Part shown: positions 1 through 64,000 of the stretch, in pieces
How the letters are laid out: each line of letters begins with the position of its first letter
How positions within the stretch are numbered: the stretch's first letter is position 1
Assembly: GCA_038065655.1 (NCBI GenBank)
Contig: JBBTQO010000001.1
Span: 2,517-66,516 of the forward strand
Reading direction: 5' to 3'
Source: Patescibacteria group bacterium
GTDB lineage: Bacteria > Patescibacteriota > Minisyncoccia > Phycocordibacterales > WO2-35-19
DNA: 64,000 bases
Program-made: the position numbers and the translations under genes
Notes under the pieces: generated by a model
What the model was told of the DNA's origin: nothing
Seen by the model: only the letters and a program-made list of their open reading frames with translations
Database searches by the model: none

Positions 1-271
1 TTTGGGTAATTCCCATAACATCACAATCAAAGAATGAAAAATTTTATAATAAATTTATATTTGATGAAAAAATATATTTTAGTTGTATTACTCAAATAAG
101 GACATTGAGTACCAAAAGATTTTTAAGAAAAATAGGTATGATGCAAGAAAATGATTTTAATAAAATAATAGATAAAGTGGGGAGTTTCTTAAAAAACGAA
201 ACCCCGCCAAATGACGGAGAATCTCGGAGGCCGAAGCCATAATCAAAGATAGTATAGCAAGTACAAAATAA

Positions 272-2056
272 ATGTCAAGAAAAATATTTAAAAAAATAAT
301 AATAGCGATACCTATACTCATCATCACTTTTGTAATGGTTTTTAATTATGAACCGACTGAAATAAAAGCTTTGACAGTGACTGGCTCGCCAAGTGCTGGC
401 GCTGGGGTGGGGGACAGTGGTACCAGTTGCAACAATGCCGACGGGGACTGGGCTAATCCAACTTTTGCCGCTAGTTCCAATAACTCATATACAGATTTTG
501 GTGGAAACTTTTTTGACGCCAATGAAATTTCTGATGAACTGCAAGTCTCTAATCTTGGTTTAGCATTGCCAGCCGGTTCAACTATTGATGGGATTACAGT
601 AGAAATTGAAAAATATGCCGGTGGGGGCGACTTGGCAGTAGATTATGATGTAAGACTGACAAAAACAGCTGGAGTGCAAATCGGTACCAATAAAACTGAT
701 ACGGCGACTAATTGGGCGACTGCAGATCCAAACTCCTATGTCTCATATGGTGGAGCAACTGATAAATGGGGCACGACTTGGACTGAAGCTGAAGTAGAGA
801 CAACAGGTTTTGGTTTGGTTTTTTGTGGCAAATCAAACAACGATGCTAATGTGAATTTATATATTGATCATATTCAAATTACGGTCTACTACACACCAGC
901 AATTTCAGTTGATCTGTCAGGGACGGTTTATCAAAGTAGCGGGGGTTCAAATATTGGGGCAAGTAAAACTATAACAGTTTACAAAAATGGTTCTACCTCT
1001 TTGGGTAGTGATACTACTGATATAAATGGAGCTTGGGCTTTGACCGGGCTCAATATTTCTTCGGGCGATATTATAAATGTATATATAGATGGAGATGCTA
1101 CATATAAAGGGAATACAGTCTTTGTCTCTGACGGCAACAATCAAACTAATGTTGATATTTACGGTAGCACCTTGATTGTTCGCCACGATACGGGAAGCAA
1201 CATAACAAATACAAATCTCTCTACTGCTAGAGTGGGGACTGACGCGAATGATATGGTCTATTCTGTTTCAGGTACAAATTTAACTGCTACTACTAGTGCT
1301 GAAATTCATGTTTGGACGGGGGACACATTTGCACCAGATGGTTTTATTAAAACTAATGGAGCTGTAAGCAATTTGCATATTGACGATAATGCTAGTGTAT
1401 CTCTCTCAACGACCGACAATATTATAAATGGAAATATCACGATTAATACTGGAGCAACACTTACCATATCAGCAGATACCAAACTTGGCGGCAACTTAAC
1501 CAACAACGGCACATTTACCCATAGCGCCAATACTTTGGAATTTATAAATAGCGCTACTCCATCTACTATTTTAAGCGCAACCGATATTTCGTTTAGCACT
1601 CTCAAATCAAGTGCGGCCGGTAAAATTATAAAATTCCAAAAACAAATCGCCGGCTCACCCAAGTTTACCATCACCGGACAATTTAATTTTCAAGGTCTTG
1701 CTGGTAATCCAATCAATATTAGTTCTGATACGTCAGGGACAGAGTGGCATATACATCTAAATTCAAGTCAAAGCAGTGTAAGTAACATCAGAGTCACTGA
1801 TTCGGCTTGCGCCGTTGGTACCAATTCAATATCAGCAAATGCCTCCATCATTGATGGGGGTAATAATGGTAGTTGCTGGGGGATAATAAATGTGAATGCT
1901 CCGCCTGCTGTTGGCGAAAGTCCTGGAGGGGGAGGGGGGACATTGAAAACCGGAGGTGGTCGAGGAGGTCAACAACCATCTGGCGCGACAGCAGATGGTG
2001 GCGGAGATTTAGAAACGGGAGGCACTGTTGCCCCGCCGACAGTAATATCACCGTAG
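272..2056 (+). CDS. Secreted/cell-surface protein with N-terminal signal-anchor, Thr/Ser/Gly/Asn-rich beta-rich body and a Gly-rich C-terminus
   Basis: 594-aa ORF; hydrophobic N-terminal helix (IIIAIPILIITFVMVF); low-complexity T/S/G/N-rich repeats; C-terminal GGGGGTLKTGGGRGG stretch; no recognisable catalytic motif. Confidence 0.5.
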   Translation: MSRKIFKKIIIAIPILIITFVMVFNYEPTEIKALTVTGSPSAGAGVGDSGTSCNNADGDWANPTFAASSNNSYTDFGGNFFDANEISDELQVSNLGLALPAGSTIDGITVEIEKYAGGGDLAVDYDVRLTKTAGVQIGTNKTDTATNWATADPNSYVSYGGATDKWGTTWTEAEVETTGFGLVFCGKSNNDANVNLYIDHIQITVYYTPAISVDLSGTVYQSSGGSNIGASKTITVYKNGSTSLGSDTTDINGAWALTGLNISSGDIINVYIDGDATYKGNTVFVSDGNNQTNVDIYGSTLIVRHDTGSNITNTNLSTARVGTDANDMVYSVSGTNLTATTSAEIHVWTGDTFAPDGFIKTNGAVSNLHIDDNASVSLSTTDNIINGNITINTGATLTISADTKLGGNLTNNGTFTHSANTLEFINSATPSTILSATDISFSTLKSSAAGKIIKFQKQIAGSPKFTITGQFNFQGLAGNPINISSDTSGTEWHIHLNSSQSSVSNIRVTDSACAVGTNSISANASIIDGGNNGSCWGIINVNAPPAVGESPGGGGGTLKTGGGRGGQQPSGATADGGGDLETGGTVAPPTVISP

Positions 2057-2153
2057 AAGAAATAGGACCAATAAGACCTATCAGTCCTATTTGACTTAAC
2101 AAAATTTTTAAATTTTATGATAAAATATTAGTATATTAATATATATAACTACT

Positions 2154-2642
2154 ATGAATGAAATTAGATTTAGTCAACCAGTTAGAGAAACTCCACCAGT
2201 AGAAAGTTCTTTGCCACAACCACCCAAAACTCCTTTTTTAAAAACTTTCTTTAAAATTGTCGGCTTGATTGTTGTTTTTGGTTTGATCATTTATGGAGCA
2301 ATACTTGTAAAGGGCAATTTTTTGGATAACTCAATTGAGGCTAGAAGTTCTTCTTACAGCGCCGTGTTTCTCATAAACGGGCAAGTTTATTTTGGCAAAA
2401 TGGTTAAAAATAATAATGAAGAAATAGTTTTAAATGATGTGTATTATCTTCAAGTAAACTCCGACAATCTTTCGGGAGGTCAGACAAATGCTCTAAACCA
2501 ATCGACCTTTAATTTGGTCAAACTGGGCAATGAACTTCATGGCCCAACCGATGAACTCTTTGTCAATAAAACGCAGGTTATATTTTATGAATATTTGAAA
2601 GATGATAGCAAAGTAGTGCAGTCTATAAAAAACTATAAATAA
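2154..2642 (+). CDS. Hypothetical membrane-anchored protein
   Basis: 162-aa ORF with a single TM helix (IVGLIVVFGLIIYGAILV) after a Pro-rich N-terminus; no recognisable family. Confidence 0.4.
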   Translation: MNEIRFSQPVRETPPVESSLPQPPKTPFLKTFFKIVGLIVVFGLIIYGAILVKGNFLDNSIEARSSSYSAVFLINGQVYFGKMVKNNNEEIVLNDVYYLQVNSDNLSGGQTNALNQSTFNLVKLGNELHGPTDELFVNKTQVIFYEYLKDDSKVVQSIKNYK

Positions 2643-2644
2643 TA

Positions 2645-2661
2645 CAGAAGGTGCCTTTCTG
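2645..2661. repeat. REP-like hairpin (family 1) upstream of RAYT: cagaagg-tgc-ctttctg
   Basis: 7-bp stem (one mismatch), 3-nt loop, 29 bp upstream of RAYT start; same motif at 2848-2864 and 3352-3368. Confidence 0.6.
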
Positions 2662-2689
2662 CAATTTACAATATATATAGAATAGGGGA

Positions 2690-3349
2690 ATGAGAAATAG
2701 AGATTATAAAATTTTTGCTCCAGATAGTTATTATCACGTATTTAATCGTGGAAATGCCAAAATGAAAATTTTTCTAGACCAGGAAGATTACAGATTTTTT
2801 CTTTGGCGTTTAAAAGAAAACTTATTTCCTGAACAAGTTGAAAAAAACAGAAGGGCACCTTCTGCAAATCTCCCAAAAGAAAGATATGTTCGCAAACTTC
2901 TACCGCCCAATTCGTTCAGTTTGATATGCTATTGTCTTATGCCGAATCATTTTCATCTTTTAATTAGGCAAAATTCTAAAATAAAAATAAGCGAACTAAT
3001 GCTTCGTGTTTGTGGTAGTTATGCAAAGTATTTTAATAAAAAATATGATCGTGTTGGGTCACTTTTTCAAGATCAATTCAAGGCTACTTTGGTAAACAAA
3101 AATAATTATTTGCTTTGGTTATCTGCGTATATACACGAAAATCCTCGAAAAGGAAAACTGGTAGATGAATTGGGGGATTGGGAATGGAGTAGTTACCTGG
3201 ATTATACGAGTCAAAAGCAAGGTGGTTTCTGTGAAAAGGAAATAATACTGGATCAATTAAACTCTAATGGTTACAAGGCATTCGTTAATCAGAATTTTGG
3301 TAAAAAAAGAGCTATAGAATTAAATGCTTTTCTTTTAGATTTTGAATAG
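2690..3349 (+). CDS. REP-associated tyrosine transposase (RAYT; IS200/IS605-like Y1 transposase, COG1943-type)
   Basis: 219 aa; N-terminal YHVFNRGN motif and HuH motif LMPNHFHLLI, typical of Y1 transposases; flanked on both sides by the same hairpin repeat. Confidence 0.8.
   Translation: MRNRDYKIFAPDSYYHVFNRGNAKMKIFLDQEDYRFFLWRLKENLFPEQVEKNRRAPSANLPKERYVRKLLPPNSFSLICYCLMPNHFHLLIRQNSKIKISELMLRVCGSYAKYFNKKYDRVGSLFQDQFKATLVNKNNYLLWLSAYIHENPRKGKLVDELGDWEWSSYLDYTSQKQGGFCEKEIILDQLNSNGYKAFVNQNFGKKRAIELNAFLLDFE
2848..2864. repeat. REP-like hairpin (family 1) copy inside the RAYT coding sequence: cagaagg-gca-ccttctg
   Basis: Perfect 7-bp stem with 3-nt loop; encodes in-frame residues (..NRRAPSANL..) of the RAYT itself. 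Confidence 0.6.
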
Positions 3350-3351
3350 TA

Positions 3352-3368
3352 CAGAAGGTGCCCTTCTG
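3352..3368. repeat. REP-like hairpin (family 1) downstream of RAYT: cagaagg-tgc-ccttctg
   Basis: Perfect 7-bp stem, 3-nt loop, begins 3 nt after the RAYT stop codon. Confidence 0.6.
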
Positions 3369-3613
3369 TATGGTGTTTTTATCCACTGTTTTTGCTTGAT
3401 AAAAAACCTAGATTTGCCAAAATATAGTTAGATTTATCAGTAGGTTATTAGTTAATAATAGTCTTTTCAAAGCTCCTTATTTTAGGAAGAAAAAAGAATC
3501 CGGATCTTTTTGCAGGTTTGCCGTCCTCGCTAAGCGGGGCACAGGCGAACGGAAAGAGATGGAATGCTGTTTTTTCTTCTTTTAAAACAAGAGGGAATAG
3601 GAAGGACCCAAAT

Positions 3614-6067
3614 AATATGGAACAAAATGTGGAGGCTCAAGTGAGCCAAAATAGTTCGGGTATGCCTGCGCATACAGGAAATGTGCTAGTCAAAAAACTG
3701 GGAGTTATTCTTTCGGTTTTTGTTTTTTTAATACCGGTGTTTTTTATGCCGGTAGCAGGAATTAGTTTGTATGTGGCTAAAATAACTCTCCTCGCAACGG
3801 GGCTGGTAGCCATGTTTTCAGTTTTTCTCTCCTCGGTCCTTTCAACCGGAGTGATTGAAATGCCTAAAGTTAAGTACCTTATACCCCTCAGTCTTTTTGC
3901 GGTAATAGCGCTAATATCATCAATACTCTCTGGGACGATTGAGTCCTCAATTGCAGGGGACATCTTTGATCCGGGTACTTCAGGTTTTATTTTGATGTTG
4001 GTTTTTTCGCTATTTCTGACGGTAGTGTCAGTTAGAAATATTGGTACGGTCGGCAAGGTGATGACGGCTTTTATTTATTCCACTATCGCTTTGGCGGTTT
4101 ACACATTGTTAGGAACATTTGGCTCATCACTGTTGCCAGAAGCTCTCGCTTCAAGAATGCCCATTTTCCTTTCCGGAGGTCTCATTGATACGGCTATAAT
4201 ATTTGGTGCGGCTGTCATACTCTCTCTTTGCGCTCTCAACATGACTGAAATATCCAAAAGAATGAGATACATTCTTTTGACTTTGATCGCTTTTTCTCTA
4301 CTGTTTATTGGCGCTGCCAATTTTTTGCCCGTAGTCGTGATGCTTGGCGTAGTTTCTCTAGTTTTCTTTGTCTATATTTTGTCATGGTCATTTGGCAGTC
4401 GCAGTGGATCGGGGGATGACTATATGCAAAATGCTTCAAATGGTGAAGGCGTTTATCAAGAAAATCCTGAGACCCACCAGAAAAAGATTTCTCTTTCATC
4501 GCTCGTGGTGCTCATTGCCATGGTGGTCCTTATCTTGGGCGGTTCAAGTATTGGTGGTTATCTTTCAAGAGTAATGAAAGTGCAATCAACCGAAATCAGA
4601 CCAAATTTTGAAACTACAATGAATTTGGCGATGAGCTCGTGGAAGCAAAATTTTGCTCTTGGTATCGGTCCAAATCGTTTTGCTTCATTCTGGGCTTCAC
4701 ACAAGCCGGTAGAAATTAATCAGACTCAATTTTGGAATTCAGATTTTTATACCGGCTCCGGTTTTGTACCGACTCTCGCTATCACTACCGGACTTCTCGG
4801 TTTACTCTCTTTGCTCGCATTTATCGTGATGTATATGATGAGTGGTATAAAAGCCATTTTCGCTCAAGCCAATGCGGGGCGTTCTAGATATCTTGCCACG
4901 GCTTCTTTCCTAGTTTCTCTTTATTTGTGGGTAATGCTTATTCTTTATACACCAAGCATTGCCGTCCTTGTCTTGGCTTTTGTTTTCACCGGTCTATTTA
5001 CTGTCACCCTAGTTCCTCAGGGGATTGTTGGTCTTTGGAGAATAAATATATTCTCAAATCCTAAAACTAATTTTCTTTCTGTTTTGACTACTGTGATTTT
5101 GCTTATAATGTCTGTGGCTGGCGGTTACTTTGTTTGGGAGAGAGCGGCCGCATCATATGTTTTCCAAAATGGCGTCTTGGAATATCAAAAGACGGGTAAT
5201 GCGGTTCTCGTCAAAGAATCAATAGTCAAATCCATCAATTTAGTTTCCAGAGATGTTTATTGGCGTGGCTTGGCTGAAATTTCTATGACTGATCTTGGTG
5301 TAGTTTTGGGAAAAATAACAAATCAAAATCAAATCACAGATACCGTCAGGACCGAAGCCCAGACTTTGATGGCCAATGCAGTTGAATCAGCTAAAAAAGC
5401 AGTAGAAATTGACAGAAGTAGTTTTCAAAACTGGTTTGCTTTGGCTAGAGTTTATGAAATCCTGGCTTCTAATGGTATAGAAGGATCATTAGATAGCGCT
5501 CGCGCTGCTTATGCTGAGGCGGCTTTGCGCTCGCCAAGCAATCCTTCGGTGCCACTTGCCGTCGCTAGATTGGACGCTATGGCTGGTAAAATTGATGATG
5601 CTAGAGCGAATATAATAAAAGCTTTGGAACTTAAGAATAATTACACTGATGCTTATTTTACTTTAGCTCAACTTGAAGTTGGGGCTAACAATATTCCAGC
5701 AGCTATAAGGTCAGTCGAGGCGGCCACTGTAGTAGAACCAAACAACGCGGGTCTTTTCTTCCAATTGGGTCTGCTCAAATATAATCAAAGAGACTTTGTT
5801 GGAGCTATTGGGGCGTTTGAAAGGTCAGTTACACTAGTCCCAGATTATGCTAATGCCAAATATTTCCTCGGGCTTTCTTATTATCAATCAAATAAAAAGG
5901 AAGATGCTCTAAAGCAATTTGAAGAAATTGGTGTCTCTAATCCAGATAATGAAGAAATAAAAACGATTCTGGCCAATCTGAGGGCGGGTAAGGCAATTTT
6001 CCAAGATGAGAAACCACCAGTTAGTACTCCAGAAAAAAGAACTGAACCGCCTATAAAGGAGGAATAA
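3614..6067 (+). CDS. Polytopic membrane protein (O-antigen ligase/Wzy-like region) with C-terminal TPR repeats
   Basis: ORF 3518-6067; proposed start at ATG 3614 preceded by GAAGGA SD. At least 10 predicted TM helices, then a C-terminal ~250 aa with TPR-like A/L/Y-rich repeats (..ALARVYEILASNG.., ..YFLGLSYYQSNKKEDALKQFEE..). Confidence 0.55.
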   Translation, partial: NMEQNVEAQVSQNSSGMPAHTGNVLVKKLGVILSVFVFLIPVFFMPVAGISLYVAKITLLATGLVAMFSVFLSSVLSTGVIEMPKVKYLIPLSLFAVIALISSILSGTIESSIAGDIFDPGTSGFILMLVFSLFLTVVSVRNIGTVGKVMTAFIYSTIALAVYTLLGTFGSSLLPEALASRMPIFLSGGLIDTAIIFGAAVILSLCALNMTEISKRMRYILLTLIAFSLLFIGAANFLPVVVMLGVVSLVFFVYILSWSFGSRSGSGDDYMQNASNGEGVYQENPETHQKKISLSSLVVLIAMVVLILGGSSIGGYLSRVMKVQSTEIRPNFETTMNLAMSSWKQNFALGIGPNRFASFWASHKPVEINQTQFWNSDFYTGSGFVPTLAITTGLLGLLSLLAFIVMYMMSGIKAIFAQANAGRSRYLATASFLVSLYLWVMLILYTPSIAVLVLAFVFTGLFTVTLVPQGIVGLWRINIFSNPKTNFLSVLTTVILLIMSVAGGYFVWERAAASYVFQNGVLEYQKTGNAVLVKESIVKSINLVSRDVYWRGLAEISMTDLGVVLGKITNQNQITDTVRTEAQTLMANAVESAKKAVEIDRSSFQNWFALARVYEILASNGIEGSLDSARAAYAEAALRSPSNPSVPLAVARLDAMAGKIDDARANIIKALELKNNYTDAYFTLAQLEVGANNIPAAIRSVEAATVVEPNNAGLFFQLGLLKYNQRDFVGAIGAFERSVTLVPDYANAKYFLGLSYYQSNKKEDALKQFEEIGVSNPDNEEIKTILANLRAGKAIFQDEKPPVSTPEKRTEPPIKEE

Positions 6068-6084
6068 AAAGTATTTAAACATTT

Positions 6085-6122
6085 AAGCATTCAAACAAAG
6101 CCTTATGTTTGAATGCTTTTAT
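6085..6122 (+). terminator. Rho-independent terminator after the TPR membrane protein gene
   Basis: 12-bp perfect stem aagcattcaaac / gtttgaatgctt with 10-nt loop, followed by TTTTAT. Confidence 0.5.
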
Positions 6123-6136
6123 GTTAATATGTTAGT

Positions 6137-7765
6137 ATGGTAAGGAAAACCTTAAAGGCAATCACCGCTAAAATCAGCGGCTTACACGAGGCCGCTTTTT
6201 GGCTAGCTGGATTTTCCATTTTTTCTCAAGTTTTAGCTTTTTTAAGGGATCGTCTCTTGGCTCATTATTTTGGCGCTGGCCAAGCTTTGGATATTTATTA
6301 CACCGCCTTTCGGATTCCGGATTTTATTTTTGTGACCGCAGGCTCTCTGGTTTCAATTTCTGTGTTGGTGCCTATGTTTTCAAAAAAAGCGGTTGACGGA
6401 AATAGTGATGAGGTGAAGTCTTTTGTTAATTCTATATTTACCAGCTTTTCCATTTTGATTGTAGCCAGTTGTCTGCTGGCCTTTGTCTTTATGCCCCAAA
6501 TAATCCCTTTTTTGTTTAGAGGTTTTGATACAGAAACATTAACTCAAATAATAAAGCTTTCAAGAATATTGCTTTTATCCCCGCTACTGCTTGGGTTTTC
6601 AAATTTTTTTAGCAGTATCGTTCAGTATGAAAAAAGATTTTTATTGTATTCTTTAAGTCCACTTCTTTATAATGTTGGTATTATTGTCGGTACTTTTTTG
6701 GGAGCCAATAATTTTGGGGTGATGGCAGTAGTTTTTGGAGTAATATTGGGGGCAATACTGCATCTGGCAACCCAAGCTGGCTACGTCATTTTTTCTGGTA
6801 ATTCGCCTAAATTGACCACTAAAATAAATTTAAAAGAAGTAAAAGAAACAGCTCTCATTTCTATTCCGAGAGCTTTGGCCCTATCTGTGACTCAAATCAT
6901 CAACATTGTTTTTACAACAGTGGCTTCATTTTTTGGTATTGGCGCTGTGGCGGTCTTTAATTTGGCTCTTAATTTGCAATCAGTGCCACTTTCCATTGTC
7001 GGAGCTAGTTATTCCTTGGCCGCTTTTCCTACTCTTTCTGAACATTTTGCTAAAAAAAATATTAAAGAATGTGGCCGTTATATAAGTGAATCTTTGCGTT
7101 ATATGATTTTTTGGACCTTGCCATTATCGGCTCTTTTTATTATTTTAAGAACTCATATTGTGAGAGTAGTATTGGGTTCCGGTGCTTTTGATTGGACCGA
7201 TACCAAGTTGACCGCCGCTGTAATGTCTATTTTTGCTCTGTCTTTTGTTTTTCAAAGCATTCAACTTTTTTTAACCCGAGCTCACTATGCTCTTAATAAA
7301 ACTAGGGTGCCACTTTTATTAGGATTTTTGGGAGCATTTATTACCATTATTTTAGCTTATTTATTGTATTTTGATTTCTTGTCACCACTCGTAGTCTGGT
7401 TTGAAAAATTTCTTGAAATAGAAAATGTCACTGGATCAAAAATAATTATTTTGCCGATGTCCTTTTCTCTCGGAGCTATGTTCACTTCCATCGGCCTTTG
7501 GTTTTTCCTAGACAAAGAAACAAAATATATAGCCAAAGAAGGTGTTTTTAAAGCTTTTGTAAATGTTTCTTTTGCTTCTGCCGTAATTGGTTTGGTAACT
7601 TTTTATTCTCTAAGAATTTTTGATAATTTCTTCACGCTTGATTCGCTTCCTAATGTTTTCGGGCACGCGTTTATTTCAGGAATGGTGGGGATTTTGGCGG
7701 GGATTGTAGTTTTGTATTTTATTAAAAACAAAGAGTTAAAAGAGGTCATAACTAAATTCCGTTAA
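6137..7765 (+). CDS. murJ: Lipid II flippase MurJ (MviN family)
   Basis: 542 aa, ~14 TM helices, N-terminal LAHYFGAGQALDIYYTAFRIPDF motif typical of MurJ/MviN. Confidence 0.8.
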   Translation: MVRKTLKAITAKISGLHEAAFWLAGFSIFSQVLAFLRDRLLAHYFGAGQALDIYYTAFRIPDFIFVTAGSLVSISVLVPMFSKKAVDGNSDEVKSFVNSIFTSFSILIVASCLLAFVFMPQIIPFLFRGFDTETLTQIIKLSRILLLSPLLLGFSNFFSSIVQYEKRFLLYSLSPLLYNVGIIVGTFLGANNFGVMAVVFGVILGAILHLATQAGYVIFSGNSPKLTTKINLKEVKETALISIPRALALSVTQIINIVFTTVASFFGIGAVAVFNLALNLQSVPLSIVGASYSLAAFPTLSEHFAKKNIKECGRYISESLRYMIFWTLPLSALFIILRTHIVRVVLGSGAFDWTDTKLTAAVMSIFALSFVFQSIQLFLTRAHYALNKTRVPLLLGFLGAFITIILAYLLYFDFLSPLVVWFEKFLEIENVTGSKIIILPMSFSLGAMFTSIGLWFFLDKETKYIAKEGVFKAFVNVSFASAVIGLVTFYSLRIFDNFFTLDSLPNVFGHAFISGMVGILAGIVVLYFIKNKELKEVITKFR

Positions 7766-7769
7766 TTTT

Positions 7770-9659
7770 ATGAATAACATCAGAAATTTCTGTATCATTG
7801 CTCATATTGACCACGGTAAATCTACTCTGGCAGATAGGATGCTTGAGATAACTGGCACCATAGAAGCTCGTAAAATGAAGGCTCAAGTGCTGGATTCTAT
7901 GGAGCTTGAAAGAGAGCGGGGGATTACTATAAAAATGCAACCTGTGCGGATGCTATATCATCCGCAAGCACGAAATCCGAAATCCGAAATCCGAAATTTC
8001 GAATTTGATGCTTCGAATTTAGAATTTGCAAATTCAGAATATATTCTGAATTTGATAGATACCCCCGGCCATATTGATTTTTCATATGAGGTTTCAAGGG
8101 CATTGAAAGCGGTAGAAGGAGCGATTCTTTTGGTTGACGCTACTCAAGGTATTCAAGCGCAAACTTTGTCGGTACTGGCTATGGCTAGAACCCAAGGTTT
8201 GGTTGTTATCCCAGCTTTGAGTAAGTGTGATTCGCCTTTGGCTAGAGTGGAAGAAGTAAAAGCGGAGATAATTTCACTACTTGATTGTCAGGAGGAAGAA
8301 ATAATAGAAACTTCTGGCAAAACAGGGGAGGGAGTGGAAAAACTTTTACTTAATATTATAGAAAAAATTCCAGCGCCAAATCTTGCCAAAGATGCCCTTT
8401 GCCATTTTCCGCTTCAAGCTCTTGTTTTTGATTTTAAATATTCCGCTCATCGGGGTATTATAGTTTTTGCCAGAATAATGAAAGGAGAAGTTTCGGCTAG
8501 AGAAAATTTAATTTTTAGAGTGGCGGGGCAAAAATTTGTGGCCTTGGAAGTGGGTATTTTTAAACCAGATGAAGAAGCTCAAAAATCATTAAAAGCTGGA
8601 GAAACCGGTTATATTGTCACCGGTATTAAAACTCCGGGCATAGTTTCTGTCGGCGATACTATTGGCAAAGAAAAAGAAAATGGCAAAGCCTTAGAAGGTT
8701 ACACCCTGCCAAATCCAGTAGTTTGGGCATCTGTTTTTCCTGAGGATCAAAGCGATTTGGTGGCCCTAAAACAGGCTTTGGCAAAATTGAAATTAACCGA
8801 CTCCTCGCTTTTTTATGAAGAAGAATCATCGGGAGTTTTGGGTAAAGGTTTTAGATGCGGTTTTTTGGGGATGCTTCATTTGGAAATTATTACTGAAAGA
8901 TTGAAAAGGGAATTTGATCTGACTTTGATTATTACTCAACCGTCCATCACTTATCATTTAGAATATAAAAATGGTAAATTTGAAAAAATTTTTTCGCCAG
9001 CCTTTTTCCCGGAAGATGGTTTAATTGAAAAAATAGAAGAACCTTGGGTCAATGTTCACATTATTACCCCTTCTCAATATGTGGGGGGCCTTTTGCCGCT
9101 ACTTTATGAATATGAGGCTGAAATAGTTTCTGCCGAAGGGCATCTTCAAAATGCTCCGATCCCAGAAGATGCCCTTCGGCGGAAAACAAACATCCACACT
9201 CTGATGCCATTAAGGGAGTTGATGCGTGGTTTTTTTGATAAGCTTAAGAGTGTCTCTCAAGGATATGCCTCTCTCTCCTATGAAGAAGCGGGGATGAGGC
9301 GGGCTAATGTCACCAAACTCTGTGTTTTGGTAAATGGAGAAGAAGAACCGTCTCTTTCTCGAGTAGTTTCTAAAAGAATTGTCGAAAGAGAAGCGGAGTC
9401 TATTGTGGAGAAACTTAAAAATCTTTTACCGCGCCAAATGTTTGAGCTCAAAATACAGGCAAAAGCTCTCGGTAGAATCATCGCTTCGCGTTCTATTTCG
9501 GCTTATCGAAAAGATGTTACTCAACATATGTATGGTGGGGACATTACTCGCAAAATGAAGCTTAGAGAAAAACAGAAAAAGGGCAAAAAGAAAATGAAAG
9601 AAAGAGGTAAAATATTGATACCCCAAGATGTTTTTATAAAAATAATGCGCCCCGACTAA
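7770..9659 (+). CDS. lepA: Elongation factor 4 (LepA) with an in-frame low-complexity insertion in the G domain
   Basis: N-terminus NIRNFCIIAHIDHGKSTLADRMLE, DTPGHIDF, C-terminal LepA domain. An extra ~20 aa (PQARNPKSEIRNFEFDASNLEFANSEY) lies before DTPGH; it is encoded by the hairpin plus heptamer tandem repeat at 7944-8046. Confidence 0.9.
   Translation: MNNIRNFCIIAHIDHGKSTLADRMLEITGTIEARKMKAQVLDSMELERERGITIKMQPVRMLYHPQARNPKSEIRNFEFDASNLEFANSEYILNLIDTPGHIDFSYEVSRALKAVEGAILLVDATQGIQAQTLSVLAMARTQGLVVIPALSKCDSPLARVEEVKAEIISLLDCQEEEIIETSGKTGEGVEKLLLNIIEKIPAPNLAKDALCHFPLQALVFDFKYSAHRGIIVFARIMKGEVSARENLIFRVAGQKFVALEVGIFKPDEEAQKSLKAGETGYIVTGIKTPGIVSVGDTIGKEKENGKALEGYTLPNPVVWASVFPEDQSDLVALKQALAKLKLTDSSLFYEEESSGVLGKGFRCGFLGMLHLEIITERLKREFDLTLIITQPSITYHLEYKNGKFEKIFSPAFFPEDGLIEKIEEPWVNVHIITPSQYVGGLLPLLYEYEAEIVSAEGHLQNAPIPEDALRRKTNIHTLMPLRELMRGFFDKLKSVSQGYASLSYEEAGMRRANVTKLCVLVNGEEEPSLSRVVSKRIVEREAESIVEKLKNLLPRQMFELKIQAKALGRIIASRSISAYRKDVTQHMYGGDITRKMKLREKQKKGKKKMKERGKILIPQDVFIKIMRPD
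7944..8046. repeat. Intragenic structured repeat in lepA: 8-bp hairpin, 3.5 x heptamer cgaaatc, palindrome cagaatatattctg
   Basis: tgcggatg-ctatat-catccgca hairpin (7945-7966); tandem cgaaatc cgaaatc cgaaatc cgaaatt (7969-7996); perfect 14-nt palindrome at 8033-8046; shares an aatttagaatt core (opposite orientation) with the repeat in the methyltransferase gene at 28632-28703. Confidence 0.55.
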
Positions 9660-9738
9660 CTCACCCTAAATCCCTCTCTTACCCTAATAGAGGGACTTTC
9701 GAAAACCCCTCTTAAGATAAGAGGGGGTAGAGGGAGTT
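9660..9738. repeat. ~80-bp MITE-like element, copy 1 (terminal inverted repeats aactcaccct / agggagtt; two internal hairpins)
   Basis: Hairpins ccctct...agaggg (9672-9694) and cccctctt...aagagggg (9706-9727) separated by ctttcgaaaac; lies immediately after the lepA stop; near-identical architecture at 14330-14408. Confidence 0.6.
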
Positions 9739-9865
9739 ATGCAATTGGGATATATATCAAGACCATACCGATTATCAAAAATATGGCTATGATAAACCAC
9801 AAAACTTTTATTATTTTTTGTGCTTTTGGATTCCAGAGCATGATATTATGTTAACATAAAAACAT

Positions 9866-10249
9866 ATGAGCTTGAAAGGTATAAAAAACAGAGAAAGTGG
9901 GAAGTGGAAAAGGTTAGGGATTTTTTTAATATTACTTTTAGTGTTTGGGTTGCTTCTAAATTCAGTCAGTAAAGTTTACAAAAAAAAGCAGGAAGCGGAA
10001 AAGATTTTGGTCCGTATGGAGGAACAAGCAACTGAACTAAAACAAAGAAATCAGTTTTTAAAAGAATCTTTGGAAAAGCTGGCGACTGAAGAAGGTGTTG
10101 AATTTGAAATTCGTAAAAAATTGAATGTGGCGGAAGTAGGGGAGAGTGTGGCGATTATTGTAGAAGAAGAACCAATCGCTTCTACCTCTAACCCCCAAAT
10201 CTCCTCTTGGCAAAAATTCAAAAACTTTTTTACTGAGCTATTTGAATAA
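9866..10249 (+). CDS. Small bitopic coiled-coil protein, possibly FtsL/DivIC-like cell-division protein
   Basis: 127 aa; N-terminal TM helix then a coiled-coil region (EQATELKQRNQFLKESLEKLATEE); assignment by architecture only. Confidence 0.35.
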   Translation: MSLKGIKNRESGKWKRLGIFLILLLVFGLLLNSVSKVYKKKQEAEKILVRMEEQATELKQRNQFLKESLEKLATEEGVEFEIRKKLNVAEVGESVAIIVEEEPIASTSNPQISSWQKFKNFFTELFE

Positions 10250-10261
10250 ATAAAATATTAT

Positions 10262-10315
10262 ATTAGACGCTGAGCGTTTAGTATAGTTATTTTATAAAAA
10301 TATTGTGTAATAATT
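10262..10315. repeat. Intergenic motif containing hairpin gacgc-tga-gcgtc followed by tattgtgtaataat; second copy at 29073-29130
   Basis: ttagacgctgagcgtttagtatagtt...tattgtgtaataatt here versus ttagacgctgagcgtttcgtatagtt...tgttgtgtaattttaataatt at 29073-29130. Confidence 0.4.
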
Positions 10316-10321
10316 TGTTTG

Positions 10322-10392
10322 TGCGGGTAGGGGGAATCGAACCCCCGTCTCAACCTTGGGAAGGTCGCATCATACCACTAAACTATACCCGC
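10322..10392 (-). tRNA. tRNA-Gly (anticodon CCC)
   Basis: Minus-strand GCGGGTATAGTTTAGTGGTATGATGCGACCTTCCCAAGGTTGAGACGGGGGTTCGATTCCCCCTACCCGCA; acceptor stem GCGGGTA/TACCCGC; canonical T-arm GGTTCGATTCC; anticodon stem CGACC/GGTTG with loop TTCCCAA; CCA not encoded. Confidence 0.8.
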
Positions 10393-10659
10393 ATTGTTTT
10401 CTAAATAATTTTGGATTCTTTTATTTAAATACCCCCTACCAAAACCTGTTTTTAGTTGGAGCTCTCTTTTTCTGGAATCTGTTTTGTCCATACACGCTTC
10501 ATAGTAGACCAGTGTAATTCTATCAAATTTTTTTGTTGTTTGGACCTCACCTAATTTATGTTCCTTTAATCTATTGCGCAAATCACTTGTTGAGCCTATA
10601 TAAAAATTGTTTGCTCTTGTTTTCAAATTTTCACAATGTAGTACGTAAGTATAAAACAT
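10378..10659 (-). CDS. GIY-YIG family nuclease (small standalone Slx1/YhbQ-like or homing-endonuclease-like)
   Basis: ORF 10378-10755; likely start at MFYTYVLHC (10659). GIY-YIG signature: YTYVL..FYIGST.DL..RL.EH, conserved R and E (KRELQLK). C-terminal codons A-G-I-V-stop are read from the first 15 nt of the tRNA-Gly gene. Confidence 0.75.
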   Translation of the reverse strand: MFYTYVLHCENLKTRANNFYIGSTSDLRNRLKEHKLGEVQTTKKFDRITLVYYEACMDKTDSRKRELQLKTGFGRGYLNKRIQNYLENNAGIV

Positions 10660-10740
10660 ATTATTGCTTGCCCGCCAAAAGGTCTGCGAGACCATTTGGG
10701 CGGGTCCGTCTAAATGTTCGCAAAGCGAACTTTTGACGGA

Positions 10741-10774
10741 GGAAGGTCGCATCATACCACTAAACTATACCCGC
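10741..10774 (-). repeat. 34-nt duplicated copy of the tRNA-Gly 5' half (positions 1-34); direct repeat with 10359-10392
   Basis: Exact match GCGGGTATAGTTTAGTGGTATGATGCGACCTTCC then divergence. Supplies the last four codons (AGIV) and the stop of cysS. Lacks the T-arm and 3' half, so not a functional tRNA. Confidence 0.8.
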
Positions 10775-12154
10775 TAAGGTTTTTTTGATGATACTTTCTT
10801 TTTCTTTATCTTCTAATACATAACCTTCTCTCTCAATTTCTTTTCTTAGCTCGTCACTTTTTTGCCAGTTTTTTTGCTCTCGGGCAGAATCTCTCTCTTT
10901 TTTTAATTCTAAAATATGTTCGGGAATATTTTCTTTTGTTTCTTTAGCCAGTTTAGCAATATTTAATCCTAAGACTTTATCCATTTCTAATACTGTTTTT
11001 TGACTCTTTTTAGAGCTAAAAGTTTCGTGGAGGAGGGCCAAAACTTTTGGGGTATTCAAATCATCAGCTATAAATTCTTTAAATTGATTTATTGTTTCTT
11101 TGTCTATTTCTCCATCAGACAAGTTATCAAATTCAAAGACCAATTTTTCCAAAGCCTTTTGAGAACCTAAAACAGAATCCCAAGTAAAGTTCATGGGGGA
11201 CCCATAATGACCAGAAAGAAGCAAAAATCTAAATGATAATGGATGAATTTTTCTCTGCTTTAAATCTGAAATGGTGTAGGTATTTTTTAATGATTTGGAC
11301 ATTTTTTCACCTTCTATCGTCAGAAATTCATTGTGTAGCCAGAAGTTGGCTAGTGGTACTCCAAAAGCACATTCGGACTGGGCGATTTCATTGTTGTGAT
11401 GAACAGGGATATGATCAATGCCACCAGTGTGGATATCAAAAGGTTGACCCAAATACTTTTGGCTCATTGCCGAACATTCAATATGCCAGCCGGGAAAGCC
11501 AACGCCCCAAGGACTCTCCCATTCTTGTAATCTGGAAGATTGCCCCGAGCCCGCTCCCGGGCTAAATTTCCACAAAGCAAAATCAGCGGGGTTTCTTTTT
11601 TCGCTGTTTTTTTCTATCCGAGAGCCCTCTTTTTGTTCTTTTATGTTTATATTACCGAGTTTGCCATAATCTTTAAATTTGCTAGTGTTAAAATAAACGC
11701 CATCAGTAGTTTGATAAGCAAAACCCTTTTCTTCTAATATTTTTATTATTTCTATTTGCTCTGTTATATGCTCAGTGGCTCTTGGGAAGATGGTGTTTTG
11801 AGTATTTATATTTAAATCTTTTAAATCTTCCAAGTAGGCCTTCTCATAAAAACGAGCAATTTCGGTTACTGTTTTCTTTTCTTTTTTTGCCACCTCCTCA
11901 ATTTTATCATTTCCAGTATCGCTCTCGTCGGTTAGATGCCCGACGTCAGTAATGTTTATGACTTGTTTTACCTCATACCCGAAATATTTAAGAGTTTTTC
12001 TTAAAATATCAGCAAAGACATAGGCTCGCATATTGCCAATATGGGCAAAGGAATAGACCGTCGGCCCACAATTATACATATGAACAGCTTTTGATTTTAT
12101 AGACTTAAACTCTTCTTTTTGATTACCCAGAGTATTATGTAGCTTTATTTCCAT
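10760..12154 (-). CDS. cysS: Cysteine--tRNA ligase
   Basis: 464 aa; HIGH-type motif HMYNCGPTVYSFAHIGN, KMSKSLKN, Zn-binding Cys/His residues; class I CysRS. Confidence 0.9.
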   Translation of the reverse strand: MEIKLHNTLGNQKEEFKSIKSKAVHMYNCGPTVYSFAHIGNMRAYVFADILRKTLKYFGYEVKQVINITDVGHLTDESDTGNDKIEEVAKKEKKTVTEIARFYEKAYLEDLKDLNINTQNTIFPRATEHITEQIEIIKILEEKGFAYQTTDGVYFNTSKFKDYGKLGNINIKEQKEGSRIEKNSEKRNPADFALWKFSPGAGSGQSSRLQEWESPWGVGFPGWHIECSAMSQKYLGQPFDIHTGGIDHIPVHHNNEIAQSECAFGVPLANFWLHNEFLTIEGEKMSKSLKNTYTISDLKQRKIHPLSFRFLLLSGHYGSPMNFTWDSVLGSQKALEKLVFEFDNLSDGEIDKETINQFKEFIADDLNTPKVLALLHETFSSKKSQKTVLEMDKVLGLNIAKLAKETKENIPEHILELKKERDSAREQKNWQKSDELRKEIEREGYVLEDKEKESIIKKTLAGIV

Positions 12155-12169
12155 CAGAATTTAAATTAG

Positions 12170-13072
12170 TTATACCCATCTTTTATACTTGAAGTAGACA
12201 AACATAGCAATACTGACAAAAAACATAATACCTATTACTATCCAAAAATCATTTTGCCAGCCGACTATGGGAATAAAAGAAGTATTCATTCCAAATATGC
12301 TTGCTATAAGTGAAAGTGGGAAAGTAACAAAAGCTAATATTGTAAGAATTTTCATCACCTCATTTTGTTTAGTGGAAAGCATTGAATTGTTTGTTTCTCG
12401 GAGCTGGGTGATTAAATCTATTTGGTTGTTTACGATTCTCATCACATGGCGCCAATCTTCAATTAGTATTTTTGTTTGAGTGCCAAATTCCCGACCAAAT
12501 TTTTCAGTCCCATTTTCTTTTAAGAATTCAAAAATACCTCCATGAGGGTCAACGATTCTTCTAAAATTTAAAATATTTCTACCGGTGTTGGATATGGCAA
12601 ACACCATTTCTTTTTCCTGTCCGTCAAAAATATTTTTTTCAATTTCTTTCATCTGGTCTTCCATATAAGAAAGCTCGTCTCGCATTGCGTTGTAGACCTC
12701 TTTCATCATGCCAAAAAATAGATGAACATTTTCTCCTTTATTTAATATTTCACTCACCTCAATTTGTTTAGCAAAATAATGCAAAGCATCAATTGAATCG
12801 TATCTGGCGGTTATTAAATTATCGGCTGATAGGATAATATCTACTTCCTGAGTATCGCAAATAGAGCGGGAACGCTTAAAAGTCGGTAAATGTAAAATAG
12901 CATAAATACTCTTACCTCTGTCTTGGGCATGCTGTGCCGGTGTTGGCGCTACCAAATCTTTGGCAACGGACGGATCTATATTATGAGTTAAAACCAATGA
13001 ATCCGCCTCTTCTTTGGTGGGAGAGTTTAGGTCAATCCATGTTTGATTCATAAATGAACGAGTTGTAATCAT
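12170..13072 (-). CDS. corA: CorA family magnesium/cobalt transporter
   Basis: 300 aa; two C-terminal TM helices with the signature GMN motif (FGMNTSFIP) and cytoplasmic N-terminal domain. Confidence 0.8.
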   Translation of the reverse strand: MITTRSFMNQTWIDLNSPTKEEADSLVLTHNIDPSVAKDLVAPTPAQHAQDRGKSIYAILHLPTFKRSRSICDTQEVDIILSADNLITARYDSIDALHYFAKQIEVSEILNKGENVHLFFGMMKEVYNAMRDELSYMEDQMKEIEKNIFDGQEKEMVFAISNTGRNILNFRRIVDPHGGIFEFLKENGTEKFGREFGTQTKILIEDWRHVMRIVNNQIDLITQLRETNNSMLSTKQNEVMKILTILAFVTFPLSLIASIFGMNTSFIPIVGWQNDFWIVIGIMFFVSIAMFVYFKYKRWV

Positions 13073-13117
13073 TTTATTTTTGATAAGGACTAAATATATG
13101 ATATATTATAACAGAAA

Positions 13118-14329
13118 ATGAATAAGGAAAGATACACCCAAATTACAGCTTCAGTACTCATCGCAGGAGTTTTATTTACCACTGGTTTTTATGTTGGTAA
13201 AAATAATTTACAAGGCAATGAATCAACCCAATTTCTAAATGCTACCAGTACTAAAAATGTTGATATGGCTGTCTATTGGAAAGCGTGGGGGATATTGGAC
13301 GAGAAATTTGCAGCATCATCCTCTACTACTCCAGCAGTAAGTAGTGAAGATAAACTCTGGGGCTCCATTGAAGGCTTGGCTAGTTCCTATAAAGATCCCT
13401 ACACCGTATTTTTCCCTCCCATAGAGTCAAAAGCTTTTGAAGAAGAAATAAGCGGTTCTTTTGGGGGGGTGGGCATGGAAGTGGCATTACAAGAAGGAGG
13501 GCTCACTGTGGTGGCGCCTCTCAAAGGAACTCCAGCCGAGAAGGCCGGTGTTTTGGCTGGGGATAAAATTCTTATGATTGGAGATAAATCTACCGCAAAA
13601 ATGTCTACCGATGAAGCTATAAAATTGATTAGAGGTGAAGTGGGCACTCCTATCATTGTCACTTTTAGCAGAAAAGGAGCAAAAGAGCCAATCATTAAAA
13701 CTTTGATTAGGGCCAATATTGAAATACCAACCATAAACACAAAACTCTTGCCGGAAAATGTTTTTGTGATCAGTCTTTATAGTTTCTCGGCTATTTCTCC
13801 AAATTTGTTTCGGGGAGCATTGCGAGAATTTGTAGAATCCGGCTCTGATAAATTAGTATTGGATTTACGCAATAATCCGGGTGGTTATTTGGAAGCGGCT
13901 CTTGATATGGCTAGTTGGTTTTTGCCAACTGGTAAAGTGGTGGTTACTGAAGATTTCGGAAATAAAAAAGAACCAAAAATGTATAGAAGCAAAGGTTATA
14001 ATGTTTTTATCGATGATTTGAAATTTGCTATTTTAGTAAACGAAGGTTCGGCTTCAGCTTCTGAAATTTTAGCTGGAGCTCTAAGAGAGCACAATAAAGC
14101 TATTCTTATTGGTAACAAGACTTTTGGTAAAGGTTCGGTTCAGGAATTGGTCTCTTTAACTTCAGATACTTCTCTTAAAATAACAGTAGCTCATTGGTTA
14201 ACGCCACTTGGTACATCTATCTCTAATGGTGGTCTTGCTCCTGATATTGAAGTCAAGCTGACTTCGGAAAACACTAAAGATGGTAATGACCCCCAATTAA
14301 ATGCAGCTGTTAAATATTTGTTGAAATAA
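13118..14329 (+). CDS. ctpA: C-terminal processing (tail-specific) peptidase, S41 family, with PDZ domain
   Basis: 403 aa; N-terminal TM anchor; PDZ region (GVLAGDKILMIGDK); S41 motifs NNPGGYLEAALD and catalytic region GSASASEILAGAL. Confidence 0.8.
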   Translation: MNKERYTQITASVLIAGVLFTTGFYVGKNNLQGNESTQFLNATSTKNVDMAVYWKAWGILDEKFAASSSTTPAVSSEDKLWGSIEGLASSYKDPYTVFFPPIESKAFEEEISGSFGGVGMEVALQEGGLTVVAPLKGTPAEKAGVLAGDKILMIGDKSTAKMSTDEAIKLIRGEVGTPIIVTFSRKGAKEPIIKTLIRANIEIPTINTKLLPENVFVISLYSFSAISPNLFRGALREFVESGSDKLVLDLRNNPGGYLEAALDMASWFLPTGKVVVTEDFGNKKEPKMYRSKGYNVFIDDLKFAILVNEGSASASEILAGALREHNKAILIGNKTFGKGSVQELVSLTSDTSLKITVAHWLTPLGTSISNGGLAPDIEVKLTSENTKDGNDPQLNAAVKYLLK

Positions 14330-14408
14330 CTCCCCCCAACCCCCCTCTTACATTAAGAGGGGGGCTTTCCGAACCCTCTCTTGTTGTAAGAGAGGGCAGG
14401 GTGAGTTA
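14330..14408. repeat. ~80-bp MITE-like element, copy 2 (TIRs aactcccc / agggtgagtt; two internal hairpins)
   Basis: Hairpins cccccctctta...taagagggggg (14340-14364) and ccctctc...gagaggg (14374-14396) separated by ctttccgaac. The right terminus agggtgagtt is the exact reverse complement of the copy-1 left terminus aactcaccct. Confidence 0.6.
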
Positions 14409-14418
14409 TGATATGTTT

Positions 14419-14862
14419 ATGAAAGTAATTCTTAAAGAGAACATAAAAGGAGTAGGGCATAAATATGAAATAAAAGATGTATCTGATGGTTATGCCAACA
14501 ATTTTCTGATACCAAAAAAACTAGCTGAGTATGCCAGTCCAGATGCTGTCAAAAAAGCTGAAATTTTGAAATCAGCAAACGAAGCGGAAATTGAAATAAG
14601 AGAAAAATTAACTGAAAAACAGATAGAGATGCTAAAAGGAGTAACAGTTGTTTTAAAAAAGAAAGGCAACGAAAAAGGACATTTATTTGAAAAAATTCAT
14701 CCAGAAGAAATATCGGCTGTTTTAAAAGAACAGGCAAAAATAGAAATTGATTCAGAATTTATTATTCTTGAAAATCCTATTAAGGAAATAGGGGAGCACA
14801 CAATAGCTGTTAAGGTGGGCAAGAGTAAGGGAGAATTTAAATTAAAAATAGAGCTAATCTAA
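14419..14862 (+). CDS. rplI: 50S ribosomal protein L9
   Basis: N-terminus MKVILKENIKGVGHKYEIKDVSDGYANNFLIPKKLA is canonical L9; the ORF finder extended to 14401; ATG at 14419 chosen. Confidence 0.85.
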   Translation: MKVILKENIKGVGHKYEIKDVSDGYANNFLIPKKLAEYASPDAVKKAEILKSANEAEIEIREKLTEKQIEMLKGVTVVLKKKGNEKGHLFEKIHPEEISAVLKEQAKIEIDSEFIILENPIKEIGEHTIAVKVGKSKGEFKLKIELI

Positions 14863-14871
14863 AAACTCTTT

Positions 14872-14980
14872 CTCGTCATAAGTTTTGAAAAGCACGCATA
14901 ATTTTCTGCTGAAAATTTGCTCACGCTCGCCTCAGTCAGTCTGCGCGAGTCTTTTCAAAACTTACGACCACGACGAGTTT
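14872..14980. terminator. Bidirectional structured terminator between convergent rplI and rpmA
   Basis: Long imperfect stem ctcgtcataagttttgaaaag ... cttttcaaaacttacgaccacgacgag enclosing smaller hairpins (aattttc-tgctg-gaaaatt), followed by TTTTTT. Confidence 0.5.
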
Positions 14981-14981
14981 T

Positions 14982-15254
14982 TTAAACTACAGTGGCGATT
15001 TTTTTGACAATAGTGGAGCCGTCAAAGTGGACTTTTCTTTTGGAAGCCATTTTGACTTTGCCGTCTTTGAGAGCAAAAAGAGTATAATCTCTGCCCATAC
15101 CGACACCATTGCCGGGTAGGATGTTTGAACCTCTTTGACGCACCAAAATACAGCCCGTATTGCAGGAGCTTCCGTCTGAGAGCTTAATTCCTAGAAATTT
15201 TGGGTTGGAATCTCTCCCGTTTTTAGTTGTACCGGCGGCTTTTTTATGTGCCAT
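14982..15254 (-). CDS. rpmA: 50S ribosomal protein L27
   Basis: [24 protein letters not shown]... canonical L27 N-terminus. Confidence 0.9.
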
Positions 15255-15283
15255 ATAAAGAGTATAATAGATAATAATCTAAA

Positions 15284-15724
15284 ATGCAAGATGACAAAAA
15301 AATAGAAGAATATATAGAAGAAGAGGATTTTGAGAATAAAGGGGGTAGGGGATGGAAAGGAAAATTTATAGATTTTATTGGGGGAAAATATTTTGTGCCA
15401 ATTACTATCGTTTTAGTAGCTATAATAGCTTTTTCTTTAGGGAGAATCTCGGGATTACAGGAAAAAAGGGAGCCGGTGAGGGTTTTAAATAACACAGTTT
15501 CTGTGGAAAACCCAACATCCAATGTTGGGCAAACGGCAGCGGTTGGTGCAAGTAATGCTAGTGGAGGATCAGTGGTGGCGTCAAAAAATGGTACTAAATA
15601 TCATTATCCTTGGTGTGCCGGCGCTAAACAAATATCAGCCAAAAATTTGGTTACTTTTGATTCTATTGAAAAAGCTCGCACCGCTGGCTACACTCCAGCT
15701 AGTAATTGTAAGGGACTCAAATAA
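15284..15724 (+). CDS. Membrane-anchored protein with C-terminal Ada-like metal-binding domain
   Basis: 146 aa; TM helix (ITIVLVAIIAFSLG); C-terminal KYHYPWCAGAKQISAKNLVTFDSIEKARTAGYTPASNC resembles the Zn-binding N-terminal domain of Ada (..CRPSC...NV.F.S...A...GFRPC..). Confidence 0.4.
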   Translation: MQDDKKIEEYIEEEDFENKGGRGWKGKFIDFIGGKYFVPITIVLVAIIAFSLGRISGLQEKREPVRVLNNTVSVENPTSNVGQTAAVGASNASGGSVVASKNGTKYHYPWCAGAKQISAKNLVTFDSIEKARTAGYTPASNCKGLK

Positions 15725-16077
15725 TAGAGAGAGGTAATAAATGGCTTAAATAAAGGGGATTTGGTAGAATTTTAGAAATAAATTTGACCACATTTTCTCC
15801 TTGACAGCAAGGTTTAAAAATGCTACACTATACGTAAGTCCAGTAAATGCTGGATTTTGTCGTTATAGGGATGTTCTTTGGCTCAGGCAACAATTTTAGG
15901 TTCGCGCTTGAGGTTTATCTGATTTGCATCTCTATCCAGCCCTAACTTCCTTAGTTATTAAATTAATTCTTAATAGGAATAAGAATTAATGAAATAGGCT
16001 AGGGGGGTTATAATCTAAAAAATGAGTTAGAGCTGGAATTAAAATTAAACAATAGGCTTATTTTTCAGACTACTGCT

Positions 16078-16554
16078 TTGGGGTTTATAATGATAGCTTC
16101 AAATATTACTGGTTTTGGTGGGGCATCGTTTGTGCCAAACACCTTACCACCAGAAGTTATAAAAATTAAAGAAACTCTTCCAAGTGACAATAAAAAAATT
16201 GTAACTAAGAAGAATATAACCGTCGAAGAGTATGTGAGAAATTATTTCTCAGACATACCAGTTTTGGTTGAAATCGCTAGATGCGAATCTCGTTTTCGTC
16301 AACATGATAAAGAGGGAGGAGTTTTGCGTGGTGAAGAGAATAATCTTGATCGTGGAGTTATGCAGATCAATGAATACTATCACAACGAAAATTCTGACAA
16401 ACTTGGATATGACATCCTTACTCTAGAAGGGAACACCGCCTACGCTAGACACCTTTTTGAAAAGTATGGTGTCAAGCCTTGGAAGTCCTCTATCAGGTGT
16501 TGGGGGGGGACTGTTGCCTACTCTGAATATAAAGACCTGGCGGTTAACAAGTAA
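16078..16554 (+). CDS. Lytic transglycosylase-like (SLT/lysozyme-like domain) protein
   Basis: 158 aa; IARCESRFRQ (candidate catalytic Glu-Ser), GVMQINEYYH, AYARHLFEKYG motifs reminiscent of SLT-domain transglycosylases. Confidence 0.5.
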   Translation: MGFIMIASNITGFGGASFVPNTLPPEVIKIKETLPSDNKKIVTKKNITVEEYVRNYFSDIPVLVEIARCESRFRQHDKEGGVLRGEENNLDRGVMQINEYYHNENSDKLGYDILTLEGNTAYARHLFEKYGVKPWKSSIRCWGGTVAYSEYKDLAVNK

Positions 16555-16571
16555 AATTAAAAAAGGAAAAA

Positions 16572-16600
16572 TAGCTCCTCCAAACGGGGGAGCTGTTTTT
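16572..16600 (+). terminator. Rho-independent terminator after the transglycosylase-like gene
   Basis: agctcc-tccaaacggg-ggagct hairpin followed by TTTTTC. Confidence 0.5.
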
Positions 16601-16668
16601 CTTAGTAAAAGCCAAAGGGCACCTTCTGGGACCGGGGCATTCTGAAGGTGCCCTTTGGCTTTTACTAA
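16600..16668. repeat. 26-bp perfect inverted repeat (REP family-1 doublet) with 17-nt spacer
   Basis: cttagtaaaagccaaagggcaccttc / gaaggtgccctttggcttttactaag; arms contain the gggcaccttctg core of the RAYT-associated hairpin at 2645-3368. Confidence 0.7.
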
Positions 16669-16776
16669 GAGATGGTAGGAACGTCGCACAATATATCTTC
16701 GCGACTCAACCAAAGGTTGGGTCGCGAAAGATAACGCCCATTTTTAGAATAAAATAATTATATTAAAAATATTCCC

Positions 16777-17037
16777 CTACTTTAACTTGGCTATGAGATT
16801 TTTTGCAAATTCAGAAACGTAATTCCAGACCCTGATTATGGCCCCGTTGTATTTTTCCCAGCCTTGAGAGCCCAGGCTGTAAAATTGATCCAAGAGCTCC
16901 TTAAATCGGCCTTGGGTCAAGAAACCCACAACATCTATGTTGTATACATATTTTAGAAGCACTAATGCGCCGATAATTATAATAATTATTTGGATAAAAC
17001 CAGTTTTTTTAGGAGATTTTATTTTTTTGTTTTTCAT
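16777..17037 (-). CDS. Small hypothetical membrane protein
   Basis: 86 aa, one TM helix (IQIIIIIIGALVLL); no recognisable family. Confidence 0.3.
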   Translation of the reverse strand: MKNKKIKSPKKTGFIQIIIIIIGALVLLKYVYNIDVVGFLTQGRFKELLDQFYSLGSQGWEKYNGAIIRVWNYVSEFAKNLIAKLK

Positions 17038-17064
17038 ATAATTTTAGATATGATTTTTAATTTA

Positions 17065-18363
17065 TTAAAAGTATAACATAGGGTCTAAGTAAGCATTGAT
17101 ACCTGATACCGGGATACTTACATTTTTACAATTAATACTAGAAGAATATTTTTGGATTTGAACTCCTTGACTAGCGTAAAGAGTAAGATGAAGATGAGGT
17201 CCGGTTGAATAGCCAGTTTGGCCGCTGTAACCAATCACCTCTCCGGTTACAACTTTTTGGCCAGCTACTACCTTAATTAAATCAAGATGACCGTAAAGAG
17301 TTGATAAACCATTTGGATGCTCTACTAAAACCCATTTACCATATGAATAGCACCCTTTTTGTTCGTCTGTGTTGCCGGTGCCAATTACGGTTCCATTAAG
17401 AGCTGCTTTAACTGGAGTGCCACGACTCGCTCTAAAATCAATTCCATTGTGAGTACCTGATGTGTAGAGGCGTTTAGCATCAATTGTTTTACCAAAATAT
17501 TGAGTGATAAAGACATTGTCCAATGGCCACGAAAGGATACCTTTACCAGAAGAAGGATAGCTATTTGGGTCAATGGCTCTTTTGAGTTGAGATTCAAATA
17601 AGAAAAGTTCTTTCTCAAATCTCTCCTTTTCCGCTTGCCTATCGGTTAACATTTTTTTGTATTCCGTCTCTTTATTTTTGGTAGTGGTTAACAGAGTACT
17701 TTTTTCTTTTTTATTTACATCTAAAATTTTGTTTTGGTCACCAAGCTCTGATTTAAAAAAAACTAATTTGTTTTTTTCTGTTTCGCTGACAGCTTTTTTA
17801 TTAAATAATTCATTTCTATAAATTTCAAGCTCTTTTGATTGGGCCCTTACTTTTTGCTGAAATTGGCCGATTGATTCATATTCATCTAAAACATCAGCTA
17901 AACTCTTGTTGGTTAAAAAACTTTCAATAAGTGATTCATCATCTTTTTGTCGCATATCGCCTAGAATTTTTGAGATAGCTAAAACATTAGATTCTATTTT
18001 TTTTTCCATGTCCCCTATTTCGCTACCGAGATTTTTAATGGTCAGGTTAGTTTTTTGGATATTAGTTTCGGTTTTCTTTATTTCTGTACCAATTTTTTGT
18101 TTGTTGATGTCAAGAACTTTTATAGCATTCTGTAGAGTTTTAGTCTCTCCGCCAACAACCTCAATTTGTTTTTCATAAACTTTTATTTCTGCGTCAAGTT
18201 GTTTAATTTTATCATTGTGACCTTCGATATTTTGTTTTATTTGGTCTACCGATTGAGCATTAGCATAATATCCTATGATAATAATAAATCCGATAAGTCC
18301 CACAAGACAAATTTGACTTATAAGTTTAATGTGGTTTATTTTTTTAAAGTGTTTGTATGGCAT
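17065..18363 (-). CDS. M23 family metallopeptidase with N-terminal coiled-coil (EnvC-like murein hydrolase/activator)
   Basis: 432 aa; TM anchor; ~250 aa coiled-coil; C-terminal M23 motifs HNGIDFRASRGTPV and GYSGQTGYSTGPHLHLTLY. Confidence 0.8.
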   Translation of the reverse strand: MPYKHFKKINHIKLISQICLVGLIGFIIIIGYYANAQSVDQIKQNIEGHNDKIKQLDAEIKVYEKQIEVVGGETKTLQNAIKVLDINKQKIGTEIKKTETNIQKTNLTIKNLGSEIGDMEKKIESNVLAISKILGDMRQKDDESLIESFLTNKSLADVLDEYESIGQFQQKVRAQSKELEIYRNELFNKKAVSETEKNKLVFFKSELGDQNKILDVNKKEKSTLLTTTKNKETEYKKMLTDRQAEKERFEKELFLFESQLKRAIDPNSYPSSGKGILSWPLDNVFITQYFGKTIDAKRLYTSGTHNGIDFRASRGTPVKAALNGTVIGTGNTDEQKGCYSYGKWVLVEHPNGLSTLYGHLDLIKVVAGQKVVTGEVIGYSGQTGYSTGPHLHLTLYASQGVQIQKYSSSINCKNVSIPVSGINAYLDPMLYF

Positions 18364-19705
18364 TTTTAATTCTATTTATTACTTCTGGTATGCCAAGTAT
18401 TTCAATAAGTGTAAATGGATCTGGCGACTTTTCTCTGCCTGATAGGGCATAGCGTAATGGCCAAAGTACCTCCCCTTTCCCTTCTTTTTCCGCCAACTTC
18501 CAAATTTCTTCTTTTATTTTTTCATAATCTTTCTCATCCATAATACTTAATACTTCTTCCGTAATACTTTTAGCCTTTTCTTTGCCTTCTCCTTTCCAGC
18601 ATATCTTGTTAGTCTCTAAAACTGGTTTTTCAAAAAAATAATCGTATTCTCCCATTTCTACTAATTCTTTTACCTCTCCCCATCTATGAATCTTGTCCAA
18701 AAATAGTTTTAGAAGTTTTTGCATAAATACCTCATCTTTTGTTTTTTCACTACCTCCCCATTTAGTTTTTGAAAATTCTGAATTAAAATTTTCAAATTTC
18801 TCTTTATCTGAAAGATGAAGAATATATTCACGGTTTAACCAATCGAGTTTCTCTACATTAAAAATTGCTCCCTTTTTTTGAACTTTTTTAATATCAAATA
18901 TTTTGATGAGTTCTGTCATACTAAATATTTCCTGGTCTATCCCCGGATTCCAGCCAACCATAGCCAAAAAATTTTTAATCGCTTCTGGCAAATATCCTTT
19001 TTCTCGATAATAAGAAACCGAAACTTGTTCGCCGTGCTTCCTTTTTGAAAGTTTTGTTTTGTCCGGCGCTAATATTAATGGCAAGTGGGCATAAATTGGT
19101 CGAGGAGCGCCAATTGCTTCTTGGATAAGGATTTGTCTAGGAGTATTGGAAATGCCATCATCGCCTCTGATAACATAATTTACCCCCATTTCAAAATCAT
19201 CTATGACCACTGCTAAGTGATATACGGGCTCTTCTAAACTTTTGGCAATAACAAAATCCTTGAGTTCGGTAGTATCAAACTCAATATCACCCCTTATAAG
19301 ATCATTAAATACTATTTTTTTGTTTGGATTTCTAAATCTAATAACTTGCCCCGAGCTTGTCGAATAGGCTTCATCATTTTCATCTTTTCTCTCTTCGGCT
19401 AAATAAGCTTTATCTTCGCTTATTAGTTTCTCCAAGTATTTTTTATAAATTTCGCTTCTTTCAGATTGCTTAACAGTTGTAGCAAAATCTGGCTCGATAC
19501 CAAGCCATTTTAAATTTTCTATTATATCGTTCGCATATTCCTTCTTAGATCTTTCTTTATCGGTGTCTTCTAGTCTAAAAACTATTTGGCCGTCATTCTG
19601 TTTGGCAAAAAGATAGTTGAAAAGAAAGGTTCTAGCGTTACCGATATGAAATAGCCCGGTTGGACTTGGTGGAAATCGTACCACCACTTTTTCTTTGTTT
19701 TCCAT
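18344..19705 (-). CDS. gltX: Glutamate--tRNA ligase
   Basis: 453 aa; class I motifs RFPPSPTGLFHIGNARTFLFN (HIGH) and KLSKRK (KMSKS). Confidence 0.85.
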   Translation of the reverse strand: MENKEKVVVRFPPSPTGLFHIGNARTFLFNYLFAKQNDGQIVFRLEDTDKERSKKEYANDIIENLKWLGIEPDFATTVKQSERSEIYKKYLEKLISEDKAYLAEERKDENDEAYSTSSGQVIRFRNPNKKIVFNDLIRGDIEFDTTELKDFVIAKSLEEPVYHLAVVIDDFEMGVNYVIRGDDGISNTPRQILIQEAIGAPRPIYAHLPLILAPDKTKLSKRKHGEQVSVSYYREKGYLPEAIKNFLAMVGWNPGIDQEIFSMTELIKIFDIKKVQKKGAIFNVEKLDWLNREYILHLSDKEKFENFNSEFSKTKWGGSEKTKDEVFMQKLLKLFLDKIHRWGEVKELVEMGEYDYFFEKPVLETNKICWKGEGKEKAKSITEEVLSIMDEKDYEKIKEEIWKLAEKEGKGEVLWPLRYALSGREKSPDPFTLIEILGIPEVINRIKNAIQTL

Positions 19706-19775
19706 AGGGCTATTATAACAGAAAATCGAATTCTGAGGATGGATAATTAAAAATCAAAATAGCTAAGATAATATA

Positions 19776-20909
19776 TTATCCTAAATTCTCGTGAGAAAGA
19801 ACGATGGAAAGTAGTTCGTGGGCGATGGTATCACTGGCACCGGGCTTGAAGAAATTTTTAGCTCCTTCTATCATTTTTCCACTGATTTCTTTACTTTCTA
19901 TTATTCTTTTTATTTCAGTCAACAAGATGTTTGGTTTCAGATTTTCTTCTTGAATAACAGAACAAGCTCCAATCTTGGCATAGGTAAAAGCATTTTTCAC
20001 TTGATGATTTCCGTTAGAATTGGTAATCGGAATTATGATGGCAGGTTTGCCCCAAGAAGCAATTTCAAATATAGTCGAACCGGCCCTGCTAATAATTAGA
20101 TTTGCTACACCGGCGGCCATTCTCATTTCAAGACCATTTAGATAAGCAAAAGGTTTATATCTAGCTCTGTGCTGATTTTCTAAAAGTATGGCGGCGGCCG
20201 ACTCTTTCATTATTTCAATATTAGCCTGGCCCGTTTGATGTATTATTTGAAAACTTTTAACTAAGTCTGGTAGGATATCTAAAATGGCATTATTAATAAA
20301 TTCGGCGCCTTGAGATCCGCCCATAATAAATAAAGTAGGAATAGTTTGATTAAAGCCAAAAAATTCAGTGGCGCTATTGGTAATAGGGGTAAGTCGTTCT
20401 TCTAAAATTGGTTGACCGGTATGAATAGTTCTGTCTTCCTTAAAAAAGGGAAAGGCTTCTTTGTAGGAAATTCCAACTCTAGTGGCAAATTTACCGGCCC
20501 ATTTGTTGGCTTTACCGGGAACAGAATCTGATTCATGTATGAATACGGGAATACGCAAAATGCGAGCGGCTAAAACAGTCGGGAAACTACCAAAACCTCC
20601 TTTGCTAAATACCACATCAGGATAGATGTCAAAAACATCTAAAAGAGCGCCAATCACCCCCCAAGCAGTTTTAAACAGATCAAAAAAATTTAAAATAGAA
20701 AAATATCTACGGATTTTGCCGGCAGTCACTTTTTTAAATTTGATATTGTGGTCGTAAAGCAGACCCTGATTATATGGAGCGGGTGCAAAAAAATACATTT
20801 CTGGCGTTATCAGTTTTTTTTCTTTAGCTATTTTTTGGATTGATTCAATAATAGCAATAATCGGATAAAAATGTCCGCCTGTTCCCCCGCCTGTAAAAAT
20901 TATTTTCAT
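19776..20909 (-). CDS. murG: UDP-N-acetylglucosamine--N-acetylmuramyl-(pentapeptide) pyrophosphoryl-undecaprenol GlcNAc transferase
   Basis: 377 aa; MKIIFTGGGTGGHFYP N-terminal glycine-rich motif and GT28 C-terminal domain. Confidence 0.85.
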   Translation of the reverse strand: MKIIFTGGGTGGHFYPIIAIIESIQKIAKEKKLITPEMYFFAPAPYNQGLLYDHNIKFKKVTAGKIRRYFSILNFFDLFKTAWGVIGALLDVFDIYPDVVFSKGGFGSFPTVLAARILRIPVFIHESDSVPGKANKWAGKFATRVGISYKEAFPFFKEDRTIHTGQPILEERLTPITNSATEFFGFNQTIPTLFIMGGSQGAEFINNAILDILPDLVKSFQIIHQTGQANIEIMKESAAAILLENQHRARYKPFAYLNGLEMRMAAGVANLIISRAGSTIFEIASWGKPAIIIPITNSNGNHQVKNAFTYAKIGACSVIQEENLKPNILLTEIKRIIESKEISGKMIEGAKNFFKPGASDTIAHELLSIVLSHENLG

Positions 20910-20945
20910 ATTGTTAAAATTTTCAATTTTAAATTAAAAATTCTG

Positions 20946-22055
20946 CTACCCCTTTGACCTTGCATATCTAGATATATTCATTACTATTCCGACTTCGACT
21001 AAAGTAATGAAAAGAGCGGTTCCACCGTGACTAACAAAGGGCAGGGGTATGCCAGTCAAGGGTAAAACGCCAATCATCCCACCTATATTTACAAAAGCCT
21101 GAGACACTATCATTATAACAATTCCCAGGGCCAAGAGTCTACCAAAATGGTCATTAGAATTTGAAGCTATTTTTAGACCTTCCAAACCAAACATTATGAA
21201 GAGAGCAATAATAATAAAGGCGCCAACAAAACCAAACTCTTCGGCGGCTACTGCAAAAACCGAATCCCCCACTGGTTCTGGCAGGTAGCGAAACTTCTGA
21301 ATACTTTGGCCAAATCCCCTACCCCAAATCTGACCAGAACCGACGGCGATAAGTGATTGATTGAGTTGATAACCACTAGTTTGATTGTTGGCCGATGGGT
21401 CGAGCATCACTTGGATTCTTTGTTTTATGTAAGGTCTGGTGAAATAAAGGATCACTAAAATGGCCGCACCGGCAACTAGTATTGTTAAGATATGACGCCA
21501 TTTAGCGCCAGAGGCAATATACATTGATAAAGCAGCAAAAAGAATTACCGCAAAAGTATCTGTATCTGGTTGAGCCAACAAAATTACTCCGAGTATTCCA
21601 ATGAATATTCCGAAAGGCAAAAGTCCCCAAGAAAAAGTGCCCACTTTATTTTTGATTCCAGAAAGCCAAGCGGCAAAATAGGCAATAAAGGCAATTTTTA
21701 AAATTTCAGCGGGCTGAAAAGAAATAAAACCTAAATTAATCCAACGCTTAGCGCCACCGTGCTCTATCCCAATACCGGGCACAAAAACCAAAAGAGTTAA
21801 AACAATAGCACCTATCAAAAAAACAAAAGAATATTTTTTCCAAACGTGGTAATCAATTTTGGCAAAAATAAGACAAGCAATCGAACCCAAAAATAATCCG
21901 TAGAAAATTTGATTGAAAGCGACATTGGAAAATTTGACTTCGTCTCTCGCTAAAACTCCGAGTGAGGCAGAACTAAAAATAAAAAAACCAATCACAATCA
22001 AAGTGATTGTCCACGCTAAAAAAGGTCGACTTATTTTCCCGAGTCTGGTTGCCAT
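20946..22055 (-). CDS. ftsW: SEDS family peptidoglycan polymerase FtsW/RodA
   Basis: 369 aa; ~10 TM helices; conserved SEDS region LPEPVGDSVFAV and GGTALF. Confidence 0.8.
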   Translation of the reverse strand: MATRLGKISRPFLAWTITLIVIGFFIFSSASLGVLARDEVKFSNVAFNQIFYGLFLGSIACLIFAKIDYHVWKKYSFVFLIGAIVLTLLVFVPGIGIEHGGAKRWINLGFISFQPAEILKIAFIAYFAAWLSGIKNKVGTFSWGLLPFGIFIGILGVILLAQPDTDTFAVILFAALSMYIASGAKWRHILTILVAGAAILVILYFTRPYIKQRIQVMLDPSANNQTSGYQLNQSLIAVGSGQIWGRGFGQSIQKFRYLPEPVGDSVFAVAAEEFGFVGAFIIIALFIMFGLEGLKIASNSNDHFGRLLALGIVIMIVSQAFVNIGGMIGVLPLTGIPLPFVSHGGTALFITLVEVGIVMNISRYARSKG

Positions 22056-22083
22056 ATAAACATTTTAGCATATGTTTTCTTGG

Positions 22084-23157
22084 CTACCCAATTAAAGCTA
22101 AAGTGATGCCGAGGAGGGCGCAGACAAGGGAGAAAATCCAGTAACGCATAGTGACTTTATAAGCGGGCCAACCAATGGCTTCAAAATGGTGGTGTAAGGG
22201 TGCTACCAAAAATACTTTCTTGCCTCTTATTTTTTTAGATATGACCTGAATAATGTTGGATAAAACAGTGATAACTAAAGGCAAAGCGATAACTGGTAAA
22301 ACCAAAAGACCATAACCTTCTCCTAATCTATCGGTCATAAAAGCAACAACCGTCAAAGTAATGGTCAAGCCCATTGTTCCCGTCTCAGACATATAAAATC
22401 TGGCCGGTGGAATATTAAACCAAAGAAAGGCCAAAATACCTCCAGTAACAGTGGCACAAAAGGCTGCCAAGTCTATTTGTTGTTGATAAAAAGCGATACC
22501 GGCATAAGCAGCAAACATAGTGGCAAAAACGCCGCCAGCCAAACCATCGAGCCCGTCAATCACTCCCCCTGCATAAATAAAAAGTGCGGTTCCTAAAAAT
22601 AATAAAATAAAAATCGGTCCAAGATAAAGTTCTCCCCCGTTTAAGCCAAATGGGAGGCCGATACTGACAACATCTAGTTTTATAAAAAACCACCAAGCGC
22701 AGGCTAAAGCAATTATTGAAACTATTGATAAACGTATTCTCAGCGATAGACCTCCGCCATTAGTAGAACCTTTTATTTCTAAATAATCATCAATGAGTCC
22801 TGCTAATGCGCCGAGTATTAATGTAGCCAATGGTACCCAAGTTTGGCTTCGAGAAAGAAAATCGAGTTTGATGGTTGATTCGGTTGGTATTAAATAAGAA
22901 AGAGCCCAAATCAAAAACATCATTAGCCCAGCGCTAAACCAAATAATAACGCCACCCATTCTCGGAGTGTTTATTTCTTTTTCCTTATGAAGTTCATTAA
23001 AAATTTTGGCCTCAGTGCCATCAAGAGCCGTCTTGCCACTTTTCTTTTTCCACATCTGATGGGAATAAAGATAATTGGTCAAAATTGGCGTTAGCAAAAC
23101 TCCGAGCACGAACGCCCCCACCGCTGGCAAAAAAACTTTTACAATATCTATCATCAT
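22084..23157 (-). CDS. mraY: Phospho-N-acetylmuramoyl-pentapeptide transferase
   Basis: 357 aa; PTMGG-like TPRMGGVII, DDYLEIKG, HHHFE motifs of MraY. Confidence 0.85.
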   Translation of the reverse strand: MMIDIVKVFLPAVGAFVLGVLLTPILTNYLYSHQMWKKKSGKTALDGTEAKIFNELHKEKEINTPRMGGVIIWFSAGLMMFLIWALSYLIPTESTIKLDFLSRSQTWVPLATLILGALAGLIDDYLEIKGSTNGGGLSLRIRLSIVSIIALACAWWFFIKLDVVSIGLPFGLNGGELYLGPIFILLFLGTALFIYAGGVIDGLDGLAGGVFATMFAAYAGIAFYQQQIDLAAFCATVTGGILAFLWFNIPPARFYMSETGTMGLTITLTVVAFMTDRLGEGYGLLVLPVIALPLVITVLSNIIQVISKKIRGKKVFLVAPLHHHFEAIGWPAYKVTMRYWIFSLVCALLGITLALIG

Positions 23158-23178
23158 AAATTTAAATTATACTACTTT

Positions 23179-24123
23179 TTATTTCTCTTGTTGAATATAT
23201 TTTAAACTTGAATCTACTAATTTCAAAGCATCGGTGAAGCGACCATCTGCGGAAGAACCAAGAATAGAGACAATAATGGGGCGGCCAAGCCCGGCATCAA
23301 AAGCAATAACTAAATTACCGCCAGCCAAATCGGTGTAGCCGGTTTTGGAGGCGATAAGGTTTGGTATTTGATCGACGAAATCGTTGGTGTTTGTGGCAGA
23401 GTAAACTTTTTCGGCACTTTTGAATTCCAAATTTTTATAACGAGTGGCCTCTAACATTTCGGGAAAATTTTTAAGCGTGTATTCAAAAAGGAGTGCCGTA
23501 TCTTTGGCCGAGCCATAGGCGCCCCCCCTATCAACCGTCCTATCTAAACCGTGCTCATTAAAAAATCTACTATTAGAAAGACCGATTTCAGATGCGGTAT
23601 TGTTCATTTCTTCTATAAATTTATTTCTCAAATCTTCATTTTTTAGAGTATTATTTTCAAATGCGTTTTCTTTGGCCTCAGCCACTGCCGCCAAAGCAAA
23701 AGCGCCATCATTGGACGAAGTGAGTAGTGTAAAATCCCTTAAATCATTTGCTTGCCAAATGTCGCCTACTACTAATTTTGAGTCCCCTTCTGGCTCTAAA
23801 TATTCTTGCAAAATTTCTATATTGGAGGAATTTGGAAATTTGGAAATTATTACTAACGCCGTCATCACCTTGGTTAGTGAAGCCAAAGGCAAAGAGATAT
23901 CAGCATCTTTAGAAAATAATTCTCTATTATTTATCACATCCCAAACTACGGCGCTTTTAGCTTCTAACATTATTTCTTGGAATGGGTTTGGTTTTTTAGT
24001 CGCTAGGTCATTTTTTCTTCCCATCAAAGATTTTTGACCAATAATCAAAAGACCGAAAACTATGGCCGAGGCAATAAAAAGAAAAACAAGAACATTAATA
24101 AAATATTTTGTTCTTTTTTCCAT
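23179..24123 (-). CDS. Serine-type D-Ala-D-Ala carboxypeptidase (PBP5/DacA-like, S11)
   Basis: ORF to 24204 overlaps scpB; start chosen at MEKRTKYF (24123). SxxK motif LPLASLTKVMT, SxN and KTG (SKTGYT) motifs. Confidence 0.7.
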   Translation of the reverse strand: MEKRTKYFINVLVFLFIASAIVFGLLIIGQKSLMGRKNDLATKKPNPFQEIMLEAKSAVVWDVINNRELFSKDADISLPLASLTKVMTALVIISKFPNSSNIEILQEYLEPEGDSKLVVGDIWQANDLRDFTLLTSSNDGAFALAAVAEAKENAFENNTLKNEDLRNKFIEEMNNTASEIGLSNSRFFNEHGLDRTVDRGGAYGSAKDTALLFEYTLKNFPEMLEATRYKNLEFKSAEKVYSATNTNDFVDQIPNLIASKTGYTDLAGGNLVIAFDAGLGRPIIVSILGSSADGRFTDALKLVDSSLKYIQQEK

Positions 24124-24142
24124 TTCAAAAAATTTTTTTGAA

Positions 24143-24685
24143 TTATTCCACATTTTCTTTTTCTGTGTTTCCTGCTTCTTTAATTTTATTTTTAAACATT
24201 TCAAACTCCGGCAACTCTCTTATTGTTTTTAAACCTAAATGAGCTAAAAGAGATAAACTGCCTTTGTACTTAAAAATTCTCTGATCCTTAGAATCTAGCT
24301 CTCTTTCAACCAATCCTCGGATACAAAGATTTCGCAATATAAAAGTCGAATTGACTCCCCTCACATAATCAATCTCTCTTCTGGTTACAGGCCCATTATA
24401 TAGTATAATCGCCAATGTTTCCAAGCTCGCTTTACCTATTTCTTTGCTCATTTCATCTCTAGCGATTCCTTCAATTAAGTCTTTTACGCCTTCCGCGGTC
24501 GCCAAACTTACCTCTTCTTCAGTTTTTATTAAACAAATTCCTCTACCTTCTAATGATTCTGTCAAATTTTTTAGGGCTTCCTCAATTTCTGATTCTTTTA
24601 CATCTAGCAACTGTGAAAGTTTTTTTATTTCTAAAGGCTCATTTTTGTAAAAAAGCACCGCTTCTATTTTTTGTTCTAAATTCAT
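24143..24685 (-). CDS. scpB: Segregation and condensation protein B
   Basis: 180 aa; winged-helix ScpB signature (EAVLFYKNEPLEIKKLSQLL, NGPVTRREIDYVRGV). Confidence 0.8.
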   Translation of the reverse strand: MNLEQKIEAVLFYKNEPLEIKKLSQLLDVKESEIEEALKNLTESLEGRGICLIKTEEEVSLATAEGVKDLIEGIARDEMSKEIGKASLETLAIILYNGPVTRREIDYVRGVNSTFILRNLCIRGLVERELDSKDQRIFKYKGSLSLLAHLGLKTIRELPEFEMFKNKIKEAGNTEKENVE

Positions 24686-24695
24686 AATTTAAAAA

Positions 24696-25448
24696 TTAAT
24701 AATTAGGTGTTCCCAATTCTTCTGATTCTATCTCTATATCTTTGAAGTGTTCCTCTTGACTAGCCCGTACTGCTCCTCGCTTTACCAATTCTAACATAGC
24801 CAGAAAGCCAACAATTATGTTAATTTTCTCTTCCTTCTCCATGCCAGCCCGCCCTGAGCTTGTCGAATGGGAAAAATTCTTAAAACTCATTTTAATACTG
24901 GTTTTTATTCTTTCTGTTAATTTATCAATCATCTCCTCCAAACTTATTATTTTCTGGACTACAACCTTTGGCAACTTCTCTATTTTTTGAGGCATATTTT
25001 TTAATACTTCAGCTAAGGCGCTCTTAAGAGAAGATAAAGAAATATCCGATGTTGGCGAAAAAACAACATTTGCTTTTTTATTTTCCCTAGCAAAATATAA
25101 AAAATTACCAAATATTTTACTTAAACCTCCGGACAATTCCTTATATTTTTTGTAGGAAATTAGGCGGCTTTCTAAATCTTCAATGCTCCCTTGTTCCTCT
25201 TCAGTGAGGGGAAGATTGGGCAGAAGTGATTTTGATTTTATGAGAAGCAAAGTAGAAGCGACCAAAATAAAATCAGCCGAATCAGACATAGGGAATTCTT
25301 CAAATGACTTTATATGTTCAATAAATTCATCAGCGACTTGCGAGAGTGAGAGGTCGCTGATGTGGAGTTTCCTTTTTTCAATTAAGTCCAAGACTAGCTC
25401 CAAAGGTCCTTCAAAATCCCCCACTTTAACTTTGAAATCTTCCGGCAT
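24696..25448 (-). CDS. scpA: Segregation and condensation protein A
   Basis: 250 aa; N-terminal FEGPLELVLDLIEKRKLHISDLSLSQV typical of ScpA (kleisin). Confidence 0.8.
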   Translation of the reverse strand: MPEDFKVKVGDFEGPLELVLDLIEKRKLHISDLSLSQVADEFIEHIKSFEEFPMSDSADFILVASTLLLIKSKSLLPNLPLTEEEQGSIEDLESRLISYKKYKELSGGLSKIFGNFLYFARENKKANVVFSPTSDISLSSLKSALAEVLKNMPQKIEKLPKVVVQKIISLEEMIDKLTERIKTSIKMSFKNFSHSTSSGRAGMEKEEKINIIVGFLAMLELVKRGAVRASQEEHFKDIEIESEELGTPNY

Positions 25449-25449
25449 T

Positions 25450-26886
25450 TTAATCCCTTACTTTTATGTGTAATTCACGGAGTTGTTTTTCGGAAATTTC
25501 AGACGGAGAATTCATCATAAAATCTTTACCTTCACCAGTTTTAGGAAAAGCAATCACCTCGCGAATGTTGGGCTCATTTTGGAGGAGCATCACAAGCCTA
25601 TCAAGCCCCCAAGCAATACCACCGTGTGGCGGGGTGCCAAGACGGAAAGCTTGAAGCATATGGCCAAAATCTGATTCAATTGTTTTAATATCATAACCCA
25701 AAATTTCAAAAACTTTTTGCAAAGCTTCATATTGGTGGTTGCGGATACTGCCGCCCCCTATTTCATAACCATTCAAAACAATGTCATATTGAGAAGTTAT
25801 AATATTGCCAATATTTTCTTTTTTGATTAACCATTCCATATGTTCTGGAATTGGTCGGGAAAATGGATTGTGAGTGAAAGTCCAATCCCCTTGCATTTGC
25901 TTGTTGTCAGAAGCTTTGGTTTTTTCAAAAAATGGAAAATCAATAACCCAACAAAATGCCAAAAGGTCTGGATCATTTTTGTCTTTACGTAAATCTGGTC
26001 GGTCAGTACCGTATTTTTCTGTGGCTTCTTTATAAGAAATTCTGGGGAATGGTTTTTCTTGGATTTTTTTGTTTGGATACAAATTTTCCACAATGGCGGT
26101 CAGGATTTTTTCGTTGACCTCTATCACGTCTTCTCTTTGGACAAAACTCATCTCCATATCAAGCTGAGTAAATTCGGGCTGTCTATCCCCTCTTGAATCT
26201 TCGTCGCGCAAACATTTGGCAATCTGGAAATACCTTTCAACACCGCCGGTCATAAGAAGTTGTTTGTATTGTTGCGGTGACTGAGGCAAGGCGTAAAACT
26301 TGCCCTTGTAGAGTCGTGAAGGTACGACAAAATCGCGAGCACCTTCGGGAGTTGATTTGGTGAGGAGCGGAGTTTCAACTTCTATAAAATCATTTTTAAC
26401 AAATTCGTCTCGCGTCATTTTTATTATTTCATGGCGCATTCGCATATTTTTTTGAACTCTTTGATTTCTTAAATCCAAATAACGGTATTTTAGTCTGGTG
26501 TCTTCGTTAACACCCATAGTGTCGTCTGATATGTCAAAAGGTAGAGCTTCAGCTTTATTTAGGATTTCAATATTTTTAACTTCCAATTCTATTTCGCCAT
26601 TTAAAACTCCTACTTTAATATTTTTTTCTGGGCGTTTGTTTACTACACCACTTATAGCCAAAACCCATTCGGTGCGTATTTCCCTTGACTCGCCGTAGCC
26701 TTGGCGAAGGAGACTTTGGTTTATTTCATCTATATTGTTAGTAAGCACGACACACTGGACTAATCCGGTCATATCGCGCATATCCATAAAAACCATTTTG
26801 CCTTGGTCGCGTCTGACATTAACCCAACCCTTTATAATGACTTCCTTTCCAATATGTTCTTTTAAATCTCTTATATATGTTCTCAT
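25450..26886 (-). CDS. aspS: Aspartate--tRNA ligase (archaeal/eukaryotic-type, probably non-discriminating)
   Basis: 478 aa; OB-fold N-terminus; class II motifs FRLGTPPHGGIAWGLDRLVMLL, QSPQ loop. Confidence 0.85.
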   Translation of the reverse strand: MRTYIRDLKEHIGKEVIIKGWVNVRRDQGKMVFMDMRDMTGLVQCVVLTNNIDEINQSLLRQGYGESREIRTEWVLAISGVVNKRPEKNIKVGVLNGEIELEVKNIEILNKAEALPFDISDDTMGVNEDTRLKYRYLDLRNQRVQKNMRMRHEIIKMTRDEFVKNDFIEVETPLLTKSTPEGARDFVVPSRLYKGKFYALPQSPQQYKQLLMTGGVERYFQIAKCLRDEDSRGDRQPEFTQLDMEMSFVQREDVIEVNEKILTAIVENLYPNKKIQEKPFPRISYKEATEKYGTDRPDLRKDKNDPDLLAFCWVIDFPFFEKTKASDNKQMQGDWTFTHNPFSRPIPEHMEWLIKKENIGNIITSQYDIVLNGYEIGGGSIRNHQYEALQKVFEILGYDIKTIESDFGHMLQAFRLGTPPHGGIAWGLDRLVMLLQNEPNIREVIAFPKTGEGKDFMMNSPSEISEKQLRELHIKVRD

Positions 26887-26894
26887 TATATTTT

Positions 26895-27851
26895 TTAAAT
26901 TACTCCGATAGCTTTTTTAACTTGTAACATTTTTTTATCAGCTGTTTCTCTGGCCTTTTCTTTACCATCTGCCAAAACTTTATTTATAAAATTCAAATCT
27001 TTAGCTATCTCGACTCGCCTCTCTCGCATAGGCTCTATAAATTTCTTCAAATCTTCAATCAGTATTTCTTTCAAAATTTTATACTTTCCTTTATTTTCCT
27101 CATAAATTTTTTCTAATTCGTTCTCGTCTCTAACTAATTTGTGAATAGCAAAAACGTTTTCTGGTCGCTCCCCCGCTGAGTCGGTGACGATAGCCATTAC
27201 AAATTTTTCTATCTCTTTATCTTCAGCAAATAAACCCAAATCATTTTCATGGCTCTTGCTCATCTTTTTGCCATCAGAACCGGGTACTATTTCAACATCT
27301 TTTAAAATATAAGGTTCTGGTAATTTAAATGTCTCGCCAAATATTCTGTTAAATTTTAGGGCGGTGTCTCGGGCAAATTCAATGTGTTGTTTTTGATCTT
27401 GGCCGACAGGCACGATATCAGTATCGTAAAGTAAAATATCGGCGGCCATAAGCATTGGGTAAGTAAAAGTGCCAGCGCTGACATATTCTTCGCCACCTTT
27501 GGCCACGGCATCCTTATAAGCGTGCGCTCTTTTCAAATATGGCACGGTAGTGATGGTGTCAAAAATCCAAGCCAGTTCGGTATGTTCCAACACATCTGAT
27601 TGTTTAAAAATCACCGATTTTTTTGGGTCAAGACCAATCGCCAGAAAATCAATAGCCACATCAAGCGATAATTTTCTCATTTCTTCGGCATTTTGCACTA
27701 GATTTAAAGCGTGGTAGTCAACTACACAAAAATAATTTGTACCACCTTCATTTTCATTTTGCAATTTTACAAACTGACGCATTGCGCCAAAATAGTTACC
27801 AATATGTGGCCTACCAGTCGGCTTTATTCCTGAAAATATGGTTTTTTGCAT
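26895..27851 (-). CDS. trpS: Tryptophan--tRNA ligase
   Basis: 318 aa; IFSGIKPTGRPHIGNY (HIGH) and KMSKS motifs. Confidence 0.85.
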   Translation of the reverse strand: MQKTIFSGIKPTGRPHIGNYFGAMRQFVKLQNENEGGTNYFCVVDYHALNLVQNAEEMRKLSLDVAIDFLAIGLDPKKSVIFKQSDVLEHTELAWIFDTITTVPYLKRAHAYKDAVAKGGEEYVSAGTFTYPMLMAADILLYDTDIVPVGQDQKQHIEFARDTALKFNRIFGETFKLPEPYILKDVEIVPGSDGKKMSKSHENDLGLFAEDKEIEKFVMAIVTDSAGERPENVFAIHKLVRDENELEKIYEENKGKYKILKEILIEDLKKFIEPMRERRVEIAKDLNFINKVLADGKEKARETADKKMLQVKKAIGVI

Positions 27852-27868
27852 AACTTTATAATAGCAAT

Positions 27869-28132
27869 TTATTTCTTTATTTCAAACACCTTGTTTTTAG
27901 AGGAAGTGCCGGAAAGGAGGGTGATATTTGAAGTGGAAATTTTTAAATATTCGGCCAAGAGTTTAATTATGGCTTTGTTGGCCTTGCCAGCGACCGGCGG
28001 TTCTTTAACCCAAACCGTAAACCACTCTTTTTGATCAGAACCATTATTTTCTTTTTCTTGCCATAGTCTTTGTGGTGGTGGAATTACTTTGTTTTCTTTG
28101 GCCTTGACTTTTGCTTTGACAAATATTTTCAT
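27869..28132 (-). CDS. DUF167/YggU (UPF0235) family protein
   Basis: Start chosen at MKIFVKAKV; motif GKANKAIIKLLAEYLKISTSNITLLSGTSSKNKVFEI typical of YggU family. Confidence 0.7.
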   Translation of the reverse strand: MKIFVKAKVKAKENKVIPPPQRLWQEKENNGSDQKEWFTVWVKEPPVAGKANKAIIKLLAEYLKISTSNITLLSGTSSKNKVFEIKK

Positions 28133-28139
28133 ACATATT

Positions 28140-29036
28140 TTATTTTGCTTGCCAGAGAGCGAAAATAGAGAGAGGCAGTAATTTTTCTGAACCCTCTTGC
28201 TTAATGGCGAGCTCACCGGACTCTATTGTGCCCCCTAAACCGTTAGTCATATCAGAAAGTAAATTAGCAACGGATATAGAGGAAAACTCAGTGGAATACA
28301 TATTGAAAATTACAAACAAAGGTTTATCGCTCAAAATTTCTCGGCAAGCAGAAATTAATTCTGGTAGCCCCTCTTCTATTTTCCAAACTTCGCCTTTTGG
28401 TCCTTTACCATAACTTGGCGGGTCCATTATTATGGCGTCATACTTTTTATCTTGCTTCGTTTCTTTTTTTATAAATTTAATTACATCGTCAACAATCCAT
28501 CTAATGGGCGCATTTTCTAATCCTGAAAGTTTTTGATTTTCTCTCGCCCAATTAACACTCTGTTTTGATGCATCTACATGTGTGACTTTTGCTCCCATCT
28601 TCGCACAAACTAAACTCGCAATGCCCGTATAGCCGAACAGATTTAAGACACTTAAACTGTTCGGAATTTTCAATTTAGAATTTTCAATTTTCAATTTTTC
28701 AGAAATCCATCGCCATTGTGAGAACTGCTCTGGGAAAATGCCGATATGTTTTGAAGTATTTTTGTATTTAATTTTGGCTTTTATCCAATCAAAAATTTCT
28801 ATTACCGTTTCTAATGAGTCATTTTTTATTTTTGAACTAGATGCTAGATACTGACTACTAGCTACTGCTTTCTCCCATTCTTCTTTTGAAAGTTCTGGTT
28901 TCCACCAAGCTCTTGGCTCACTTCTCACTATTTTAGTTCCATTGATTTCTTCCAGTTTCTTTTTATTCCCTGAATCCAGCAATTTATAACCGCCCATCTC
29001 TCCCACCCATATTTTTATGGTTTTTTTATTTTCCAT
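28140..29036 (-). CDS. Class I SAM-dependent rRNA methyltransferase (RlmI/RlmK-like), with an in-frame intragenic repeat
   Basis: 298 aa; SAM motifs VLNLFGYTGIASLV, DAIIMDPPSYGKG; an 8-bp hairpin plus aattttc tandem repeat at 28632-28703 encodes EKLKIENSKLKIPNS. Confidence 0.75.
   Translation of the reverse strand: MENKKTIKIWVGEMGGYKLLDSGNKKKLEEINGTKIVRSEPRAWWKPELSKEEWEKAVASSQYLASSSKIKNDSLETVIEIFDWIKAKIKYKNTSKHIGIFPEQFSQWRWISEKLKIENSKLKIPNSLSVLNLFGYTGIASLVCAKMGAKVTHVDASKQSVNWARENQKLSGLENAPIRWIVDDVIKFIKKETKQDKKYDAIIMDPPSYGKGPKGEVWKIEEGLPELISACREILSDKPLFVIFNMYSTEFSSISVANLLSDMTNGLGGTIESGELAIKQEGSEKLLPLSIFALWQAK
28632..28703. repeat. Intragenic structured repeat in the methyltransferase gene: 8-bp hairpin plus ~4 x heptamer (g/c)aatttt
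   Basis: ccgaacag-atttaagacacttaaa-ctgttcgg hairpin, then gaatttt caatttagaatttt caatttt caattttt; same architecture as the lepA element. Confidence 0.5.
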
Positions 29037-29140
29037 ACTTAAAAGATAGCAAAAATTCTCTCACCTGTCTCTAGACATCTTTATTAGACGCTGAGCGTTT
29101 CGTATAGTTTTTTTGAGAAAATGTTGTGTAATTTTAATAA

Positions 29141-30805
29141 TTACAAAAACAAGCGGACGAGGCGAAGATCGTCGTAGGAGTATTTTGGACCCAAGAGTTC
29201 TTTGACTGAGACCAGTTTATATCTTTCGCCTTCACTGACGCCGACTTTGTGAAAAGCGCTCCAAATTTCCTTGAATTTATTTTTAGTAATATCATCTCGC
29301 AAGTTGTAAATATTGTATTCCGGGTTGGCTTCTTTTATTTGTTCTATATGATATAAAATAGTACCAAGTTTCAATCCCCTTTTTTGAGCGATATCTTTTG
29401 TATTTAATCCCTCATCTAGCATTTTTCGAGTTTCGCCCACGGTGTCTAATTTCTTCTCTTTTATTTTTGTGCCTCTTATTTTATCAGCGAACTCACGGTG
29501 CATTTTTGAAAGCTTCTCATCACCCATTGTTCTAATGTGAAAAGAATTGGTCTTGGAAAAATCTCTAAATTTATTATCAAATTCTAATACTTCTTCATTG
29601 ACTCGAAGAGCCATATCGTTGATACCCTTTAGGAAAAGTCCTTCCAGCGAACGGACGCGTGAGAGGGCGACGTAGCCCATACCCTTTTCAAAAGAATTGG
29701 ATAAGTCAACCAAGGCGGTATCAAGAGACATTCCTTGGCTTTTATGGACAGTAATGGCCCATGCTAGCCGCAGGGGGTACTGATTTATCTCGGCTTTGCT
29801 TTTGCCTTCTTCTTCAATACGCCATGTTTCTCTTTCTACATCAATAACATTGCCTGAAAGGGTTTTGACTCTTATTTCTTCAAAGCCGCATTTGATAATA
29901 GTGCCCAAAGTGCCATTAACATAATCGGCCTCAAAATTATTTTTGACAAACATTACTTTGGCTCCCACCTTTAATCGGAGTGTCTCTGGTGCTAAGCAAC
30001 TTTTTTTCAAGGATTCTACTAAATGGCGCTTACCCCTTTCTTGCATTTCATATTCAGAAATTTTGCCTGGGATTTTTATTAACTCTGCTTCATTTTCCGC
30101 GTCAACATCCCTGTTGTGAGAATAAAGTTTAGTTGATTCAAACTCAGCCTTTTTATTAAACCGACTTCTTAAAATATCTACAATTTTATCTGAGACTGAA
30201 TTTTCTCTAATGGCATTTAATATTTTCAAATACTCCATATCACTTTGACGATGCTGTTCGGAAAGATAGCAAACTTTTAAATTAAGGTCCTTCCAAGCTT
30301 TTGAATGATAGGCAAAAAATACCTCTGGCTCTTGAGCCCTTCTAATTGGTGGTAGTTGGAAAAAATCACCACAAAAAACAACTTGTATGCCTCCAAACGG
30401 GTCAGTTGAATTTTTAACTTCTTTTATTATTTTTTCTATCAAATCAAGCCGAAAATGATGGAGCATCGATATTTCGTCGATGATGAGGACGGAGGCGTTT
30501 TTTATTTTACTTCTTATATGCTTTTTTTCGGCGATTTCGGCTATATCGCTTTTACTCAAGCTGTCTTTGATGCCAATTCCGCTCCAAGAGTGGATGGTTA
30601 CGCCACCCATATGAGTGGCTGCAATGCCTGTGGAAGCCGTAATTCCCGCATCAGCACCTAGTTCTTTTAAATACTCTATATATTGCCTTAAAACATAGGT
30701 TTTGCCACTACCGGCGGCGCCAGTCAAAAATACATTTCGGCCGGTTTTTAAAATGTCCAAAGCTTCTTTTTGAGTCATAGCTGGCATTTTAGCAGACTTT
30801 TTCAC
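29141..30805 (-). CDS. PIF1/RecD-like superfamily 1 ATP-dependent DNA helicase with C-terminal HTH
   Basis: 554 aa; Walker A GAAGSGKT, DEISM (Walker B), QG/motif V, C-terminal helix-turn-helix-like region. Confidence 0.7.
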   Translation of the reverse strand: MKKSAKMPAMTQKEALDILKTGRNVFLTGAAGSGKTYVLRQYIEYLKELGADAGITASTGIAATHMGGVTIHSWSGIGIKDSLSKSDIAEIAEKKHIRSKIKNASVLIIDEISMLHHFRLDLIEKIIKEVKNSTDPFGGIQVVFCGDFFQLPPIRRAQEPEVFFAYHSKAWKDLNLKVCYLSEQHRQSDMEYLKILNAIRENSVSDKIVDILRSRFNKKAEFESTKLYSHNRDVDAENEAELIKIPGKISEYEMQERGKRHLVESLKKSCLAPETLRLKVGAKVMFVKNNFEADYVNGTLGTIIKCGFEEIRVKTLSGNVIDVERETWRIEEEGKSKAEINQYPLRLAWAITVHKSQGMSLDTALVDLSNSFEKGMGYVALSRVRSLEGLFLKGINDMALRVNEEVLEFDNKFRDFSKTNSFHIRTMGDEKLSKMHREFADKIRGTKIKEKKLDTVGETRKMLDEGLNTKDIAQKRGLKLGTILYHIEQIKEANPEYNIYNLRDDITKNKFKEIWSAFHKVGVSEGERYKLVSVKELLGPKYSYDDLRLVRLFL

Positions 30806-30846
30806 TTCTCTTTTTAATAGATGGGAGTATGCTGTTGATATTGGTG

Positions 30847-30887
30847 AGTATAAAAATGAGGGCCGTCACGACAAGTCGCGACGGCCC
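30847..30887 (-). terminator. Rho-independent terminator downstream of the 105-aa hypothetical gene
   Basis: GC-rich stem gggccgtc / gacggccc followed on the minus strand by TCATTTTTAT. Confidence 0.55.
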
Positions 30888-30895
30888 TAAAATCA

Positions 30896-31213
30896 TTACG
30901 GAATGAACTGGCATTTCCTTCTTGGGAAAAAGAGATATCTCTCCGAGGGAAATTCTCTCAAAAAATCAGCTGCCCGTTTCTTCCCCGCTTTTTCTAGGGC
31001 TTGGGCGACTGCTTCTTTAAGGACCATGTAATCTTCTGTGGCCAAAGAAGAAACAAAGGCATGAGTGATTGGCGGGTTTTTCCTGAAGTCTTCTGCTGTT
31101 GGCAGTGAGACTTCAATCCCCTTCCAATCGTCTCTCAGTTCGGTGGGAGTTGCGGCTCCCGTTGGCGCTTCAAAAATTTTGATTCTTTCCATCAGCTTTG
31201 TGTTCCTTTCCAA
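30896..31213 (-). CDS. Hypothetical protein
   Basis: 105-aa ORF with its own terminator; no recognisable motif. Confidence 0.35.
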   Translation of the reverse strand: MERNTKLMERIKIFEAPTGAATPTELRDDWKGIEVSLPTAEDFRKNPPITHAFVSSLATEDYMVLKEAVAQALEKAGKKRAADFLREFPSERYLFFPRRKCQFIP

Positions 31214-31255
31214 AAAAATATTAACATTATGATGCTTTTTGTCAAATGTTATTGT

Positions 31256-32815
31256 TTATAAAGGTAATTCGATAGTGAAAGTACTGCCCTTACCTACTCC
31301 GTCAGAGGAAACTTTAATGTCGCCCCCATGAGCTTCGGTCATCTTTTTTGCTATATAAAGTCCTAGGCCCGTGCCAATAACATTAACTTTGTTTGCATCT
31401 TTAGCTCGGGAGAATTTATTAAACAACTTATCTATTTCGCTCGGGTCAATACCAACGCCACTGTCTTTGACTGAAATTTTGACTTTATTTTCATCTTTAT
31501 AAACTGAAACAAATATATTACCTTTTGGTGTGTATTTCATTGCATTGTCTATGATATTGCTCACCACTTGCTTTATCTTACTTCGGTCGGCCTTGATTTT
31601 GATTTCTTCGGTTGGTATATCGGTACCAAAAGAAAGGCCGGTTTTATCTATGTTTGGTTTTATTTCGGTTATCACTTCTTTTACTAATTCATTCACATCA
31701 AAAACACTTTTTTCATAAACCATCCTTCCCTGCTCAATTCTTGAAATATTTAAAAAGTCGCCAACAATATTTATCAAATTTTGGCAGGATTTCATTATGG
31801 TATCTACCGAGTCTTTGGCCTTTTGAGGCAAGATTCCAAAGTCACCATCTAGAAGCATAGAAGAATAACCCTTGATGGCAGTGAGTGGTGCTCTAATCTG
31901 ATGGGTCGCTAACGACAAAAATTCCGATTTCAACTGGTCCAACTCCTTCAACTTCTCATTGGCCTCCCCCAACTCCCCCGCCAACTTTTCTAAGGATCCA
32001 GCATATTTTCTCCAAATATAGATAATAACTATTGTAAGGATTGTAATTATTAATGTTAGGATTACAATAAATATCAAGAATGGTTGCAGCGTCTGTCTTG
32101 TTATTGTAAAAAAATCATCAGCTTTAATATCTGTCGCTAAAATTGCAACCACATTCCCATATCTATCTTTTATCGGAGCATAACCAGTAATGACTGTACC
32201 GTATGCGTCTGTGTATAAATCTTTATTTGTTAGAGGACCATTATAAGCTTCCCAAGCTTCCGGAATGTCAATTGCTTCGGGATAGTCTTGCCCAGGCCAT
32301 TGAAGCTTATCTGGTCCGTCTGGCTCTATTTTACCGTCACGATTTACATCGATATATTTTGATGAGTTATCACTTGTGTTAGCGTATGGATCAACAGAAT
32401 CGGCATCGGCCACAAACTCCATTCTTGTCGGATCATCTTTTTTCTTTCGGAAAATATACATAAAGACAATATCTTTGTTGCTGTACTTAGCTTTATGCAA
32501 CTTACTTGTCACATGTGTCCATTCTGGTTTTTTCCAATCCTCTTCTGTTTGGAGTGCATCAAGATCTTCCGAATCGATGTTGGTTGCTGCTGTAATGGAT
32601 ATTGTTAAAATACGTTCCCTAAGATTTTCTGTTAAAAGAGTAACTGTGCGTTCATAAAGTATTCTGGATGCAAAAATAAAGATGATGATTAAAATAGATA
32701 TGATCACAATACCAGTCCAAATCGGATTTCTTACTTTTTTGGTTATTATGTTAAGCATAATAATTAATATTATACATCTAAAAGTGTATCTACTTCCTTT
32801 TTTTCCACATCCCAC
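31256..32815 (-). CDS. Sensor histidine kinase with periplasmic Cache-like sensor domain (orphan; no response regulator in window)
   Basis: 519 aa; two TM helices flank an extracytoplasmic domain; HisKA H-box SLATHQIRAPLTAIKGY; HATPase N, G1 (DSGVGI), G2 (GTGLGL) boxes. Confidence 0.8.
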   Translation of the reverse strand: MGCGKKGSRYTFRCIILIIMLNIITKKVRNPIWTGIVIISILIIIFIFASRILYERTVTLLTENLRERILTISITAATNIDSEDLDALQTEEDWKKPEWTHVTSKLHKAKYSNKDIVFMYIFRKKKDDPTRMEFVADADSVDPYANTSDNSSKYIDVNRDGKIEPDGPDKLQWPGQDYPEAIDIPEAWEAYNGPLTNKDLYTDAYGTVITGYAPIKDRYGNVVAILATDIKADDFFTITRQTLQPFLIFIVILTLIITILTIVIIYIWRKYAGSLEKLAGELGEANEKLKELDQLKSEFLSLATHQIRAPLTAIKGYSSMLLDGDFGILPQKAKDSVDTIMKSCQNLINIVGDFLNISRIEQGRMVYEKSVFDVNELVKEVITEIKPNIDKTGLSFGTDIPTEEIKIKADRSKIKQVVSNIIDNAMKYTPKGNIFVSVYKDENKVKISVKDSGVGIDPSEIDKLFNKFSRAKDANKVNVIGTGLGLYIAKKMTEAHGGDIKVSSDGVGKGSTFTIELPL

Positions 32816-34632
32816 AGGAATGGCGCAAGCCGAGGACCGAATCTTTTCCCTAATAACAACTGATACACATGTCGGAAAAAGTGGTGTTGGCGTAACATAT
32901 TATGTGTCTTGGTGGCATGTGGTTCTTTTGGTATGGTGTAGAGCAAAGAGCAAAATTTATCTAAAGAAATAGTAGATCTGCGATTAAGCAATATTCTTAG
33001 GGCACTAATTAATTTAATATCATCCGGTTTTAATGCGACGATATGTTCCTTATTCTTTTCTTTCAGAAGCTTATAAGTGTTACATTCTTCAATTTTTATG
33101 TAACGCGGACTGGTTCTTTTGGTTAGTCCCAAATCTAAATACATTGTTCCATTTATCCCGGTGAACAGATTTCGCTCATCAGATTTAAATGGTCTTAACC
33201 TTAATAATTTTTCCACATCTTTTTTTTGTATTTTTGTGAATTGTTGTAATTGCGATTTTTCTGTTTTGATTGATTTTTTCTGAAGGATAGGTTTAGCAAT
33301 CCATTCATATATATCGCGTTGTGGTAATGTTGGCATTGTAATTATCTTCCCATTAATACTAATATTGGAAGCCCCATAACCATATCCTCCGTATGGTTGT
33401 GTTCCTCGTTCTACGCCGGGTGCATGCAAGTGTGTGTTGCGAAGTAAGGAAAATTTATTATGAAGTATTTTCTCCTTATTAGATTGTATCAATCTAATAA
33501 TGTATTTGCTTGTTCCGTATAAAGTGACGTACATTGCATTATGTATATAATGGGGGTCTTCAAAATAATATTTGAGTTCAGGATCGTTTGTGTACTCTTG
33601 AATAAAAATGATCGGAGCGAATATCTCATTGAAATTACCCCCCTTTATTAGTGGTTTGCAGATAATAGTAGGTTCGACGATGGCATCATGCGTACGAATA
33701 ATTCCTGGAGTGAAAGGATCAATCCATCCACCATTTTCAACAAGAAAATTTTGTATCCTAACAAGATCCTTGGGGTCGCTGATTGGACCGATCCGACACG
33801 ACCTATCTTTGTAATGACCAACTCTAACATGATTTATTTTGTCGCGTAGTATTTGTAAAAAATTTTGCAAGACAGCTTTATGGACAAGAATAGCATTTGG
33901 TGCTGCACAATCTTGCCCTTGATTATAGAATTGGAGAGTAATAACTGCTTCAACTGCTTCAGAAATATTGGCATCTTTGCTTACCACTACCGGATTGTGA
34001 CCAGCTCCGTTTGTAATAAATAGGGTGCGTCTATCAAATACTAGACGCAACTGGTCAGAGTGAGCGGGAATGCCTGTAAAAATAACGATGTCAGTGACCG
34101 GTCTATTTTCTTTGGTTTTTGGATTTATACGAAGAGCGGACCTATCTTTTAAAAATTCGATTCTAGTTTTAGGAGAAACAACAATATTTGGAAATGATTT
34201 AGAAATATCTAAAAGAGCGAGGACCCCTGAGAAAAAATAGCGCATACTATTAGGAATACGAAAATGCACCTCGCTTGCCATCAGTGCTGGCACGACGACA
34301 AAACATGCGAAAGCATACAAGGGCTGATTTCTGGGCAGAAATGAAGTAACTGCACCAACGCGTAAACGAAAATATTTCTTATTTTCTTTAAGGTTTCTCA
34401 AAAGATCTAGTGTCCGAGCTACTTCATCTTGAACCACTTCGTAACTTTCGTATTTTAATAAAATGTCGGTTAGATCTTTCAAACGATCTTCAATAATATC
34501 TGCCAAGTTTTTGGCTTGCTGATCAATTTCGGAAAAATTGAGAGTCGTATACGGTATATATTCCGTATCTAAGACTGGGTATTTTACGACAGAGCGTCTA
34601 TTTAGTGGCATTGGTGTCTTATAGGTTCTCAT
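32770..34632 (-). CDS. Aldehyde dehydrogenase superfamily protein (LuxC-like acyl-CoA reductase-like) with ~200-aa C-terminal extension
   Basis: 620 aa; ALDH catalytic-Cys motif FYNQGQDCAAPNAILVHK; N- and C-terminal extensions without recognisable motifs. Confidence 0.5.
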   Translation of the reverse strand: MRTYKTPMPLNRRSVVKYPVLDTEYIPYTTLNFSEIDQQAKNLADIIEDRLKDLTDILLKYESYEVVQDEVARTLDLLRNLKENKKYFRLRVGAVTSFLPRNQPLYAFACFVVVPALMASEVHFRIPNSMRYFFSGVLALLDISKSFPNIVVSPKTRIEFLKDRSALRINPKTKENRPVTDIVIFTGIPAHSDQLRLVFDRRTLFITNGAGHNPVVVSKDANISEAVEAVITLQFYNQGQDCAAPNAILVHKAVLQNFLQILRDKINHVRVGHYKDRSCRIGPISDPKDLVRIQNFLVENGGWIDPFTPGIIRTHDAIVEPTIICKPLIKGGNFNEIFAPIIFIQEYTNDPELKYYFEDPHYIHNAMYVTLYGTSKYIIRLIQSNKEKILHNKFSLLRNTHLHAPGVERGTQPYGGYGYGASNISINGKIITMPTLPQRDIYEWIAKPILQKKSIKTEKSQLQQFTKIQKKDVEKLLRLRPFKSDERNLFTGINGTMYLDLGLTKRTSPRYIKIEECNTYKLLKEKNKEHIVALKPDDIKLISALRILLNRRSTISLDKFCSLLYTIPKEPHATKTHNMLRQHHFFRHVYQLLLGKRFGPRLAPFLWDVEKKEVDTLLDV

Positions 34633-34653
34633 GTCTTATAGATGTACCCAATC

Positions 34654-35010
34654 TTACTTATGAAATTGCATCAGAACAATTCCTAAAAGTGCGAGGGTCA
34701 TCCCAAAATACTGATATAGAGAAACATTACTCCATTCATGAAATAAGAAAAGCCCAACAAGAATAGTACTTATGGTTAGTAATGAATCTACGGTTGCGGA
34801 ACTCACAGCCAAACCTAGTTTTGTCGTTGCCAATCCAAAGGTAATGAAAACAAATGGAGAAATAATAACAACTAACAAAAGCCATATTGTGAGCTTATTT
34901 TCCTTACTGGCCCAAATTGCACTTATGGAATTTGCTGCAAGGGCAATAAGAACAGCACTAATAACATAAAACCAAATTTGAAATTTACCCATTATAATAA
35001 TCTTATACAA
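34654..35010 (-). CDS. Small multidrug resistance (SMR/EmrE-like, DMT superfamily) transporter
   Basis: 118 aa; four TM helices; conserved membrane-embedded Glu in TM1 region (WASKEN..); typical SMR size. Confidence 0.65.
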   Translation of the reverse strand: MYKIIIMGKFQIWFYVISAVLIALAANSISAIWASKENKLTIWLLLVVIISPFVFITFGLATTKLGLAVSSATVDSLLTISTILVGLFLFHEWSNVSLYQYFGMTLALLGIVLMQFHK

Positions 35011-35021
35011 GACATAATATA

Positions 35022-35246
35022 TTATACTACAAATTTAAACTTTTTATTACTCACCTGCTCTAAAATTTCAATGGTGGCTTGGACGGAAGGATTGTCAGAT
35101 TTTTTTAATAAGAGCCTATCTTCAAATCTATCTAATAGTTTGGACAGAAATTCATCACCCCAAGATGGCAAAAAAGCCGAATAAGCCTCTCTTCCGGTTT
35201 GCCTGAAAATAAGTGTCGTTCTAAATTTTTTTAATTCAATTTTCAT
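35022..35246 (-). CDS. Hypothetical small protein
   Basis: 74-aa ORF; no motif. Confidence 0.25.
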   Translation of the reverse strand: MKIELKKFRTTLIFRQTGREAYSAFLPSWGDEFLSKLLDRFEDRLLLKKSDNPSVQATIEILEQVSNKKFKFVV

Positions 35247-35348
35247 ATATTTAATATTCTAACATCAAATAATACAAAACCATAACAGATTTTATCTAAA
35301 TCTATGCAAGTTCTTTGCAAAATCCTAGTAAATCCAAACATTTTTTAA

Positions 35349-35710
35349 TTATACCAAATGTACTGGACCCCTTTCTTTAGACACTAACCTTGTTAACTGA
35401 ATTGTATTCCCTGGCCACCAAAAGTGCAAATTGCTGTGGTGGCATTTTGAGTGCTGAGTGGATGCGTGAATTGTTGTAGCAATAAATCGTTTGATATATT
35501 TCGTATACCAATTCACCAAGTGTTTTGAATCTAGACGGATCACTCATATCAATTTTGAATTTATCATAGATTGTTTTGTAAAGCGTTCATGAATGCTGAT
35601 AACACAAGTTGCACGGAGTGTGTGGTGTAAACCGACACCCCATCGTTTTTAATTCGATTGATAATCTGATCCTTCACATCAGAAGCTATTTTGTGTCTTT
35701 TCATATGTCT
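35349..35710 (-). pseudogene. Internally deleted, frameshifted IS-family transposase remnant (HTH N-terminus plus rve-like C-terminus)
   Basis: Minus frame A: MKRHKIASDVKDQIINRIKNDGVSV (HTH-like transposase N-terminus), then stop. Minus frame B (around 35400-35570): ..DMSDPSRFKTLGELVYEIYQTIYCYNNSRIHSALKMPPQQFALLVAREYN, matching the canonical C-terminus of IS3/IS481-type DDE transposases (..IF.YIE.FYN..R.HS.LGY.SP..F). Confidence 0.65.
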
Positions 35711-35776
35711 TGTATTAATTATTATCTGCTAATTATATACAAGATTGGTGTTCAAATTTTGGGGTCCGGGCCACTT

Positions 35777-38700
35777 TTAAAATTCTTTATAATTTGGGTC
35801 AACGGCAAAGTTGGCAATGACGGTTTTGTTACCAGACATATTGATGGTGCAAGAAATGTTTCTGCCGCATGATGTGCCATCTCCTCCCCAACCGGTAAAT
35901 ATTCTTCCACTCACTATCTGGGCAGTAAGTATAACATCATCACCTTCATCATAAGTCCAACAATTTGGAATATCGGGGATCCCAGTTGGATTACGGCTGA
36001 CTGTTCCCTGTCCTGATTTTACAATACACAGATTATAATCAGATCCTATTGGTGGGGCGACATTTACTGTGACACTGTCGGAAACCGGTCCGGGGTTGCA
36101 GGAGAGAGTATAAGTTTTTGATGCTGTTAAGTTGCCAGTAGATTGAGTGCCGGAAAGACCGGTCCAGCCAGTTGGAGAAACAGAACAAGAAGTAGCGTTA
36201 GTTGATGACCAAGTAATATTTGTAGCTGTATTATACGGAATATTTGTAGAATCAGCGCTTATGTTGGCAGTAGTTGAAACGGGCAGAGGACACTGAGCGC
36301 TGACACCATAAAACATAGCTGGGTTAGATTGGTTGTTGTATTCGGTCGCTATCCATTGTGCGGAGCGGATGCTGTTAGACAACCTAAACTCATCTAGTTT
36401 ACCGTTAAATGCTCTATCATTTAAACTCCTATTTCCGATCGTTAAAGTTGCAGATCCAGTTTGTAAGGTTCCAGATGGAGCGGTAACTTCCGTAACTGAT
36501 TGAGCCACACCATCTAGATAATAAATAGGATCATTTGAAATTGAACTCCCATTATAGGTAATAGCAATGTGATGCCAGGCCCCTGTACTTGGAGTAGGTA
36601 TTCTCCAAGCTGCAGCTCCAGACCAGCCAACCTGAAATTGCAATAAATTTGTTGAGTCAATAAATAACTGGTCTTTTAAGTTGCCATGTTCCCAAAACCT
36701 TCGGGCTGATGCATCAATAGCATTAACAAAAAACCAAGTTTCCCATGTTCTCTGTGCAGTAGCAGTGATAGTAGATGTAATCTTGTGCATATTGGTACTG
36801 CCACCAAAACTGGCTGAGCCGTCTATTTTCCCAGTAGTAGCTGACGCTCCGGAAATCGTCCCATTTTTATTATTGATAGTAGAATCAAGAGCAGATAATG
36901 TTGAGCCATTTGGATAATGATAAACTGCGGCATAATTACTATCCCAAGTCCCGGCAACATTTTGCTGATTTATTGCGCTGGGGTTACCATAATACATATA
37001 TATTTTTGTGTCCGCTGTACTGGAAAGACTTGGTACTTTTACCCAAGCAATGAGTTCGCCTGTCCCAGAAACATATTTTTCTATTTCGTGATCAAGTTTT
37101 GTTCCACTTGAGTTAGTAAATAAAATATCAAAACCATCTGGCCGAGCGTTGGCTTGCAATCCAGCATCAGAAGTTAGAGAAATCATAACAGGAAAGTTTG
37201 ATTGGGTAGCTGGGACTTTTGCGTCATCAATCTGGAAAATCTTACGATAACCCCAAATTCCACCAGTTGAATACCAAGGAGTCGCATCGGTACAAGAAGG
37301 ATTTACAACTCCTCCCCCAGCCGCACTCACAGTCACTGTTGTCCAAGCACTACAGTTATTCCCCTCATTTGATTCGGTGATAGTTCCAACCATTGAAGCA
37401 TTATTATCTGCGCATACTTGTACAGAATATGTTCCCGCCGAGGGGAATGTGTAAGAAGAAGATATGACAGTTCCAGAAGCACCCGCATTAAGAGCGCCTA
37501 GTTGAGTAACTGAAATTGTAGAAACTGTTCCAGTTCCACCTGCACCAGTTGCTACTCGGAAAAAATTGTTGAATGAAGCACCGGTAGCTGCTGTTCCGCT
37601 GTTTGTGATTGTAGATGAAAATGCTTGTGGTGTCCCGGCTGTTGCGGCAGTTGGAGTTATAACGCCTGGGGTTAGGTCTGGGGAGGAAGTATTTACACAA
37701 TCAATCTGACCTCCTATTGGATCACTCCATGAGTAAGGTGATGATGTGAGTTTTGTTTGAACTCCCCAGTAATATGATATACCAGCCGTTGTAAGAAAAT
37801 TTGTTTTTGCTGTCCCAACAAAATTATTATCCCATGCAGTAGATCCAGTAAGAGATGTCCAAGCTGGAAGTTCATACAACCTCGTATAAAAAGTACCCCA
37901 ACTGCTTATACCACCAACGCTTTGAGTTGGGGCTATCCATGAAAATGAACCGAGGTTGCCCGGACTTGGACAGGAACCTGAGCCATTGGTGGGTGGAGGT
38001 GGAATATTTATGATGACAGAATTAGATGCCGTATCTCCACTTGAACTCGTACAAGATAATGTATAAACCAGACTTGTGGTATTTAGAGGATAAGTATACG
38101 TATCTACAGTACCTCCAGATACACTTACTGGTGAACCATTCAATGTACAAGAAGATGCATTACCCACAGCACCCCATGTTATTTTATATGGAGCTTGACC
38201 ATAAGCCCAAAGTGGCCCATCACCAGTTTGGCTACCAAAAATAACCGATCTTCCGCCATCATTCCAAATAGTTGCCTTTACATCTACTCCGGTGGGAGGA
38301 GAGGGTGGTTCACAATTGTAAGTATCAGTATAAGAACCACCAGGTTTATAATACTCGCAATACACACCAGTTGGTTCTTGGAAAAGACATCCAGGTTGAG
38401 TACCTACAAATTCTGGAGCACAAGAAGAAGGAGATACAGTTCTTTTTGACCCAGTAATTTTCGTCTCAGAGCAAGAGTATGTCCTCTGGCACCACCCTCC
38501 ACCAATAGGTTTATCTTCTACTAAAGTTATTACACCCCCATTTGCGGTGGATTTACAACCCATAAGTTCTGGAAGACAATATGTTCCGCCACCAGTATCA
38601 GTAGTGCCTGCGGCACAATAATCCAGCGATGTATTATAGGTAGTCCCAACATTATGCTTAAAAGGATAATTTGTGCATATTACACCAATTGGTGGATATG

Positions 38701-38971
38701 TTGAAGGAGTACAAGAATATTCACTACCAGGAACGATTAAAGGACAAAATGATTGACAATTCGTCATATCATTAAACCATGCTTTACCTTCATAAACTGA
38801 AAATGGAGAATTCACATAAGCTGGCATATTTTCATAAGATGTGACGGTTACACCCTGAGAAGCGTTACATTGAGCGGCTGCATCTACACTAGAAGTCGGC
38901 AGAAAAACAAAAAATAAAAGTATAAAAATGAATAGAAAGTGATTTAAATTTATTTTTTTTAGGTAATTCAT
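35777..38971 (-). CDS. Giant secreted cell-surface protein with Cys-rich N-terminal region, Ig-like/Thr-rich repeats, DUF2341-like and LamG/concanavalin-like domains
   Basis: 1064 aa; signal peptide; DUF2341-like segment (GGIWGYRKIFQIDDAKVPATQSNFPVMISL...KIYMYYGN); LamG-like segment (..WHHIAITYNGSS...LDGV...GKLDEFRLSN). Confidence 0.6.
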   Translation of the reverse strand: MNYLKKINLNHFLFIFILLFFVFLPTSSVDAAAQCNASQGVTVTSYENMPAYVNSPFSVYEGKAWFNDMTNCQSFCPLIVPGSEYSCTPSTYPPIGVICTNYPFKHNVGTTYNTSLDYCAAGTTDTGGGTYCLPELMGCKSTANGGVITLVEDKPIGGGWCQRTYSCSETKITGSKRTVSPSSCAPEFVGTQPGCLFQEPTGVYCEYYKPGGSYTDTYNCEPPSPPTGVDVKATIWNDGGRSVIFGSQTGDGPLWAYGQAPYKITWGAVGNASSCTLNGSPVSVSGGTVDTYTYPLNTTSLVYTLSCTSSSGDTASNSVIINIPPPPTNGSGSCPSPGNLGSFSWIAPTQSVGGISSWGTFYTRLYELPAWTSLTGSTAWDNNFVGTAKTNFLTTAGISYYWGVQTKLTSSPYSWSDPIGGQIDCVNTSSPDLTPGVITPTAATAGTPQAFSSTITNSGTAATGASFNNFFRVATGAGGTGTVSTISVTQLGALNAGASGTVISSSYTFPSAGTYSVQVCADNNASMVGTITESNEGNNCSAWTTVTVSAAGGGVVNPSCTDATPWYSTGGIWGYRKIFQIDDAKVPATQSNFPVMISLTSDAGLQANARPDGFDILFTNSSGTKLDHEIEKYVSGTGELIAWVKVPSLSSTADTKIYMYYGNPSAINQQNVAGTWDSNYAAVYHYPNGSTLSALDSTINNKNGTISGASATTGKIDGSASFGGSTNMHKITSTITATAQRTWETWFFVNAIDASARRFWEHGNLKDQLFIDSTNLLQFQVGWSGAAAWRIPTPSTGAWHHIAITYNGSSISNDPIYYLDGVAQSVTEVTAPSGTLQTGSATLTIGNRSLNDRAFNGKLDEFRLSNSIRSAQWIATEYNNQSNPAMFYGVSAQCPLPVSTTANISADSTNIPYNTATNITWSSTNATSCSVSPTGWTGLSGTQSTGNLTASKTYTLSCNPGPVSDSVTVNVAPPIGSDYNLCIVKSGQGTVSRNPTGIPDIPNCWTYDEGDDVILTAQIVSGRIFTGWGGDGTSCGRNISCTINMSGNKTVIANFAVDPNYKEF

Positions 38972-38978
38972 ATAAATT

Positions 38979-39458
38979 TTATTTTTGGCTAAAGTGAACT
39001 TGAACTTCTACTTTTTTGCTTTGAGAATTTTCAGTTATAAATATATTTAATGTTGTATTATTTTTTTGTCCTGTGAGAGACATTACTTTGGGAACTACCT
39101 CCATTACAAATGGATTCCAGCCACCTGTCTCCATATATGTCCTGAATGTGTCCACATTCTCATTAAAAGAAAAAGGACTATCCCAAACCAAAGTATATTC
39201 TAAATAGCCATTTATTTCCCTCTGAAATTCTTGCGTTGGAGTAGCGCCATTTACAGGCAAAGGAAAATCACTCGGCACAAGCTCTTTTTTAGATTCAGTG
39301 GTATTTAGAGAATACACTGGCACTTGGGGCTTTTGATTTTTATATTTATTTAACCAAAAAAGTGATAAAAATCCCACAACTAATATCATGAAAATAACAA
39401 TTATCCAAACAAACTTTCTTTTTTTTTGGGTCTCTTCCATTGTATTTGAAAATAACAC
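38979..39458 (-). CDS. Hypothetical membrane-anchored protein
   Basis: 159 aa; one N-terminal TM helix; no motif. Confidence 0.35.
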   Translation of the reverse strand: MLFSNTMEETQKKRKFVWIIVIFMILVVGFLSLFWLNKYKNQKPQVPVYSLNTTESKKELVPSDFPLPVNGATPTQEFQREINGYLEYTLVWDSPFSFNENVDTFRTYMETGGWNPFVMEVVPKVMSLTGQKNNTTLNIFITENSQSKKVEVQVHFSQK

Positions 39459-39545
39459 TAAATAATTGTCTATATTATATCATTTTTTCATTATGCAAAT
39501 ACTAATCTGTTTATAAAAACTGTGCATAAGGTTTTTAAAGTTTAG

Positions 39546-39586
39546 GTATGAAAAAAGCCGTCCCGCGCGAACGCGAAACGGCTTTG
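39546..39586 (-). terminator. GC-rich rho-independent terminator of the GC-rich foreign ORF
   Basis: Minus strand: AAAGCCGtttcgcgttcgcgcgggaCGGCTTT followed by TTTTTC; a second hairpin gcgaccCGGAggtcgc lies at 39595-39610. Confidence 0.6.
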
Positions 39587-39615
39587 ATTTGTTGCGACCC
39601 GGAGGTCGCTGTGTG

Positions 39616-40458
39616 CTATTTAGAGAAGAGGCGCCTGTACTGGGCTTGGAGGGAAGCATTTGCGTCAACCTCCCCATTTGGTCCAATCACTGGGACTTCC
39701 CCACCGAGCAATGGAACAACGCACGACACCCCATGTTTGTCCGACAGGTGAACGAATAGGGGTTCCCCGACCAGAAAAGCACTCATAGGAACTTCAATCT
39801 TTTCGACTGAGTAATCCCCGGAATAGACCTTCTGAAAGGTTGCTTCGTTCCCACTGTTATCCTGAACGAGTTGGAATACGACAGCTTGCGTGGGTCCATT
39901 TCCACCAATCTCGACGGATAGTTTGTTGTCGCTTGAGCTCTTACTCAACACGACAGCCCCCAATTCAGCAAACACAGGGAGTTCGTCTGGTACTCCCACT
40001 ACCAGTAGCGGAACCTCCGAGTGTAGAACCACACTGGAACAGGTTTTACTTGTTCTACTGGTGAGGTTTTCTGCCACCACCATATAGAGACCGGGCTGGA
40101 CCCCATTGAGCCAGAGACCATGGAAACTGTAGAGATGCCGTTGCGCTTGGAATCTCCCGGCAAACCCTGAAGACACCATATTCCCGAGTTGGAGTTTTCC
40201 TGTGCCATTCCCCACCTGCATCATGTACCACAGCCCGTCGTATTTGATGGCGTGGTACAACTGAAAAGTTGCCTCATATTCACTGACACAGGTCGGACTG
40301 ACCTGGATGACCCCGAGATCAATCCCATCATTAGTCTTGGTCAACGTCAGAGCGACGCTGGCCACCTGTTGTTCTGGCACGACCTGTGCCGGAATCACCA
40401 TCATGCTCATGCTCGACAAGAGCACGAGCAAAAACATTGAAAAGTACTTGCTGAGCAT
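39616..40458 (-). CDS. Secreted hypothetical protein encoded on a GC-rich (~50% GC) foreign cassette
   Basis: 280 aa; N-terminal signal peptide (MFLLVLLSSMSMMVIPA); codon usage and GC content strikingly different from the flanks (~35%); no recognisable family. Confidence 0.5.
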   Translation of the reverse strand: MLSKYFSMFLLVLLSSMSMMVIPAQVVPEQQVASVALTLTKTNDGIDLGVIQVSPTCVSEYEATFQLYHAIKYDGLWYMMQVGNGTGKLQLGNMVSSGFAGRFQAQRHLYSFHGLWLNGVQPGLYMVVAENLTSRTSKTCSSVVLHSEVPLLVVGVPDELPVFAELGAVVLSKSSSDNKLSVEIGGNGPTQAVVFQLVQDNSGNEATFQKVYSGDYSVEKIEVPMSAFLVGEPLFVHLSDKHGVSCVVPLLGGEVPVIGPNGEVDANASLQAQYRRLFSK

Positions 40459-40569
40459 GTTGATGCCCTCCTTTTGCTATTATACAGATAACCCCAATCT
40501 TGTCAAGGGGTCATATTATTTGTCAATATTTTAGGTCGTTGTGAATTTGATGGATTATTCAAGGTCTAT

Positions 40570-42369
40570 TTACATAAAACCACTCATTTGGAGGTCCCAC
40601 AACTTTTTATAAAGTCCACTTTCTTTGTTTGAAAGTTCATCATGAGTTCCGTCTTCAACGATTGAACCTTTGTCCATAGATATTATACGGTCCATTTTTT
40701 TGATGGTAGAAAGTCTGTGTGCGATGACGATGGTGGTGCAGTTTTCCATTAAGATTTTCAAAGCATCTTGAATGAGCGATTCGGAATAGGAATCTAAACT
40801 TGAAGTAGCTTCATCAAAAATTAGAATAGGAGCCTTTTTGAGGATTGCTCTGGCGATGGCTATCCGCTGGCGCTCTCCACCAGAAAGCTTAATTCCCCGC
40901 TCACCGACATACGTCTCATATTTCAAAGGTAAATTTTCGATAAATTCATCACAATGAGCGAGTCTGGAAGCCTCTTTGACTTCTTCGTCAGAAACATTTC
41001 GGCAACCATAACGGATATTTTCCAGTAGTGTTCGATGAAAAAGGACAGGATCTTGTGGCACGAAACTTATGTTTTCCCTTAAACTGTCTTGGGTGATAGT
41101 GCGGATATTTTGACCATCAATAATGATAGAGCCAGAGGTCAAATCATATAGGCGCATTATAAGTCTTACAAAAGTCGTTTTGCCTGAACCTGAGTGTCCC
41201 ACCAGCGCCACCTTTTCTCCACTCTTTATTGTTAGATTTATATTGTTTAATGTTTTATTTCCTTGATTGAATTCAAACGACACATTATCAAAAACTATTT
41301 CTCCCTTGGTTACAATTAATTTTTTTGCATTGGGCAAATCTTCTATATCGTGTTTGGTAATTAATATGTCAACCATTTCTTTGGAATCGGCCAAACTTTG
41401 AAAGATACTGCGAATAATTTTGTTTAGTCCCCAAAGTTGTTGAGATAGGCCGATTATGTAGGTTTGAGCCAATACAAAGGTTCCTATAGTGATTAATCCC
41501 CTTTCCCAATATTTTATAGCGTAATAAAACACGAAGAACTCTACCAAAAAAATGAGCAATACTTGTATTCCATCAACTAATTCGGCTAATCGCCAAGAAA
41601 ATAGGGTTTTTCTAGCCTGTTCGTTAGAAATTTTTTGGAAACCCTTAGATTCGTGTTTGTGTCCTGTAAAAAAGGATATGGCGTTGTTATTTGTGATTGA
41701 ATCTGCCAAATAACCAGTAGTGTGGGAATCAGCTTCAGCAGACAATTTGTCATATTTTAATTTCCATGTTGAAAATGAAATACTAAATACTGATATGATA
41801 AATACCCATGAAATCATAATAATAGAAACTATTGGGGCGATGAAATACATTATCCATATTGAACCGACGACGGTTATAACAAGCGGTATGAGATTAAAAG
41901 CGAGACTATCGGCTAGAGATTCAAATGCACGACTGAATCGGTTTACTTTTTGGACCAACCCACCACTAAAATTGTTGGCAAAAAAAGTGTGAGAATGTCC
42001 CATCATATAATCAAAAGAGTTTTGCTTCAGTTTTGCCATTACCCGCGTTTCCATCATGTCAAAGAGAAACATTCCGACTCTAAAAAAGACCCAGTTAATA
42101 GCGTGGAAAATTAATATAAAAGTTACGATTTTAATAAGGGCAAGAGCGGTTTCGCTTGGGCTCACAGATTTGCTTATAACGTCAAAAAAATCTTTATAAT
42201 ATAAAGGGATAAATAAATTAATTAAATGGGCAACAAAAAATAAAAAATATGCACTAAAAAACAAGCCTTTGACTGACCTTACTCCTTTCCAAAACTGACT
42301 CATTATTTGGCCGACAGTTGTTTCTTTGGTTGGTTTGCTTTTGGTTTCTTCTCTACCAATGGTGTCCAT
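40570..42369 (-). CDS. ABC transporter, fused permease/ATPase (type I exporter, MsbA/multidrug-like)
   Basis: 599 aa; 6 TM helices; Walker A GHSGSGKTT, signature LSGGERQRIAIARA, Walker B ILIFDEATS. Confidence 0.85.
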   Translation of the reverse strand: MDTIGREETKSKPTKETTVGQIMSQFWKGVRSVKGLFFSAYFLFFVAHLINLFIPLYYKDFFDVISKSVSPSETALALIKIVTFILIFHAINWVFFRVGMFLFDMMETRVMAKLKQNSFDYMMGHSHTFFANNFSGGLVQKVNRFSRAFESLADSLAFNLIPLVITVVGSIWIMYFIAPIVSIIMISWVFIISVFSISFSTWKLKYDKLSAEADSHTTGYLADSITNNNAISFFTGHKHESKGFQKISNEQARKTLFSWRLAELVDGIQVLLIFLVEFFVFYYAIKYWERGLITIGTFVLAQTYIIGLSQQLWGLNKIIRSIFQSLADSKEMVDILITKHDIEDLPNAKKLIVTKGEIVFDNVSFEFNQGNKTLNNINLTIKSGEKVALVGHSGSGKTTFVRLIMRLYDLTSGSIIIDGQNIRTITQDSLRENISFVPQDPVLFHRTLLENIRYGCRNVSDEEVKEASRLAHCDEFIENLPLKYETYVGERGIKLSGGERQRIAIARAILKKAPILIFDEATSSLDSYSESLIQDALKILMENCTTIVIAHRLSTIKKMDRIISMDKGSIVEDGTHDELSNKESGLYKKLWDLQMSGFM

Positions 42370-42466
42370 TATAGATATCTTAACATTATTGGATTAAAAC
42401 TTGAAGATTATTTGACAAAATGGTATAAATATATTAACTTAATAATCAGAAAGGTTGTAAAAACAA

Positions 42467-43477
42467 ATGAAAAAGAAAAAAGAGTCATTAGTCTTGGGGC
42501 GTATGTTGCAAAAAATCGCGTCTCGCATTGGGGCAACTATCATTTTGGAACCTGAATGGGGTATTGTTGGCCAAATTACCTTCAAGAGTGGCCGCTTTTC
42601 CTATTTCAGGTATAACACTGTGGATTTGAATCCAATGGGAGCTTCGGAAATTGCAAAGGATAAAGACTATGCCAACTTCTTTATGAAGCGCATGGGCTAC
42701 CCCATTGTTCCGGGCAGTAAGACATTTTTTTCGGATTCATGGGGTAAGGCTATCGGAGCATCTCATCGCAACACCCTTGCTGCTTATCGGTATGCTCAAA
42801 CGCTGGGCCTGCCGGTTATTGTAAAGCCAAACAGCGGTAGTCAAGGAAGAGGGGTCACTCTCGTTCATAACAAACGCGAATTCTACCGAGCAATGCGCAC
42901 AGTCTTTGAGATTGATCGCGTCGCTTTGGTCCAACAGCCTGTGCATGGCAAGGATTATAGAATAGTCGTTTTAGACGAAAGAGTGATTTCAGCTTACGAG
43001 CGGATACCACTCAATGTTATTGGCAACGGGAGGTCAACGATAAGTAATTTGCTCAAAAAGAAGCAGCAAGAATTCGTTGCTTCAAGCCGTGACACCAATA
43101 TCAAGAAGAATGACCCTCGCATAACTGAGAAGCTGAAGCATCAAGGGTTAAATCTTCAGTCAGTTTTGGCTCAAGGGGAGAGGGTTTTTCTTCTTGATAA
43201 TGCCAATCTGTCTGCTGGTGGAGATTCGGCAGATGTCACAGCAAACATGCACCCAACCTTTGGTAAGATTGCCATAAAGCTGACCAAAGATATGGGGCTT
43301 CGTTTGTGTGGGGTTGATCTTATGATTGATGGCGACATCAGCCAAAAATCATCACCTTTTTGGGTCCTTGAGATTAATTCTGCACCTGGTCTTGATCACT
43401 ATTCAAGGTCCGGTAAGGCGCAGGAGAAAATTGTTGAGGATTTATATCTCGAAGTACTGAAAAGTATGGAGAGATAA
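42467..43477 (+). CDS. Standalone ATP-grasp ligase resembling the ATP-grasp (G) domain of cyanophycin synthetase CphA
   Basis: 336 aa; motifs IVKPNSGSQGRGV, DYRIVVLDERVISAYERIPLNVIGNGRSTI, DNANLSAGGDSADVT, VLEINSAPG. From memory these align with the CphA ATP-grasp core (..VIGDGRSTI.., ..ANLSTGG.., ..EVNAAPG..); also RimK/CofF-like. Confidence 0.65.
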   Translation: MKKKKESLVLGRMLQKIASRIGATIILEPEWGIVGQITFKSGRFSYFRYNTVDLNPMGASEIAKDKDYANFFMKRMGYPIVPGSKTFFSDSWGKAIGASHRNTLAAYRYAQTLGLPVIVKPNSGSQGRGVTLVHNKREFYRAMRTVFEIDRVALVQQPVHGKDYRIVVLDERVISAYERIPLNVIGNGRSTISNLLKKKQQEFVASSRDTNIKKNDPRITEKLKHQGLNLQSVLAQGERVFLLDNANLSAGGDSADVTANMHPTFGKIAIKLTKDMGLRLCGVDLMIDGDISQKSSPFWVLEINSAPGLDHYSRSGKAQEKIVEDLYLEVLKSMER

Positions 43478-43520
43478 TGCTGGGGTATCCTACCCCAGCA
43501 TTTTTTAATAAACCTTTATT

Positions 43521-43979
43521 ATGAAAACCAAATCTTCTCTTCAAAAAATAAAACAGATAATATCAAAGTATGACTCATTTATTCTTTATAAACCACTATC
43601 TGATGAAGTTGATTATAATAATTTATCTTTTCCCTTGAAATTTTTTTCAGAAAATATTATGTTGCCAAGCAATAAAAATAGCAACCCGCTCTTATGGGCA
43701 ACTAAGTGTATTTCTAAATATAAAAATAGTAATCCTTGTGTCTTAGTCCCCGGCACTCGGTTTGATATTTATGGAACCCGTCACGGAAGAGGAAAGGGTT
43801 GGTATGACCGCTTTCTTTCTAAAATACCAAAAAAATGGTTTCGAGTAGGGATTACTCATGCATCAAAATTTTCGTTATTTCCAATTTCGTTTCAAGAATG
43901 GGATGAACAGGTTGATTTGGTTATAACCCATGATGGTTTTCACTGGATGGTTTATGAGACTTCTGCTCGGAATAAGTAA
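43521..43979 (+). CDS. 5-formyltetrahydrofolate cyclo-ligase (MTHFS) family protein (short)
   Basis: 152 aa; motif VLVPGTRFDIYGTRHGRGKGWYDRFL matches the 5-FCL family PG..FD..G.R.G.G.GYYDR core. Confidence 0.6.
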   Translation: MKTKSSLQKIKQIISKYDSFILYKPLSDEVDYNNLSFPLKFFSENIMLPSNKNSNPLLWATKCISKYKNSNPCVLVPGTRFDIYGTRHGRGKGWYDRFLSKIPKKWFRVGITHASKFSLFPISFQEWDEQVDLVITHDGFHWMVYETSARNK

Positions 43980-44658
43980 ATATCTTTGAGTAAATATCTG
44001 TCTTTGGTGAAAGTGCCAAACTTGTCTTTTTAAATGTTTTTTTATTTGTAAATTCTATGGGAGCATTTTTGATTATAACAATAGGAATTTGTTCAATTCC
44101 TTCCCCCATTACAAGCACTGCGCTAGTTGCTAAGGCATCAGCAATATTGCTTTGAGTTAGACGACTTTTCCGCCCAAATAAATCTTTTTTCCCGATGTAA
44201 CTCCTCAATGGATTAAAACCAATATATGCAATCGGTCTGCCAACGGTACCAACCCTAAGTGGTATACTTTTTGTGTCTGTGATGATAACGCCAATATGTT
44301 TGAGAGAAAAATGTTTCAGCAAATTTTTTTGTATTTGCTCGGCAACTTTAAAAGGATTTTTTGGTAAAAGAATTACATTATTTTTTGCATTTGATTCATC
44401 GATTCCCGCATTGATGCACCACTCCCCTTCAGTTAGGGTAAGCAAAGCCCAAGGGGTCTCAATTATTTTTTGAGAATTTTTCTTTATTAATTTTTCTTTA
44501 TCCTTTATTTTTCCAGTTCTTCCTTGAGACAGGGCGATAATTTTTGAGGTAATAACAATGATATCGTTATCATTAAGAGAGTTAATTTGCTTATGTAAAA
44601 AATTTATTAAATTTTCGTTTTCCTTAAAGATTGGAGTTTTGATAGCCAGTATTTGCAT
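43921..44658 (-). CDS. CofE-like F420-0:gamma-glutamyl ligase family protein
   Basis: 245 aa; motifs VITSKIIALSQGR and ADALATSAVLVMGEGIEQIPIVII characteristic of the CofE/FbiB-N gamma-glutamyl ligase fold; 3' end overlaps the convergent 5-FCL gene by 59 nt. Confidence 0.6.
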   Translation of the reverse strand: MQILAIKTPIFKENENLINFLHKQINSLNDNDIIVITSKIIALSQGRTGKIKDKEKLIKKNSQKIIETPWALLTLTEGEWCINAGIDESNAKNNVILLPKNPFKVAEQIQKNLLKHFSLKHIGVIITDTKSIPLRVGTVGRPIAYIGFNPLRSYIGKKDLFGRKSRLTQSNIADALATSAVLVMGEGIEQIPIVIIKNAPIEFTNKKTFKKTSLALSPKTDIYSKIFTYSEQKSHKPSSENHHGL

Positions 44659-44670
44659 AAAAGAATTTAA

Positions 44671-45738
44671 TTACATTCCCTCTTCTTTTAATTTTTGGAC
44701 CGCTTCGTTTTTGGATCTTTCGACCATAAATTTTACAGCCTCGTTCATATTTATATTTTGGATTTTTATGTTCGGTCTTTTGTCTTTAAAAACTCGGTAT
44801 ATTTCATCAGCAAAAGCTTGACCGATTGTCGGTACGCGGTCATAATCCATTATGATTATTTTAAATTTTTCAAGACCTGATAATATTCTGCGGGCTTGTG
44901 ATCTAGATATATGAATTCCGCCCATTGTGTATAAACGCACCCTTATTTCAGTCTTATCAAAACCATAATCGCCATCTTTCTCCATATCGGTATGTTCTTT
45001 AAAAATATCATTCAAGTGGCGGGTGTTGCTTGTATCAATGCGAAAAGTCACCCTGGTTCCCTGTTTTTGCCCTTTGGTTTTTTTAATAAAAACATCTTTT
45101 ATTTTATTGTTTACCGTTAACTCATAACCATAACTGTCCAATATAAATTCGTCCCCCGCTTTTGAGGTAAAAAATATACCCTCTCCGGAATGAAGCTTGG
45201 GGGCGGTTGTTGTTTTACCCTTCAATAGATCTTGGATTGCTTCCATTTCTGAATTTAATCTCCTTTTCTCCATAATATTTTTGAAAACTCCTACGCCAAA
45301 ATCATCAACTATAAAAAATAAAGTGTTTTTGTTTAAACCAACAGAGAATTTTATTTTTTCAGATTTTGAATGTTCAATGGCGTTATTAAACATCTCGGAA
45401 AAAGCGTATTCAAAAATACTTTTTATGTTTTCAGGAAATTTAGCCAGATTTTGAAAATTGTGTTCAATGTCGTCAAAAATTTTGTGTTCCTCTAGTTGCT
45501 TGTTTATCAATGTTTTTGAATAACTCGCTGGGATAAGACTGGGATTTTTTTGCAGATACTCCGCTGTGACATAAATAGCTGATCTGGTTGAGCCAATCTT
45601 CACAAGTTTTTTTTCGGTTACAAGTTTGGATATAAGTTTTGAGGCGTATTGCCTAGATACACCAAAATCACCAATAAAATCTATTGTTTTTATAGTTCCC
45701 TTTTTACTAGCCAGATTCAATATTTTTTGGGTGGTAAG
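44671..45738 (-). CDS. Fusion regulator: winged HTH + GHKL/histidine-kinase-like ATPase (RsbW-like) + STAS-like (DUF4325-like) domain
   Basis: Start chosen at MLTTQ. N-terminal wHTH (..FGVSRQYASKLISKLV..). HATPase N-box NAIEHS, G1 DDFGVG, G2 GEGIFF. C-terminal ~90 aa resembles STAS/DUF4325. Located immediately downstream of dnaJ. Confidence 0.55.
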   Translation of the reverse strand, partial: LTTQKILNLASKKGTIKTIDFIGDFGVSRQYASKLISKLVTEKKLVKIGSTRSAIYVTAEYLQKNPSLIPASYSKTLINKQLEEHKIFDDIEHNFQNLAKFPENIKSIFEYAFSEMFNNAIEHSKSEKIKFSVGLNKNTLFFIVDDFGVGVFKNIMEKRRLNSEMEAIQDLLKGKTTTAPKLHSGEGIFFTSKAGDEFILDSYGYELTVNNKIKDVFIKKTKGQKQGTRVTFRIDTSNTRHLNDIFKEHTDMEKDGDYGFDKTEIRVRLYTMGGIHISRSQARRILSGLEKFKIIIMDYDRVPTIGQAFADEIYRVFKDKRPNIKIQNINMNEAVKFMVERSKNEAVQKLKEEGM

Positions 45739-45809
45739 CATATGTAAACACAATTGTAAACCTATGGTTAGTGATTGTCAACCAATTGTCAACTAACTGT
45801 TAAATACTC

Positions 45810-46925
45810 CTAAATTCCCTCTTGTTTGAGCCGCTCAATTGCTTCGCGGGCAGATTTGGAGAGTTTTTTGGGAAGGGCCACGCGGACATGAATCAAAATA
45901 TCACCACGATTGCGGTTTTGATTTGGCACACCCTTGCCTTTGATTTGCAAAATATCACCGGTGTTTACACCTTCTGGAATATTAAGAGTCGAAAGTCCGT
46001 CCAATGTTTGGATATCTATTTTGGCGCCAAGTAAGGCATCAGAAAGTTTAACATTTAAATTCATTATCAAATCATTGCCTTCTTTGTGAAAGGTTTTGTG
46101 TTTTTTGACGTGAGTTTTTATATAGAGGTCACCCGAAGTACCGCCCTTAATCGCTTCCCCGCCTCCAGAAAAACGAATCATCTCGCCGTTGTCTATGCCA
46201 ACCGGAATTTTTATTTTTATTTCTTCTTCTTTTTTGAGAATACCTAAACCATCACAGATATTGCACTTTTCTTTTGGCACTTTGCCATTACCGGTGCAAG
46301 CTTCACAGGTACGAGTCATTTCAATAGAGCCAAAAATGGACCTCTTCATTTCTCTGATTTTGCCTTTGCCGTTGCAGGTCTGACAGGTGATTTGCTCTGT
46401 CCCCTTTTTGCCACCGGTACCGTTGCAGGTCTGACAAACTGAAATTTTATTTAAAAGAATAGAACGGTCTACACCAAAAACGGCTTCTTCAAAATTAAGC
46501 TCTATATCAATTGAAATATCTCTCCCTCGCTTCGCTCGGGATCTTCGATTCCCACCACCAAAAAATTCACCAAATATATCTCCTAAATCAAATCCTTCGG
46601 CTGAAAAACCCCCCGCACCTGCGGGGCCATTGGTAAAACCCGAAAAATCAAAGCCAGATTGCTGAGCAAAATCCTGCCAATTACCCTGGAAGCCATTAAA
46701 ACCCCCACCATTGCCACCAGCAAAAGTTTGACCGTAAGTGTCGTATTGAGCTCTTTTTTGGTCATCAGAAAGGACGCTGTAAGCTTCGTTGGCCTCTTTA
46801 AATTTCTCAGCATCTCCACCTTTTTTATCGGGATGATATTTGTGGGCTAGCGTTCTAAAAGCCTTTTTAATCTCGTCTTTTGAGGCTTTTTTGTCTATGC
46901 CTAAAATGTCGTAGTAATTTTTCAT
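45810..46925 (-). CDS. dnaJ: Chaperone DnaJ
   Basis: J domain YYDILGIDKKASKDEIKKAFRTLAHKYHPDK, G/F-rich region, four CxxCxGxG zinc-finger repeats. Confidence 0.9.
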   Translation of the reverse strand: MKNYYDILGIDKKASKDEIKKAFRTLAHKYHPDKKGGDAEKFKEANEAYSVLSDDQKRAQYDTYGQTFAGGNGGGFNGFQGNWQDFAQQSGFDFSGFTNGPAGAGGFSAEGFDLGDIFGEFFGGGNRRSRAKRGRDISIDIELNFEEAVFGVDRSILLNKISVCQTCNGTGGKKGTEQITCQTCNGKGKIREMKRSIFGSIEMTRTCEACTGNGKVPKEKCNICDGLGILKKEEEIKIKIPVGIDNGEMIRFSGGGEAIKGGTSGDLYIKTHVKKHKTFHKEGNDLIMNLNVKLSDALLGAKIDIQTLDGLSTLNIPEGVNTGDILQIKGKGVPNQNRNRGDILIHVRVALPKKLSKSAREAIERLKQEGI

Positions 46926-46949
46926 AATTACGACCATTATATCAAATTT

Positions 46950-48848
46950 TTAGCTTTTTGTCTCGTCTGGTTTCTCTTCTTCTTTCGGTTCTTCAGGTTT
47001 TGGCTCTTCTGATTTCTTTTCCTCGCTACTAGATGCTTGCTGTTGGCTGCTATTTTTCATATACTCCCCTATCTTTTGGATTTCTTTGGAGAGATTTTCG
47101 GTGGCAACTTTAATCGCTGAAATGTCATCTTTATCTTTTGTATTTTTTAATTCAGTCACTTTTTCTTCCACACCCTTTTTAATTTCTTCAGAAATTTTAC
47201 CTTCGGCGTCTTTGAGCGCTTTTTGGCTTGTGTAAATAAGCTGCTCGGCTAGGTTTTTGGCTTCAATCATTTCCTTCTTTTTGAGGTCATCAGTGGCGTG
47301 GGCTTCGGCATCTTTTTGCATTTTTTCAATTTCTTCTTTTGATAAGCCGGAGCTACCTTCTATTTTTATGGACTGTTCTTTTCCACTTGATTTGTCTTTG
47401 GCTTTGACGTTTAAAATACCATTGGCGTCAATGTCAAAAGTAACTTCAACTTGTGGCATACCACGGGGAGCCGGAGGAATACCGTCTAAAATAAAGCGAC
47501 CGAGTGTGCGATTGTCGGTGGCCAATGGTCTTTCTCCTTGAACTACGTGTATTTCAACGCTGGTTTGATTGTCAGCGGCGGTAGAAAATACTTGAGATTT
47601 GGAAGCTGGGATAGTGGTGTTTCTTTCAATAAGTTTGGTGGCTACGCTCCCCATAGTTTCGATACCTAGTGAAAGCGGGATAACATCAAGAAGCAAAATA
47701 TCCTTGACATCACCGCCTATGATACCACCCTGAATGGCGGCGCCTAAAGCAACCACTTCGTCGGGGTTGATACTTTTGTTTGACTCTTTGCCAAAAAACT
47801 TTTTAACTTCTTCAATTATTTTTGGCATACGAGTCTGACCTCCGACCAAAACTATTTCTTCGATTTCACCGACTTTAAAAGGCGAAGCTTCTATAGCGCG
47901 TTTGGTAATTTCCATTGCGCGTTGGATAAACTCATCAGCCAATTCTTCTAACTTGGCGCGGTTCATTTTAATTAACAAATGTCTTGGCCCGGAAGAGTCT
48001 GAGGTTATAAATGGAATATTAACTTCTGTGTCAGTGGCGGTGGAAAGCTCAATCTTGGCTTTTTCAGCGGCTTCGTCCAATCTTTGAAGAGCCAACGGGT
48101 CTTTGGTTATATCAATACCACTTTCTTTTTTAAATTCACTCGCTAACCAATGAATGATTTTTTGGTCTATGTCTTTACCACCGAGATGGGAGTCGCCGTC
48201 GGTCGCTTTTACCTCTACCACATCATCGCCCACTTCTAAAATAGAAATATCAAAAGTACCGCCACCGAAGTCAAAAACAGCGATCTGCTCGTTTTTCTTT
48301 TTATTAAATCCGTAAGCTAAGGCAGCGGCGGTCGGTTCGTTTATAATTCGGAGGACATCAAGACCAGCGATTTGACCAGCGTCTTTTGTTGCCTTCCTTT
48401 GAGCGTCGTTGAAATAAGCGGGCACAGTGATGATGGCTTGGGTAATCTTTTCGCCCAATTTGGCTTCGGCATCAGCTTTGAGTTTGGAAAGAATCATGGC
48501 GGAAATTTCTTCGGGTCGGTAAATGCTATCATTCATTTTGACTTGCACACTGCCGGTACTAGACGCGGAAATTTCAAAAGGCACAGTGTTCTTATCTTTT
48601 TGTACCGCTTCCTCTTTGAAATCGTGGCCGATAAATCTCTTGATGCCAAAAACGGTGTTTTGGGGATTGGTGACAGCTTGTCTGCGAGCCAAAAGGCCTA
48701 CCAGCCTCTCGCCGGTTTTGGAAATCGCGACAATAGAAGGTGTGGTGCGTGCCCCTTCAATATTTTCAATTATTTTTGGATTGCCGGCTTCCATCACAGC
48801 GACGGCACAGTTGGTTGTTCCTAAATCTATTCCTATGATTTTTGACAT
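46950..48848 (-). CDS. dnaK: Chaperone DnaK (Hsp70)
   Basis: 632 aa; [22 protein letters not shown], canonical Hsp70 motifs. Confidence 0.95.
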
Positions 48849-48909
48849 ATGATATACGAATTAATGAATAATTTTTGTTTTGTGAATCGAATTATACTCG
48901 TCCTCTAAT

Positions 48910-49449
48910 TTATTTCAACTCCCCGACTTTAACTTTAGGGGCGCGGATGATTTTGTTTTGGAGTTTGTAGCCGACACTCATTACCTCAATTATTTTGCCA
49001 TTATCTTTTTCATTTTCTACTGCTACATTTTCTATTGCTTCGTCTCTTTGGGGGTCAAACTGCTCACTGAGTGGATTTATAACGGAGACTCCGTGATTAC
49101 CCAAAACATTTATAAGCTGGCTGTGGATGTACTCTACTCCCCTTCTCCAATTTTCATCTACTTTTTCCCAAGCCTCTTTATTTTTAAAAGCTGAATCAAA
49201 TGAGTCTAAAACAGAAATGAGCTCAGTTGAAATATCTTCTTTGGCAAATTTAGTAAAATCCTTTTTTTCCTCGTCTAGTCTTTTTCTCAAATTTACTCCA
49301 TCAGCCCTTTCTTTTTGCCAGCCAGTCAAATATTCTTGGCTTTTTTCTTCTAGTTCTTTTATTTTTTGTCGCAGTTTTTTTATTAAAACGGCTGAATTAT
49401 TTTCTTCTGTTTCGTCAGAAAAAATTATGTCATTATTTTCATCTTGCAT
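48910..49449 (-). CDS. grpE: Nucleotide exchange factor GrpE
   Basis: 179 aa; coiled-coil N-terminus and C-terminal GrpE beta domain (..VISVGYKLQNKIIRAPKVKV). Confidence 0.85.
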   Translation of the reverse strand: MQDENNDIIFSDETEENNSAVLIKKLRQKIKELEEKSQEYLTGWQKERADGVNLRKRLDEEKKDFTKFAKEDISTELISVLDSFDSAFKNKEAWEKVDENWRRGVEYIHSQLINVLGNHGVSVINPLSEQFDPQRDEAIENVAVENEKDNGKIIEVMSVGYKLQNKIIRAPKVKVGELK

Positions 49450-49457
49450 ATTAATTT

Positions 49458-49871
49458 TTATCTCTTAGACCACTGAGGAGCTTTGCGGGCTTTTTTGAGG
49501 CCGAATTTGCGTCGTTCTTTGGCTCGGGGGTCGCGTTTTAGGAAACCGGCGGTTTTGATTTTGGTTTTGAACGATTCGTCATGTTTGACTAAGGTGCGAG
49601 CAATGCCGTGCCTTATAGCTTCAGCCTGAGAGTGGACACCGCCGCCTTTAACATTTATGGTAATAGTGAAATTACCAGCTTTTACTTTGTTTAGTGCTTC
49701 TTCTATCACTTTTCGAAGTTCAGCTGTTGGGAAATATGAAGCCAGGTCGCGGTCATTTATTTTGAAAGTATTTTTAGCAGACGGAGTGATGCGTACTCTA
49801 GCGACTGAGGTTTTCCTTCTGCCTACCGCTTCTATGTATCGCTCAGTTTTTGTTTTTTCTTTTGTTGTCAT
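49458..49871 (-). CDS. rpsI: 30S ribosomal protein S9
   Basis: C-terminus RRKFGLKKARKAPQWSKR is canonical S9. Confidence 0.9.
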   Translation of the reverse strand: MTTKEKTKTERYIEAVGRRKTSVARVRITPSAKNTFKINDRDLASYFPTAELRKVIEEALNKVKAGNFTITINVKGGGVHSQAEAIRHGIARTLVKHDESFKTKIKTAGFLKRDPRAKERRKFGLKKARKAPQWSKR

Positions 49872-49872
49872 A

Positions 49873-50217
49873 TTAATTCAGTATTATTAAATTTTTCATC
49901 ATTCTATCTCGCAACTTGTTTTTTGGGAGCATACCTTTGATAGCAATCCGCAAAGTCTCTTTCATTCCTTTATCAGCCACTACTTTTTTCATAGTTCTTT
50001 CCCGCAAGCCACCAGGATAGCCAGAATAATTTTTGTATATTTTTTGATTCAACTTTTTGTTGGTGACAGAAATCTTTGAAGCGTTTATCACTTTCAATTT
50101 TAATTCAGGGATGGCATTACGAACAAAATCAGCGCGATTTTTGCCTATCAAGATAACGGCGATTTCGCTGGCCAATCTGCCTAACTTTTTATTTTGTGCG
50201 TCAATTTCGTAATTCAT
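49873..50217 (-). CDS. rplM: 50S ribosomal protein L13 (short form)
   Basis: 114 aa; L13-like N-terminal region (..GRLASEIAVILIGKN..); shorter than typical bacterial L13. Confidence 0.75.
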   Translation of the reverse strand: MNYEIDAQNKKLGRLASEIAVILIGKNRADFVRNAIPELKLKVINASKISVTNKKLNQKIYKNYSGYPGGLRERTMKKVVADKGMKETLRIAIKGMLPKNKLRDRMMKNLIILN

Positions 50218-50226
50218 AAATATTTG

Positions 50227-50574
50227 TTATACAAACTCTATTATTGCCATCTTGCTACCGTCGGAAAGTCTGGGTTTGGTTTTGGTAATTCGCAAATAAC
50301 CACCCTTTTGGTCCATATATTTTTTTAAAAGTGTGTCCATCAGTATTTTTGTGGCATTTGGCCCCACTTTTTCAATGATAGCTCTTCGGGCAGCCACTGT
50401 CTGAGCCTTGCCTTTGGTCACTAATTTTTCTACAAATGGTCTGATCTCTTTGGCTTTTGGTTCGGTGGTTCTCATCTTTTGGTGCAATATTAATGAACGA
50501 GCAAGTGAATTTATCAAAGCTTTTCTTACTTTGCGCACTCTGCTAAATTTTCTGTTTGCGTTGTGGTGTCTCAT
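50227..50574 (-). CDS. rplQ: 50S ribosomal protein L17
   Basis: MRHHNANRKFSRVRKVRKALINSLARSLILHQKMRTTEPKAKEIRPFVEKL canonical L17. Confidence 0.9.
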   Translation of the reverse strand: MRHHNANRKFSRVRKVRKALINSLARSLILHQKMRTTEPKAKEIRPFVEKLVTKGKAQTVAARRAIIEKVGPNATKILMDTLLKKYMDQKGGYLRITKTKPRLSDGSKMAIIEFV

Positions 50575-51563
50575 TACTTTAATGTGATTCCGTGTTCTCC
50601 TAAAACCCTTTTAATTTCGGCAACTCCTTTGGCTCCCAAACCTTCTACTTCCAAGATATCCTTCTCTTTCTTTCTAGCCAAACCGCCGATAGTTCTGATG
50701 TTGGCGCTAGAAAGAGCGTTCAAAGTTCGAGCGGAAAGGTTTAGGTTTTCAATGCGAGTTTTCAAAAACTCCGGGTCCATTTTTTGAGTGCTATTATCAC
50801 TATCTTCTTTGCCACCTTCGGAATCTTCAGTTGCTAGTTTCTCGCTTACTTCTTCTTTGTCTTCAAACCCGGTAATAGCCTTCAATTGTTCTATCATAAT
50901 GTTGATAGAACTTTCAAGGGCCTCTCTTGGGGTGAGACTGCCGTCGGTTTCCATAGATATTCTTAGACGATTGAAGTCAGTACGGTCACCAACTCGCATA
51001 TTTTCTACTTCGTAACTAACTTTTAGGATTGGAGTGAAGTTTGCGTCTAAAATAATGGTGCCAATATCAACTTTATTTTTACCAATCATATCGCGACCAA
51101 CAAAACCTAGACCTTTTTCCACAGTCATTTCCATATTTAATTCTGAATCTTTGTCGGTTAAAGTAGCAATCACCATTTCGGGATTTATGATTTCTACTTG
51201 TCCGGGTGCTTCAATGTCTTTAGCGGTGACCGTCTTTACCCCTTTAGCTTTTATGGAAAGAGTTTGGGGTTCGTCGGTCAGCATCTTGATGCGAAGTTTT
51301 TTTATATTAAGCATTATCATTACCAAATCCTCCTTGATTCCTTTGATTGAAGAAAATTCGTGCTCGACTCCGTCTATCTTGATTGAGGTGATGGCGGCTC
51401 CGGGTAGAGATGACAAAATAATACGACGCAAACTGTTGCCAATGGTAAATCCATAGCCGGGATAAAATCCGTCAATCTCATAAATTCCTCTGCTTTCTTC
51501 TTCCAAAATAATTTTTGGTCTTGAAGGCAATATAATAGCTTTGTCAAAATTGTCCGTAGTCAT
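50574..51563 (-). CDS. rpoA: DNA-directed RNA polymerase subunit alpha
   Basis: 329 aa; N-terminal dimerisation domain and C-terminal alphaCTD (LSARTLNALSSANIRTIGGL). Confidence 0.9.
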   Translation of the reverse strand: MTTDNFDKAIILPSRPKIILEEESRGIYEIDGFYPGYGFTIGNSLRRIILSSLPGAAITSIKIDGVEHEFSSIKGIKEDLVMIMLNIKKLRIKMLTDEPQTLSIKAKGVKTVTAKDIEAPGQVEIINPEMVIATLTDKDSELNMEMTVEKGLGFVGRDMIGKNKVDIGTIILDANFTPILKVSYEVENMRVGDRTDFNRLRISMETDGSLTPREALESSINIMIEQLKAITGFEDKEEVSEKLATEDSEGGKEDSDNSTQKMDPEFLKTRIENLNLSARTLNALSSANIRTIGGLARKKEKDILEVEGLGAKGVAEIKRVLGEHGITLK

Positions 51564-51601
51564 AATATTAAAAAATTAGAGTTATAAAATTTCTATTTAA
51601 A

Positions 51602-52216
51602 TTATCTTTGATAATATTCAATCACTTGACCGAGATTGAATATTAGGTCAGCTTTTTCAGTGAAAGAGCCGTCCTTGACGTTAATTTCTTTCTTGTCTTC
51701 ATCCCAAGATAGCCAATTTATCATCAAAGTTTCGGTTTTTTTGTCTGCGACATCGCTAAACAATTTGCTGGCGCGGCTGCCTTCACGAATACTGATTTTG
51801 TCTCCATTTTTGACAGAAAAGGATGGAACATAAACCTTTTTACCGTTAACCAAAAAATGACCATGAGAGACAGCTTGTCTGGCAGATAAGTGAGTTGGCA
51901 AGATACCGGCTCTCCAAACGACATTATCAAGACGGTGCTCCAAAGATTTCAAAAGATTGACCGCTGGTGAATTGGTTTTTTTGGCTAAAGCTTGTTTAAC
52001 GTATTTAGCAAATTGTTTTTCGGTAACACAATAAAACATTCTAGCTTTTTGTTTTTCGTTTAGCTGAATACCAAAATCAGTTTTTGGTCGACCAAAAGAT
52101 TTCTTCCTACCTTTGCCCTTGCGTTCTTCACGAAGAGCAAACTTTTGGGTTTGAGTTTTTTCAAAGATAGGGGCTTTTAGTCTGCGGGCTATTTTGTATT
52201 TTGGACCAATTTTCAT
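51602..52216 (-). CDS. rpsD: 30S ribosomal protein S4
   Basis: 204 aa; S4 domain (SRLDNVVWRAGILPTHLSARQAVSHGHFLVNGKKV). Confidence 0.9.
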   Translation of the reverse strand: MKIGPKYKIARRLKAPIFEKTQTQKFALREERKGKGRKKSFGRPKTDFGIQLNEKQKARMFYCVTEKQFAKYVKQALAKKTNSPAVNLLKSLEHRLDNVVWRAGILPTHLSARQAVSHGHFLVNGKKVYVPSFSVKNGDKISIREGSRASKLFSDVADKKTETLMINWLSWDEDKKEINVKDGSFTEKADLIFNLGQVIEYYQR

Positions 52217-52230
52217 ATATTTTTTATAAA

Positions 52231-52674
52231 TTAAACTCTCCTTGGTTTCTTTGGTTTTGGACCGTTATGAGGAACAGGGGTGACATCTTTTATAGAAGTG
52301 ATATTTATTCCTTTTGAAATAAAACCTCTAATTCCTGACTCTCTACCCGAACCGACACCTCGCACTACTACTGAAATCTCTTTGATGCCAAGGGTTTGCG
52401 CTTTAATACCTAAGGTTTCGCCGACCTTAGCGGCCGCAAAGGGAGTACCTTTCTTAGCTCCTTTAAATCCTAAACTGCCGCTGGAAGCGGTGGCGATGAC
52501 ATTGCCTTTTTTATCGGTCAGTATAAGCGCGGTGTTGTTGTAGGTTGATTGAACATGTAAAATACCGGTGTCAAACCTCTTCTTGCCAGAAACCGCAGCA
52601 ACTGAGACATCTTTTGTCTCGACTGTTTTTTCTGTCCCTTCCTCTTCTGTTTTAACGATTCTTTTCTTTCCCAT
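52231..52674 (-). CDS. rpsK: 30S ribosomal protein S11
   Basis: 147 aa; ..GFKGAKKGTPFAA.. and C-terminus TPVPHNGPKPKKPRRV canonical S11. Confidence 0.9.
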   Translation of the reverse strand: MGKKRIVKTEEEGTEKTVETKDVSVAAVSGKKRFDTGILHVQSTYNNTALILTDKKGNVIATASSGSLGFKGAKKGTPFAAAKVGETLGIKAQTLGIKEISVVVRGVGSGRESGIRGFISKGINITSIKDVTPVPHNGPKPKKPRRV

Positions 52675-52683
52675 AATTATAAA

Positions 52684-53064
52684 TTATTTTTTATCAACTG
52701 CTCGACGACCGGTACCCATAGTCTTTCGGGTATTACCTCTACGAGTTCGAGAGTTTGTTTTCGTTCTCTGGCCTCTGGTTGGTAGGACGCGACTATGTCT
52801 TACTCCACGGTAACATTTTATATCTTTTAGTCGTTTGATGTTTCCGGAAATTTCTCTTTTTAAATCACCTTCAATTTTTAAACTTTCTACTATTTTTCTG
52901 ATCTCGTTTTCTTTTTCTTGACTCAAATCTTTTGCTCTGGCGCCCCAGTCTACTTTAGCTTTATCTAAAATTTGTTGAGCGCGAGAACGGCCGACTCCAA
53001 AAAGAGTGGTCAGCCCAATTTCAAGTCTCTTTGTTTCTGGTATTGTAATTCCTAAAATTCTCAT
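52684..53064 (-). CDS. rpsM: 30S ribosomal protein S13
   Basis: MRILGITIPETKRLEIGLTTLFGVGRSRAQQIL canonical S13. Confidence 0.9.
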   Translation of the reverse strand: MRILGITIPETKRLEIGLTTLFGVGRSRAQQILDKAKVDWGARAKDLSQEKENEIRKIVESLKIEGDLKREISGNIKRLKDIKCYRGVRHSRVLPTRGQRTKTNSRTRRGNTRKTMGTGRRAVDKK

Positions 53065-53076
53065 ATTTTTGTCTTT

Positions 53077-53193
53077 TTATCCTTGTCTTTGTTTATGTTT
53101 TGGGTTACTTTTGCAAACTACAAATAAAACGCCTCCTCGGCGAACTAATTGGCATTTTGGACACATCTTTTTTATTGAAGCCTTTACTTTCAT
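53077..53193 (-). CDS. rpmJ: 50S ribosomal protein L36
   Basis: Not in the ORF track (38 aa). Manual minus-strand translation: [38 protein letters not shown], canonical L36 with C-x2-C...C...H zinc ribbon. Confidence 0.85.
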
Positions 53194-53202
53194 TTTTATG
53201 AA

Positions 53203-53433
53203 TCAAACTATTTTTCTATTATCAAGTCTGTGCACAATCCTCCCCTTCCCCCCATAAGGGTCGAGAACAACCTCTACAGAATCGCCGATTAAAACTTTGA
53301 TTCTGTTCATCCTCATTTTACCGGACAAATACGCTAGTATTTCTTGTTCTTTAAATTTAACACGGAAAAACGCATTTGGAAGCGCTTCCATTACCATACC
53401 AACACTTGTCTCTGGTCGCTCTTTTTCAATCAT
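53203..53433 (-). CDS. infA: Translation initiation factor IF-1
   Basis: 76 aa; S1-like OB fold; ..GKMRMNRIKVLIGDSVEVVLDPYGGKGRIVHR canonical IF-1. Confidence 0.9.
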   Translation of the reverse strand: MIEKERPETSVGMVMEALPNAFFRVKFKEQEILAYLSGKMRMNRIKVLIGDSVEVVLDPYGGKGRIVHRLDNRKIV

Positions 53434-53480
53434 TTTAACAATGCAAAGAGGTTATCATATAAACCTTATCAATGTCAAGC

Positions 53481-54908
53481 TTATTTAGCGACAACGACTT
53501 GGACACGTATTTTTGATGAATCAGTAGGAAATGTCCGTTTCCAAATAGGCCTTATTACTGCGGTTATACTCGAAATACCGGCAAATTCATCCATTATTTT
53601 CTGGAGGTCCTTTTTTGGAGCTCCTAGTAGTTTTTGGCTTATAGTATCTGTGTTTATCTCTGCCCAAGCTAGAACTCGGCCTTTTATTTGTAGGCTTATT
53701 TTCTCGCTACCCTCTAAATTGCCAGCTATCTTTTCAACCACTAAAGGAGAGAAATCAATAATTTGAGATTTTATATTATTCCAGCTATCAAATTCGGAAG
53801 CATAAGCTACAATTATTTTGTCTGATAATTCTTTTTTATTTAACATCAGGGCATAAGCGGTAATCTCTTTTCCTACCAAAACAGATGAAGACTCTTCTTT
53901 TTGAGGTAATTCTCTGGATTTGTAAATAATAGAATTGGATAATAATACTAACTCCACTGGTACTTTTGATTGCAATTCTTTTTCTAAATCGACTTGTATC
54001 TCTGTGTCGATATTTTGCATAGCTACTTGCTTTTCGGTTGGAAGCACCGTTTTCATTTTGCCAACGAATCCACCAGTCATCTCAGTGGCAGATCTAGCAT
54101 AAAAATTGTTGTAACGCTGAGGGTCGCTCTTAAAACCGGGGATAATAAAATCAGTCTTGCCTATGTTGTACTTTTCTCCCGGTTCATCGGCAAAAACTTC
54201 CACTTCTATACTGCCGGGAGTTTCGGCGCCATTTTTGGTTGTTTTGCCTGGTACCACTATTGATTCGGGGATTCTAAAAATAAGACCTTCTTTAGTTTCA
54301 AATCGGGTGCGAATGATTAATCTTTGAGGTTGGGAGGAAAAATTGTTGTAAACTATTATTTTACCAGAAGACTTAAGTTCAACAGCTTCCTCACCGGTAG
54401 CAGGGATAGAGACTGTTTTAGATTTGGCAAGTTTAACAACTTCATATCTAACACCCCCTTTCTCTATTTCTTTTACACCAGCTATCTCAGTGGCTACGTT
54501 AAGGTTTTGACTTCTGGGTGTGATATTGACTGTAGCTGAGGCAAACACAGTCATCATTCCTACTATGAAAATAACAATCAACACAGCAATAATGCTACCA
54601 AATATCCACGTTTTCTTTCTTGATTTGGTTGAGCCGTTATTGTAATTTGATACTTCTTTATTTTTTGGGTAATAATATTCGTAAGCGTTGTTGCTTTTAT
54701 TTTCTGTAATCTCTGACCCTTTGGTTTCAAAAGTCGGAGTATTCAATGGCATAGGGGCAATCTTTGGAGGCGGTGTTATTTCTGGTTTGATATTAATAGG
54801 CGCTTTTCTTTTGCCGCCATTGGGAATAGGAATATCCCTAATGCTTCGTCTATTGTCTGGTGGAGTAACATCACTAAATTGTATTCTTGGCATAACTTTA
54901 TTATACAC
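53481..54908 (-). CDS. Hypothetical membrane-anchored protein (Pro-rich cytoplasmic N-terminus, single TM, large extracytoplasmic domain)
   Basis: 475 aa; TM helix WIFGSIIAVLIVIFIVGMMTVF; no recognisable catalytic motif. Confidence 0.4.
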   Translation of the reverse strand: MYNKVMPRIQFSDVTPPDNRRSIRDIPIPNGGKRKAPINIKPEITPPPKIAPMPLNTPTFETKGSEITENKSNNAYEYYYPKNKEVSNYNNGSTKSRKKTWIFGSIIAVLIVIFIVGMMTVFASATVNITPRSQNLNVATEIAGVKEIEKGGVRYEVVKLAKSKTVSIPATGEEAVELKSSGKIIVYNNFSSQPQRLIIRTRFETKEGLIFRIPESIVVPGKTTKNGAETPGSIEVEVFADEPGEKYNIGKTDFIIPGFKSDPQRYNNFYARSATEMTGGFVGKMKTVLPTEKQVAMQNIDTEIQVDLEKELQSKVPVELVLLSNSIIYKSRELPQKEESSSVLVGKEITAYALMLNKKELSDKIIVAYASEFDSWNNIKSQIIDFSPLVVEKIAGNLEGSEKISLQIKGRVLAWAEINTDTISQKLLGAPKKDLQKIMDEFAGISSITAVIRPIWKRTFPTDSSKIRVQVVVAK

Positions 54909-54951
54909 CCACTCTTTGCATTTTGTGCAACAAATATGTGGAAAAATAAAA

Positions 54952-55692
54952 TTAGTCGGTTAAATTGTTCCCAACGTCGGACGTTTGGATATCAAAATTG
55001 TTGGGGTTAAGCGATAACCATTCAAATATTTCTTTTTTTAATATTTTTGGATCTACGAAATATTCTGGAAAATCTTTTTTAGACAAAATTTCTTTTTCCA
55101 TTCTATTTTTCCCACAGTAATCTTGATAACTACTCCACCCATAATCTTCTAAAAACTTTTTTGCCTTTTCTATATCTTTGATACCATTTTCTTTCCACAT
55201 TGGATCAATAAGTTTTACTGGATTTAGATGAATGTAAGAAAAAATGTATTTTGAGTATGGATCAGTGTCTACATAAGAACCTTTAAAATTAGTTTCAAAA
55301 AGTCCACCAGTACGTTTATATTTTGTATTGAAATATTTTGAATAAGAAGTGCAAAGTTTTTTCATAAAAAGACTTATTCCGTTCCTTTTGTGTTTCTCAC
55401 TAATGTTGGACGTTTGTTCAGGGGAAATAGTTATGAGGAGATGAAAATGATTTGGCATGAGGACCCATGCACCGATTGAAACAATTGGTTTTCCTCTGTC
55501 AAATTCCCAAACATCTATTTTTCTTCTAACTATGTCCTCTCTAAAGTTAATATATTTTTTTGAGTTAGAGAGATATAGCATTTTTACAAATCTTTTTCTA
55601 TCATAATCATCAAGAAAAATATTTTGTTTACTATTTCCTCTATTATAGAGATGGTAAAACTCACCTTCTACAAAAGGTTCTTTTCTTTGCAT
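54952..55692 (-). CDS. Second REP-associated tyrosine transposase (RAYT; IS200-like Y1 transposase), distinct family from the one at 2690
   Basis: 246 aa; YHLYNRGN and HuH motif LMPNHFHLLITI; flanked by direct copies of cccaa(c/t)gtcggacgtttggatat (54962-54984 within its 3' end; 55713-55736 upstream of the start). Confidence 0.8.
   Translation of the reverse strand: MQRKEPFVEGEFYHLYNRGNSKQNIFLDDYDRKRFVKMLYLSNSKKYINFREDIVRRKIDVWEFDRGKPIVSIGAWVLMPNHFHLLITISPEQTSNISEKHKRNGISLFMKKLCTSYSKYFNTKYKRTGGLFETNFKGSYVDTDPYSKYIFSYIHLNPVKLIDPMWKENGIKDIEKAKKFLEDYGWSSYQDYCGKNRMEKEILSKKDFPEYFVDPKILKKEIFEWLSLNPNNFDIQTSDVGNNLTD
54962..54984. repeat. REP family-2 element (cccaacgtcggacgtttggatat) overlapping the RAYT-2 C-terminal codons
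   Basis: Near-palindromic core aacgtc-g-gacgtt; same sequence at 55713-55736; inverted doublet at 63598-63643. Confidence 0.6.
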
Positions 55693-55712
55693 ATAAATAT
55701 TTTAACACACTT

Positions 55713-55736
55713 CCCAATGTCGGACGTTTGGATATG
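55713..55736. repeat. REP family-2 element (cccaatgtcggacgtttggatatg) between alaS stop and RAYT-2 start
   Basis: Direct repeat of the 54962-54984 copy, 21 bp upstream of the RAYT-2 start codon. Confidence 0.6.
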
Positions 55737-55737
55737 A

Positions 55738-57486
55738 TTATTCCAAAACTGCTTTGATGCGGCGGACGCCGAGAGAGACTGCTTCTTCTTTCAAAATTTT
55801 AAATTTACCGAGATCCTTTGTGTTAGAAATGTGGGGACCGCCGCAAAATTCCTTGGACCAAGCGGTCTCTAGCGAATCACCAACAAAGTAAATAGAAACT
55901 TCATTACCGTACTTATCACCAAAAGCGTGGACGGCGCCAGTTTTTTCGGCATCAATTTTTTTCATTACAATTTTATTGACCGGCAGATTTTCTGAAATTT
56001 TTTGGTTAACTAAATCTTCAACTTTTTGTTTTTCTTCATCTGTCATTTTGCGGCCAAAACCAAAATCAAAACGCAATCGCTCACTATTGATGTTGCTCCC
56101 CTTCTGCCTGATAGGTTCACCCAAAATAATTTCAAGAGCTTGGCGTAAAAGATGAGTAGTAGTATGAAGTTTTTTTGTTTCTTCTCCCGCATCCGATAGT
56201 CCGCCCTTAAACATACCAGCGCTGGAAGTACGTGAAAGTTCTTGATGTTTTTTTAATTCTTCATTAAATTTATTCTCATCAATTTCCTCTCCTTTTTCTT
56301 TAGCTAATTCCTTGGTGAGCTCTAGTGGAAAACCATAAGAAGTGAAAAGAGTGAATGGATCTACTCCCTTTTCAAATTCTTTCAAACCATTTTCCAAAGT
56401 TTTTTCAAATTTTTCTTCTTCTTGAGATAAATTAGATAAAACAAAATCTTTATTTTTGTTTAATTCCGGATAAACATCTTTATATATTTCTATTACAACC
56501 TCGGCAATTTCTTTGGTGAAAGATTTGAGACCAAGCTGTTTGCCGTATCTTACTGCGCGTCTAATCAATCGGCGCAAAACATAACCTTGGCCCGTATTGG
56601 CTGGAGCAATCCCCTTTTCATCACCTAAAATAAAAGCAGAAGCTTTTAAATGATCGGCGATAATACGCATAGCTCTCACATTTTGACCCCCATATTTTTT
56701 ACCAGAGAGTTTTTCTATTTTTTGCATAATAGGCCAGAAAAGTTCTGTTTTATAATTATCATCCAATCCGTTCATTACCGCCAAAGTTCTTTCCAGGCCC
56801 ATTCCGGTGTCTACATTTTGTTGGGTTAGAGGTTCAAATTTGCCACCAGATGTTTTGTTATATTGCATAAAAACATCATTCCAGATTTCCAACCATTGGG
56901 GGTTATCATCATTAAAACTCTTAGGTACTTCTTTTGGATCTCCTACCCAATAAAACATTTCGGTGTCGGGTCCACATGGTCCTGTTTTCCCCGCTGGCCC
57001 CCACCAATTATTTTTTTTGGACAATTTAGCTATTCTTTTTTCTGGAATTCCCAGAGATTTCCATTTTTCAAATGCTTCCTCATCAAAAGGAGCATCATCA
57101 TCTCCTTGGAAAACTGAAACAGCAAGTCTGTTTTTATCAAGGTCGAGCCACTCCTTTGAGGTTAAAAATTCAAAACTCCACTCAATGGCTTCTTCTTTAA
57201 AATAATCTCCGAGCGACCAATTGCCGAGCATTTCAAAAAAAGTGTGATGACTACCATCCCCGACTTCATCTATATCTCCGGTCCTAATGCATTTCTGAAC
57301 ATCAGCAAGTCTATTTCCGGAAGGATGTTTTTCGCCTAAAAGATAAGGAACAAGTGGATGCATACCTGCGGTAGTAAAAAGTACTGACGGATCGTTTTCG
57401 GGCACTAAAGAAGAGCTCGGGATTATTTTATGCCCTTTCCCTTCAAAAAACTCTAAATATTTTTTTCTGATTTCTGCCGGGGTCAT
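55738..57486 (-). CDS. alaS: Alanine--tRNA ligase, short form lacking the C-terminal C-Ala domain
   Basis: 582 aa versus ~870 in typical bacteria; N-terminal catalytic motifs (..FTTAGMHPLVPYL..), editing-domain HxxxH and C (..TTHLLRQAL.., ..FCGGPH..). Confidence 0.85.
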   Translation of the reverse strand: MTPAEIRKKYLEFFEGKGHKIIPSSSLVPENDPSVLFTTAGMHPLVPYLLGEKHPSGNRLADVQKCIRTGDIDEVGDGSHHTFFEMLGNWSLGDYFKEEAIEWSFEFLTSKEWLDLDKNRLAVSVFQGDDDAPFDEEAFEKWKSLGIPEKRIAKLSKKNNWWGPAGKTGPCGPDTEMFYWVGDPKEVPKSFNDDNPQWLEIWNDVFMQYNKTSGGKFEPLTQQNVDTGMGLERTLAVMNGLDDNYKTELFWPIMQKIEKLSGKKYGGQNVRAMRIIADHLKASAFILGDEKGIAPANTGQGYVLRRLIRRAVRYGKQLGLKSFTKEIAEVVIEIYKDVYPELNKNKDFVLSNLSQEEEKFEKTLENGLKEFEKGVDPFTLFTSYGFPLELTKELAKEKGEEIDENKFNEELKKHQELSRTSSAGMFKGGLSDAGEETKKLHTTTHLLRQALEIILGEPIRQKGSNINSERLRFDFGFGRKMTDEEKQKVEDLVNQKISENLPVNKIVMKKIDAEKTGAVHAFGDKYGNEVSIYFVGDSLETAWSKEFCGGPHISNTKDLGKFKILKEEAVSLGVRRIKAVLE

Positions 57487-57490
57487 GTGG

Positions 57491-57898
57491 TTATTTTATA
57501 TTATTTAAATCTCCATTTAAAACAATTCCATCAAAAGAAACCAATTCATCATTGATGTATTTTTGGTTTGGTAGGGGGTTGAGAATAAAAATCTTATTAC
57601 CATTATGGTGAGCAAAAGCCATTTCAATAAATGTATTGGCTCCGATATAATTTTTAATATCACCTTTTGTGTAATTTGCTACCAAAATGGCATCTGATTT
57701 CTCAATCTTATTTAAATGTTCGTTTACAAGTCCTAATCCTTTTTTGGCTTCAATCCGACTTTTTCCATCTTCGGACCAATAGTCTACCCCGACAACTTTT
57801 ATTGGCATAAATACTTCGTGACCGTTTGCTTTGAGCTGTTTCTGAAACCCAACCATTTCATCGAAAAATTTTATTGATCCGCAAATTGTTATTTTCAT
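57491..57898 (-). CDS. DNPH1/Rcl-like 2'-deoxynucleoside 5'-phosphate N-hydrolase / nucleoside 2-deoxyribosyltransferase family protein (copy 1)
   Basis: 135 aa; N-terminal KITICGSIKF (Rcl VYFCGSIRGG) and catalytic-Glu region NYIGANTFIEMAFAHHNGNKIFIL (Rcl ..GVGYELGRAVALGKPIL). Confidence 0.6.
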   Translation of the reverse strand: MKITICGSIKFFDEMVGFQKQLKANGHEVFMPIKVVGVDYWSEDGKSRIEAKKGLGLVNEHLNKIEKSDAILVANYTKGDIKNYIGANTFIEMAFAHHNGNKIFILNPLPNQKYINDELVSFDGIVLNGDLNNIK

Positions 57899-57901
57899 AT
57901 A

Positions 57902-58369
57902 TTAAATTATTTTTAATTCTTTAAACCATTCATACATTACCGGCTCAAGTCCGGGATTTTGGTTCCATTCTTCTTCTGGGATTTCTTTTTTGTTGTATCT
58001 TTCTGTTTTATTTCCAAGCTCCCTTATTTGATCTTTGGTGTACCAATTTGCCTGTTTGGTCTCACTTTCACTTCTTTCAATATTACCTTCTATATTAACT
58101 TGATATATTTTCCAATAATGCCAAGTGCCACTTTCTCTTCTACAATGGTTTTCTTTCTTGCCCTCAATGACCAATTTTATTTCTTTTGTATCTAGACCAA
58201 CTTCTTCTTTCAGTTCTCGCATCGCTGATTCTTCAAATGTTTTGTCTCCATCTACGTGACCTGCTGGAATAGCAAAACCAAAAGGAAATTTTGCTCTTTC
58301 AATTAACAACAATTTATCATCTTTCCAAACTAACATCCCTACACTTGTGTGGTCGCAAACTTTAGACAT
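57902..58369 (-). CDS. NUDIX hydrolase
   Basis: 155 aa; Nudix box GHVDGDKTFEESAMRELKEEVGL (G-x5-E-x7-REUxEExGU). Confidence 0.8.
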   Translation of the reverse strand: MSKVCDHTSVGMLVWKDDKLLLIERAKFPFGFAIPAGHVDGDKTFEESAMRELKEEVGLDTKEIKLVIEGKKENHCRRESGTWHYWKIYQVNIEGNIERSESETKQANWYTKDQIRELGNKTERYNKKEIPEEEWNQNPGLEPVMYEWFKELKII

Positions 58370-58700
58370 ATTTTTTTATATTATTTACATAAGCCATTCC
58401 CATTTCCATCAAACAGTTTCCACCGATATAATTTTGGACTCCTTTTTTCTCTAGATTTACAATAAGAACTGCATCGCTCTCAAGAATATGTTTGTAATGT
58501 TGGCGAATATAATCGTTTTGCTTTTTCCATTCTGCGTGTTCACCAAGAGAAAGTGCTTCTACGATTTGTTGTTTATCTCCGCGAATATGAGCTTCATAAT
58601 CTGGATGTATCCAACCATCATAACCAAACTCACACAACTCATCTTTGTATTCAACCATTTCTTTTATAAAACTATTGCTCCCTAAAACATATATTTTCAT
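58362..58700 (-). CDS. DNPH1/Rcl-like nucleoside 2-deoxyribosyltransferase family protein (copy 2, paralog of 57491-57898)
   Basis: 112 aa; MKIYVLGSNSF N-terminus and NYIGGNCLMEMGMAYVNNIKKYV Glu motif; paralogous to copy 1. Confidence 0.55.
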   Translation of the reverse strand: MKIYVLGSNSFIKEMVEYKDELCEFGYDGWIHPDYEAHIRGDKQQIVEALSLGEHAEWKKQNDYIRQHYKHILESDAVLIVNLEKKGVQNYIGGNCLMEMGMAYVNNIKKYV

Positions 58701-58795
58701 ATCCCCATTTTACAACAAAAAAGCTTTATTTCCAATAATTGATTTTAGGCGGGTTTAAGGTTATATTTGTGGAACTATTATTTTAATTTATAAAA

Positions 58796-60064
58796 ATGAA
58801 TTACAAAAAAAAGGTTTTAAAAAATGGTTTGAGGATTGTAGTAGTACCCATGAAGGGCTCACCTTCGGTTACTGTTATGTCACTTATTGAGGCCGGTTCA
58901 AAATACGAAAACAAACAAAATAATGGTATTTCACATTTTTTGGAACATATGTGTTTTAAGGGGACGAACAAGAGAACCAAGGCTGGAGATATCGCTAAAG
59001 AATTTGATTCTCTTGGCGCTCAAAATAATGCTTTTACTGGCCCGGAAGTAACCGGTTATTGGGGCAAAGCACACAAAAAACATACAGATAAAATGTTGGA
59101 TATTACCGCTGATATGTATTTGAATCCAACTTTTCCTGAAAAAGATTTGGAGACTGAAAAAGGAGTAATAGTAGAAGAAATAAATATGTACGAAGATTTA
59201 CCTCAAATACTTGTAAATGAAGTTTTTGACAAACTTCTATATGGAGACCAACCGGCCGGATGGAGTGTCGCTGGTACCAAAGAAAATGTTCGCTCGTTTA
59301 ATAGGAATGATTTTATAAATTACAGGAAACAGCATTATGTGGCTTCTGCGACTACTATTGTTGTTGCTGGCGATGTGGATGAAAAAGATATATTTAAAAA
59401 AGTGGAAAAATATTTTGCTAATATCCCGAAAGGCAAGAAAACAGCTAAGAAAAAAGTTATTGAAAAACAAACATCACCAGCGGTAAGTGTCAAATTTAAA
59501 GAAACTGACCAGACCCATTTGGTTTTGGGAGTGCGGGCTTTTGGCCTTTATGACAAAAGAATACCAGTTCTTAATTTGTTATCGTCTATTTTGGGTAGAG
59601 GTATGAGTTCTCGACTTTTCCAAAAAATGAGATATCAACTTGGCATTTGTTATTATGTGAAATCTCACATTGAAAATCTTACCGACCATGGCTATATGGC
59701 TATCTCTGCTGGAGTTGATTCAAAAAGAGTTGGAGAGGCCATTAAAGGGATTTTAGAAGAGCTTACAAAAATCAGAGATGAAAAAGTTCCGGAAGAAGAA
59801 TTGCGTAAGGTTAAAGACCTTGTTATTGGAAGAATGTATCTAAGTTTGGAATCTTCAGATGCTTTGGCCAACTTTTTTGGCGGTCAGGAAATAATGAAAG
59901 AAAAAATAAAAACACCAAAAGAACTAGAGGAAGAAATTGAAAAAATAACTACCGCTGACATAGCAAAAGTGGCAAAAGAAGTTATCCAAAACAAAAAACT
60001 CAACCTTGCTATTGTTGGTAAATATAATGATGAATCTCGCTTCAAAAATATTCTGAAAGTTTAA
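58796..60064 (+). CDS. M16 family zinc metallopeptidase (insulinase/pitrilysin-like)
   Basis: 422 aa; inverted zinc-binding motif HFLEHM (HxxEH) and downstream E (..EE..). Confidence 0.8.
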   Translation: MNYKKKVLKNGLRIVVVPMKGSPSVTVMSLIEAGSKYENKQNNGISHFLEHMCFKGTNKRTKAGDIAKEFDSLGAQNNAFTGPEVTGYWGKAHKKHTDKMLDITADMYLNPTFPEKDLETEKGVIVEEINMYEDLPQILVNEVFDKLLYGDQPAGWSVAGTKENVRSFNRNDFINYRKQHYVASATTIVVAGDVDEKDIFKKVEKYFANIPKGKKTAKKKVIEKQTSPAVSVKFKETDQTHLVLGVRAFGLYDKRIPVLNLLSSILGRGMSSRLFQKMRYQLGICYYVKSHIENLTDHGYMAISAGVDSKRVGEAIKGILEELTKIRDEKVPEEELRKVKDLVIGRMYLSLESSDALANFFGGQEIMKEKIKTPKELEEEIEKITTADIAKVAKEVIQNKKLNLAIVGKYNDESRFKNILKV

Positions 60065-60670
60065 TTACAAATCTTTCAAAATAGCGAAGTCGGTTTTGAG
60101 TTGATCGAGGGTGTGGGAATTGTAGACGGCGACGGCAGGATGGTAGAGCGGAACGATTTTGATGGCGCCATAGGTAGCAGTGCCGTCAAAAACTTTGCCA
60201 TGATTTTGGCTTATTGGTTCCAGTTCAAATTCCAAACCGAATTTAGGCATTATGTAGTACATGGCATACCGACCGAGAGTAGCTATAATTTTGGGCTGTA
60301 TAATTTCAATTTGTCGATCCAAAAATGGTCCGTAAATTTCTATCTCTTCCGGTAGAGGGTCGCGATTCATTGGTGGTCGGTCTTTGACAATATTTGTTAC
60401 ATAAACATCTTCTCTTTTTATACCGACAGAATTTAAGAGTTCATCTAAAATTTGGCCAGCGCGACCACAAAATGGACGGCCCGTCTTTGCTTCGTTGCGG
60501 CCGGGCGCCTCGCCGATAAACATTATTTTGGCGGAATGGCTTCCCTCGCCTATCACCGGCAAATTTTTATTTTCAATTCTAAATTTATAAAGTGGCGACT
60601 TCTTCAACGCTACCACCTCATCTTTTATCTTTTTCATCAATTCCTTCCTTTCTTCTATAGTTTGGGTCAT
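60065..60670 (-). CDS. Uracil-DNA glycosylase, family 4
   Basis: 201 aa; family-4 motifs GEGSHSAKIMFIGEAPGRNE and FCGRAG, C-terminal HPA(A/V) region. Confidence 0.8.
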   Translation of the reverse strand: MTQTIEERKELMKKIKDEVVALKKSPLYKFRIENKNLPVIGEGSHSAKIMFIGEAPGRNEAKTGRPFCGRAGQILDELLNSVGIKREDVYVTNIVKDRPPMNRDPLPEEIEIYGPFLDRQIEIIQPKIIATLGRYAMYYIMPKFGLEFELEPISQNHGKVFDGTATYGAIKIVPLYHPAVAVYNSHTLDQLKTDFAILKDL

Positions 60671-60748
60671 GCTGGAATAATACCAGAGTTAACTAATTTT
60701 ATAAACTATTTACCTATTCGCACGAATTAGAGAATACAAAATTACTTT

Positions 60749-61378
60749 CTACTTTAATTTAACGAATGCAAAACCCGGATATTCAGTGAACTCAACTTTA
60801 TCACTTTCTTTTTTATGAATTCTAAACACAGATTGTCTTATCGGAATTACCATAACTCCTCTGGGTTTTAGAATTTTAACTAGATTTTTAGGAATTTCTT
60901 CAGCGGTGGCGTTTACCAAAATTCGGTCGAATTTTTCCTTCTCGCCAACGAATAATCGGCCGTCTTTGCATTTTATTTCCGCATTTGGGAAACCATATTT
61001 TTTTAAATTATTTTTTCCCATCCTCGCAAGTTCAGGGATGATTTCCAACCCAAGCACTTCTCCGTTCGGGACAAGATGAGCTATAAGAGCAGTCGTATAA
61101 CCAGATCCAGATCCGATATCAAGAACTTTATGATCCGGTTTTAAATCAATCAGTTCAAGCATGAAAGCAACTGTGGTTGGCTGGGAAATAGTTTGTCCAA
61201 AACCTATAGGCAAAGGATAATCTTCGTAAGCTTCATTTTTGTAATTAGTATTTACAAAATCTACCCGGTCAATTTTTTCAAATGTTTTCTTAATCCCAAG
61301 TGTCTGCAAGACCTTGGTCTCTTCTAAATGTCTAATTAATTGCTCTTTGGTATTCATTGGCGTATTTGCAATACTCAC
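60749..61378 (-). CDS. pcm: Protein-L-isoaspartate O-methyltransferase
   Basis: 209 aa; SAM motif VLDIGSGSGYTTALIAHLV and PIMT-type pre-motif ISQP. Confidence 0.8.
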   Translation of the reverse strand: MSIANTPMNTKEQLIRHLEETKVLQTLGIKKTFEKIDRVDFVNTNYKNEAYEDYPLPIGFGQTISQPTTVAFMLELIDLKPDHKVLDIGSGSGYTTALIAHLVPNGEVLGLEIIPELARMGKNNLKKYGFPNAEIKCKDGRLFVGEKEKFDRILVNATAEEIPKNLVKILKPRGVMVIPIRQSVFRIHKKESDKVEFTEYPGFAFVKLK

Positions 61379-62090
61379 AATTTGGATTGGCTTTGGGAAT
61401 GTCGTCAGAATCCAAACATTTTTTCATATTCATTAAGGTTTTTTCTACCCAATCATCTTTACCAGTGTAAGGAATAAGTTTGATATCAAATTCAAGTTTG
61501 CCGTCAAAAGCTTCCCTATCACGCTTGCCATTGCAATAAACAAAATAGCCGGTGTCAGAAACTTTTAAATCATTATGTCGTAAGAGCCACTGATAAACTT
61601 CCATTTGTCTTTTGTAGCCGTCTTGCCACTCGGCATCCAAATTTACTTCTTCATCTTTGCTAGTCGCTTTGTAATCAACCACTATTAATTCCCCGCTTCC
61701 TCCGTCAGCACCTTCGGCGTTTTTTTGCCAAATATCATCAACGGCGCCAAAAACCACAAAATTGGCTGGTTCAAAAAAGGCTTCCACACCTGTAAAATTT
61801 TCACGCCATTTTTCTATTCGTGTATCTTGAAATGGCACTGCGTCTATACCATAACTTTCCATAAGAGGATGGGGAGTTTTTTGTTTGCGATGAATATCAA
61901 ATTCTTTTTTAAGCAAGGTATCAACGGCACTATTTAAATTGAAAGGAAATCCTTGTGGCCGAGAAACACCGATTCGACGATCTAAATAAAAACATCTCGG
62001 GCACTCAACAAACAAATCAATCTTTGAGCGACTTACTTTAAAGGCTTCTTCTGCCTTTGGATTGTATAATTTTTTTCGGTAAAATGCCAT
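61332..62090 (-). CDS. PD-(D/E)XK superfamily nuclease with N- and C-terminal Cys pairs (Cas4/RecB-like fold; standalone)
   Basis: 252 aa; core ..GAVDDIW...IVVDYKATS.. (D...D/E-x-K); Cys motifs ECPRCFY (N-term) and NPNCEYCKY (C-term) suggest a metal/Fe-S site. Confidence 0.55.
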   Translation of the reverse strand: MAFYRKKLYNPKAEEAFKVSRSKIDLFVECPRCFYLDRRIGVSRPQGFPFNLNSAVDTLLKKEFDIHRKQKTPHPLMESYGIDAVPFQDTRIEKWRENFTGVEAFFEPANFVVFGAVDDIWQKNAEGADGGSGELIVVDYKATSKDEEVNLDAEWQDGYKRQMEVYQWLLRHNDLKVSDTGYFVYCNGKRDREAFDGKLEFDIKLIPYTGKDDWVEKTLMNMKKCLDSDDIPKANPNCEYCKYANEYQRAIN

Positions 62091-62091
62091 T

Positions 62092-62922
62092 TCACTTTTG
62101 AATCAAATCTATTTCGGCCAGCATTTTGGAAATTTTTTCGTCGGAAAGACCAGCCTGTTTGAGAATGTCGGGGTTGTCTTTGGCTTGTTTGCAAAGGACG
62201 ATGCCAGCCTGCATCAAAAGCTTTTCATCACTGGGAGTGCTTGAGTTGAGACAAGTAATAGGGTGCAAATGTGCTTCTTCAATCAGATCCTGCAAGTTGC
62301 CAACTTCTGGATAATTCCAACCGACTAATTTCATATTTCTGCATTTAGCGTACTTGATAGCGGATTCGGAAAATTTAGTATTGGTCACGAGCCAACCTTC
62401 GCTCATTTTTTTATTTTGACTAAACTGTTCAAATTCCTGATTTTCTAAATCATCCCATCTGGCTTTTATATAAAGCGCAATTTTGAGGTCTGATTTGATA
62501 CCGAGCTCATTGTGAAATTTGGCTTCAACAAAAATTAATTTTTCTTTGTTCCAAGCAACAATATCAATCTCGTGGTCGGCGCATTCTCCCTTAGCAATAA
62601 AATCAGTGGTGGTTTCAAACCCTTTGGCTCTGAAAATTTCTGCCACGAATTGTTCAAAAGGAAAACCGGTTGGACCAAGTTCCATCACTGCGCGACGAAG
62701 CGAATATCTAGCGGCGGCCGGGCTCTCTTCTTTGCCTAAAAGTTGAAAGGCGTGTCTGTAAATATCTCTAGTGGTATCACCGTCTTTGAGCTCATTTTCT
62801 ATTTGGCTAACAATTTTTTCAGTAATTTCTGAGCCGGCCTGAGCTCGCAATAAAGAATCTTTTAATTTTTGAGGGTTAAATTCTTCTCTTTCCCCTATTG
62901 CCTTTATTATATATTTTGCCAT
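62092..62922 (-). CDS. ATP-cone domain fused to Mrr-like restriction-endonuclease catalytic domain, with C-terminal HhH-like tail
   Basis: Start chosen at MAKYIIKA. ATP-cone (IIKAIGEREEFNPQKLKDSLLRA..). Mrr_cat-like core FVAEIFRAKGFETTTDFIAKGECADHEIDIVAWNKEKLIFVEAKFH (D...D-x..E-x-K). C-terminal LMQAGIVL..ILKQAGLSDEKI HhH-like. Confidence 0.55.
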   Translation of the reverse strand: MAKYIIKAIGEREEFNPQKLKDSLLRAQAGSEITEKIVSQIENELKDGDTTRDIYRHAFQLLGKEESPAAARYSLRRAVMELGPTGFPFEQFVAEIFRAKGFETTTDFIAKGECADHEIDIVAWNKEKLIFVEAKFHNELGIKSDLKIALYIKARWDDLENQEFEQFSQNKKMSEGWLVTNTKFSESAIKYAKCRNMKLVGWNYPEVGNLQDLIEEAHLHPITCLNSSTPSDEKLLMQAGIVLCKQAKDNPDILKQAGLSDEKISKMLAEIDLIQK

Positions 62923-62924
62923 CA

Positions 62925-63998
62925 TTAATCTATTATACCACCCCCCAAACAAATTTCACCATCATATAAAACCAAAGATTGACCGGGAGAGATGCCTATT
63001 TGAGGTTGGTCAAAAATGACTCTTGTTTGCCCGTCCTTGATTTGAATTTTGCATTTTATTTTTTCTTGACGGTATCGGATGCGACAAGATAAATTTTTGT
63101 TTGGGATTTTTCCGATTAAATTTATATCCTTGATAGAAATTTCTTGGGACAAATTTGACGACCGTCCAAAATGTCGTAACTCTTGTTTTGAACTTACTGT
63201 TATCAAGTTTTTTTCAACATTTTTAGCAATTACATACAAAGGCACTTCGCTCTCTGTTTTTTGGGTAATGGTAAAGCCGTGGCGTTCGCCGATAGTGAAA
63301 AAGAGAGCACCGTTGTGGTGGCCGATTATTTCCCCATCCAGATCTAAAACGTCACCTCTTTTTTGAGGAATATATCTGGCCAAAAATTCTTTCATATTAA
63401 TTTTGCCCAAAAAGCAAAGCCCTTGGCTATCCTTCCTTGTTTCTTGTGGCAGGCCAAATTTACCTGCAAGTTTTCGAACTTCTGATTTTTGCAGATGGCC
63501 GATAGGAAAAAGAATGTGTTTAAGTTGTTCTTGGGTTAAGGTCCAGAGGAAGTATGATTGGTCTTTGTTTTTATCAATACCTTCAAGAAGCTGATTTCCC
63601 AATGTCCGACGTTTGCAACGGTTCCCAACGTCGGACATTGGGGGCATTCTTGCATAGTGTCCGGTAGCTACAAAATCAGCGCCATTTTTTAAAGCAAATT
63701 TTAGAAAGTGGCCAAACTTTATTTCTTTATTGCACATCACGTCTGGATTGGGAGTCCGCCCTTGCCTGTATTCATCAATCATATAATCAACCACTTCTTT
63801 TTTATATTCTTTTTCTAAATCAAGAGTGATGAAAGGAATATTTAAAATCGCGGCCACCTTCATGGCGCTCCGCCTATCTTCCTTCCAACTGCAAGGATAA
63901 CCTTCTGGTGTCCAAGCCTTAATAAAAACTCCAGTCACATCATAGCCATCTTTTTGCAACAAAGTTACTGAAACAGCGCTATCTACTCCGCCCGACAA
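62925..63998 (-). CDS. mnmA: tRNA-specific 2-thiouridylase MnmA (5' end runs off the window), carrying an in-frame REP family-2 doublet
   Basis: PP-loop SGGVDSAV, ..GHYAR.., NKDQSYFL, C-terminal domain. The ORF-finder start is a TTG; the true start is likely beyond coordinate 64000. The insert MPPMSDVGNRCKRRTLGN is encoded by the palindromic repeat at 63598-63643. Confidence 0.85.
   Translation of the reverse strand: MSGGVDSAVSVTLLQKDGYDVTGVFIKAWTPEGYPCSWKEDRRSAMKVAAILNIPFITLDLEKEYKKEVVDYMIDEYRQGRTPNPDVMCNKEIKFGHFLKFALKNGADFVATGHYARMPPMSDVGNRCKRRTLGNQLLEGIDKNKDQSYFLWTLTQEQLKHILFPIGHLQKSEVRKLAGKFGLPQETRKDSQGLCFLGKINMKEFLARYIPQKRGDVLDLDGEIIGHHNGALFFTIGERHGFTITQKTESEVPLYVIAKNVEKNLITVSSKQELRHFGRSSNLSQEISIKDINLIGKIPNKNLSCRIRYRQEKIKCKIQIKDGQTRVIFDQPQIGISPGQSLVLYDGEICLGGGIID
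63598..63643. repeat. REP family-2 inverted doublet (perfect 16-bp arms cccaatgtccgacgtt / aacgtcggacattggg) inserted in-frame in mnmA
   Basis: Arms are exact reverse complements separated by tgcaacggttccc; 48 nt total, a multiple of 3, in a variable loop of MnmA between GHYAR and NKDQSYFL. Confidence 0.7.
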
Positions 63999-64000
63999 TC

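Follow-up and report, generated by a model that had tools for sequence, protein, structure and literature searches.

Genes for S-layers and other major surface proteins of Gram-positive bacteria have very strong promoters, give rise to long-lived, structured mRNAs and undergo rapid allelic divergence. Patescibacteria are thought to be attached to host cells, and their machinery for surface structure and host contact is largely uncharted. Spikes of GC content that are confined to one gene in an AT-rich genome are routinely dismissed as recent horizontal transfer. In Borrelia, the vls locus has a G+C content of 49.1% against ~28.6% for the genome, a property that is held across strains and species and has been interpreted as selectively maintained, and the locus combines a coding-strand GC skew of 0.52 and G-runs with G4 potential with arrays of silent cassettes that feed gene conversion (PMC11499132).

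In this study we describe a GC-rich gene within a 64,000-nucleotide stretch of DNA from a member of the Patescibacteria (the whole of which is referred to as the window), together with its regulatory signals, its neighbors and its homologues. The reading that we prefer, and hold tentatively at slightly short of even confidence, is that this is a native, probably highly expressed gene for a hypervariable secreted protein with tandem Ig-like domains, and that selection preserves the GC-rich, structured mRNA of this gene. The GC-rich block is probably neither a recent foreign insert nor an assembly error. The features discussed below are as follows.

35777..38971, minus strand: giant secreted surface protein (1064 aa; CARDB, DUF2341 and LamG domains), third member of the module
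38979..39458, minus strand: small membrane-anchored protein (153-159 aa; N-terminal TM helix plus a ~110-aa domain), conserved partner
39474..39530, minus strand: conserved region read from the sequence as the putative promoter of the downstream two-gene operon
39520-39530 and 39474-39482, minus strand: motif CTTATGCACAG and extended -10 element TGATATAAT, respectively, of the downstream operon
39551..39585, minus strand: intrinsic terminator (14-bp GC-rich stem, UUCG tetraloop, U6 tail)
39594..39609, minus strand: first 3'UTR hairpin, GCGACC-UCCG-GGUCGC, 3' of the stop codon
39616..40458, minus strand: CDS of the 280-aa secreted protein ("FAM"), with a signal peptide and two predicted Ig/FnIII-like beta-sandwich domains
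40404..40430, minus strand: conserved 11-bp RNA hairpin in the signal-peptide-coding region (CDS nt +29 to +55), detected by covariation
40466..40473, minus strand: Shine-Dalgarno sequence AAGGAGGG, read from the sequence, 7 nt 5' of the ATG at 40458
40479..40506, minus strand: sigma-70 consensus promoter of the GC-rich gene (TTGACA, 16 nt, TATAAT), a perfect match
40570..42369, minus strand: ABC exporter (ABC_membrane plus ABC_tran), directly upstream of the GC-rich gene

The ORF at 39616-40458 (minus strand, 280 aa) has a GC content of 0.512 and a GC3 of 0.584, compared with a window mean GC of 0.374 (sd 0.032, 843-bp windows) and a typical GC3 of ~0.31; the highest 843-bp GC value outside of it is 0.458, and GC3 across 27 comparison ORFs spans 0.25-0.45 (0.25-0.40 without the ATP-grasp gene, at 0.451). 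Together with its terminator, the ORF is the top compositional outlier of the window, tetranucleotide distance peaks at this block (z 5.1), and a maximum-likelihood fit with two change points returned the segment 39555-40429 with a GC content of 0.527 versus 0.360. The ~1-kb jump in GC that was described at this ORF in the initial annotation is therefore real by both sliding-window GC and tetranucleotide analysis, although the gene lies on the minus strand, which corrects the earlier description. The interval then proposed for the block, 39540-40565, holds for the CDS, 3'UTR and terminators, which form the GC-rich part (39545-40458) and match the transcript minus its 5' part, but not for the promoter and 5'UTR (40459-40565), which at a GC content of 0.351 are as AT-rich as the genome. 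Within the gene, codon positions 1 and 3 have an elevated GC content, with both G3 and C3 increased, and FYMINK residues make up 22% of the protein versus 33%, a shift that would equally come from a pervasive mutational or conversion bias.

One reading of so abrupt a composition change, and the change is all that speaks for it, is that a foreign 1-kb fragment was mis-joined during assembly. This earlier suggestion did not survive: the identical gene and flanks recur on 18 contigs that were assembled independently, from several samples and with several assemblers (ENA, Logan, NCBI), and some of these match over 20 kb at 99.995-100% identity; the two flanks come from one and the same genome, and the pattern is repeated around homologues in other assemblies, so that the chance of an artifact is practically negligible.

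Homologues of the gene are scarce. A word-indexed homology search with the 280-aa protein recovered the query alone, with no gain from a profile version, and neither an exact DNA search for the gene in GTDB genomes nor a scan of JGI metagenomes by terminator pattern and partner-protein profile returned a match. An exhaustive protein search yielded four distant homologues in total, and a search via the neighboring gene added L049 and L051 (full or near-full), as well as a fragment, L052, that is identical to the one in L051. The phmmer matches P0005 and P0007 proved to be translated tandem repeats and were set aside. All homologues lie on low-GC Patescibacteria contigs and in the same module; no homologue was found outside this context among 1.84 billion representatives and 5.8 billion clusters, nor in phage and viral collections. 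The family is a rare, small and lineage-restricted one, belonging to a small clade of tiny, low-GC Patescibacteria from groundwater; the source samples are those of Hainich well H41 (underlying ERZ1292619 and ERR3858118) and the SRR32696xxx runs. Across the seven loci (the window, which is the same locus as L037, and L036, L046, L047, L048, L049 and L051), the gene has a GC content of 0.51-0.58 and a GC3 of 0.58-0.67 in every case, as against a GC3 of 0.20-0.34 in its neighbors, and in each locus the family gene alone is GC-rich. Protein identity within the family is 24-37%, with the exception of the L036/L049 pair (80%). Between the window and L036, housekeeping proteins are 52-74% identical (a range taken from one comparable relative, L036/L049), the membrane partner 46%, the giant protein ~50% and the product of the GC-rich gene 26%, making it the fastest-evolving of the proteins compared. 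The GC composition appears to be actively maintained, since it persists, together with its codon dialect, where synonymous sites are saturated.

These observations bear directly on the reading offered in the initial annotation, in which a ~1-kb cassette was recently acquired from a higher-GC donor (a host bacterium or a phage) and would still be un-ameliorated. The strong outlier status in GC, GC3 and tetranucleotides is in keeping with such an event, as is the possession of a promoter and terminator of its own, in the manner of a phage "moron". However, the GC spike occurs in the same module in 7/7 low-GC loci, the family and its partner genes recur with it in diverged low-GC genomes, and the anomaly does not decay with divergence, as that of acquired DNA should; no homologue was found in a GC-matched genome, phage or plasmid-like source. 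The occurrence of the protein in low-GC relatives with the same local composition is essentially what had been named beforehand as evidence against import, with the difference that the family is rare instead of widespread. The immediate surroundings point both ways. In 30 related loci with an ortholog of the ABC gene, the GC-rich gene does not follow it, and gene order 3' of the ABC gene is not conserved at such distance; in the two closest relatives non-homologous GC-rich genes for secreted proteins lie downstream of the ABC gene, hinting at an insertion-prone spot. On the other hand, the neighbors are the ABC exporter and module genes, and around the gene there are no flanking direct repeats beyond chance and no tRNA, integrase or transposase; the GC-rich block ends at the start codon, beyond which the promoter is native-like and conserved. 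We therefore regard recent acquisition as very unlikely.

The regulatory signals themselves are well preserved. The promoter is the sole perfect TTGACA-N16-18-TATAAT in the 64-kb window (0.04 expected), and around its -35 element there is another copy of TTGACA as well as an inverted repeat (GACCCC/GGGGTT); the promoters of homologues are likewise perfect in L047 and L051, and match 11/12 positions in L036, L046 and L048. The arrangement AAGGAGGGCA-N-ATG is kept in L046, L047 and L048, with AGGAG in L036, and this conservation favors the 280-aa start over the 273-aa start of the NCBI annotation. Downstream, the two hairpins noted earlier both exist, on the minus strand and 3' of the stop codon, and fold jointly at -34.8 kcal/mol (z -7.3 versus shuffles); the second has the GC-rich stem-loop and U-tract of a rho-independent terminator, and the gene is a self-contained transcription unit with its own terminator, as had been proposed. 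The terminator in L047 is almost identical to that of the window, that of L036/L049 shows a compensatory change from C-G to U-A, and the terminators of L048, L046 and L051 share the architecture but not the stem sequences; since the stem sequences of distant members differ, the covariation alignment of the terminator across all members is poor. Rfam covariance models gave no match at E <= 1 across 39300-40700.

The product itself is a genuine protein, as indicated by a dN/dS of 0.19 between the L036 and L049 alleles together with the conserved signal peptide and cysteines. By inspection, and as recognized in the initial annotation, the ORF begins with a signal peptide (MLSK, a hydrophobic 17-residue core, then IPA followed by Q at the predicted cleavage site; in letters, MLSK-FSMFLLVLLSSMSMMVI-PA|Q), which is kept in every full-length family member, and a pair of cysteines (C57 and C140) is conserved as well; with the n-region, h-region and cleavage site all in place, the protein is predicted to be secreted through the Sec pathway. 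Searches against Pfam, PHROGs, NCBIfam, PADLOC and a PDB sequence profile gave zero matches, in agreement with the absence of any known motif reported before. AlphaFold2 was unusable on the single sequence (pLDDT 39.5), but from a five-sequence alignment it gave a medium-confidence model (pLDDT 70, pTM 0.69) with an N-terminal helix, a disordered linker after it and two predicted beta-sandwich domains of ~100 aa, for which fold searches returned solely generic tandem Ig/FnIII matches.

The GC-rich gene heads a module of conserved order, followed by the ~155-aa membrane protein and the giant adhesin-like protein. The membrane-protein gene lies directly 3' of the GC-rich gene (GC3 0.27, genome-typical), and its homologues come after the GC-rich gene at every locus; the giant-protein gene has a GC3 of 0.26, and its position is elsewhere taken by homologues with PA14/Flg_new_2 domains. 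As only one of the three genes is GC-rich, the module was not imported as a GC-rich block. The region 39474..39530 probably acts as a separate promoter for the downstream operon, an arrangement of CTTATACACAGTTTT, ~40-45 nt and TGATACAAT that recurs in L036, L049, L050 and L051, and partially in L047. The ABC exporter lies outside of the conserved core, with L036 and L046 carrying a MacB-type FtsX/ABC/YknX set and L051 none. Module order is kept while the genomic site is not: L036 is syntenic with window positions 10760-22055 and has its module elsewhere. The earlier proposal of a candidate host-interaction factor is still plausible, given that its gene lies next to the one for a giant adhesin-like protein, in a module that varies between strains.

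Alleles of the GC-rich gene are exchanged among strains through homologous recombination. Over the ABC gene, the GC-rich gene and the intergenic regions, L040 matches the window at 100% identity, and it drops to 81% exactly from the start of the next gene, while L036 and L049 have flanks of ~95% identity around a GC-rich gene that is 62-68% identical in its 5' two-thirds and 100% identical in its 3' 270 nt. Silent cassettes and internal repeats were considered as a further source of variation and rejected after tblastn and blastn searches of the window and the fetched loci, and no second copy of any gene part, as might mark the target of a diversity-generating retroelement, was found in the window.

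Two readings draw on this exchange. In the first, which we consider unlikely, the gene is repeatedly re-imported from an unsampled, GC-richer reservoir with shared flanks (a plasmid, a phage or higher-GC Patescibacteria), so that every copy would be a young import. Promoter and terminator are much better conserved than the CDS, and the near-identical flanks of the window and L047, around proteins of 35% identity, suit cassette exchange via flanking homology; recombination breakpoints fall within and beside the GC-rich gene, many short contigs end at it, and the codon dialect is common to the family, as if from one compositional background. Against this, a GC-matched context was seen in 0/7 loci and phage or viral matches were absent, divergence ranks the members in roughly the same order as it does for the low-GC partner genes, which would be expected if the gene evolved in place, and the reservoir would also need an AT-rich promoter of the Patescibacteria type.

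In the second, to which we assign a similarly low probability, the gene is a recombination hotspot under diversifying selection where G/C-biased repair of heteroduplexes lifts GC by gene conversion. Lassalle et al. (2015, PMC4450053) reported a recombination-linked elevation of GC3 for bacteria. Mosaic recombination is directly seen in the module, and the joint shift of GC1, GC3, amino acids and both G3 and C3 suggests a general bias rather than translational selection. But the two module neighbors give recombination signals of equal or greater strength and have an ordinary GC3 of 0.20-0.33; to our knowledge, the GC3 rise of 0.27-0.45 is far above the gene-conversion effects reported for bacteria; the block stops abruptly at the start codon and at the terminator, which is unlike conversion tracts; and biased conversion leaves unexplained both an mRNA-structure excess that depends on the arrangement of codons and a covarying hairpin.

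Codon usage in the five tabulated members favors GGG, CTC, GTC/GTG and CAG and shuns TTA and ATA, and TCG is preferred in four of the five, the exception being the copy in the window. Codon bias from translational selection was rejected as its cause: the window's ribosomal-protein and DnaK genes have C3 alone raised, as highly expressed genes do, whereas the GC-rich gene raises G3 and C3. High expression alone thus fails to explain the G-ending codons, because highly expressed housekeeping genes of the same genome do not take this route. G-quadruplexes and G-runs were likewise rejected as the driver, with zero G4 motifs found and G-runs at the level that codon usage predicts in shuffles.

At the level of RNA, most family members have an excess of mRNA structure. 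Minimum free energy (MFE) was compared against synonymous-codon shuffles that preserve protein and codon usage, giving z values for six members of -2.7, -6.0, -5.8, -4.8, -3.2 and -5.9 with whole-gene shuffles and -1.2, -5.1, -4.6, -2.0, -2.5 and -6.6 with 40-codon-block shuffles, compared with a mean of about -0.25 in ten control segments, although within-gene compositional heterogeneity can inflate such values, one ordinary control gene having given -2.6 to -3.1. MFE per nucleotide is -0.36 to -0.46 in the family versus -0.18 to -0.26. The window's own copy has a weak excess, with a local-shuffle z of -1.2 that is within the control range. In the signal-peptide-coding region, 95.5% of the cells of the conserved hairpin are paired across the 6 full-length members and compensatory double changes occur at 3 pairs, values reached by 6/500 shuffles, while slid controls pair at 27-57%; this hairpin and the family-wide statistics rest on six or seven sequences.

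Taken together, we propose a model in which the native gene, as the first of a conserved, strain-variable surface module, would be expressed as a monocistronic cassette, in which a sigma-70 promoter and a Shine-Dalgarno sequence, both of consensus type, precede the CDS and a terminator with two hairpins follows it. The likeliest force on its composition would be selection acting on the nucleic acid itself, in favor of an mRNA that is GC-rich and strongly folded, may hence be long-lived and/or slowly translated, and would include the conserved hairpin in the signal-peptide-coding region. Combined with maximal promoter and ribosome-binding-site strength, such folding could keep output high and export orderly for an abundant protein of the surface or matrix. 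From the sequence features we infer that the gene is highly expressed, that the stability of its mRNA is the trait under selection and that the protein may act at the surface or in host contact. More doubtful is the stronger claim that selection on the transcript, with the structured mRNA as its object, holds this one gene of an AT-rich, reduced genome ~20 percentage points higher in GC across deep divergence. If it is true, the mRNA would govern lifetime, rate of translation or coupling to export for the hypervariable, abundantly made surface protein of an episymbiont, and gene-specific selection for GC and mRNA structure would override genome-wide AT mutation pressure and reshape amino-acid usage. 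The GC spike here is a conserved property of the whole family, and offers a clean natural test case for whether mRNA selection or biased gene conversion maintains local GC content in bacteria. It also draws attention to a secreted protein that lacks annotation, varies between strains, is probably highly expressed and is paired with giant adhesin-like proteins in Patescibacteria. The promoter, ribosome-binding site and terminator constitute a candidate strong expression cassette for an uncultured lineage.

Among described systems, horizontally transferred islets and phage "morons" share with this locus the format of a single gene of deviating composition with its own strong promoter and terminator. 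Unlike them, the anomaly and the gene order are conserved here across diverged relatives, the promoter is compositionally native, and no donor, prophage context or insertion scar was found. The vls locus of Borrelia is similar in being a variable surface-protein locus of low sequence conservation, with a GC content far above its AT-rich background. A variable gene that stays GC-rich within an AT-rich genome, codes for a secreted or surface protein and is mosaic at the strain level could accordingly be a programmed antigenic-variation expression site, in which GC-rich DNA aids conversion from silent cassettes. This is highly improbable: coding-strand GC skew is 0.05-0.09 here, G4 motifs are absent, extra full or partial copies were found neither in the 64-kb window nor in any fetched locus, and the variation apparently comes from homologous recombination between strains. 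RbmA of Vibrio cholerae also has a signal peptide followed by two ~100-aa beta-sandwich domains, and RbmA chains were among the Foldseek matches, but the likeness is at the level of the fold alone (TM 0.19-0.24, 12-14% identity), as for hundreds of Ig/FnIII proteins, with no sequence homology. S-layer proteins differ in that 280 aa is far below their typical size, SLH or other anchoring domains were not detected in the 280-aa protein, and we know of no S-layer gene that forms a GC island. The resemblance to their genes lies in the monocistronic organization, the maximal promoter and ribosome-binding-site strength, the strong terminator and the evidence for selected mRNA structure, and in a secreted product that evolves fast and is swapped between strains.

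We conclude that the GC-rich block represents a native gene of narrow lineage distribution, whose composition is conserved and apparently actively maintained. This gene (FAM, a label that also covers its homologues) heads a strain-variable surface module found in a small clade of Patescibacteria, where it is followed by a ~155-aa membrane protein (the small partner) and a giant adhesin-like protein. GC content in 300-bp sliding windows was ~0.30 at 39300-39599, rose to 0.49-0.53 over 39500-40499 and then returned to 0.36, and a two-change-point fit placed the island at 39555-40429 (GC 0.527 vs 0.360), where the tetranucleotide distance reached its window maximum (z 5.1). The FAM coding sequence has a GC3 of 0.584, the mean GC of the window is 0.374, no other 843-bp stretch exceeded 0.458, and the 27 other tabulated ORFs had GC3 values of 0.25-0.45 (0.25-0.40 once the ATP-grasp gene is set aside). 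These measures bear out the GC jump over ORF 39616-40458 described in the initial annotation, with the correction that the ORF lies on the minus strand. Of the interval 39540-40565 delimited there, the coding sequence and 3' part are GC-rich and the promoter end is not:

39616-40458, minus strand: FAM coding sequence, GC 0.512
39545-39615, minus strand: FAM 3'UTR and terminators, GC 0.577
40459-40569, minus strand: FAM promoter and 5'UTR, GC 0.351, genome-like

The ATP-grasp gene (42467-43477, plus strand) is a second compositional outlier (GC 0.444, GC3 0.451), divergent from the ABC exporter gene that lies directly upstream of FAM. It encodes a 336-aa stand-alone protein resembling the ATP-grasp domain of cyanophycin synthetase or GshAB, and its mRNA also has excess structure (z -4.8 against whole-gene shuffles, -3.2 against local shuffles). 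Of 30 related loci, none has an ATP-grasp homologue beside its orthologous ABC gene.

The proposal of an assembly chimera did not hold, since 18 contigs, obtained from several samples with several assemblers, encode an identical 280-aa product, and the fetched contigs carrying it matched the window at 99.75-100% identity, over up to 20.8 kb across both junctions, with L040, a strain variant, as the sole exception. The window belongs to a Patescibacteria MAG (NCBI MEK7669001.1, locus tag AAB350_00200). Run exhaustively against 1.84 billion representatives, phmmer yielded only four real homologues (P0002, P0003, P0004, P0006; 30-37% identity), whose contigs (L046, L047, L036, L048) all have a low GC content, resemble those of Patescibacteria and share a gene order of FAM, a 152-162-aa protein and a giant PA14 / Flg_new_2 / LamG surface protein, often with an efflux or ABC system upstream. 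Searching with the small partner added further loci, among which L049, L051 and the L051-identical fragment L052 carry a FAM member directly upstream of the partner. The GC spike was confined to the FAM gene in all seven loci where the FAM position is present (GC 0.51-0.58, GC3 0.58-0.67; immediate neighbours, listed by GC3 only, 0.20-0.34).

Recent transfer from a higher-GC donor, the other origin initially suggested, is contradicted by the persistence of the spike in every diverged low-GC member, essentially the outcome named beforehand as speaking against it; moreover, no homologue was found in GC-matched genomes, phage or viral contigs, and no flanking repeats or mobility genes surround the window copy. 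Synonymous sites are saturated at this divergence, so that a foreign composition, if neutral, would be expected to have drifted toward that of the host, and no member shows such decay. From these comparisons, FAM is probably not a one-off import, and the anomaly is common to the family.

The module itself relocates between genomes, since L036 shares synteny with window 10760-22055 (CysS, CorA, S41 peptidase, L9 ... GltX, MurG, FtsW) and yet carries its module at another site, in a ~9-kb insertion between L27 and a 426-aa gene that also holds a MacB-type efflux set (FtsX, ABC, YknX; L036 5840-15783 vs window 14862-17065). Although the module can move, GC richness is confined to one of its three genes. 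Other GC-rich genes, non-homologous to FAM and in convergent orientation, lie directly downstream of the closest ABC orthologues: a GC 0.55 gene for a beta-rich protein, cut at the contig end (L004 9600-10776, minus strand; ABC identity 80%), and a GC 0.49 gene for a beta-rich protein with a signal peptide (L013 11846-12661, minus strand; 78%). Sporadic GC3 outliers, several secreted or lipoprotein-like, also occur in L006, L007, L014, L015 and L030.

The FAM protein had no match in Pfam, PHROG, NCBIfam, PADLOC or PDB sequences. In the alignment, the signal peptide is conserved and ends in A-Q, the cysteines C57 and C140 are invariant, and a VLVFQ motif and a C-terminal Y-x-x-x-F also appear. 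AlphaFold2 (five sequences) modelled two beta-sandwich domains (pLDDT 70, pTM 0.69); the predicted product is a secreted tandem-Ig protein. A dN/dS of 0.19 between the L036 and L049 alleles indicates a genuine protein under purifying selection, and from its context we infer a role at the cell surface or in host contact.

Codon usage follows a common dialect in the five tabulated members, in which GGG, CTC, GTC/GTG and CAG are preferred and TTA and ATA avoided; TCG is preferred in four of the five, not in the window copy. Ordinary translational selection was ruled out as its cause, because window ribosomal-protein and DnaK genes raise C3 only, whereas FAM members raise both G3 and C3. Minimum free energies (MFE) of coding sequences were compared with synonymous-codon shuffles that preserve protein and codon usage, across the whole gene or within 40-codon blocks. 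Per nucleotide, the MFE of FAM is roughly double the value for ordinary genes, and the window copy has the weakest structure excess.

mRNA structure excess (z) relative to synonymous shuffles
Six FAM members, whole-gene: -2.7, -6.0, -5.8, -4.8, -3.2, -5.9
Six FAM members, 40-codon-block: -1.2, -5.1, -4.6, -2.0, -2.5, -6.6
Controls, whole-gene (7 genes): -3.1 to +0.25
Controls, 40-codon-block (10 segments): mean about -0.25, range -2.6 to +2.5

The transcript also contains a local element:

40404-40430, minus strand: 11-bp RNA hairpin (nt +29 to +55) in the signal-peptide-coding region, kept in six of six members

Across these members 95.5% of its cells are paired, with compensatory changes at three pairs; the observed values were reached by only 6 of 500 shuffles, and slid controls were 27-57% paired. 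With few sequences, the structure excess and hairpin are suggestive, not conclusive, of selection on the transcript. The start-codon region AUGCUCAGCAAG (40427-40458, minus strand) shows nucleotide-level conservation between the window, L036 and L047 and is complementary to the hairpin 3' arm (CUUGU(C/U)GAGCAU), which could therefore pair with either the 5' arm or the initiation region; such alternative pairing could act as a translational switch.

The following signals flank the gene:

40506-40479, minus strand: perfect consensus promoter (TTGACA, 16 nt, TATAAT), the only such match in 64 kb (0.04 expected)
7 nt before the FAM ATG, minus strand: Shine-Dalgarno AAGGAGGG
39474-39530, minus strand: promoter-like region of the small-membrane-protein/giant-protein operon, with conserved motif CTTATACACAGTTTT ~40-45 nt upstream of an extended -10 TGATACAAT

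All members have the layout cTTGACAa, 16 nt, TATAAT / TATAGT / TATACT, then AAGGAGGGCA, and FAM is probably very strongly expressed. A second TTGACA lies 20 nt upstream of the -35 element, and an inverted repeat GACCCC...GGGGTT brackets the -35 hexamer (40486-40530, minus strand), an arrangement nearly identical in L047 and matched in place by a longer repeat in L051 (GGGTTGACCCTGTGATAC...GTATCACAGGGTTGAC); these repeats may be an operator or tandem promoter. NCBI starts the window protein at Met8 (273 aa; start region 40438-40458, minus strand), but Shine-Dalgarno spacing and an MLSK N-terminus conserved in homologues point to the 280-aa start. In L051 the Shine-Dalgarno overlaps the annotated start (MKGGDQM...), so the true start is probably Met7.

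Both hairpins initially described are present 3' of the stop codon (minus strand; joint folding energy -34.8 kcal/mol, z -7.3), the second with a 14-bp stem, UUCG loop and U6 tail. A strong terminator ends every FAM gene: the window, L047 and L036/L049 have nearly alike stems, between which a single compensatory change converts C-G to U-A, and L046, L048 and L051 have different stems of the same architecture. The CTTATACACAGTTTT/TGATACAAT arrangement recurs in most loci (L036 ~11195-11260, L049, L050 1-135, L051 ~6880-6950), and CTTATACACAGTTTT may be a regulator-binding site or unusual promoter. With a conserved promoter-like region of their own in front of the partner genes, FAM is thus monocistronic.

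Between the window and L036, housekeeping proteins are 52-74% identical, the giant protein ~50%, the small partner 46% and FAM 26%; against L047 the values are 63% for both partners and 35% for FAM, which thus diverges faster than its module partners. L040 (1-6212) equals the window at 100% from 42439 through the ABC gene (40570-42369, minus strand), FAM and both spacers, drops to 81% precisely where the small partner begins (38979-39458; breakpoint 39458-39460), and reaches 92% in the giant LamG gene (35777-38971) before becoming unalignable, a step that marks a sharp recombination breakpoint with the small-protein/giant-protein pair as the strain-variable part. The second mosaic strain pair, L036 and L049, has flanks at ~95%, the 5' two-thirds of FAM at 62-68%, its last ~270 nt at 100% and a small partner at only 71%. 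Several short contigs start or stop in or beside FAM, as expected for a strain-variable site. Such recombination, together with a GC shift at all positions, would fit GC-biased gene conversion, which we nevertheless consider unlikely to have raised FAM GC, because the partner genes recombine equally yet have ordinary GC3, the island edges are sharp and match the transcript, and the structure signal depends on arrangement. An unsampled reservoir of GC-richer alleles with the same flanks seems improbable too. Selection for a GC-rich, structured mRNA would be the most plausible cause of the kept GC.

The protein family and the hairpin in its signal-peptide region are undescribed in the libraries searched. 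A mechanism like that of Borrelia vls is unsupported, as FAM skew is 0.05-0.09 vs 0.52 for vls, G4 motifs are absent, G-runs are at expectation and no silent copies were found in the window or the fetched loci. Although the defining machinery of vls is thus missing from the FAM locus, vls is the closest among known kinds, the likeness being a persistently GC-rich surface-protein locus.

Follow-up and report, generated by a model that had tools for sequence, protein, structure and literature searches.

Genes for a CofE-like gamma-glutamate ligase, an ATP-grasp amide ligase and an MTHFS-like protein form a conserved, functionally linked set across Patescibacteria. In the 64-kb window, which is the whole stretch of DNA that was analysed, these genes lie between an ABC exporter gene and a regulator gene that do not belong to the set. 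As judged from the sequences, the three proteins probably constitute a folate salvage and tail-building module typical of Patescibacteria, which would be scavengers and not makers of folate.

Organization of the Locus

The ORF check and the domain searches confirmed all five adjacent genes at their coordinates, with the orientations, the domains, the divergent pair and the 59-nt overlap given in the earlier note. The gene for an MsbA-like ABC exporter half-transporter (40570..42369, minus strand, 599 aa), a neighbour outside the conserved module, is divergent from that for a stand-alone ATP-grasp amide ligase of the CphA-G-domain/GshF/Ngg type (42467..43477, plus strand, 336 aa), and 97 nt separate the two start codons. 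The ATP-grasp gene is a core member of the module, as is the gene for the CofE-family (COG1478/PF01996) gamma-glutamate ligase assigned to the FolC2 type (43921..44658, minus strand, 245 aa). The gene for a short protein of the MTHFS / 5-formyl-THF cyclo-ligase family (43521..43979, plus strand, 152 aa) is an accessory member. A wHTH / GHKL-ATPase / DUF4325 (STAS-like) protein, here called the regulator, is encoded outside the conserved module (44671..45753, minus strand, 360 aa).

The MTHFS-like and CofE-like genes are convergent and overlap at 43921-43979, because the CofE-like protein carries an 18-aa C-terminal extension. This extension is absent from most homologues, which span 93% of the query, and the CofE-like protein of the closest relative, L161, ends with ...DIYAKIY without it. 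Right after the stop codon of the ATP-grasp gene, a G+C-rich hairpin with a 12-bp stem is followed by a T-run (43476..43502, plus strand), which is a likely terminator. The stem, AATGCTGGGG...CCCCAGCATT, is also present in the closest relative, where it fills the 26-nt gap of the convergent CofE-like and ATP-grasp genes. No genes for DHFR, ThyA, FolD or transporters were found in the annotated parts of the 64-kb window.

Family Assignment of the CofE-like Protein

The CofE-like protein matches PF01996 at 156 bits, as its earlier family label implied. Among the NCBIfam models it scores highest on TIGR04132, "putative folate metabolism gamma-glutamate ligase" (191 bits, trusted cut-off 350), as against 151 bits (trusted cut-off 180.65) on the CofE model TIGR01916. 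Since the protein falls under both trusted cut-offs, it is placed in a third clade. TIGR04132, which represents the FolC2 type, was the best model for all 29 family members tested, and the 2520 homologues are essentially all from Patescibacteria. The protein is therefore best described as a putative FolC2-type gamma-glutamate ligase of a separate Patescibacterial clade, by best model and below the trusted cut-off.

The top PDB match is the CofE of A. fulgidus (E 1e-28), in which G153-C155 and R234 touch the deazaflavin (PMC10861534). The deazaflavin-contacting residues are not conserved in the CofE-like family, which has an invariant S-x-P in place of the G153-C155 segment and whose C-terminal 40 profile positions give no alignment to CofE whatever.

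The characterised precedent is FolC2 of Chlamydia trachomatis (CT611; COG1478; TIGR04132), which complements E. coli folC and whose gene clusters with folate genes including 5-fcl (PMC1971073, PMC4161248). In both cases a CofE-family protein occurs in an organism without F420, and its gene clusters with folate genes including those for DHFR and 5-fcl. However, CT611 belongs to a de novo operon, whereas the Patescibacterial setting is one of salvage without folB/K/P genes, and the Patescibacterial gene is paired with an ATP-grasp ligase gene that the chlamydial cluster lacks.

Family Assignment of the ATP-Grasp Protein

The NCBIfam scores of the ATP-grasp protein were 163 bits for cyanophycin synthetase, 155 for GshAB, 106 for Ngg, 65 for the RimK family and 28 for CofF. 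The first match covers model positions 231-470 only, and the second corresponds to the C-terminal ATP-grasp of GshAB. The best PDB matches were GshAB 3ln7 and CphA1 7lg5/7wac, together with 8fxh. These scores place the protein closest to the ATP-grasp domains of CphA, GshF and Ngg, not to CofF or RimK, so that the CphA-like label of the earlier note holds at the domain level. The public annotation "cyanophycin synthetase" is almost certainly an over-call, and orthology to CofF, MptN or RimK is ruled out by scores of 28-65 bits.

The catalytic residues K120, D284, E302 and N304 are invariant in the family alignment. The closest relatives, i.e., the G domain of CphA1/CphA2, GshF and N-acetylglutaminylglutamine synthetase (106-163 bits; PDB E values of 1e-25 to 1e-28), all work on an N-blocked amino acid or peptide, whose alpha-carboxylate they convert to an acyl-phosphate before joining an amino acid to it. 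In contrast to these enzymes, the present protein is a stand-alone ligase of 336 aa, and profile searches detected none of the GshA, GNAT and CphA N or M domains with it, and no GNAT partner. Pteroyl-glutamate is an N-blocked amino acid, and thus a substrate of the kind that the nearest ATP-grasp relatives use.

Family Assignment of the MTHFS-like Protein

The MTHFS-like protein, also labelled correctly in the earlier note, matches PF01812 at 46 bits (cut-off 27), and its TIGR02727 score of 55 is under the cut-off of 84.9. The family has the invariant motif GxRxGxGxGWYDRFLS. Structure prediction, which had been suggested as a check, was informative for this protein: the AF2 model has a pLDDT of 88.8, and its top eight Foldseek PDB matches are all MTHFS, whereas the model of the ATP-grasp protein reached a pLDDT of only 37.5 (low). 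The MTHFS-like protein is thus predicted to have the MTHFS fold and active-site motif. It shares the Pfam family, the fold and the motif GxRxGxGxG[YW]YD with MTHFS of Mycoplasma pneumoniae (1SBQ/1U3F) and human (3HY3). However, with 152 aa, its N-terminal helical region is shorter by about 25 residues than that of the small M. pneumoniae enzyme. In human MTHFS, the missing region presumably holds the phosphate-binding residues K10 and R14, and the human enzyme has YY where this family has WY.

Conservation of the Gene Linkage

The linkage was evaluated with the CofE-like gene as anchor in 80 genomes, of which 75 loci were evaluable. In 43 of these 75 loci, the gene immediately downstream is that for the ATP-grasp protein; about 40% of the CofE-like loci have no ATP-grasp gene nearby. 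Half of the adjacent pairs are co-directional, overlapping or abutting, with a gap of −29 to +4 nt in 17 of 21, and the other half are convergent. The occurrence of both layouts indicates that the adjacency has outlived rearrangement. In the reciprocal test, a CofE-like gene was located within five genes of the ATP-grasp gene in 31 of 79 ATP-grasp-anchored metagenome loci. The MTHFS-like gene lies between or beside the pair in nine genome loci and nine metagenome loci. The linkage of the three ATP/GTP-dependent ligase-type genes proposed in the earlier note is thus a conserved neighbourhood, but linkage beyond chance holds for only part of the five-gene set because neither the ABC exporter nor the regulator is conserved.

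The ABC exporter contains the Pfam domains ABC_membrane and ABC_tran, and all its NCBIfam matches are far under the cut-off, including CphA_assoc_ABC (324 against 880). A full-length relative is encoded nearby in only three other loci, L161, L010 (51%) and L036 (39%), and the closest relative retains the divergent ABC/ATP-grasp layout. ABC genes occur within four to five genes in 5 of the 80 loci in each set, which by a rough estimate is not above chance expectation. The exporter is therefore a neighbour by local synteny, conserved in near relatives only.

In the regulator, the STAS-like DUF4325 scored 35.6 bits (cut-off 23), and the models HATPase_c_2, HATPase_c and one for wHTH all stayed under their cut-offs. 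The GHKL motifs are nevertheless legible in the sequence, with EMFNNAIEH as the N-box and DDFGVG as the G1 box. The family is widespread elsewhere as a stand-alone protein of about 345 aa (2172 cluster representatives, 637 at E<=1e-30), yet no member was found in 163 related loci (1.92 Mb) or in the closest relative, whose dnaJ and CofE-like genes abut each other. The regulator gene is no module component but a lineage-specific insertion that separates dnaJ from the CofE-like gene. Only 12 nt separate its stop codon from the start codon of the CofE-like gene, and a promoter-like site precedes it at 45781-45753. Given this gap, the two genes are probably co-transcribed in this genome, and a local regulatory link from the regulator to the CofE-like gene may exist here.

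Folate and Thymidylate Gene Context

In distant relatives, the pair lies within a conserved string of NusG, L11, VUT transporter, [RibD_C/DHFR-like], CofE-like, ATP-grasp, dCMP deaminase, MazG-like, DHFR and ThyA genes. FolD, DHFR, ThyA and MTHFS-like genes are among the neighbours in the ATP-grasp-anchored loci. Away from the CofE-like gene, the ATP-grasp gene still adjoins genes for an MTHFS-like protein, FolD, DHFR, ThyA, dCTP deaminase or PurL/PurQ; TrpRS/TyrRS and PurL are also frequent neighbours, and many ATP-grasp loci have no folate gene within 8 kb (e.g., L087, L088, L105 and L150). No F420 gene and no FolP or FolK gene was found among the conserved neighbours of the pair. What is observed is this folate/dTMP context, together with the family assignments and the conserved linkage.

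The earlier note presumed a lack of F420/folate biosynthesis; a premise that the organism has no need of folate is contradicted both by this context and by the presence of folA, glyA and folD in 55%, 81% and 80% of 4581 CPR genomes; CPR bacteria use folate (PMC11974145). Because DHFR, ThyA, FolD, dCMP deaminase and the DHFR-like reductase are the neighbours in related genomes, the cofactor is most likely scavenged folate. Given its place among folate and thymidylate genes, the most likely task of the module is to process and retain this folate.

Proposed Pathway and Alternatives

From these observations, we infer which substrates are used, what linkages are made and in which order the steps run, as follows. 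The FolC2-type enzyme would add one or more gamma-linked glutamates to imported folate monoglutamate, in place of the canonical Mur-ligase-type FolC, by which folate would be trapped in the cell and fit folate enzymes better. The ATP-grasp protein, by analogy, would convert a carboxylate left free on the glutamate tail of folate to an acyl-phosphate and then ligate another amino acid, most probably alpha-linked L-glutamate. 5-Formyl-THF is a stable folate form and a by-product of SHMT; the small MTHFS-family protein may convert it to 5,10-methenyl-THF, which would return to the pool via FolD.

The putative role of the ATP-grasp protein would parallel, for folate, the CofE/CofF split in F420 and the part that MptN plays in methanopterin. 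Since CofF, MptN and RimK are not orthologues of the protein, the alpha-glutamate proposal is drawn from analogy and from the reactions that the protein's nearest relatives catalyse. In Euryarchaeota, CofF puts a terminal alpha-glutamate on F420 (PMC8498797), so that a PF01996 gamma-glutamyl ligase and an ATP-grasp amino-acid ligase act on one cofactor tail, as proposed here; the differences are the folate context, the CphA/GshF/Ngg branch of the ATP-grasp (CofF score of 27.6 bits, cut-off 300) and the loss of the chromophore-contacting CofE residues. Alpha-linked glutamates on folate tails, made by a non-FolC enzyme, have a precedent in E. coli (Ferone, Singer and Hunt 1986, as cited in PMC1971073). 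The gamma-linked step would fall to the CofE-like protein and the alpha-linked step to the ATP-grasp protein. We know of no gene identified for the E. coli activity.

The ATP-grasp protein could instead be unrelated to the folate tail, acting as a dipeptide or osmolyte synthetase (Ngg, GshB) or as a RimK-like glutamylase of protein C-termini, and owe its place near one-carbon and nucleotide genes solely to shared regulation or to synteny that was inherited. The many loci without a nearby folate gene, the TrpRS/TyrRS and PurL neighbours, and the glutathione, cyanophycin and N-acetylglutaminylglutamine made by its closest characterised relatives agree with such a role. We nevertheless consider it unlikely, as the adjacency to the CofE-like gene outlasts inversion with co-directional genes overlapping or abutting, separate links to MTHFS-like, FolD, DHFR and ThyA genes recur in differing layouts, and GshA, the CphA M domain and a GNAT partner are all absent. 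The same folate context would also suit a different division of roles, in which the ATP-grasp protein acts first like a dihydrofolate synthase, loading scavenged pteroate or dihydropteroate with its first glutamate or rebuilding folate from a breakdown product, and the CofE-like protein then extends the tail. ATP-grasp enzymes activate many carboxylates, and related genomes encode a DHFR-like reductase and a transporter of uncharacterised function directly upstream. This order appears quite improbable, however, given that Chlamydia FolC2 by itself complemented E. coli folC (PMC1971073), that the nearest ATP-grasp relatives use amino-acid alpha-carboxylates and not aryl carboxylates, and that FolP and FolK are missing from the conserved neighbours.

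That the pair tails a deazaflavin or another host-scavenged cofactor, like CofE/CofF on F420 (PMC8498797), is suggested by the PF01996 membership, with CofE as the sole solved relative, and PMC10936435 mentions methanogens as hosts of some Patescibacteria. The conserved DHFR, ThyA, FolD and MTHFS-like neighbours without any F420 gene, the higher score of the FolC2-type model and the altered chromophore contacts make it very unlikely. Least probable is a single five-gene pathway, favoured in the earlier note, with a polyglutamylated or amino-acylated product, ABC export and wHTH-GHKL-STAS control. Physical contiguity, the divergent layout kept in the closest relative and the 12-nt gap speak for it, but synteny has already largely refuted it: the regulator family, although widespread elsewhere, is missing from the related loci, and ABC genes occur at about chance frequency outside near relatives. 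Neither the exporter nor the regulator thus keeps its assigned part. Under the preferred folate salvage reading, the suggestion that a cofactor is polyglutamylated or amino-acylated was right in kind, and a part for the ABC exporter is not supported. The suggestion that no such combination had been characterised needs qualification, as the legend of Fig. 5A in PMC1971073 describes folC2/5-fcl clustering drawn in 2007; only the ATP-grasp partner appears to be undescribed.

Locus Arrangement and Conservation of the Gene Pair

The five genes are located in the window at 40570–42369 (ABC exporter, minus strand, 599 aa), 42467–43477 (ATP-grasp protein, plus strand, 336 aa), 43521–43979 (MTHFS-like protein, plus strand, 152 aa), 43921–44658 (CofE-like protein, minus strand, 245 aa), and 44671–45753 (wHTH/GHKL/DUF4325 regulator, minus strand, 360 aa), and are followed by dnaJ, dnaK, and grpE on the minus strand. 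The divergent ABC exporter and ATP-grasp genes are separated by 97 nt, and the convergent MTHFS-like and CofE-like genes overlap by 59 nt. These coordinates and orientations exactly match those of the earlier note, and the domain labels that it had assigned to the five genes were borne out by the profile searches, with the GHKL and wHTH matches of the regulator remaining below threshold.

The conservation of the gene order was determined using two sets of related loci. The first set, obtained with an alignment of CofE-like homologues, comprises 80 loci of species-representative genomes; 75 of these were evaluable for ATP-grasp adjacency, and neighbors were called by tblastn and neighbor clustering. 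In 43 of the 75 loci, the CofE-like gene is immediately followed by the ATP-grasp gene. In the more distant relatives (CofE-like identity of about 45–55%; Nomurabacteria, Paceibacterota), the two genes are co-directional, and the gap of −29 to +4 nt in 17 of 21 loci implies an operon. In the clade of the window itself, the pair is convergent, and the 3′ ends are −34 to +77 nt apart or, in seven loci, about 420–475 nt apart; this longer gap is filled by the MTHFS-like gene in at least six of the seven. The adjacency has outlasted the inversion, which is good evidence that the CofE-like and ATP-grasp proteins are functionally coupled.

The reciprocal set consisted of 80 metagenome loci anchored on the ATP-grasp family, where neighbors were counted within five genes (n = 79). 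The CofE-like gene was present in 31 loci, the MTHFS-like gene in nine (directly downstream in seven), DHFR in ten, the RibD_C/DHFR-like reductase in six, and ThyA in four. Pfam-confirmed neighbors were FolD (five loci, directly upstream in four), dCTP deaminase (five), PurL (11), and PurQ (four). The earlier note had treated all five genes as one set; the CofE-like, ATP-grasp, and MTHFS-like genes indeed recur together in the two sets of 80 loci, whereas the ABC exporter and the regulator do not. Annotation of the other recurrent neighbors (TrpRS/TyrRS, TatD, a thioredoxin-reductase-like protein, TspO, a sigma factor, and Fic/RhuM) added nothing informative.

In the closest relative, L161 (86% identical in the CofE-like and 94% in the ATP-grasp protein), the order is grpE, dnaK, DUF559, dnaJ, CofE-like, ATP-grasp on the opposite strand, and ABC, and neither the regulator nor the MTHFS-like gene was found at this locus. 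One related genome carries two complete convergent CofE-like/ATP-grasp pairs on the same contig, about 10–30 kb apart (L001 and L006, both on JBBUFS010000001.1), and the same doubling is seen for L081 and L091 on one 109-kb Hainich contig. Between the copies, each of the two proteins is about 80% identical. That the pair was doubled as a whole points to two specificities or two classes of chain length. Separately, L063:2909–4326 contains two tandem CofE-like genes (45% and 42% identity to the window protein) with no adjoining ATP-grasp gene.

Folate and Thymidylate Neighborhood

In the co-directional loci, the recurrent string consists of NusG, L11, a VUT-family transporter (PF02592), in some cases the RibD_C/DHFR-like reductase, the CofE-like and ATP-grasp genes, dCMP deaminase, a MazG-like gene, DHFR, and ThyA, the last two being on the opposite strand. 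The counts in the 80 CofE-like-anchored loci are 34 for VUT, 25 for DHFR, 23 for dCMP deaminase, 19 for MazG-like, 11 for RibD_C-like, nine for MTHFS-like, and eight for ThyA. The neighborhood of the pair is a folate and thymidylate island.

The VUT-family membrane protein, of the YhhQ/preQ0-transporter family, is encoded directly upstream of the CofE-like gene in these 34 loci (e.g., L023:~9300–10000, L065:9358–10020, and L042:3194–3901). In eight of the 80 loci, it is replaced by a 235-aa multi-pass membrane protein with no Pfam match, often with the RibD_C/DHFR-like reductase after it. The two kinds of membrane protein and the reductase are candidates for the folate importer and folate reductase of the Patescibacteria (CPR).

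Patescibacteria account for a large part of bacterial diversity but are unable to make most cofactors themselves. Folate-using enzymes are nevertheless kept almost universally (PMC11974145): among 4581 CPR genomes, folA was present in 54.8%, glyA in 81.3%, and folD in 79.7%, and CPR DHFRs complement an E. coli ΔfolA strain. The island fits this published retention of folate enzymes. No ECF-type or other known folate transporter was found in the same 2025 survey, in which folC and polyglutamylation go unmentioned.

In the window, Pfam annotation covering most ORFs (only some of those at about 49.4–53.1 kb and 57.5–64 kb) gave housekeeping genes only, and a window-wide tblastn search gave no match to DHFR, ThyA, VUT, dCMP deaminase, RibD_C, or MazG-like proteins. 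By the names on near-identical database proteins, the organism itself belongs to the Patescibacteria (Paceibacteria/Parcubacteria type).

The CofE-like Protein

The CofE-like protein matches PF01996 with 156.5 bits against a cut-off of 25, in agreement with the label in the earlier note, and a PDB search found A. fulgidus CofE as its solved relative. The top NCBIfam model is TIGR04132, "putative folate metabolism gamma-glutamate ligase", with 191.4 bits (trusted cut-off of 350, not reached), and it also ranks first for all 29 of the 29 relatives tested. The CofE equivalog models score 151–153 bits, and TIGR01916, with 151.1 bits, does not reach its cut-off of 180.65. The scores being below all trusted cut-offs, the CofE-like proteins constitute a distinct Patescibacterial clade.

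In the A. fulgidus CofE structures, the deazaflavin is held by G153–C155 and stacked by R234 (PMC10861534). The GRC segment of CofE is replaced by S-x-P in the Patescibacterial family, where S131 and P133 are invariant, and the profile alignment of the family ends at CofE residue 224, which leaves R234 without an aligned counterpart. The 40 conserved C-terminal profile positions (with F203, P218, D221, and I222) do not align to CofE at all. The nucleotide, metal, and glutamate motifs NAGIDESN, ITDT, and MGEG are kept. This is what one would expect if the chemistry were unchanged and only the head group differed.

The model TIGR04132 represents FolC2, the CofE-family folate γ-glutamate ligase. 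Chlamydiae have no folC, and the COG1478 member CT611 (folC2), encoded in a folate operon, complements an E. coli folC mutant (PMC1971073; PMC4161248). Clustering with folate genes, as seen for FolC2, was also found for the CofE-like gene, whose neighbors include DHFR, ThyA, the RibD_C/DHFR-like reductase, and the MTHFS-like gene. The CofE-like protein is assigned to the FolC2 type and is predicted to function as a folylglutamate synthase.

The ATP-grasp Protein

The ATP-grasp protein scores 163 bits against the cyanophycin synthetase model TIGR02068, at model positions 231–470 only and below the cut-off of 850, followed by GshAB (155 bits) and N-acetylglutaminylglutamine synthetase (106 bits). 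The models of the RimK family (TIGR00768, 65 bits vs. 143), CofF (TIGR04443, 27.6 vs. 300), and MptN (NF040720, 48 vs. 350) do not reach their cut-offs, and the best Ddl models give 40–51 bits against cut-offs of 243–246. The solved relatives are GshAB (3ln7), CphA1 (7lg5 and 7wac, E ~1e-26), and CphA2 (8fxh and 7ta5). The CphA-like label of the earlier note is thus upheld at the domain level only, as similarity of the G domain (163 bits; 7lg5/7wac), and the placement in Ddl or RimK that it had named as a refuting outcome was not borne out, both being outscored by CphA.

CphA1 has N, G, and Mur-ligase-like M domains in about 870 aa, whereas the present protein matches the G domain only. The additional domains of CphA, GshF, and Ngg are all missing from it, which indicates that "cyanophycin synthetase" and "D-Ala-D-Ala ligase-like", the names it bears in public annotation, are domain-level over-calls. 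The residues K120, D284, E302, and N304 are invariant in sequences that are 45–76% identical, and to judge from these residues the enzyme is catalytically intact. The protein is highly conserved, with more than 120 cluster representatives at 71% identity or more. The AF2 model, calculated with 25 homologues of 71–94% identity, had a pLDDT of 37.5, which is too low for a comparison of fold or pocket.

The MTHFS-like Protein and the Intergenic Hairpin

The MTHFS-like protein matches PF01812 with 46.4 bits (cut-off of 27), at profile positions 121–185 of 186 only, and gives 55 bits for TIGR02727, below the cut-off of 84.9. The motif GxRxGxGxGWYDRFLS, corresponding to the family pattern GxRxGxGxG[YW]YD, is invariant in 36 MTHFS-like sequences. 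The AF2 model has a pLDDT of 88.8, and its top eight Foldseek matches in the PDB are all MTHFS. Compared with the small M. pneumoniae MTHFS, the protein is shorter by about 25 residues in its N-terminal helical region. Both the motif and the predicted structure indicate that the protein is a genuine but minimal member of the family.

A strong hairpin with a T-run is located at 43476–43502, just upstream of the MTHFS-like gene. Its stem, AATGCTGGGG/CCCCAGCATT, is common to the window and L161:2680–2707, and the loop differs. L161 has no MTHFS-like gene, and its convergent CofE-like and ATP-grasp genes are 26 nt apart; the stem occupies this gap and probably acts there as a bidirectional terminator. 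In the window, the hairpin and the 3′ end of the CofE-like gene are separated by the MTHFS-like gene; because the latter is downstream of the hairpin, its expression probably depends on read-through. The 59-nt overlap is explained by the CofE-like ORF having lost its ancestral stop codon, so that its reading frame continues into the MTHFS-like gene for 18 codons.

The ABC Exporter and the Regulator

The ABC exporter consists of ABC_membrane and ABC_tran domains. It was considered as a cyanophycin-associated transporter (NF052233) and rejected, with a score of 324.7 bits against a cut-off of 880 and equal scores for the MsbA and HepA models. The divergent arrangement with the ATP-grasp gene is kept only in the closest relative, and the other full-length relatives nearby are limited to L010 (51%) and L036 (39%), the remaining matches being to nucleotide-binding domains of a generic kind. 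In each set, 5 of the 80 loci have an ABC gene within four to five genes, which is no more than we would expect by chance. The distribution of the full-length relatives, restricted to L161, L010, and L036, led us to reject the exporter as a member of the module, and the earlier claim that it takes part in the pathway is not supported.

The regulator matches DUF4325 with 35.6 bits, above the cut-off, and HATPase_c_2, HATPase_c, and the wHTH model below theirs; its sequence nevertheless shows the GHKL N and G1 motifs. It resembles a fused RsbW/RsbV-type partner-switching pair with a putative DNA-binding head. The family is widespread and stand-alone, with a length of about 345 aa (nearly all 330–360) and 2172 representatives at 50% clustering, and no solved relative was found. 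A role as a defense or mobile gene was rejected: PADLOC gave marginal HTH matches only, and tblastn gave no match in plasmid and phage collections.

No meaningful match to the regulator was obtained by tblastn and a family HMM in 163 related loci (1.92 Mb). This absence, which includes the closest relative, indicates a lineage-specific insertion between dnaJ and the CofE-like gene, and the proposal that the regulator controls the pathway is not supported. Just 12 nt separate the stop codon of the regulator from the start of the CofE-like gene. A good, near-consensus promoter-like site at 45781–45753 lies ahead of the regulator gene, overlapping the annotated TTG start at 45753. Given this overlap, translation probably starts at the ATG four codons further on, and the spacing together with the upstream promoter-like site suggests that the regulator and CofE-like genes are probably co-transcribed in this genome. 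The link is local only, and both the exporter and the regulator are ordinary neighbors.

Proposed Mechanism and Alternatives

We consider it reasonably probable that the CofE-like, ATP-grasp, and MTHFS-like genes form a folate module. Folate monoglutamate would be imported, in the related genomes probably by the VUT-family or 235-aa membrane protein encoded just upstream; no importer candidate adjoins the module in the window. The FolC2-type enzyme would then add one or more γ-glutamates and trap the folate in the cell, the ATP-grasp protein would extend or cap the tail, and the minimal MTHFS would return 5-formyl-THF to the active pool via FolD.

In the characterized relatives GshF, CphA, and Ngg, the free α-carboxylate of an N-blocked amino acid or peptide is phosphorylated and then joined to an amino acid; the substrates are γ-Glu-Cys, the cyanophycin C-terminus, and N-acetyl-Gln. 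Pteroyl-glutamate and folyl-γ-Glu(n) are exactly such N-blocked α-carboxylate substrates, and α linkages have been reported in E. coli folate tails (Ferone 1986, as cited in PMC1971073). From these two points and the pairing with a CofE-family gene, we infer that the ATP-grasp protein extends the folate tail. The pairing recalls F420, where CofE builds the γ-tail and CofF adds the terminal α-glutamate (PMC8498797), the present ATP-grasp protein being an analogue and not an orthologue of CofF. By this analogy, the residue added would most probably be α-Glu; a specific α-glutamate cap, taken as a claim of its own, is offered tentatively. Less probably, the ATP-grasp protein supplies the first glutamate as a DHFS-like ligase or acts on something unrelated to folate.

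The pair might instead build the tail of a non-folate cofactor such as F420. However, no cofC, cofD, cofG, or cofH was found among the conserved neighbor clusters of the 160 loci, and the deazaflavin-contacting elements are not conserved. An export pathway comprising all five genes, as originally proposed, accords with their adjacency in the window; the distribution of the exporter and the regulator argues against it.

Within the folate reading, the tail chemistry could be an α-linked glutamate or a non-glutamate amino-acid cap placed after FolC2-type γ-glutamylation. A speculative and rather unlikely extension is that the ATP-grasp protein gives a tail not made by FolC, a CPR-specific form retained in the cell and resistant to host γ-glutamyl hydrolases, and that the VUT-family and 235-aa proteins are the missing CPR folate importers.

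The earlier note knew of no characterized combination of this kind. The FolC2 idea, MTHFS, and the folC2/5-fcl link are already known, the last being drawn in a 2007 comparative genomics study (PMC1971073). What appears to be new is the Patescibacteria-wide pairing of a FolC2-type ligase with a dedicated ATP-grasp ligase, for which no paper linking ATP-grasp to FolC2 or CPR folate was found, and the placement of the pair in a salvage operon with uncharacterized transporters. The locus and its relatives point to missing CPR folate machinery, consisting of the FolC2-type ligase with its conserved ATP-grasp partner, a minimal form of MTHFS, and the importer candidates. Should the ATP-grasp protein act on the folate tail, it would add a third kind to the ligases of that tail and would parallel, for folate, CofF and MptN; a widespread "cyanophycin synthetase" and "F420 ligase" mis-annotation would then be corrected in thousands of genomes.

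Other Features of the Window

Rfam and tRNA scans of the window gave only tRNA-Gly at 10321–10392, which is irrelevant to the module. This tRNA-Gly(CCC) is overlapped by a small GIY-YIG domain ORF at 10378–10755 (minus strand), and an IS200-like Y1 transposase-family ORF (PF01797) is located at 2690–3349 (plus strand). The 620-aa ORF at 32770–34632 (minus strand) has an unusual architecture, with an aldehyde dehydrogenase family match limited to residues 180–353, and overlaps the start of the adjoining histidine kinase gene (31256–32815). Downstream of the ABC gene, three genes at 35777–40458 (minus strand) are preceded by a perfect TTGACA-16-TATAAT promoter-like site at 40506–40479. Two of them encode proteins of 280 and 159 aa with hydrophobic N-termini and no Pfam or PADLOC match, and the third encodes a 1064-aa surface-type protein with CARDB, DUF2341, and LamG-like domains.

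Follow-up and report, generated by a model that had tools for sequence, protein, structure and literature searches.

RAYTs, or TnpA_REP (E. coli YafM, PDB 4ER8; Pseudomonas RAYT groups 2 and 3), have an HUH/Y1 fold with one catalytic Tyr and a Y-I-H-x-N-P-V-K motif. Each is a single, vertically inherited gene at a fixed chromosomal locus, and the short palindromes that flank it are found elsewhere too, including as inverted doublets; in all of these respects the gene described below, RAYT2, is alike. Genomes with classical RAYTs hold several paralogs, each with its own repeat family, as is the case here (PMC2817692, PMC3333891, PMC3116915, PMC5581495). One end of a classical REP bears a tetranucleotide tag, GTAG (or CGTC) (PMC3733652, PMC3333891), and in the original definition of RAYTs the flanking REPs are inverted, whereas the copies at RAYT2 are direct (Nunvar et al. 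2010, PMC2817692). The way in which RAYTs and REPs remain matched, and the moving or overwriting of REPs by RAYTs in vivo, have so far been largely inferred from Pseudomonas and E. coli.

Two other kinds of element bear a resemblance. RAYT-like genes of groups 1, 4 and 5 have a housekeeping-like distribution and moderately repeated flanks (16-mers, 12-31 per replicon), resembling RAYT2; they were described from Proteobacteria, Cyanobacteria and others, a set without Patescibacteria, and from extragenic flanks only (Bertels et al. 2017, PMC5581495). The second kind, intragenic REPs and Rickettsia palindromic elements (RPE), consists of short in-frame palindromes or dimers that add 6-30 extra residues to loops of conserved proteins in compact genomes, and different palindromes may share one site in orthologs, as they do at mnmA here (Di Nocera et al. 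2013, PMC3733652, and RPE papers cited therein). No transposase is dedicated to the CGTC-type and RPE elements (PMC3733652), whereas the repeat around RAYT2, REP2, is tied to a specific RAYT, and one of its "host" genes is the RAYT itself.

The IS200/IS605 elements (IS608, ISDra2, IS200) share the enzyme superfamily with RAYT2 and likewise have subterminal hairpins flanking tnpA. One hairpin of IS200 lies close to the gene start. These elements are multi-copy, mobile as a unit and strand specific, with defined left and right ends (LE and RE). RAYT2, in contrast, has long stayed immobile; its hairpins are symmetric and in part lie within the ORF.

We analyzed a 64-kb stretch of Patescibacteria DNA (the window; features in Table 1). 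The first-pass annotation had recognized RAYT2 as a second Y1 transposase containing YHLYNRGN and LMPNHFHLL; both motifs are indeed present in its 246-aa ORF, and the predicted fold agrees. We think it likely that RAYT2 is a domesticated, vertically inherited HUH/Y1 single-stranded DNA (ssDNA) nuclease-transferase of the RAYT type and that the 19-23-nt palindrome surrounding it is its cognate REP.

Table 1. Positions of the two RAYT genes, their hairpins and associated elements in the window
Feature	Position	Strand	Remarks
RAYT2 ORF, 246-aa HUH/Y1 (RAYT-type) transposase	54952..55692	minus	motifs, profiles, AF2 model
HUH motif of RAYT2 (H82-F83-H84)	55441-55449		
Catalytic Tyr153 of RAYT2	55234-55236		within SYIHLNPVK
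3' REP2 copy	54970..54992	minus	in last RAYT2 codons (..QTSDVGN..); ORF ends ..NFDIQTSDVGNNLTD, then stop
Decayed internal REP2 copy	55399..55417	minus	in frame just past the HUH strand (..EQTSNIS..)
Upstream REP2 copy	55713..55735	minus	CCCAATGTCGGACGTTTGGATAT on plus strand
Putative extended -10 element (TGtTAAAAT)	55699..55707	minus	ends 6 nt before ATG
REPIN-like inverted REP2 doublet in mnmA	63595..63642		16-bp perfect stem, 10-nt spacer
Variant REP2-family hairpin CCCAACATCCAATGTTGGG	15511..15529		8-bp stem, in ORF 15284-15724
RAYT1 ORF	2690-3349	plus	pair with hairpins spans 2645..3368
RAYT1 hairpin CAGAAGGnnnCCTTCTG, upstream copy	2645-2661		
RAYT1 hairpin CAGAAGGnnnCCTTCTG, in-frame copy	2848-2864		inside ORF (..NRRAPSA..)
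RAYT1 hairpin CAGAAGGnnnCCTTCTG, 3' copy	3352-3368		3 nt past stop codon

Profile searches placed RAYT2 at the edge of the known families. Against Y1_Tnp (Pfam PF01797) it scored 20.9 bits (E 4e-4), narrowly under the gathering threshold of 23, so that a Y1_Tnp assignment by the Pfam cut-off did not hold even though the HUH/Y1 fold and catalytic motifs are there. The sole NCBIfam family matched was the RAYT model NF047646 (REP_Tyr_transpos), at 41.3 bits and E 1.4e-10, far under its cut-off of 80, with profile positions 46-133 of 146 aligned. We found 5324 homologs, every named one of which belongs to Patescibacteria/Parcubacteria; some are annotated RayT or carry PF01797, and the bearers of PF01797 include several close homologs and homologs of RAYT1. 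A single-sequence search of the PDB matched 4er8 weakly (E 0.71). With the family profile, 4er8 was the only PDB sequence matched, still weakly (E 0.035), and both the HUH motif and the Tyr were aligned. Searching Foldseek with the AF2 model of RAYT2 (pLDDT 82.8) again gave 4er8_A, the E. coli TnpA_REP bound to its REP hairpin, as the top match (E 2.9e-6), followed by the IS608, ISDra2 and IS200 TnpA enzymes at E 5e-4 or weaker; 4er8, 2a6m, 2xm3 and 2f4f all match the model with probability 1.00. H82-F83-H84 and Y153 are invariant or nearly so across 46 homologs. Fold, catalytic motifs and homologs together identify RAYT2, as modeled, as a Y1/HUH enzyme of the RAYT type, and the Foldseek and PDB profile rankings suggest that it is nearer to TnpA_REP than to the IS200/IS605 TnpA enzymes. 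It differs from 4ER8 in having only ~13% identity and ~80 extra C-terminal residues.

The first-pass annotation had also noted direct repeat copies bracketing the gene. CCCAAYGTCGGACGTTTGGATAT occurs exactly twice in the window, both times on the plus strand, at the two ends of RAYT2. The 23-nt copies are identical at 22 of 23 positions, 4 nt past the palindrome included, and no such repeat arose in 100 dinucleotide-preserving shuffles, which rules out a chance origin. The core AACGTC-G-GACGTT is palindromic, and the 3' copy does form part of the C-terminal codons, both as had been described. As ssDNA, the 3' copy folds weakly (-5.6 kcal/mol, z -1.6). The upstream copy, which starts 2 nt past the stop codon of alaS, spans the stretch 21-43 nt before the RAYT2 ATG. 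A third, in-frame copy within RAYT2 had gone unmentioned. The peptides that the repeats encode fall in poorly ordered parts of the model: the C-terminal tail (residues 234-246) is predicted to be disordered, the internal copy encodes a low-confidence loop (residues 95-98), and pLDDT drops below 50 only within REP-encoded peptides. The location of one cognate repeat in frame within the ORF, and of a second one in or across its last codons, sets this locus apart from classical RAYT/REP systems. In a non-exhaustive literature search we found no description of a REP inside a RAYT ORF or of RAYT/REP in CPR/Patescibacteria.

To what extent do relatives share this arrangement? We screened 55 homologous metagenome loci, in most of which the upstream palindrome recurs at the 3' end, and used the 43 with a defined palindrome for position counts. 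The upstream palindrome was present in 42 of the 43, at a median of -45 nt from the ATG, and a 3' palindrome at or near the stop codon in 40; of these loci, 11 have it within the ORF, 12 have it straddling the stop codon and 17 have it downstream. An intact internal palindrome, in frame past the HUH motif at +262 to +292 nt, was found in 28/43. In the closest relatives (L001-L005, of which L001-L004 come from Hainich groundwater), no RAYT2-type hairpin was found when we looked for one. We found no fixed orientation rule for the three copies among the homologous loci: judged by the asymmetric base of the loop, orthologs differ in orientation, and some hairpins have full symmetry. The direct orientation reported by the first-pass annotation thus applies to this genome but not as a general feature. 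Nor does any GTAG or CGTC tag persist outside the stem across loci; CGTC/CTAC is seen only inside some stems. Compared with classical REPs, then, REP2 lacks both the GTAG tag and a fixed inverted orientation.

The sequence of the palindrome varies among genomes but is near-identical among the two or three gene-linked copies of any one genome. Scores for the match between internal and flanking copies averaged 20.7 within a locus and 8.2 between loci, and in 27 of 32 loci the best match of the internal copy was its own flank. Both the REP type and the presence of an internal copy follow the NJ tree of the RAYTs. Among the syntenic orthologs, three types of hairpin (A, B and C) occupy the same codon positions with compensatory stem changes, and mixed intermediate states also occur. 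These comparisons indicate that all gene-linked hairpin copies change sequence together with the RAYT, and they lend indirect but strong support to the earlier proposal that each RAYT is specific for its own hairpin. An in-ORF cognate hairpin evolving in concert with its flanks is a variant for which we found no description in the literature searched. Selection at the protein level for shared ..TSDVG.. peptides was considered separately and rejected, because the peptides are wholly different from genome to genome, whereas the underlying DNA remains a perfect palindrome and matches the non-coding upstream copy exactly.

Relatives with 74-81% RAYT identity share the context alaS / RAYT / 460-475-aa ORF / infA-rpsM-rpsK-rpsD-rpoA. 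Against orthologs, RAYT2 has a dN/dS of 0.04-0.14 (about 0.1) with dS of at least 1. We found no near-identical duplicate in the window and no second copy in any homologous locus; within the window the family has one other member, RAYT1. We conclude from synteny and substitution patterns that RAYT2 is stably and vertically inherited under long-term purifying selection, with synteny kept in close relatives. Might the locus instead be an autonomous IS200/IS605-type insertion sequence, whose two direct hairpins are its left and right ends and which transposes as a whole? Same-strand hairpins at both ends do recall the LE/RE layout, the IS608, ISDra2 and IS200 TnpA enzymes are significant fold matches as well, and the genomic copy number of the repeat appears low. 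We nonetheless regard this as highly improbable: RAYT2 has kept its chromosomal position among relatives with saturated synonymous sites, no second gene copy accompanies it, the 3' hairpin lies inside the ORF with a third copy in mid-ORF, hairpin orientation differs among orthologs, lone hairpins and doublets exist without the gene, and the best structural match is a RAYT rather than an IS enzyme.

REP2 is not confined to the two flanking copies; such confinement is what the first-pass annotation had named as refuting its reading, and it had not mentioned the copies elsewhere in the window. Five recognizable copies and one decayed copy were found in the window, and the 13-nt core of REP2 has five matches with at most one mismatch, compared with 0.10 expected. 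In mnmA, the copies at 63598-63616 and 63624-63642 together make up a perfect 16-bp inverted repeat (-20.7 kcal/mol, z -6.2) that is an in-frame insert in a variable loop (..HYAR-MPPMSDVGNRCKRRTLGNQ-LLEG..); the perfect stem suggests a recent origin. CCCAACATCCAATGTTGGG, in frame in ORF 15284-15724 (..ENPTSNVGQ..), is of the sequence type of three orthologous RAYT loci (L125, L127 and L131). On the question of whether copies are preferentially intragenic and in frame, the few that lie away from the RAYT are often so placed, as are both of these insertions in the window. A further hairpin copy lies in valS of a Zambryskibacteria genome. Away from the gene, only 24 repeat copies were found in ~690 kb of relatives' DNA. 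Judged by the window and these relatives, REP2 appears to be a low-copy repeat, unlike a classical abundant REP family with its hundreds of copies.

We also considered that RAYT2/REP2 might be a decaying relic here, the gene intact by inertia and the hairpins neither maintained nor mobilized. Several features would fit. The upstream copy, with its one mismatch in the stem, does not fold better than shuffled sequences, the internal copy has four mismatches to the 19-nt pattern and no longer forms a hairpin, and elsewhere in the 64 kb there is only one doublet and one variant copy. But the ORF is full length and keeps all family-invariant residues, including the HUH motif and the Tyr, dN/dS is low, the perfect stem of the mnmA doublet suggests that it is recent, and the flanking copies are still 22/23 identical, beyond the palindrome as well. 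A relic is therefore improbable in our judgment. Since the three gene-linked copies are partly decayed, the domesticated RAYT and its REP may be less active here than in relatives; L128, L143 and L152 are examples of orthologs with perfect hairpins.

Upstream of RAYT2 lies a putative -10 element that would have a leaderless-type geometry, and a like geometry was found in about 40 of 49 homologous loci. The upstream REP2 copy overlaps the -35/spacer region of this putative promoter, and in one clade the hairpin itself reads TTGCSN-N17-TAnnnT. Such placement, together with the adjoining alaS stop codon and the many loci in which the 3' copy straddles the RAYT stop codon, is what one would expect if the hairpins were ordinary host cis-elements (promoter/operator, terminator or mRNA stability) rather than a RAYT substrate, the covariation being purely regulatory co-evolution. 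We consider this quite improbable, about as much so as a relic. No REP2 hairpin is followed by a T-tract; the same sequence lies in frame within the unrelated genes mnmA, ORF 15284-15724 and valS; the closest solved relative was crystallized with exactly such a hairpin; and two paralogous enzymes of one genome each retain a different hairpin.

Regulatory and substrate roles of the hairpins are not mutually exclusive. An intrinsic terminator for alaS at the upstream hairpin was tried as a candidate and discarded, given the missing T-tract and a terminator scan without a match there.

The second pair in the window, RAYT1 with its own hairpin, is organized in much the same way. The first-pass annotation had called the two RAYTs unrelated, which proved wrong: they are paralogs, 35% identical (E 2e-28), and their hairpins are alike in architecture. 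It was right that each has a distinct repeat. Members of the RAYT1 clade show a three-copy layout too, but both the hairpin and its site within the ORF differ from those of RAYT2. In one of them (L205), the internal palindrome does not fit its flanks; the rule that in-ORF and flanking copies match is hence not universal.

How might a domesticated RAYT and its cognate REP arrive at this pattern? By analogy with E. coli TnpA_REP and IS608 TnpA, RAYT2 would be an active enzyme that recognizes the folded hairpin on ssDNA, cuts next to it by means of Tyr153 and a metal bound to His82/His84, and then rejoins the strands. REPs or REP doublets would now and then be copied to new sites, such as those in mnmA and ORF 15284-15724, while the gene-linked copies would be repeatedly overwritten, and in this way enzyme and hairpins would evolve jointly as a pair. 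Candidate mechanisms for homogenizing the gene-linked hairpins are RAYT-mediated exchange, gene conversion and repeated re-insertion. In-ORF copies could persist because their frames are free of stops and because they fall in disordered parts of the protein surface, namely the loop that follows the HUH strand and the tail at the C-terminus. The upstream copy over the promoter, and the in-ORF and stop-codon copies as mRNA hairpins, could both damp expression.

Perhaps these copies are more than tolerated passengers? The promoter-overlapping, in-ORF and stop-codon copies could serve the RAYT as functional cis-sites for sensing, or acting on, its own gene, a possibility that we consider on balance unlikely. 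It might work by autoregulation, through hairpin binding in the promoter or mRNA, or by reversible self-inactivation, through cutting and rejoining between gene-linked hairpins. If true, it would account for the perfect match that an intragenic hairpin has kept with its flanks since a single ancestral insertion, across lineages saturated in synonymous divergence, and for the independent origin of the same layout in two RAYT clades.

With their tiny genomes and few repeat copies, the Patescibacteria loci amount to a compact natural experiment. Comparison is aided by the two or three copies, whose positions are fixed and can be aligned and one of which is constrained by the reading frame, and in many lineages enzyme and hairpin appear to have switched sequence together, intermediates included. 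Short oligonucleotides and small proteins should make enzyme-hairpin co-evolution, the concerted evolution of dispersed repeats and the possible self-regulation of a domesticated transposase testable. As these loci show, repeats of this kind turn into short disordered inserts in essential proteins (MnmA, ValS) of gene-dense CPR genomes, which bears on the annotation and interpretation of CPR-specific protein insertions.

We also scanned CCCAAYGTCSGACRTTKG over 185,579 species genomes. The matches listed, which did not include the genome of this window, were mostly from unrelated phyla, and among them was a perfect-palindrome family in Vicinamibacterales.

The first-pass annotation had described RAYT2, a RAYT-type HUH/Y1 gene of the window, as bracketed by direct copies of a repeat, and this observation was correct. 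The 23-mer CCCAAYGTCGGACGTTTGGATAT, which contains the palindromic repeat REP2, is present at both ends of the gene in two plus-strand copies with 22/23 identity, and no match to it arose among 100 dinucleotide-preserving shuffles. As had been claimed, the 3' copy supplies C-terminal codons of RAYT2 and the repeat core is palindromic. As single-stranded DNA, the 3' copy (-5.6 kcal/mol, z -1.6) is the sole flanking copy that folds at all; the upstream copy, with a mismatch in its stem, is no more stable when folded than shuffled sequences.

We sought additional copies in the window by a repeat search and a core search, the latter giving 5 matches against 0.10 expected. REP2 is therefore not limited to the flanks of RAYT2: a copy of it lies in decayed form inside the RAYT2 ORF, another as a perfect variant hairpin in a second ORF, and two form an inverted pair in mnmA. 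The mnmA pair (-20.7 kcal/mol, z -6.2) is a REPIN-like doublet and lies in frame between the conserved blocks ATGHYAR and LLEGxDKNKDQSYF. All dispersed REP2 copies seen in the window are within ORFs.

Features of the window and of numbered loci (L) from relatives, mostly metagenomic
Feature	Position	Strand	Description
RAYT2 ORF	54952-55692	minus	246 aa; motifs YHLYNRGN and LMPNHFHLL
REP2, 3' copy	54970-54992	plus	inside last codons of RAYT2 (..NFDIQTSDVGNNLTD*)
REP2, upstream copy	55713-55735	plus	starts 2 nt past alaS stop codon, ends 20 nt short of RAYT2 ATG
REP2, decayed copy	55399-55417		inside RAYT2 ORF; 4 mismatches to 19-nt pattern; encodes ..EQTSNIS..
REP2 doublet in mnmA	63598-63616, 63624-63642		perfect 16-bp inverted repeat, 10-nt spacer
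Perfect variant hairpin CCCAACATCCAATGTTGGG	15511-15529		in frame in ORF 15284-15724 (..ENPTSNVGQ..)
RAYT1 ORF	2690-3349
RAYT1 hairpin, upstream	2645-2661		at -45
RAYT1 hairpin, internal	2848-2864		in frame (..NRRAPSA..), before HUH strand
RAYT1 hairpin, 3'	3352-3368		3 nt past stop codon
REP1 doublet	16600-16670		27-bp perfect inverted repeat of two REP1 units; -31.5 kcal/mol, z -11.6; intergenic, between convergent ORFs 16078-16554 and 17065-18363
Hairpin type A	window, L128, L129		CCAAACGTCSGACGTTGGG
Hairpin type B	L124, L132		CCCGAAGTCSGACTTCGGG
Hairpin type C	L125, L127, L131		CCCKACATCCRATGTMGGG
MnmA loop, in-frame palindromes	window 63595-63642; L005:1342-1500; L127:2927-3040; L131:2403-2580; L129:383-530
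valS hairpin, REP2 type	L079:4789-4807		in frame (..ENTGSLQTSDVGSLTEKDQ..)
Second RAYT paralog	L177:1989-2612		opposite strand, ~2 kb from first
tRNA-Gly(CCC)	10321-10392	minus	first 34 nt (5' part), 10359-10392, repeated exactly at 10741-10774, 382 nt away; copies bracket small ORF 10378-10755
51-nt repeat	10261-10311, 29082-29132		88% identical; one copy adjoins tRNA-Gly, the other is upstream of ORF 29141-30805

The MnmA loop between these blocks is a hotspot of in-frame palindromes, with an insert 13 to 41 aa long. Relatives carry another palindrome family, CCTCTCCT-n-AGGAGAGG, where the window has the REP2 doublet; it occurs once in L127, once in L005 (as a 13-bp perfect stem) and twice in L131. 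A REP2-type hairpin is also found within valS of Candidatus Zambryskibacteria RIFOXYC1_FULL_39_10 (MHWW01000009.1), in the reading frame (QTSDVG) of the window's RAYT2 tail.

What kind of protein is RAYT2? Its scores were 20.9 bits against Pfam Y1_Tnp (cut-off 23) and 41.3 bits against NCBIfam REP_Tyr_transpos (cut-off 80; E 1.4e-10), the sole family match. A database search returned 5324 homologues, the named ones being from Patescibacteria or Parcubacteria and labelled transposase or RayT. When a profile of 46 homologues was compared with PDB sequences, the sole match was 4er8, the E. coli RAYT TnpA_REP, in an alignment spanning the HUH motif and the Tyr of SYIHLNPVK. An AlphaFold2 model (pLDDT 82.8, pTM 0.83) likewise had 4er8_A, a RAYT bound to its REP hairpin, as top Foldseek match (moderate E of 2.9e-6; TM 0.60 on the target), followed by IS608, ISDra2 and IS200 TnpA. 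Model pLDDT falls below 50 only at residues 95-98 and 234-246, for which the internal and 3' REP2 copies code. Compared with classical RAYTs, RAYT2 lacks inverted flanks, a GTAG tag, a high copy number of its repeat in the 64 kb covered, and scores reaching curated model cut-offs; it is therefore not a textbook RAYT.

Relatives with 74-81% RAYT identity share the gene order alaS / RAYT / 460-475-aa ORF / infA-rpsM-rpsK-rpsD-rpoA-rplQ; mnmA lies upstream at a distance of a few kb. Against these syntenic orthologues, RAYT2 has a dN/dS of 0.04-0.14 at dS of at least 1, and the 64-kb window holds no family member beyond RAYT1 and RAYT2. RAYT2 thus behaves as a domesticated, vertically inherited gene, in the way described for RAYTs (PMC5581495, PMC3333891), and not as an insertion sequence. 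In the syntenic group, which includes L001 and L005, AlaS is between 44% and 85% identical to that of the window, while the adjacent RAYT is at 76-81% and RpsM at 83-94%, which suggests that alaS was replaced, or diverged very unevenly, in some lineages.

The REP2 sequence of the window was absent from the closest relatives, which had other palindromes at equivalent positions. We fetched 80 taxonomically unassigned metagenome loci with RAYT2 homologues of 50-81% identity and compared the upstream region with the 3' end of each gene. Most of the 55 loci screened had a locus-specific 17-25-nt palindrome common to both gene ends, such as CCCAACGTCSGACGTTGGG, CCCGAAGTCSGACTTCGGG, CCCGACATCCAATGTAGGG, TGCGGAAGTCSGACTTCCGCA, TCCTAAGGTGNCACCTTAGGA, CCCCAAGGGTSACCCTTGGGG or CTAGGTCTTGCCTAG. 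Among 43 loci with a defined palindrome, 42 had the upstream copy, whose start lay between -68 and -24 nt (median -45 nt). The 3' copy fell within the ORF in 11 loci, straddled the stop codon in 12 and lay downstream of it in 17. In loci with an asymmetric loop, the flanking copies are sometimes direct and sometimes inverted. Separately, several MAGs of Vicinamibacterales (Acidobacteriota; L016, L021, L030, L032, L039, L040 and others) contain many copies of CCCAACGTCSGACGTTGGG as a perfect palindrome, contig CBDCCO010000007.1 having at least 12 matches. These copies apparently form an abundant REP-like family, unrelated or convergent, of near-identical sequence.

The protein alignment has a variable insert directly after the HUH strand, and the insert peptide is that of the same protein's C-terminal tail (PKPGLGVV in L143, LPKSDFG in L157, LRKSDF in L152, PRSHLG in L142). 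In 28/43 loci, the insert DNA is a perfect copy of the locus's own palindrome, at +262 to +292 nt. Match scores between internal copy and flank averaged 20.7 within a locus and 8.2 between loci, and the best match of the internal copy was its own flank in 27 of 32 loci. In a rough NJ tree, hairpin types cluster with RAYT phylogeny; the internal copy is missing from the basal CTAGGTCTTGCCTAG clade and present throughout the sister clade, with one loss in the TCCTAAGG subclade. The pattern fits a single old insertion, since kept identical to the flanks while all copies changed. Three hairpin types (A to C) occur within the syntenic orthologue group, with compensatory stem differences at the same codon positions. 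Some loci are in a mixed state: in L124 the upstream and internal copies are of type B and the last codons retain a type-A relic, in L129 the upstream and internal copies are of type A and the 3' copy is of type B, and in L127 the internal copy is of type C and the 3' copy of type B. Since the neighbouring codons are conserved, in-place replacement of the cores is probable, which would require copy-and-paste or conversion and not independent point mutation.

Two RAYT/REP pairs do coexist in this genome, as proposed: RAYT1, the other RAYT of the window, has its own hairpin, CAGAAGGnnnCCTTCTG, differing from REP2. The two enzymes had been called unrelated; they are in fact paralogs (35% identity, E 2e-28). 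RAYT1 also carries its hairpin in frame, at a site that differs from that in RAYT2. R-R/G-A-P-type inserts are frequent at this site among RAYT1 homologues, and the internal copy or doublet matched the flanks in 3 of the 4 homologue loci fetched (L204, L206, L207); L205 had an internal palindrome without a match to its flanks. In-ORF cognate hairpins have thus originated at least twice. The hairpin family of RAYT1, REP1, also forms a REPIN-like doublet, which possibly acts as a bidirectional terminator. Elsewhere, L177 has two RAYT genes, the second being a divergent paralog with 45% identity to RAYT2; these bacteria seem commonly to have more than one RAYT paralog per genome.

Earlier work has already described RAYT/REP pairs, genomes with several such pairs, low-copy RAYT groups and REPs in frame within genes (PMC2817692, PMC3116915, PMC5581495, PMC3733652). 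In the searchable literature, we found no description of this large Patescibacteria RAYT family, of a cognate hairpin in frame both within the ORF of a RAYT and at its final codons, or of concerted evolution of such copies with the promoter-proximal copy. For RAYT2, the data show the fold and motifs, selection, synteny, a layout of three fixed sites, hairpins that covary with the enzyme and change in concert, and in-frame copies dispersed elsewhere; its mechanism we infer by analogy with TnpA_REP and IS608 TnpA (PMC3333891, PMC3479197). RAYT2 would bind the folded hairpin on single-stranded DNA, cleave beside it through a 5'-phosphotyrosine at Y153 with metal at H82/H84, and rejoin the strands. 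Such activity would seed rare new copies and overwrite existing ones, so that enzyme and hairpin stay matched. Copies in ORFs would persist at sites that encode disordered loops or tails and in frames free of stop codons.

The upstream hairpin may also bear on expression. A TAnnnT hexamer ends 6-7 nt before the ATG in ~40/49 loci, 27 of these with an upstream TG, and the hairpin overlaps the putative -35/spacer region, reading TTGCSN-N17-TAnnnT in one clade. Because the same geometry occurs in 15 of 44 window ORFs (about a third) and a Shine-Dalgarno-like sequence at only 1 of 44 starts, leaderless-type promoters seem common in this genome, suggesting that initiation in it is widely leaderless or SD-independent. 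Transcripts would likewise contain the in-ORF and stop-codon hairpins. REPs near stop codons are reported to lower translation in E. coli, and in IS200 hairpins near the start limit expression. It is plausible that the hairpins would self-limit RAYT expression.

Two other repeats lie in or next to tRNA-Gly(CCC). The partial repeat of the tRNA gene looks like a duplication or insertion footprint. The 51-nt repeat contains a palindrome (AGACGCTGAGCGTTT) with an AT-rich stretch behind it; it may represent a third hairpin family, or else a promoter or terminator common to both sites.
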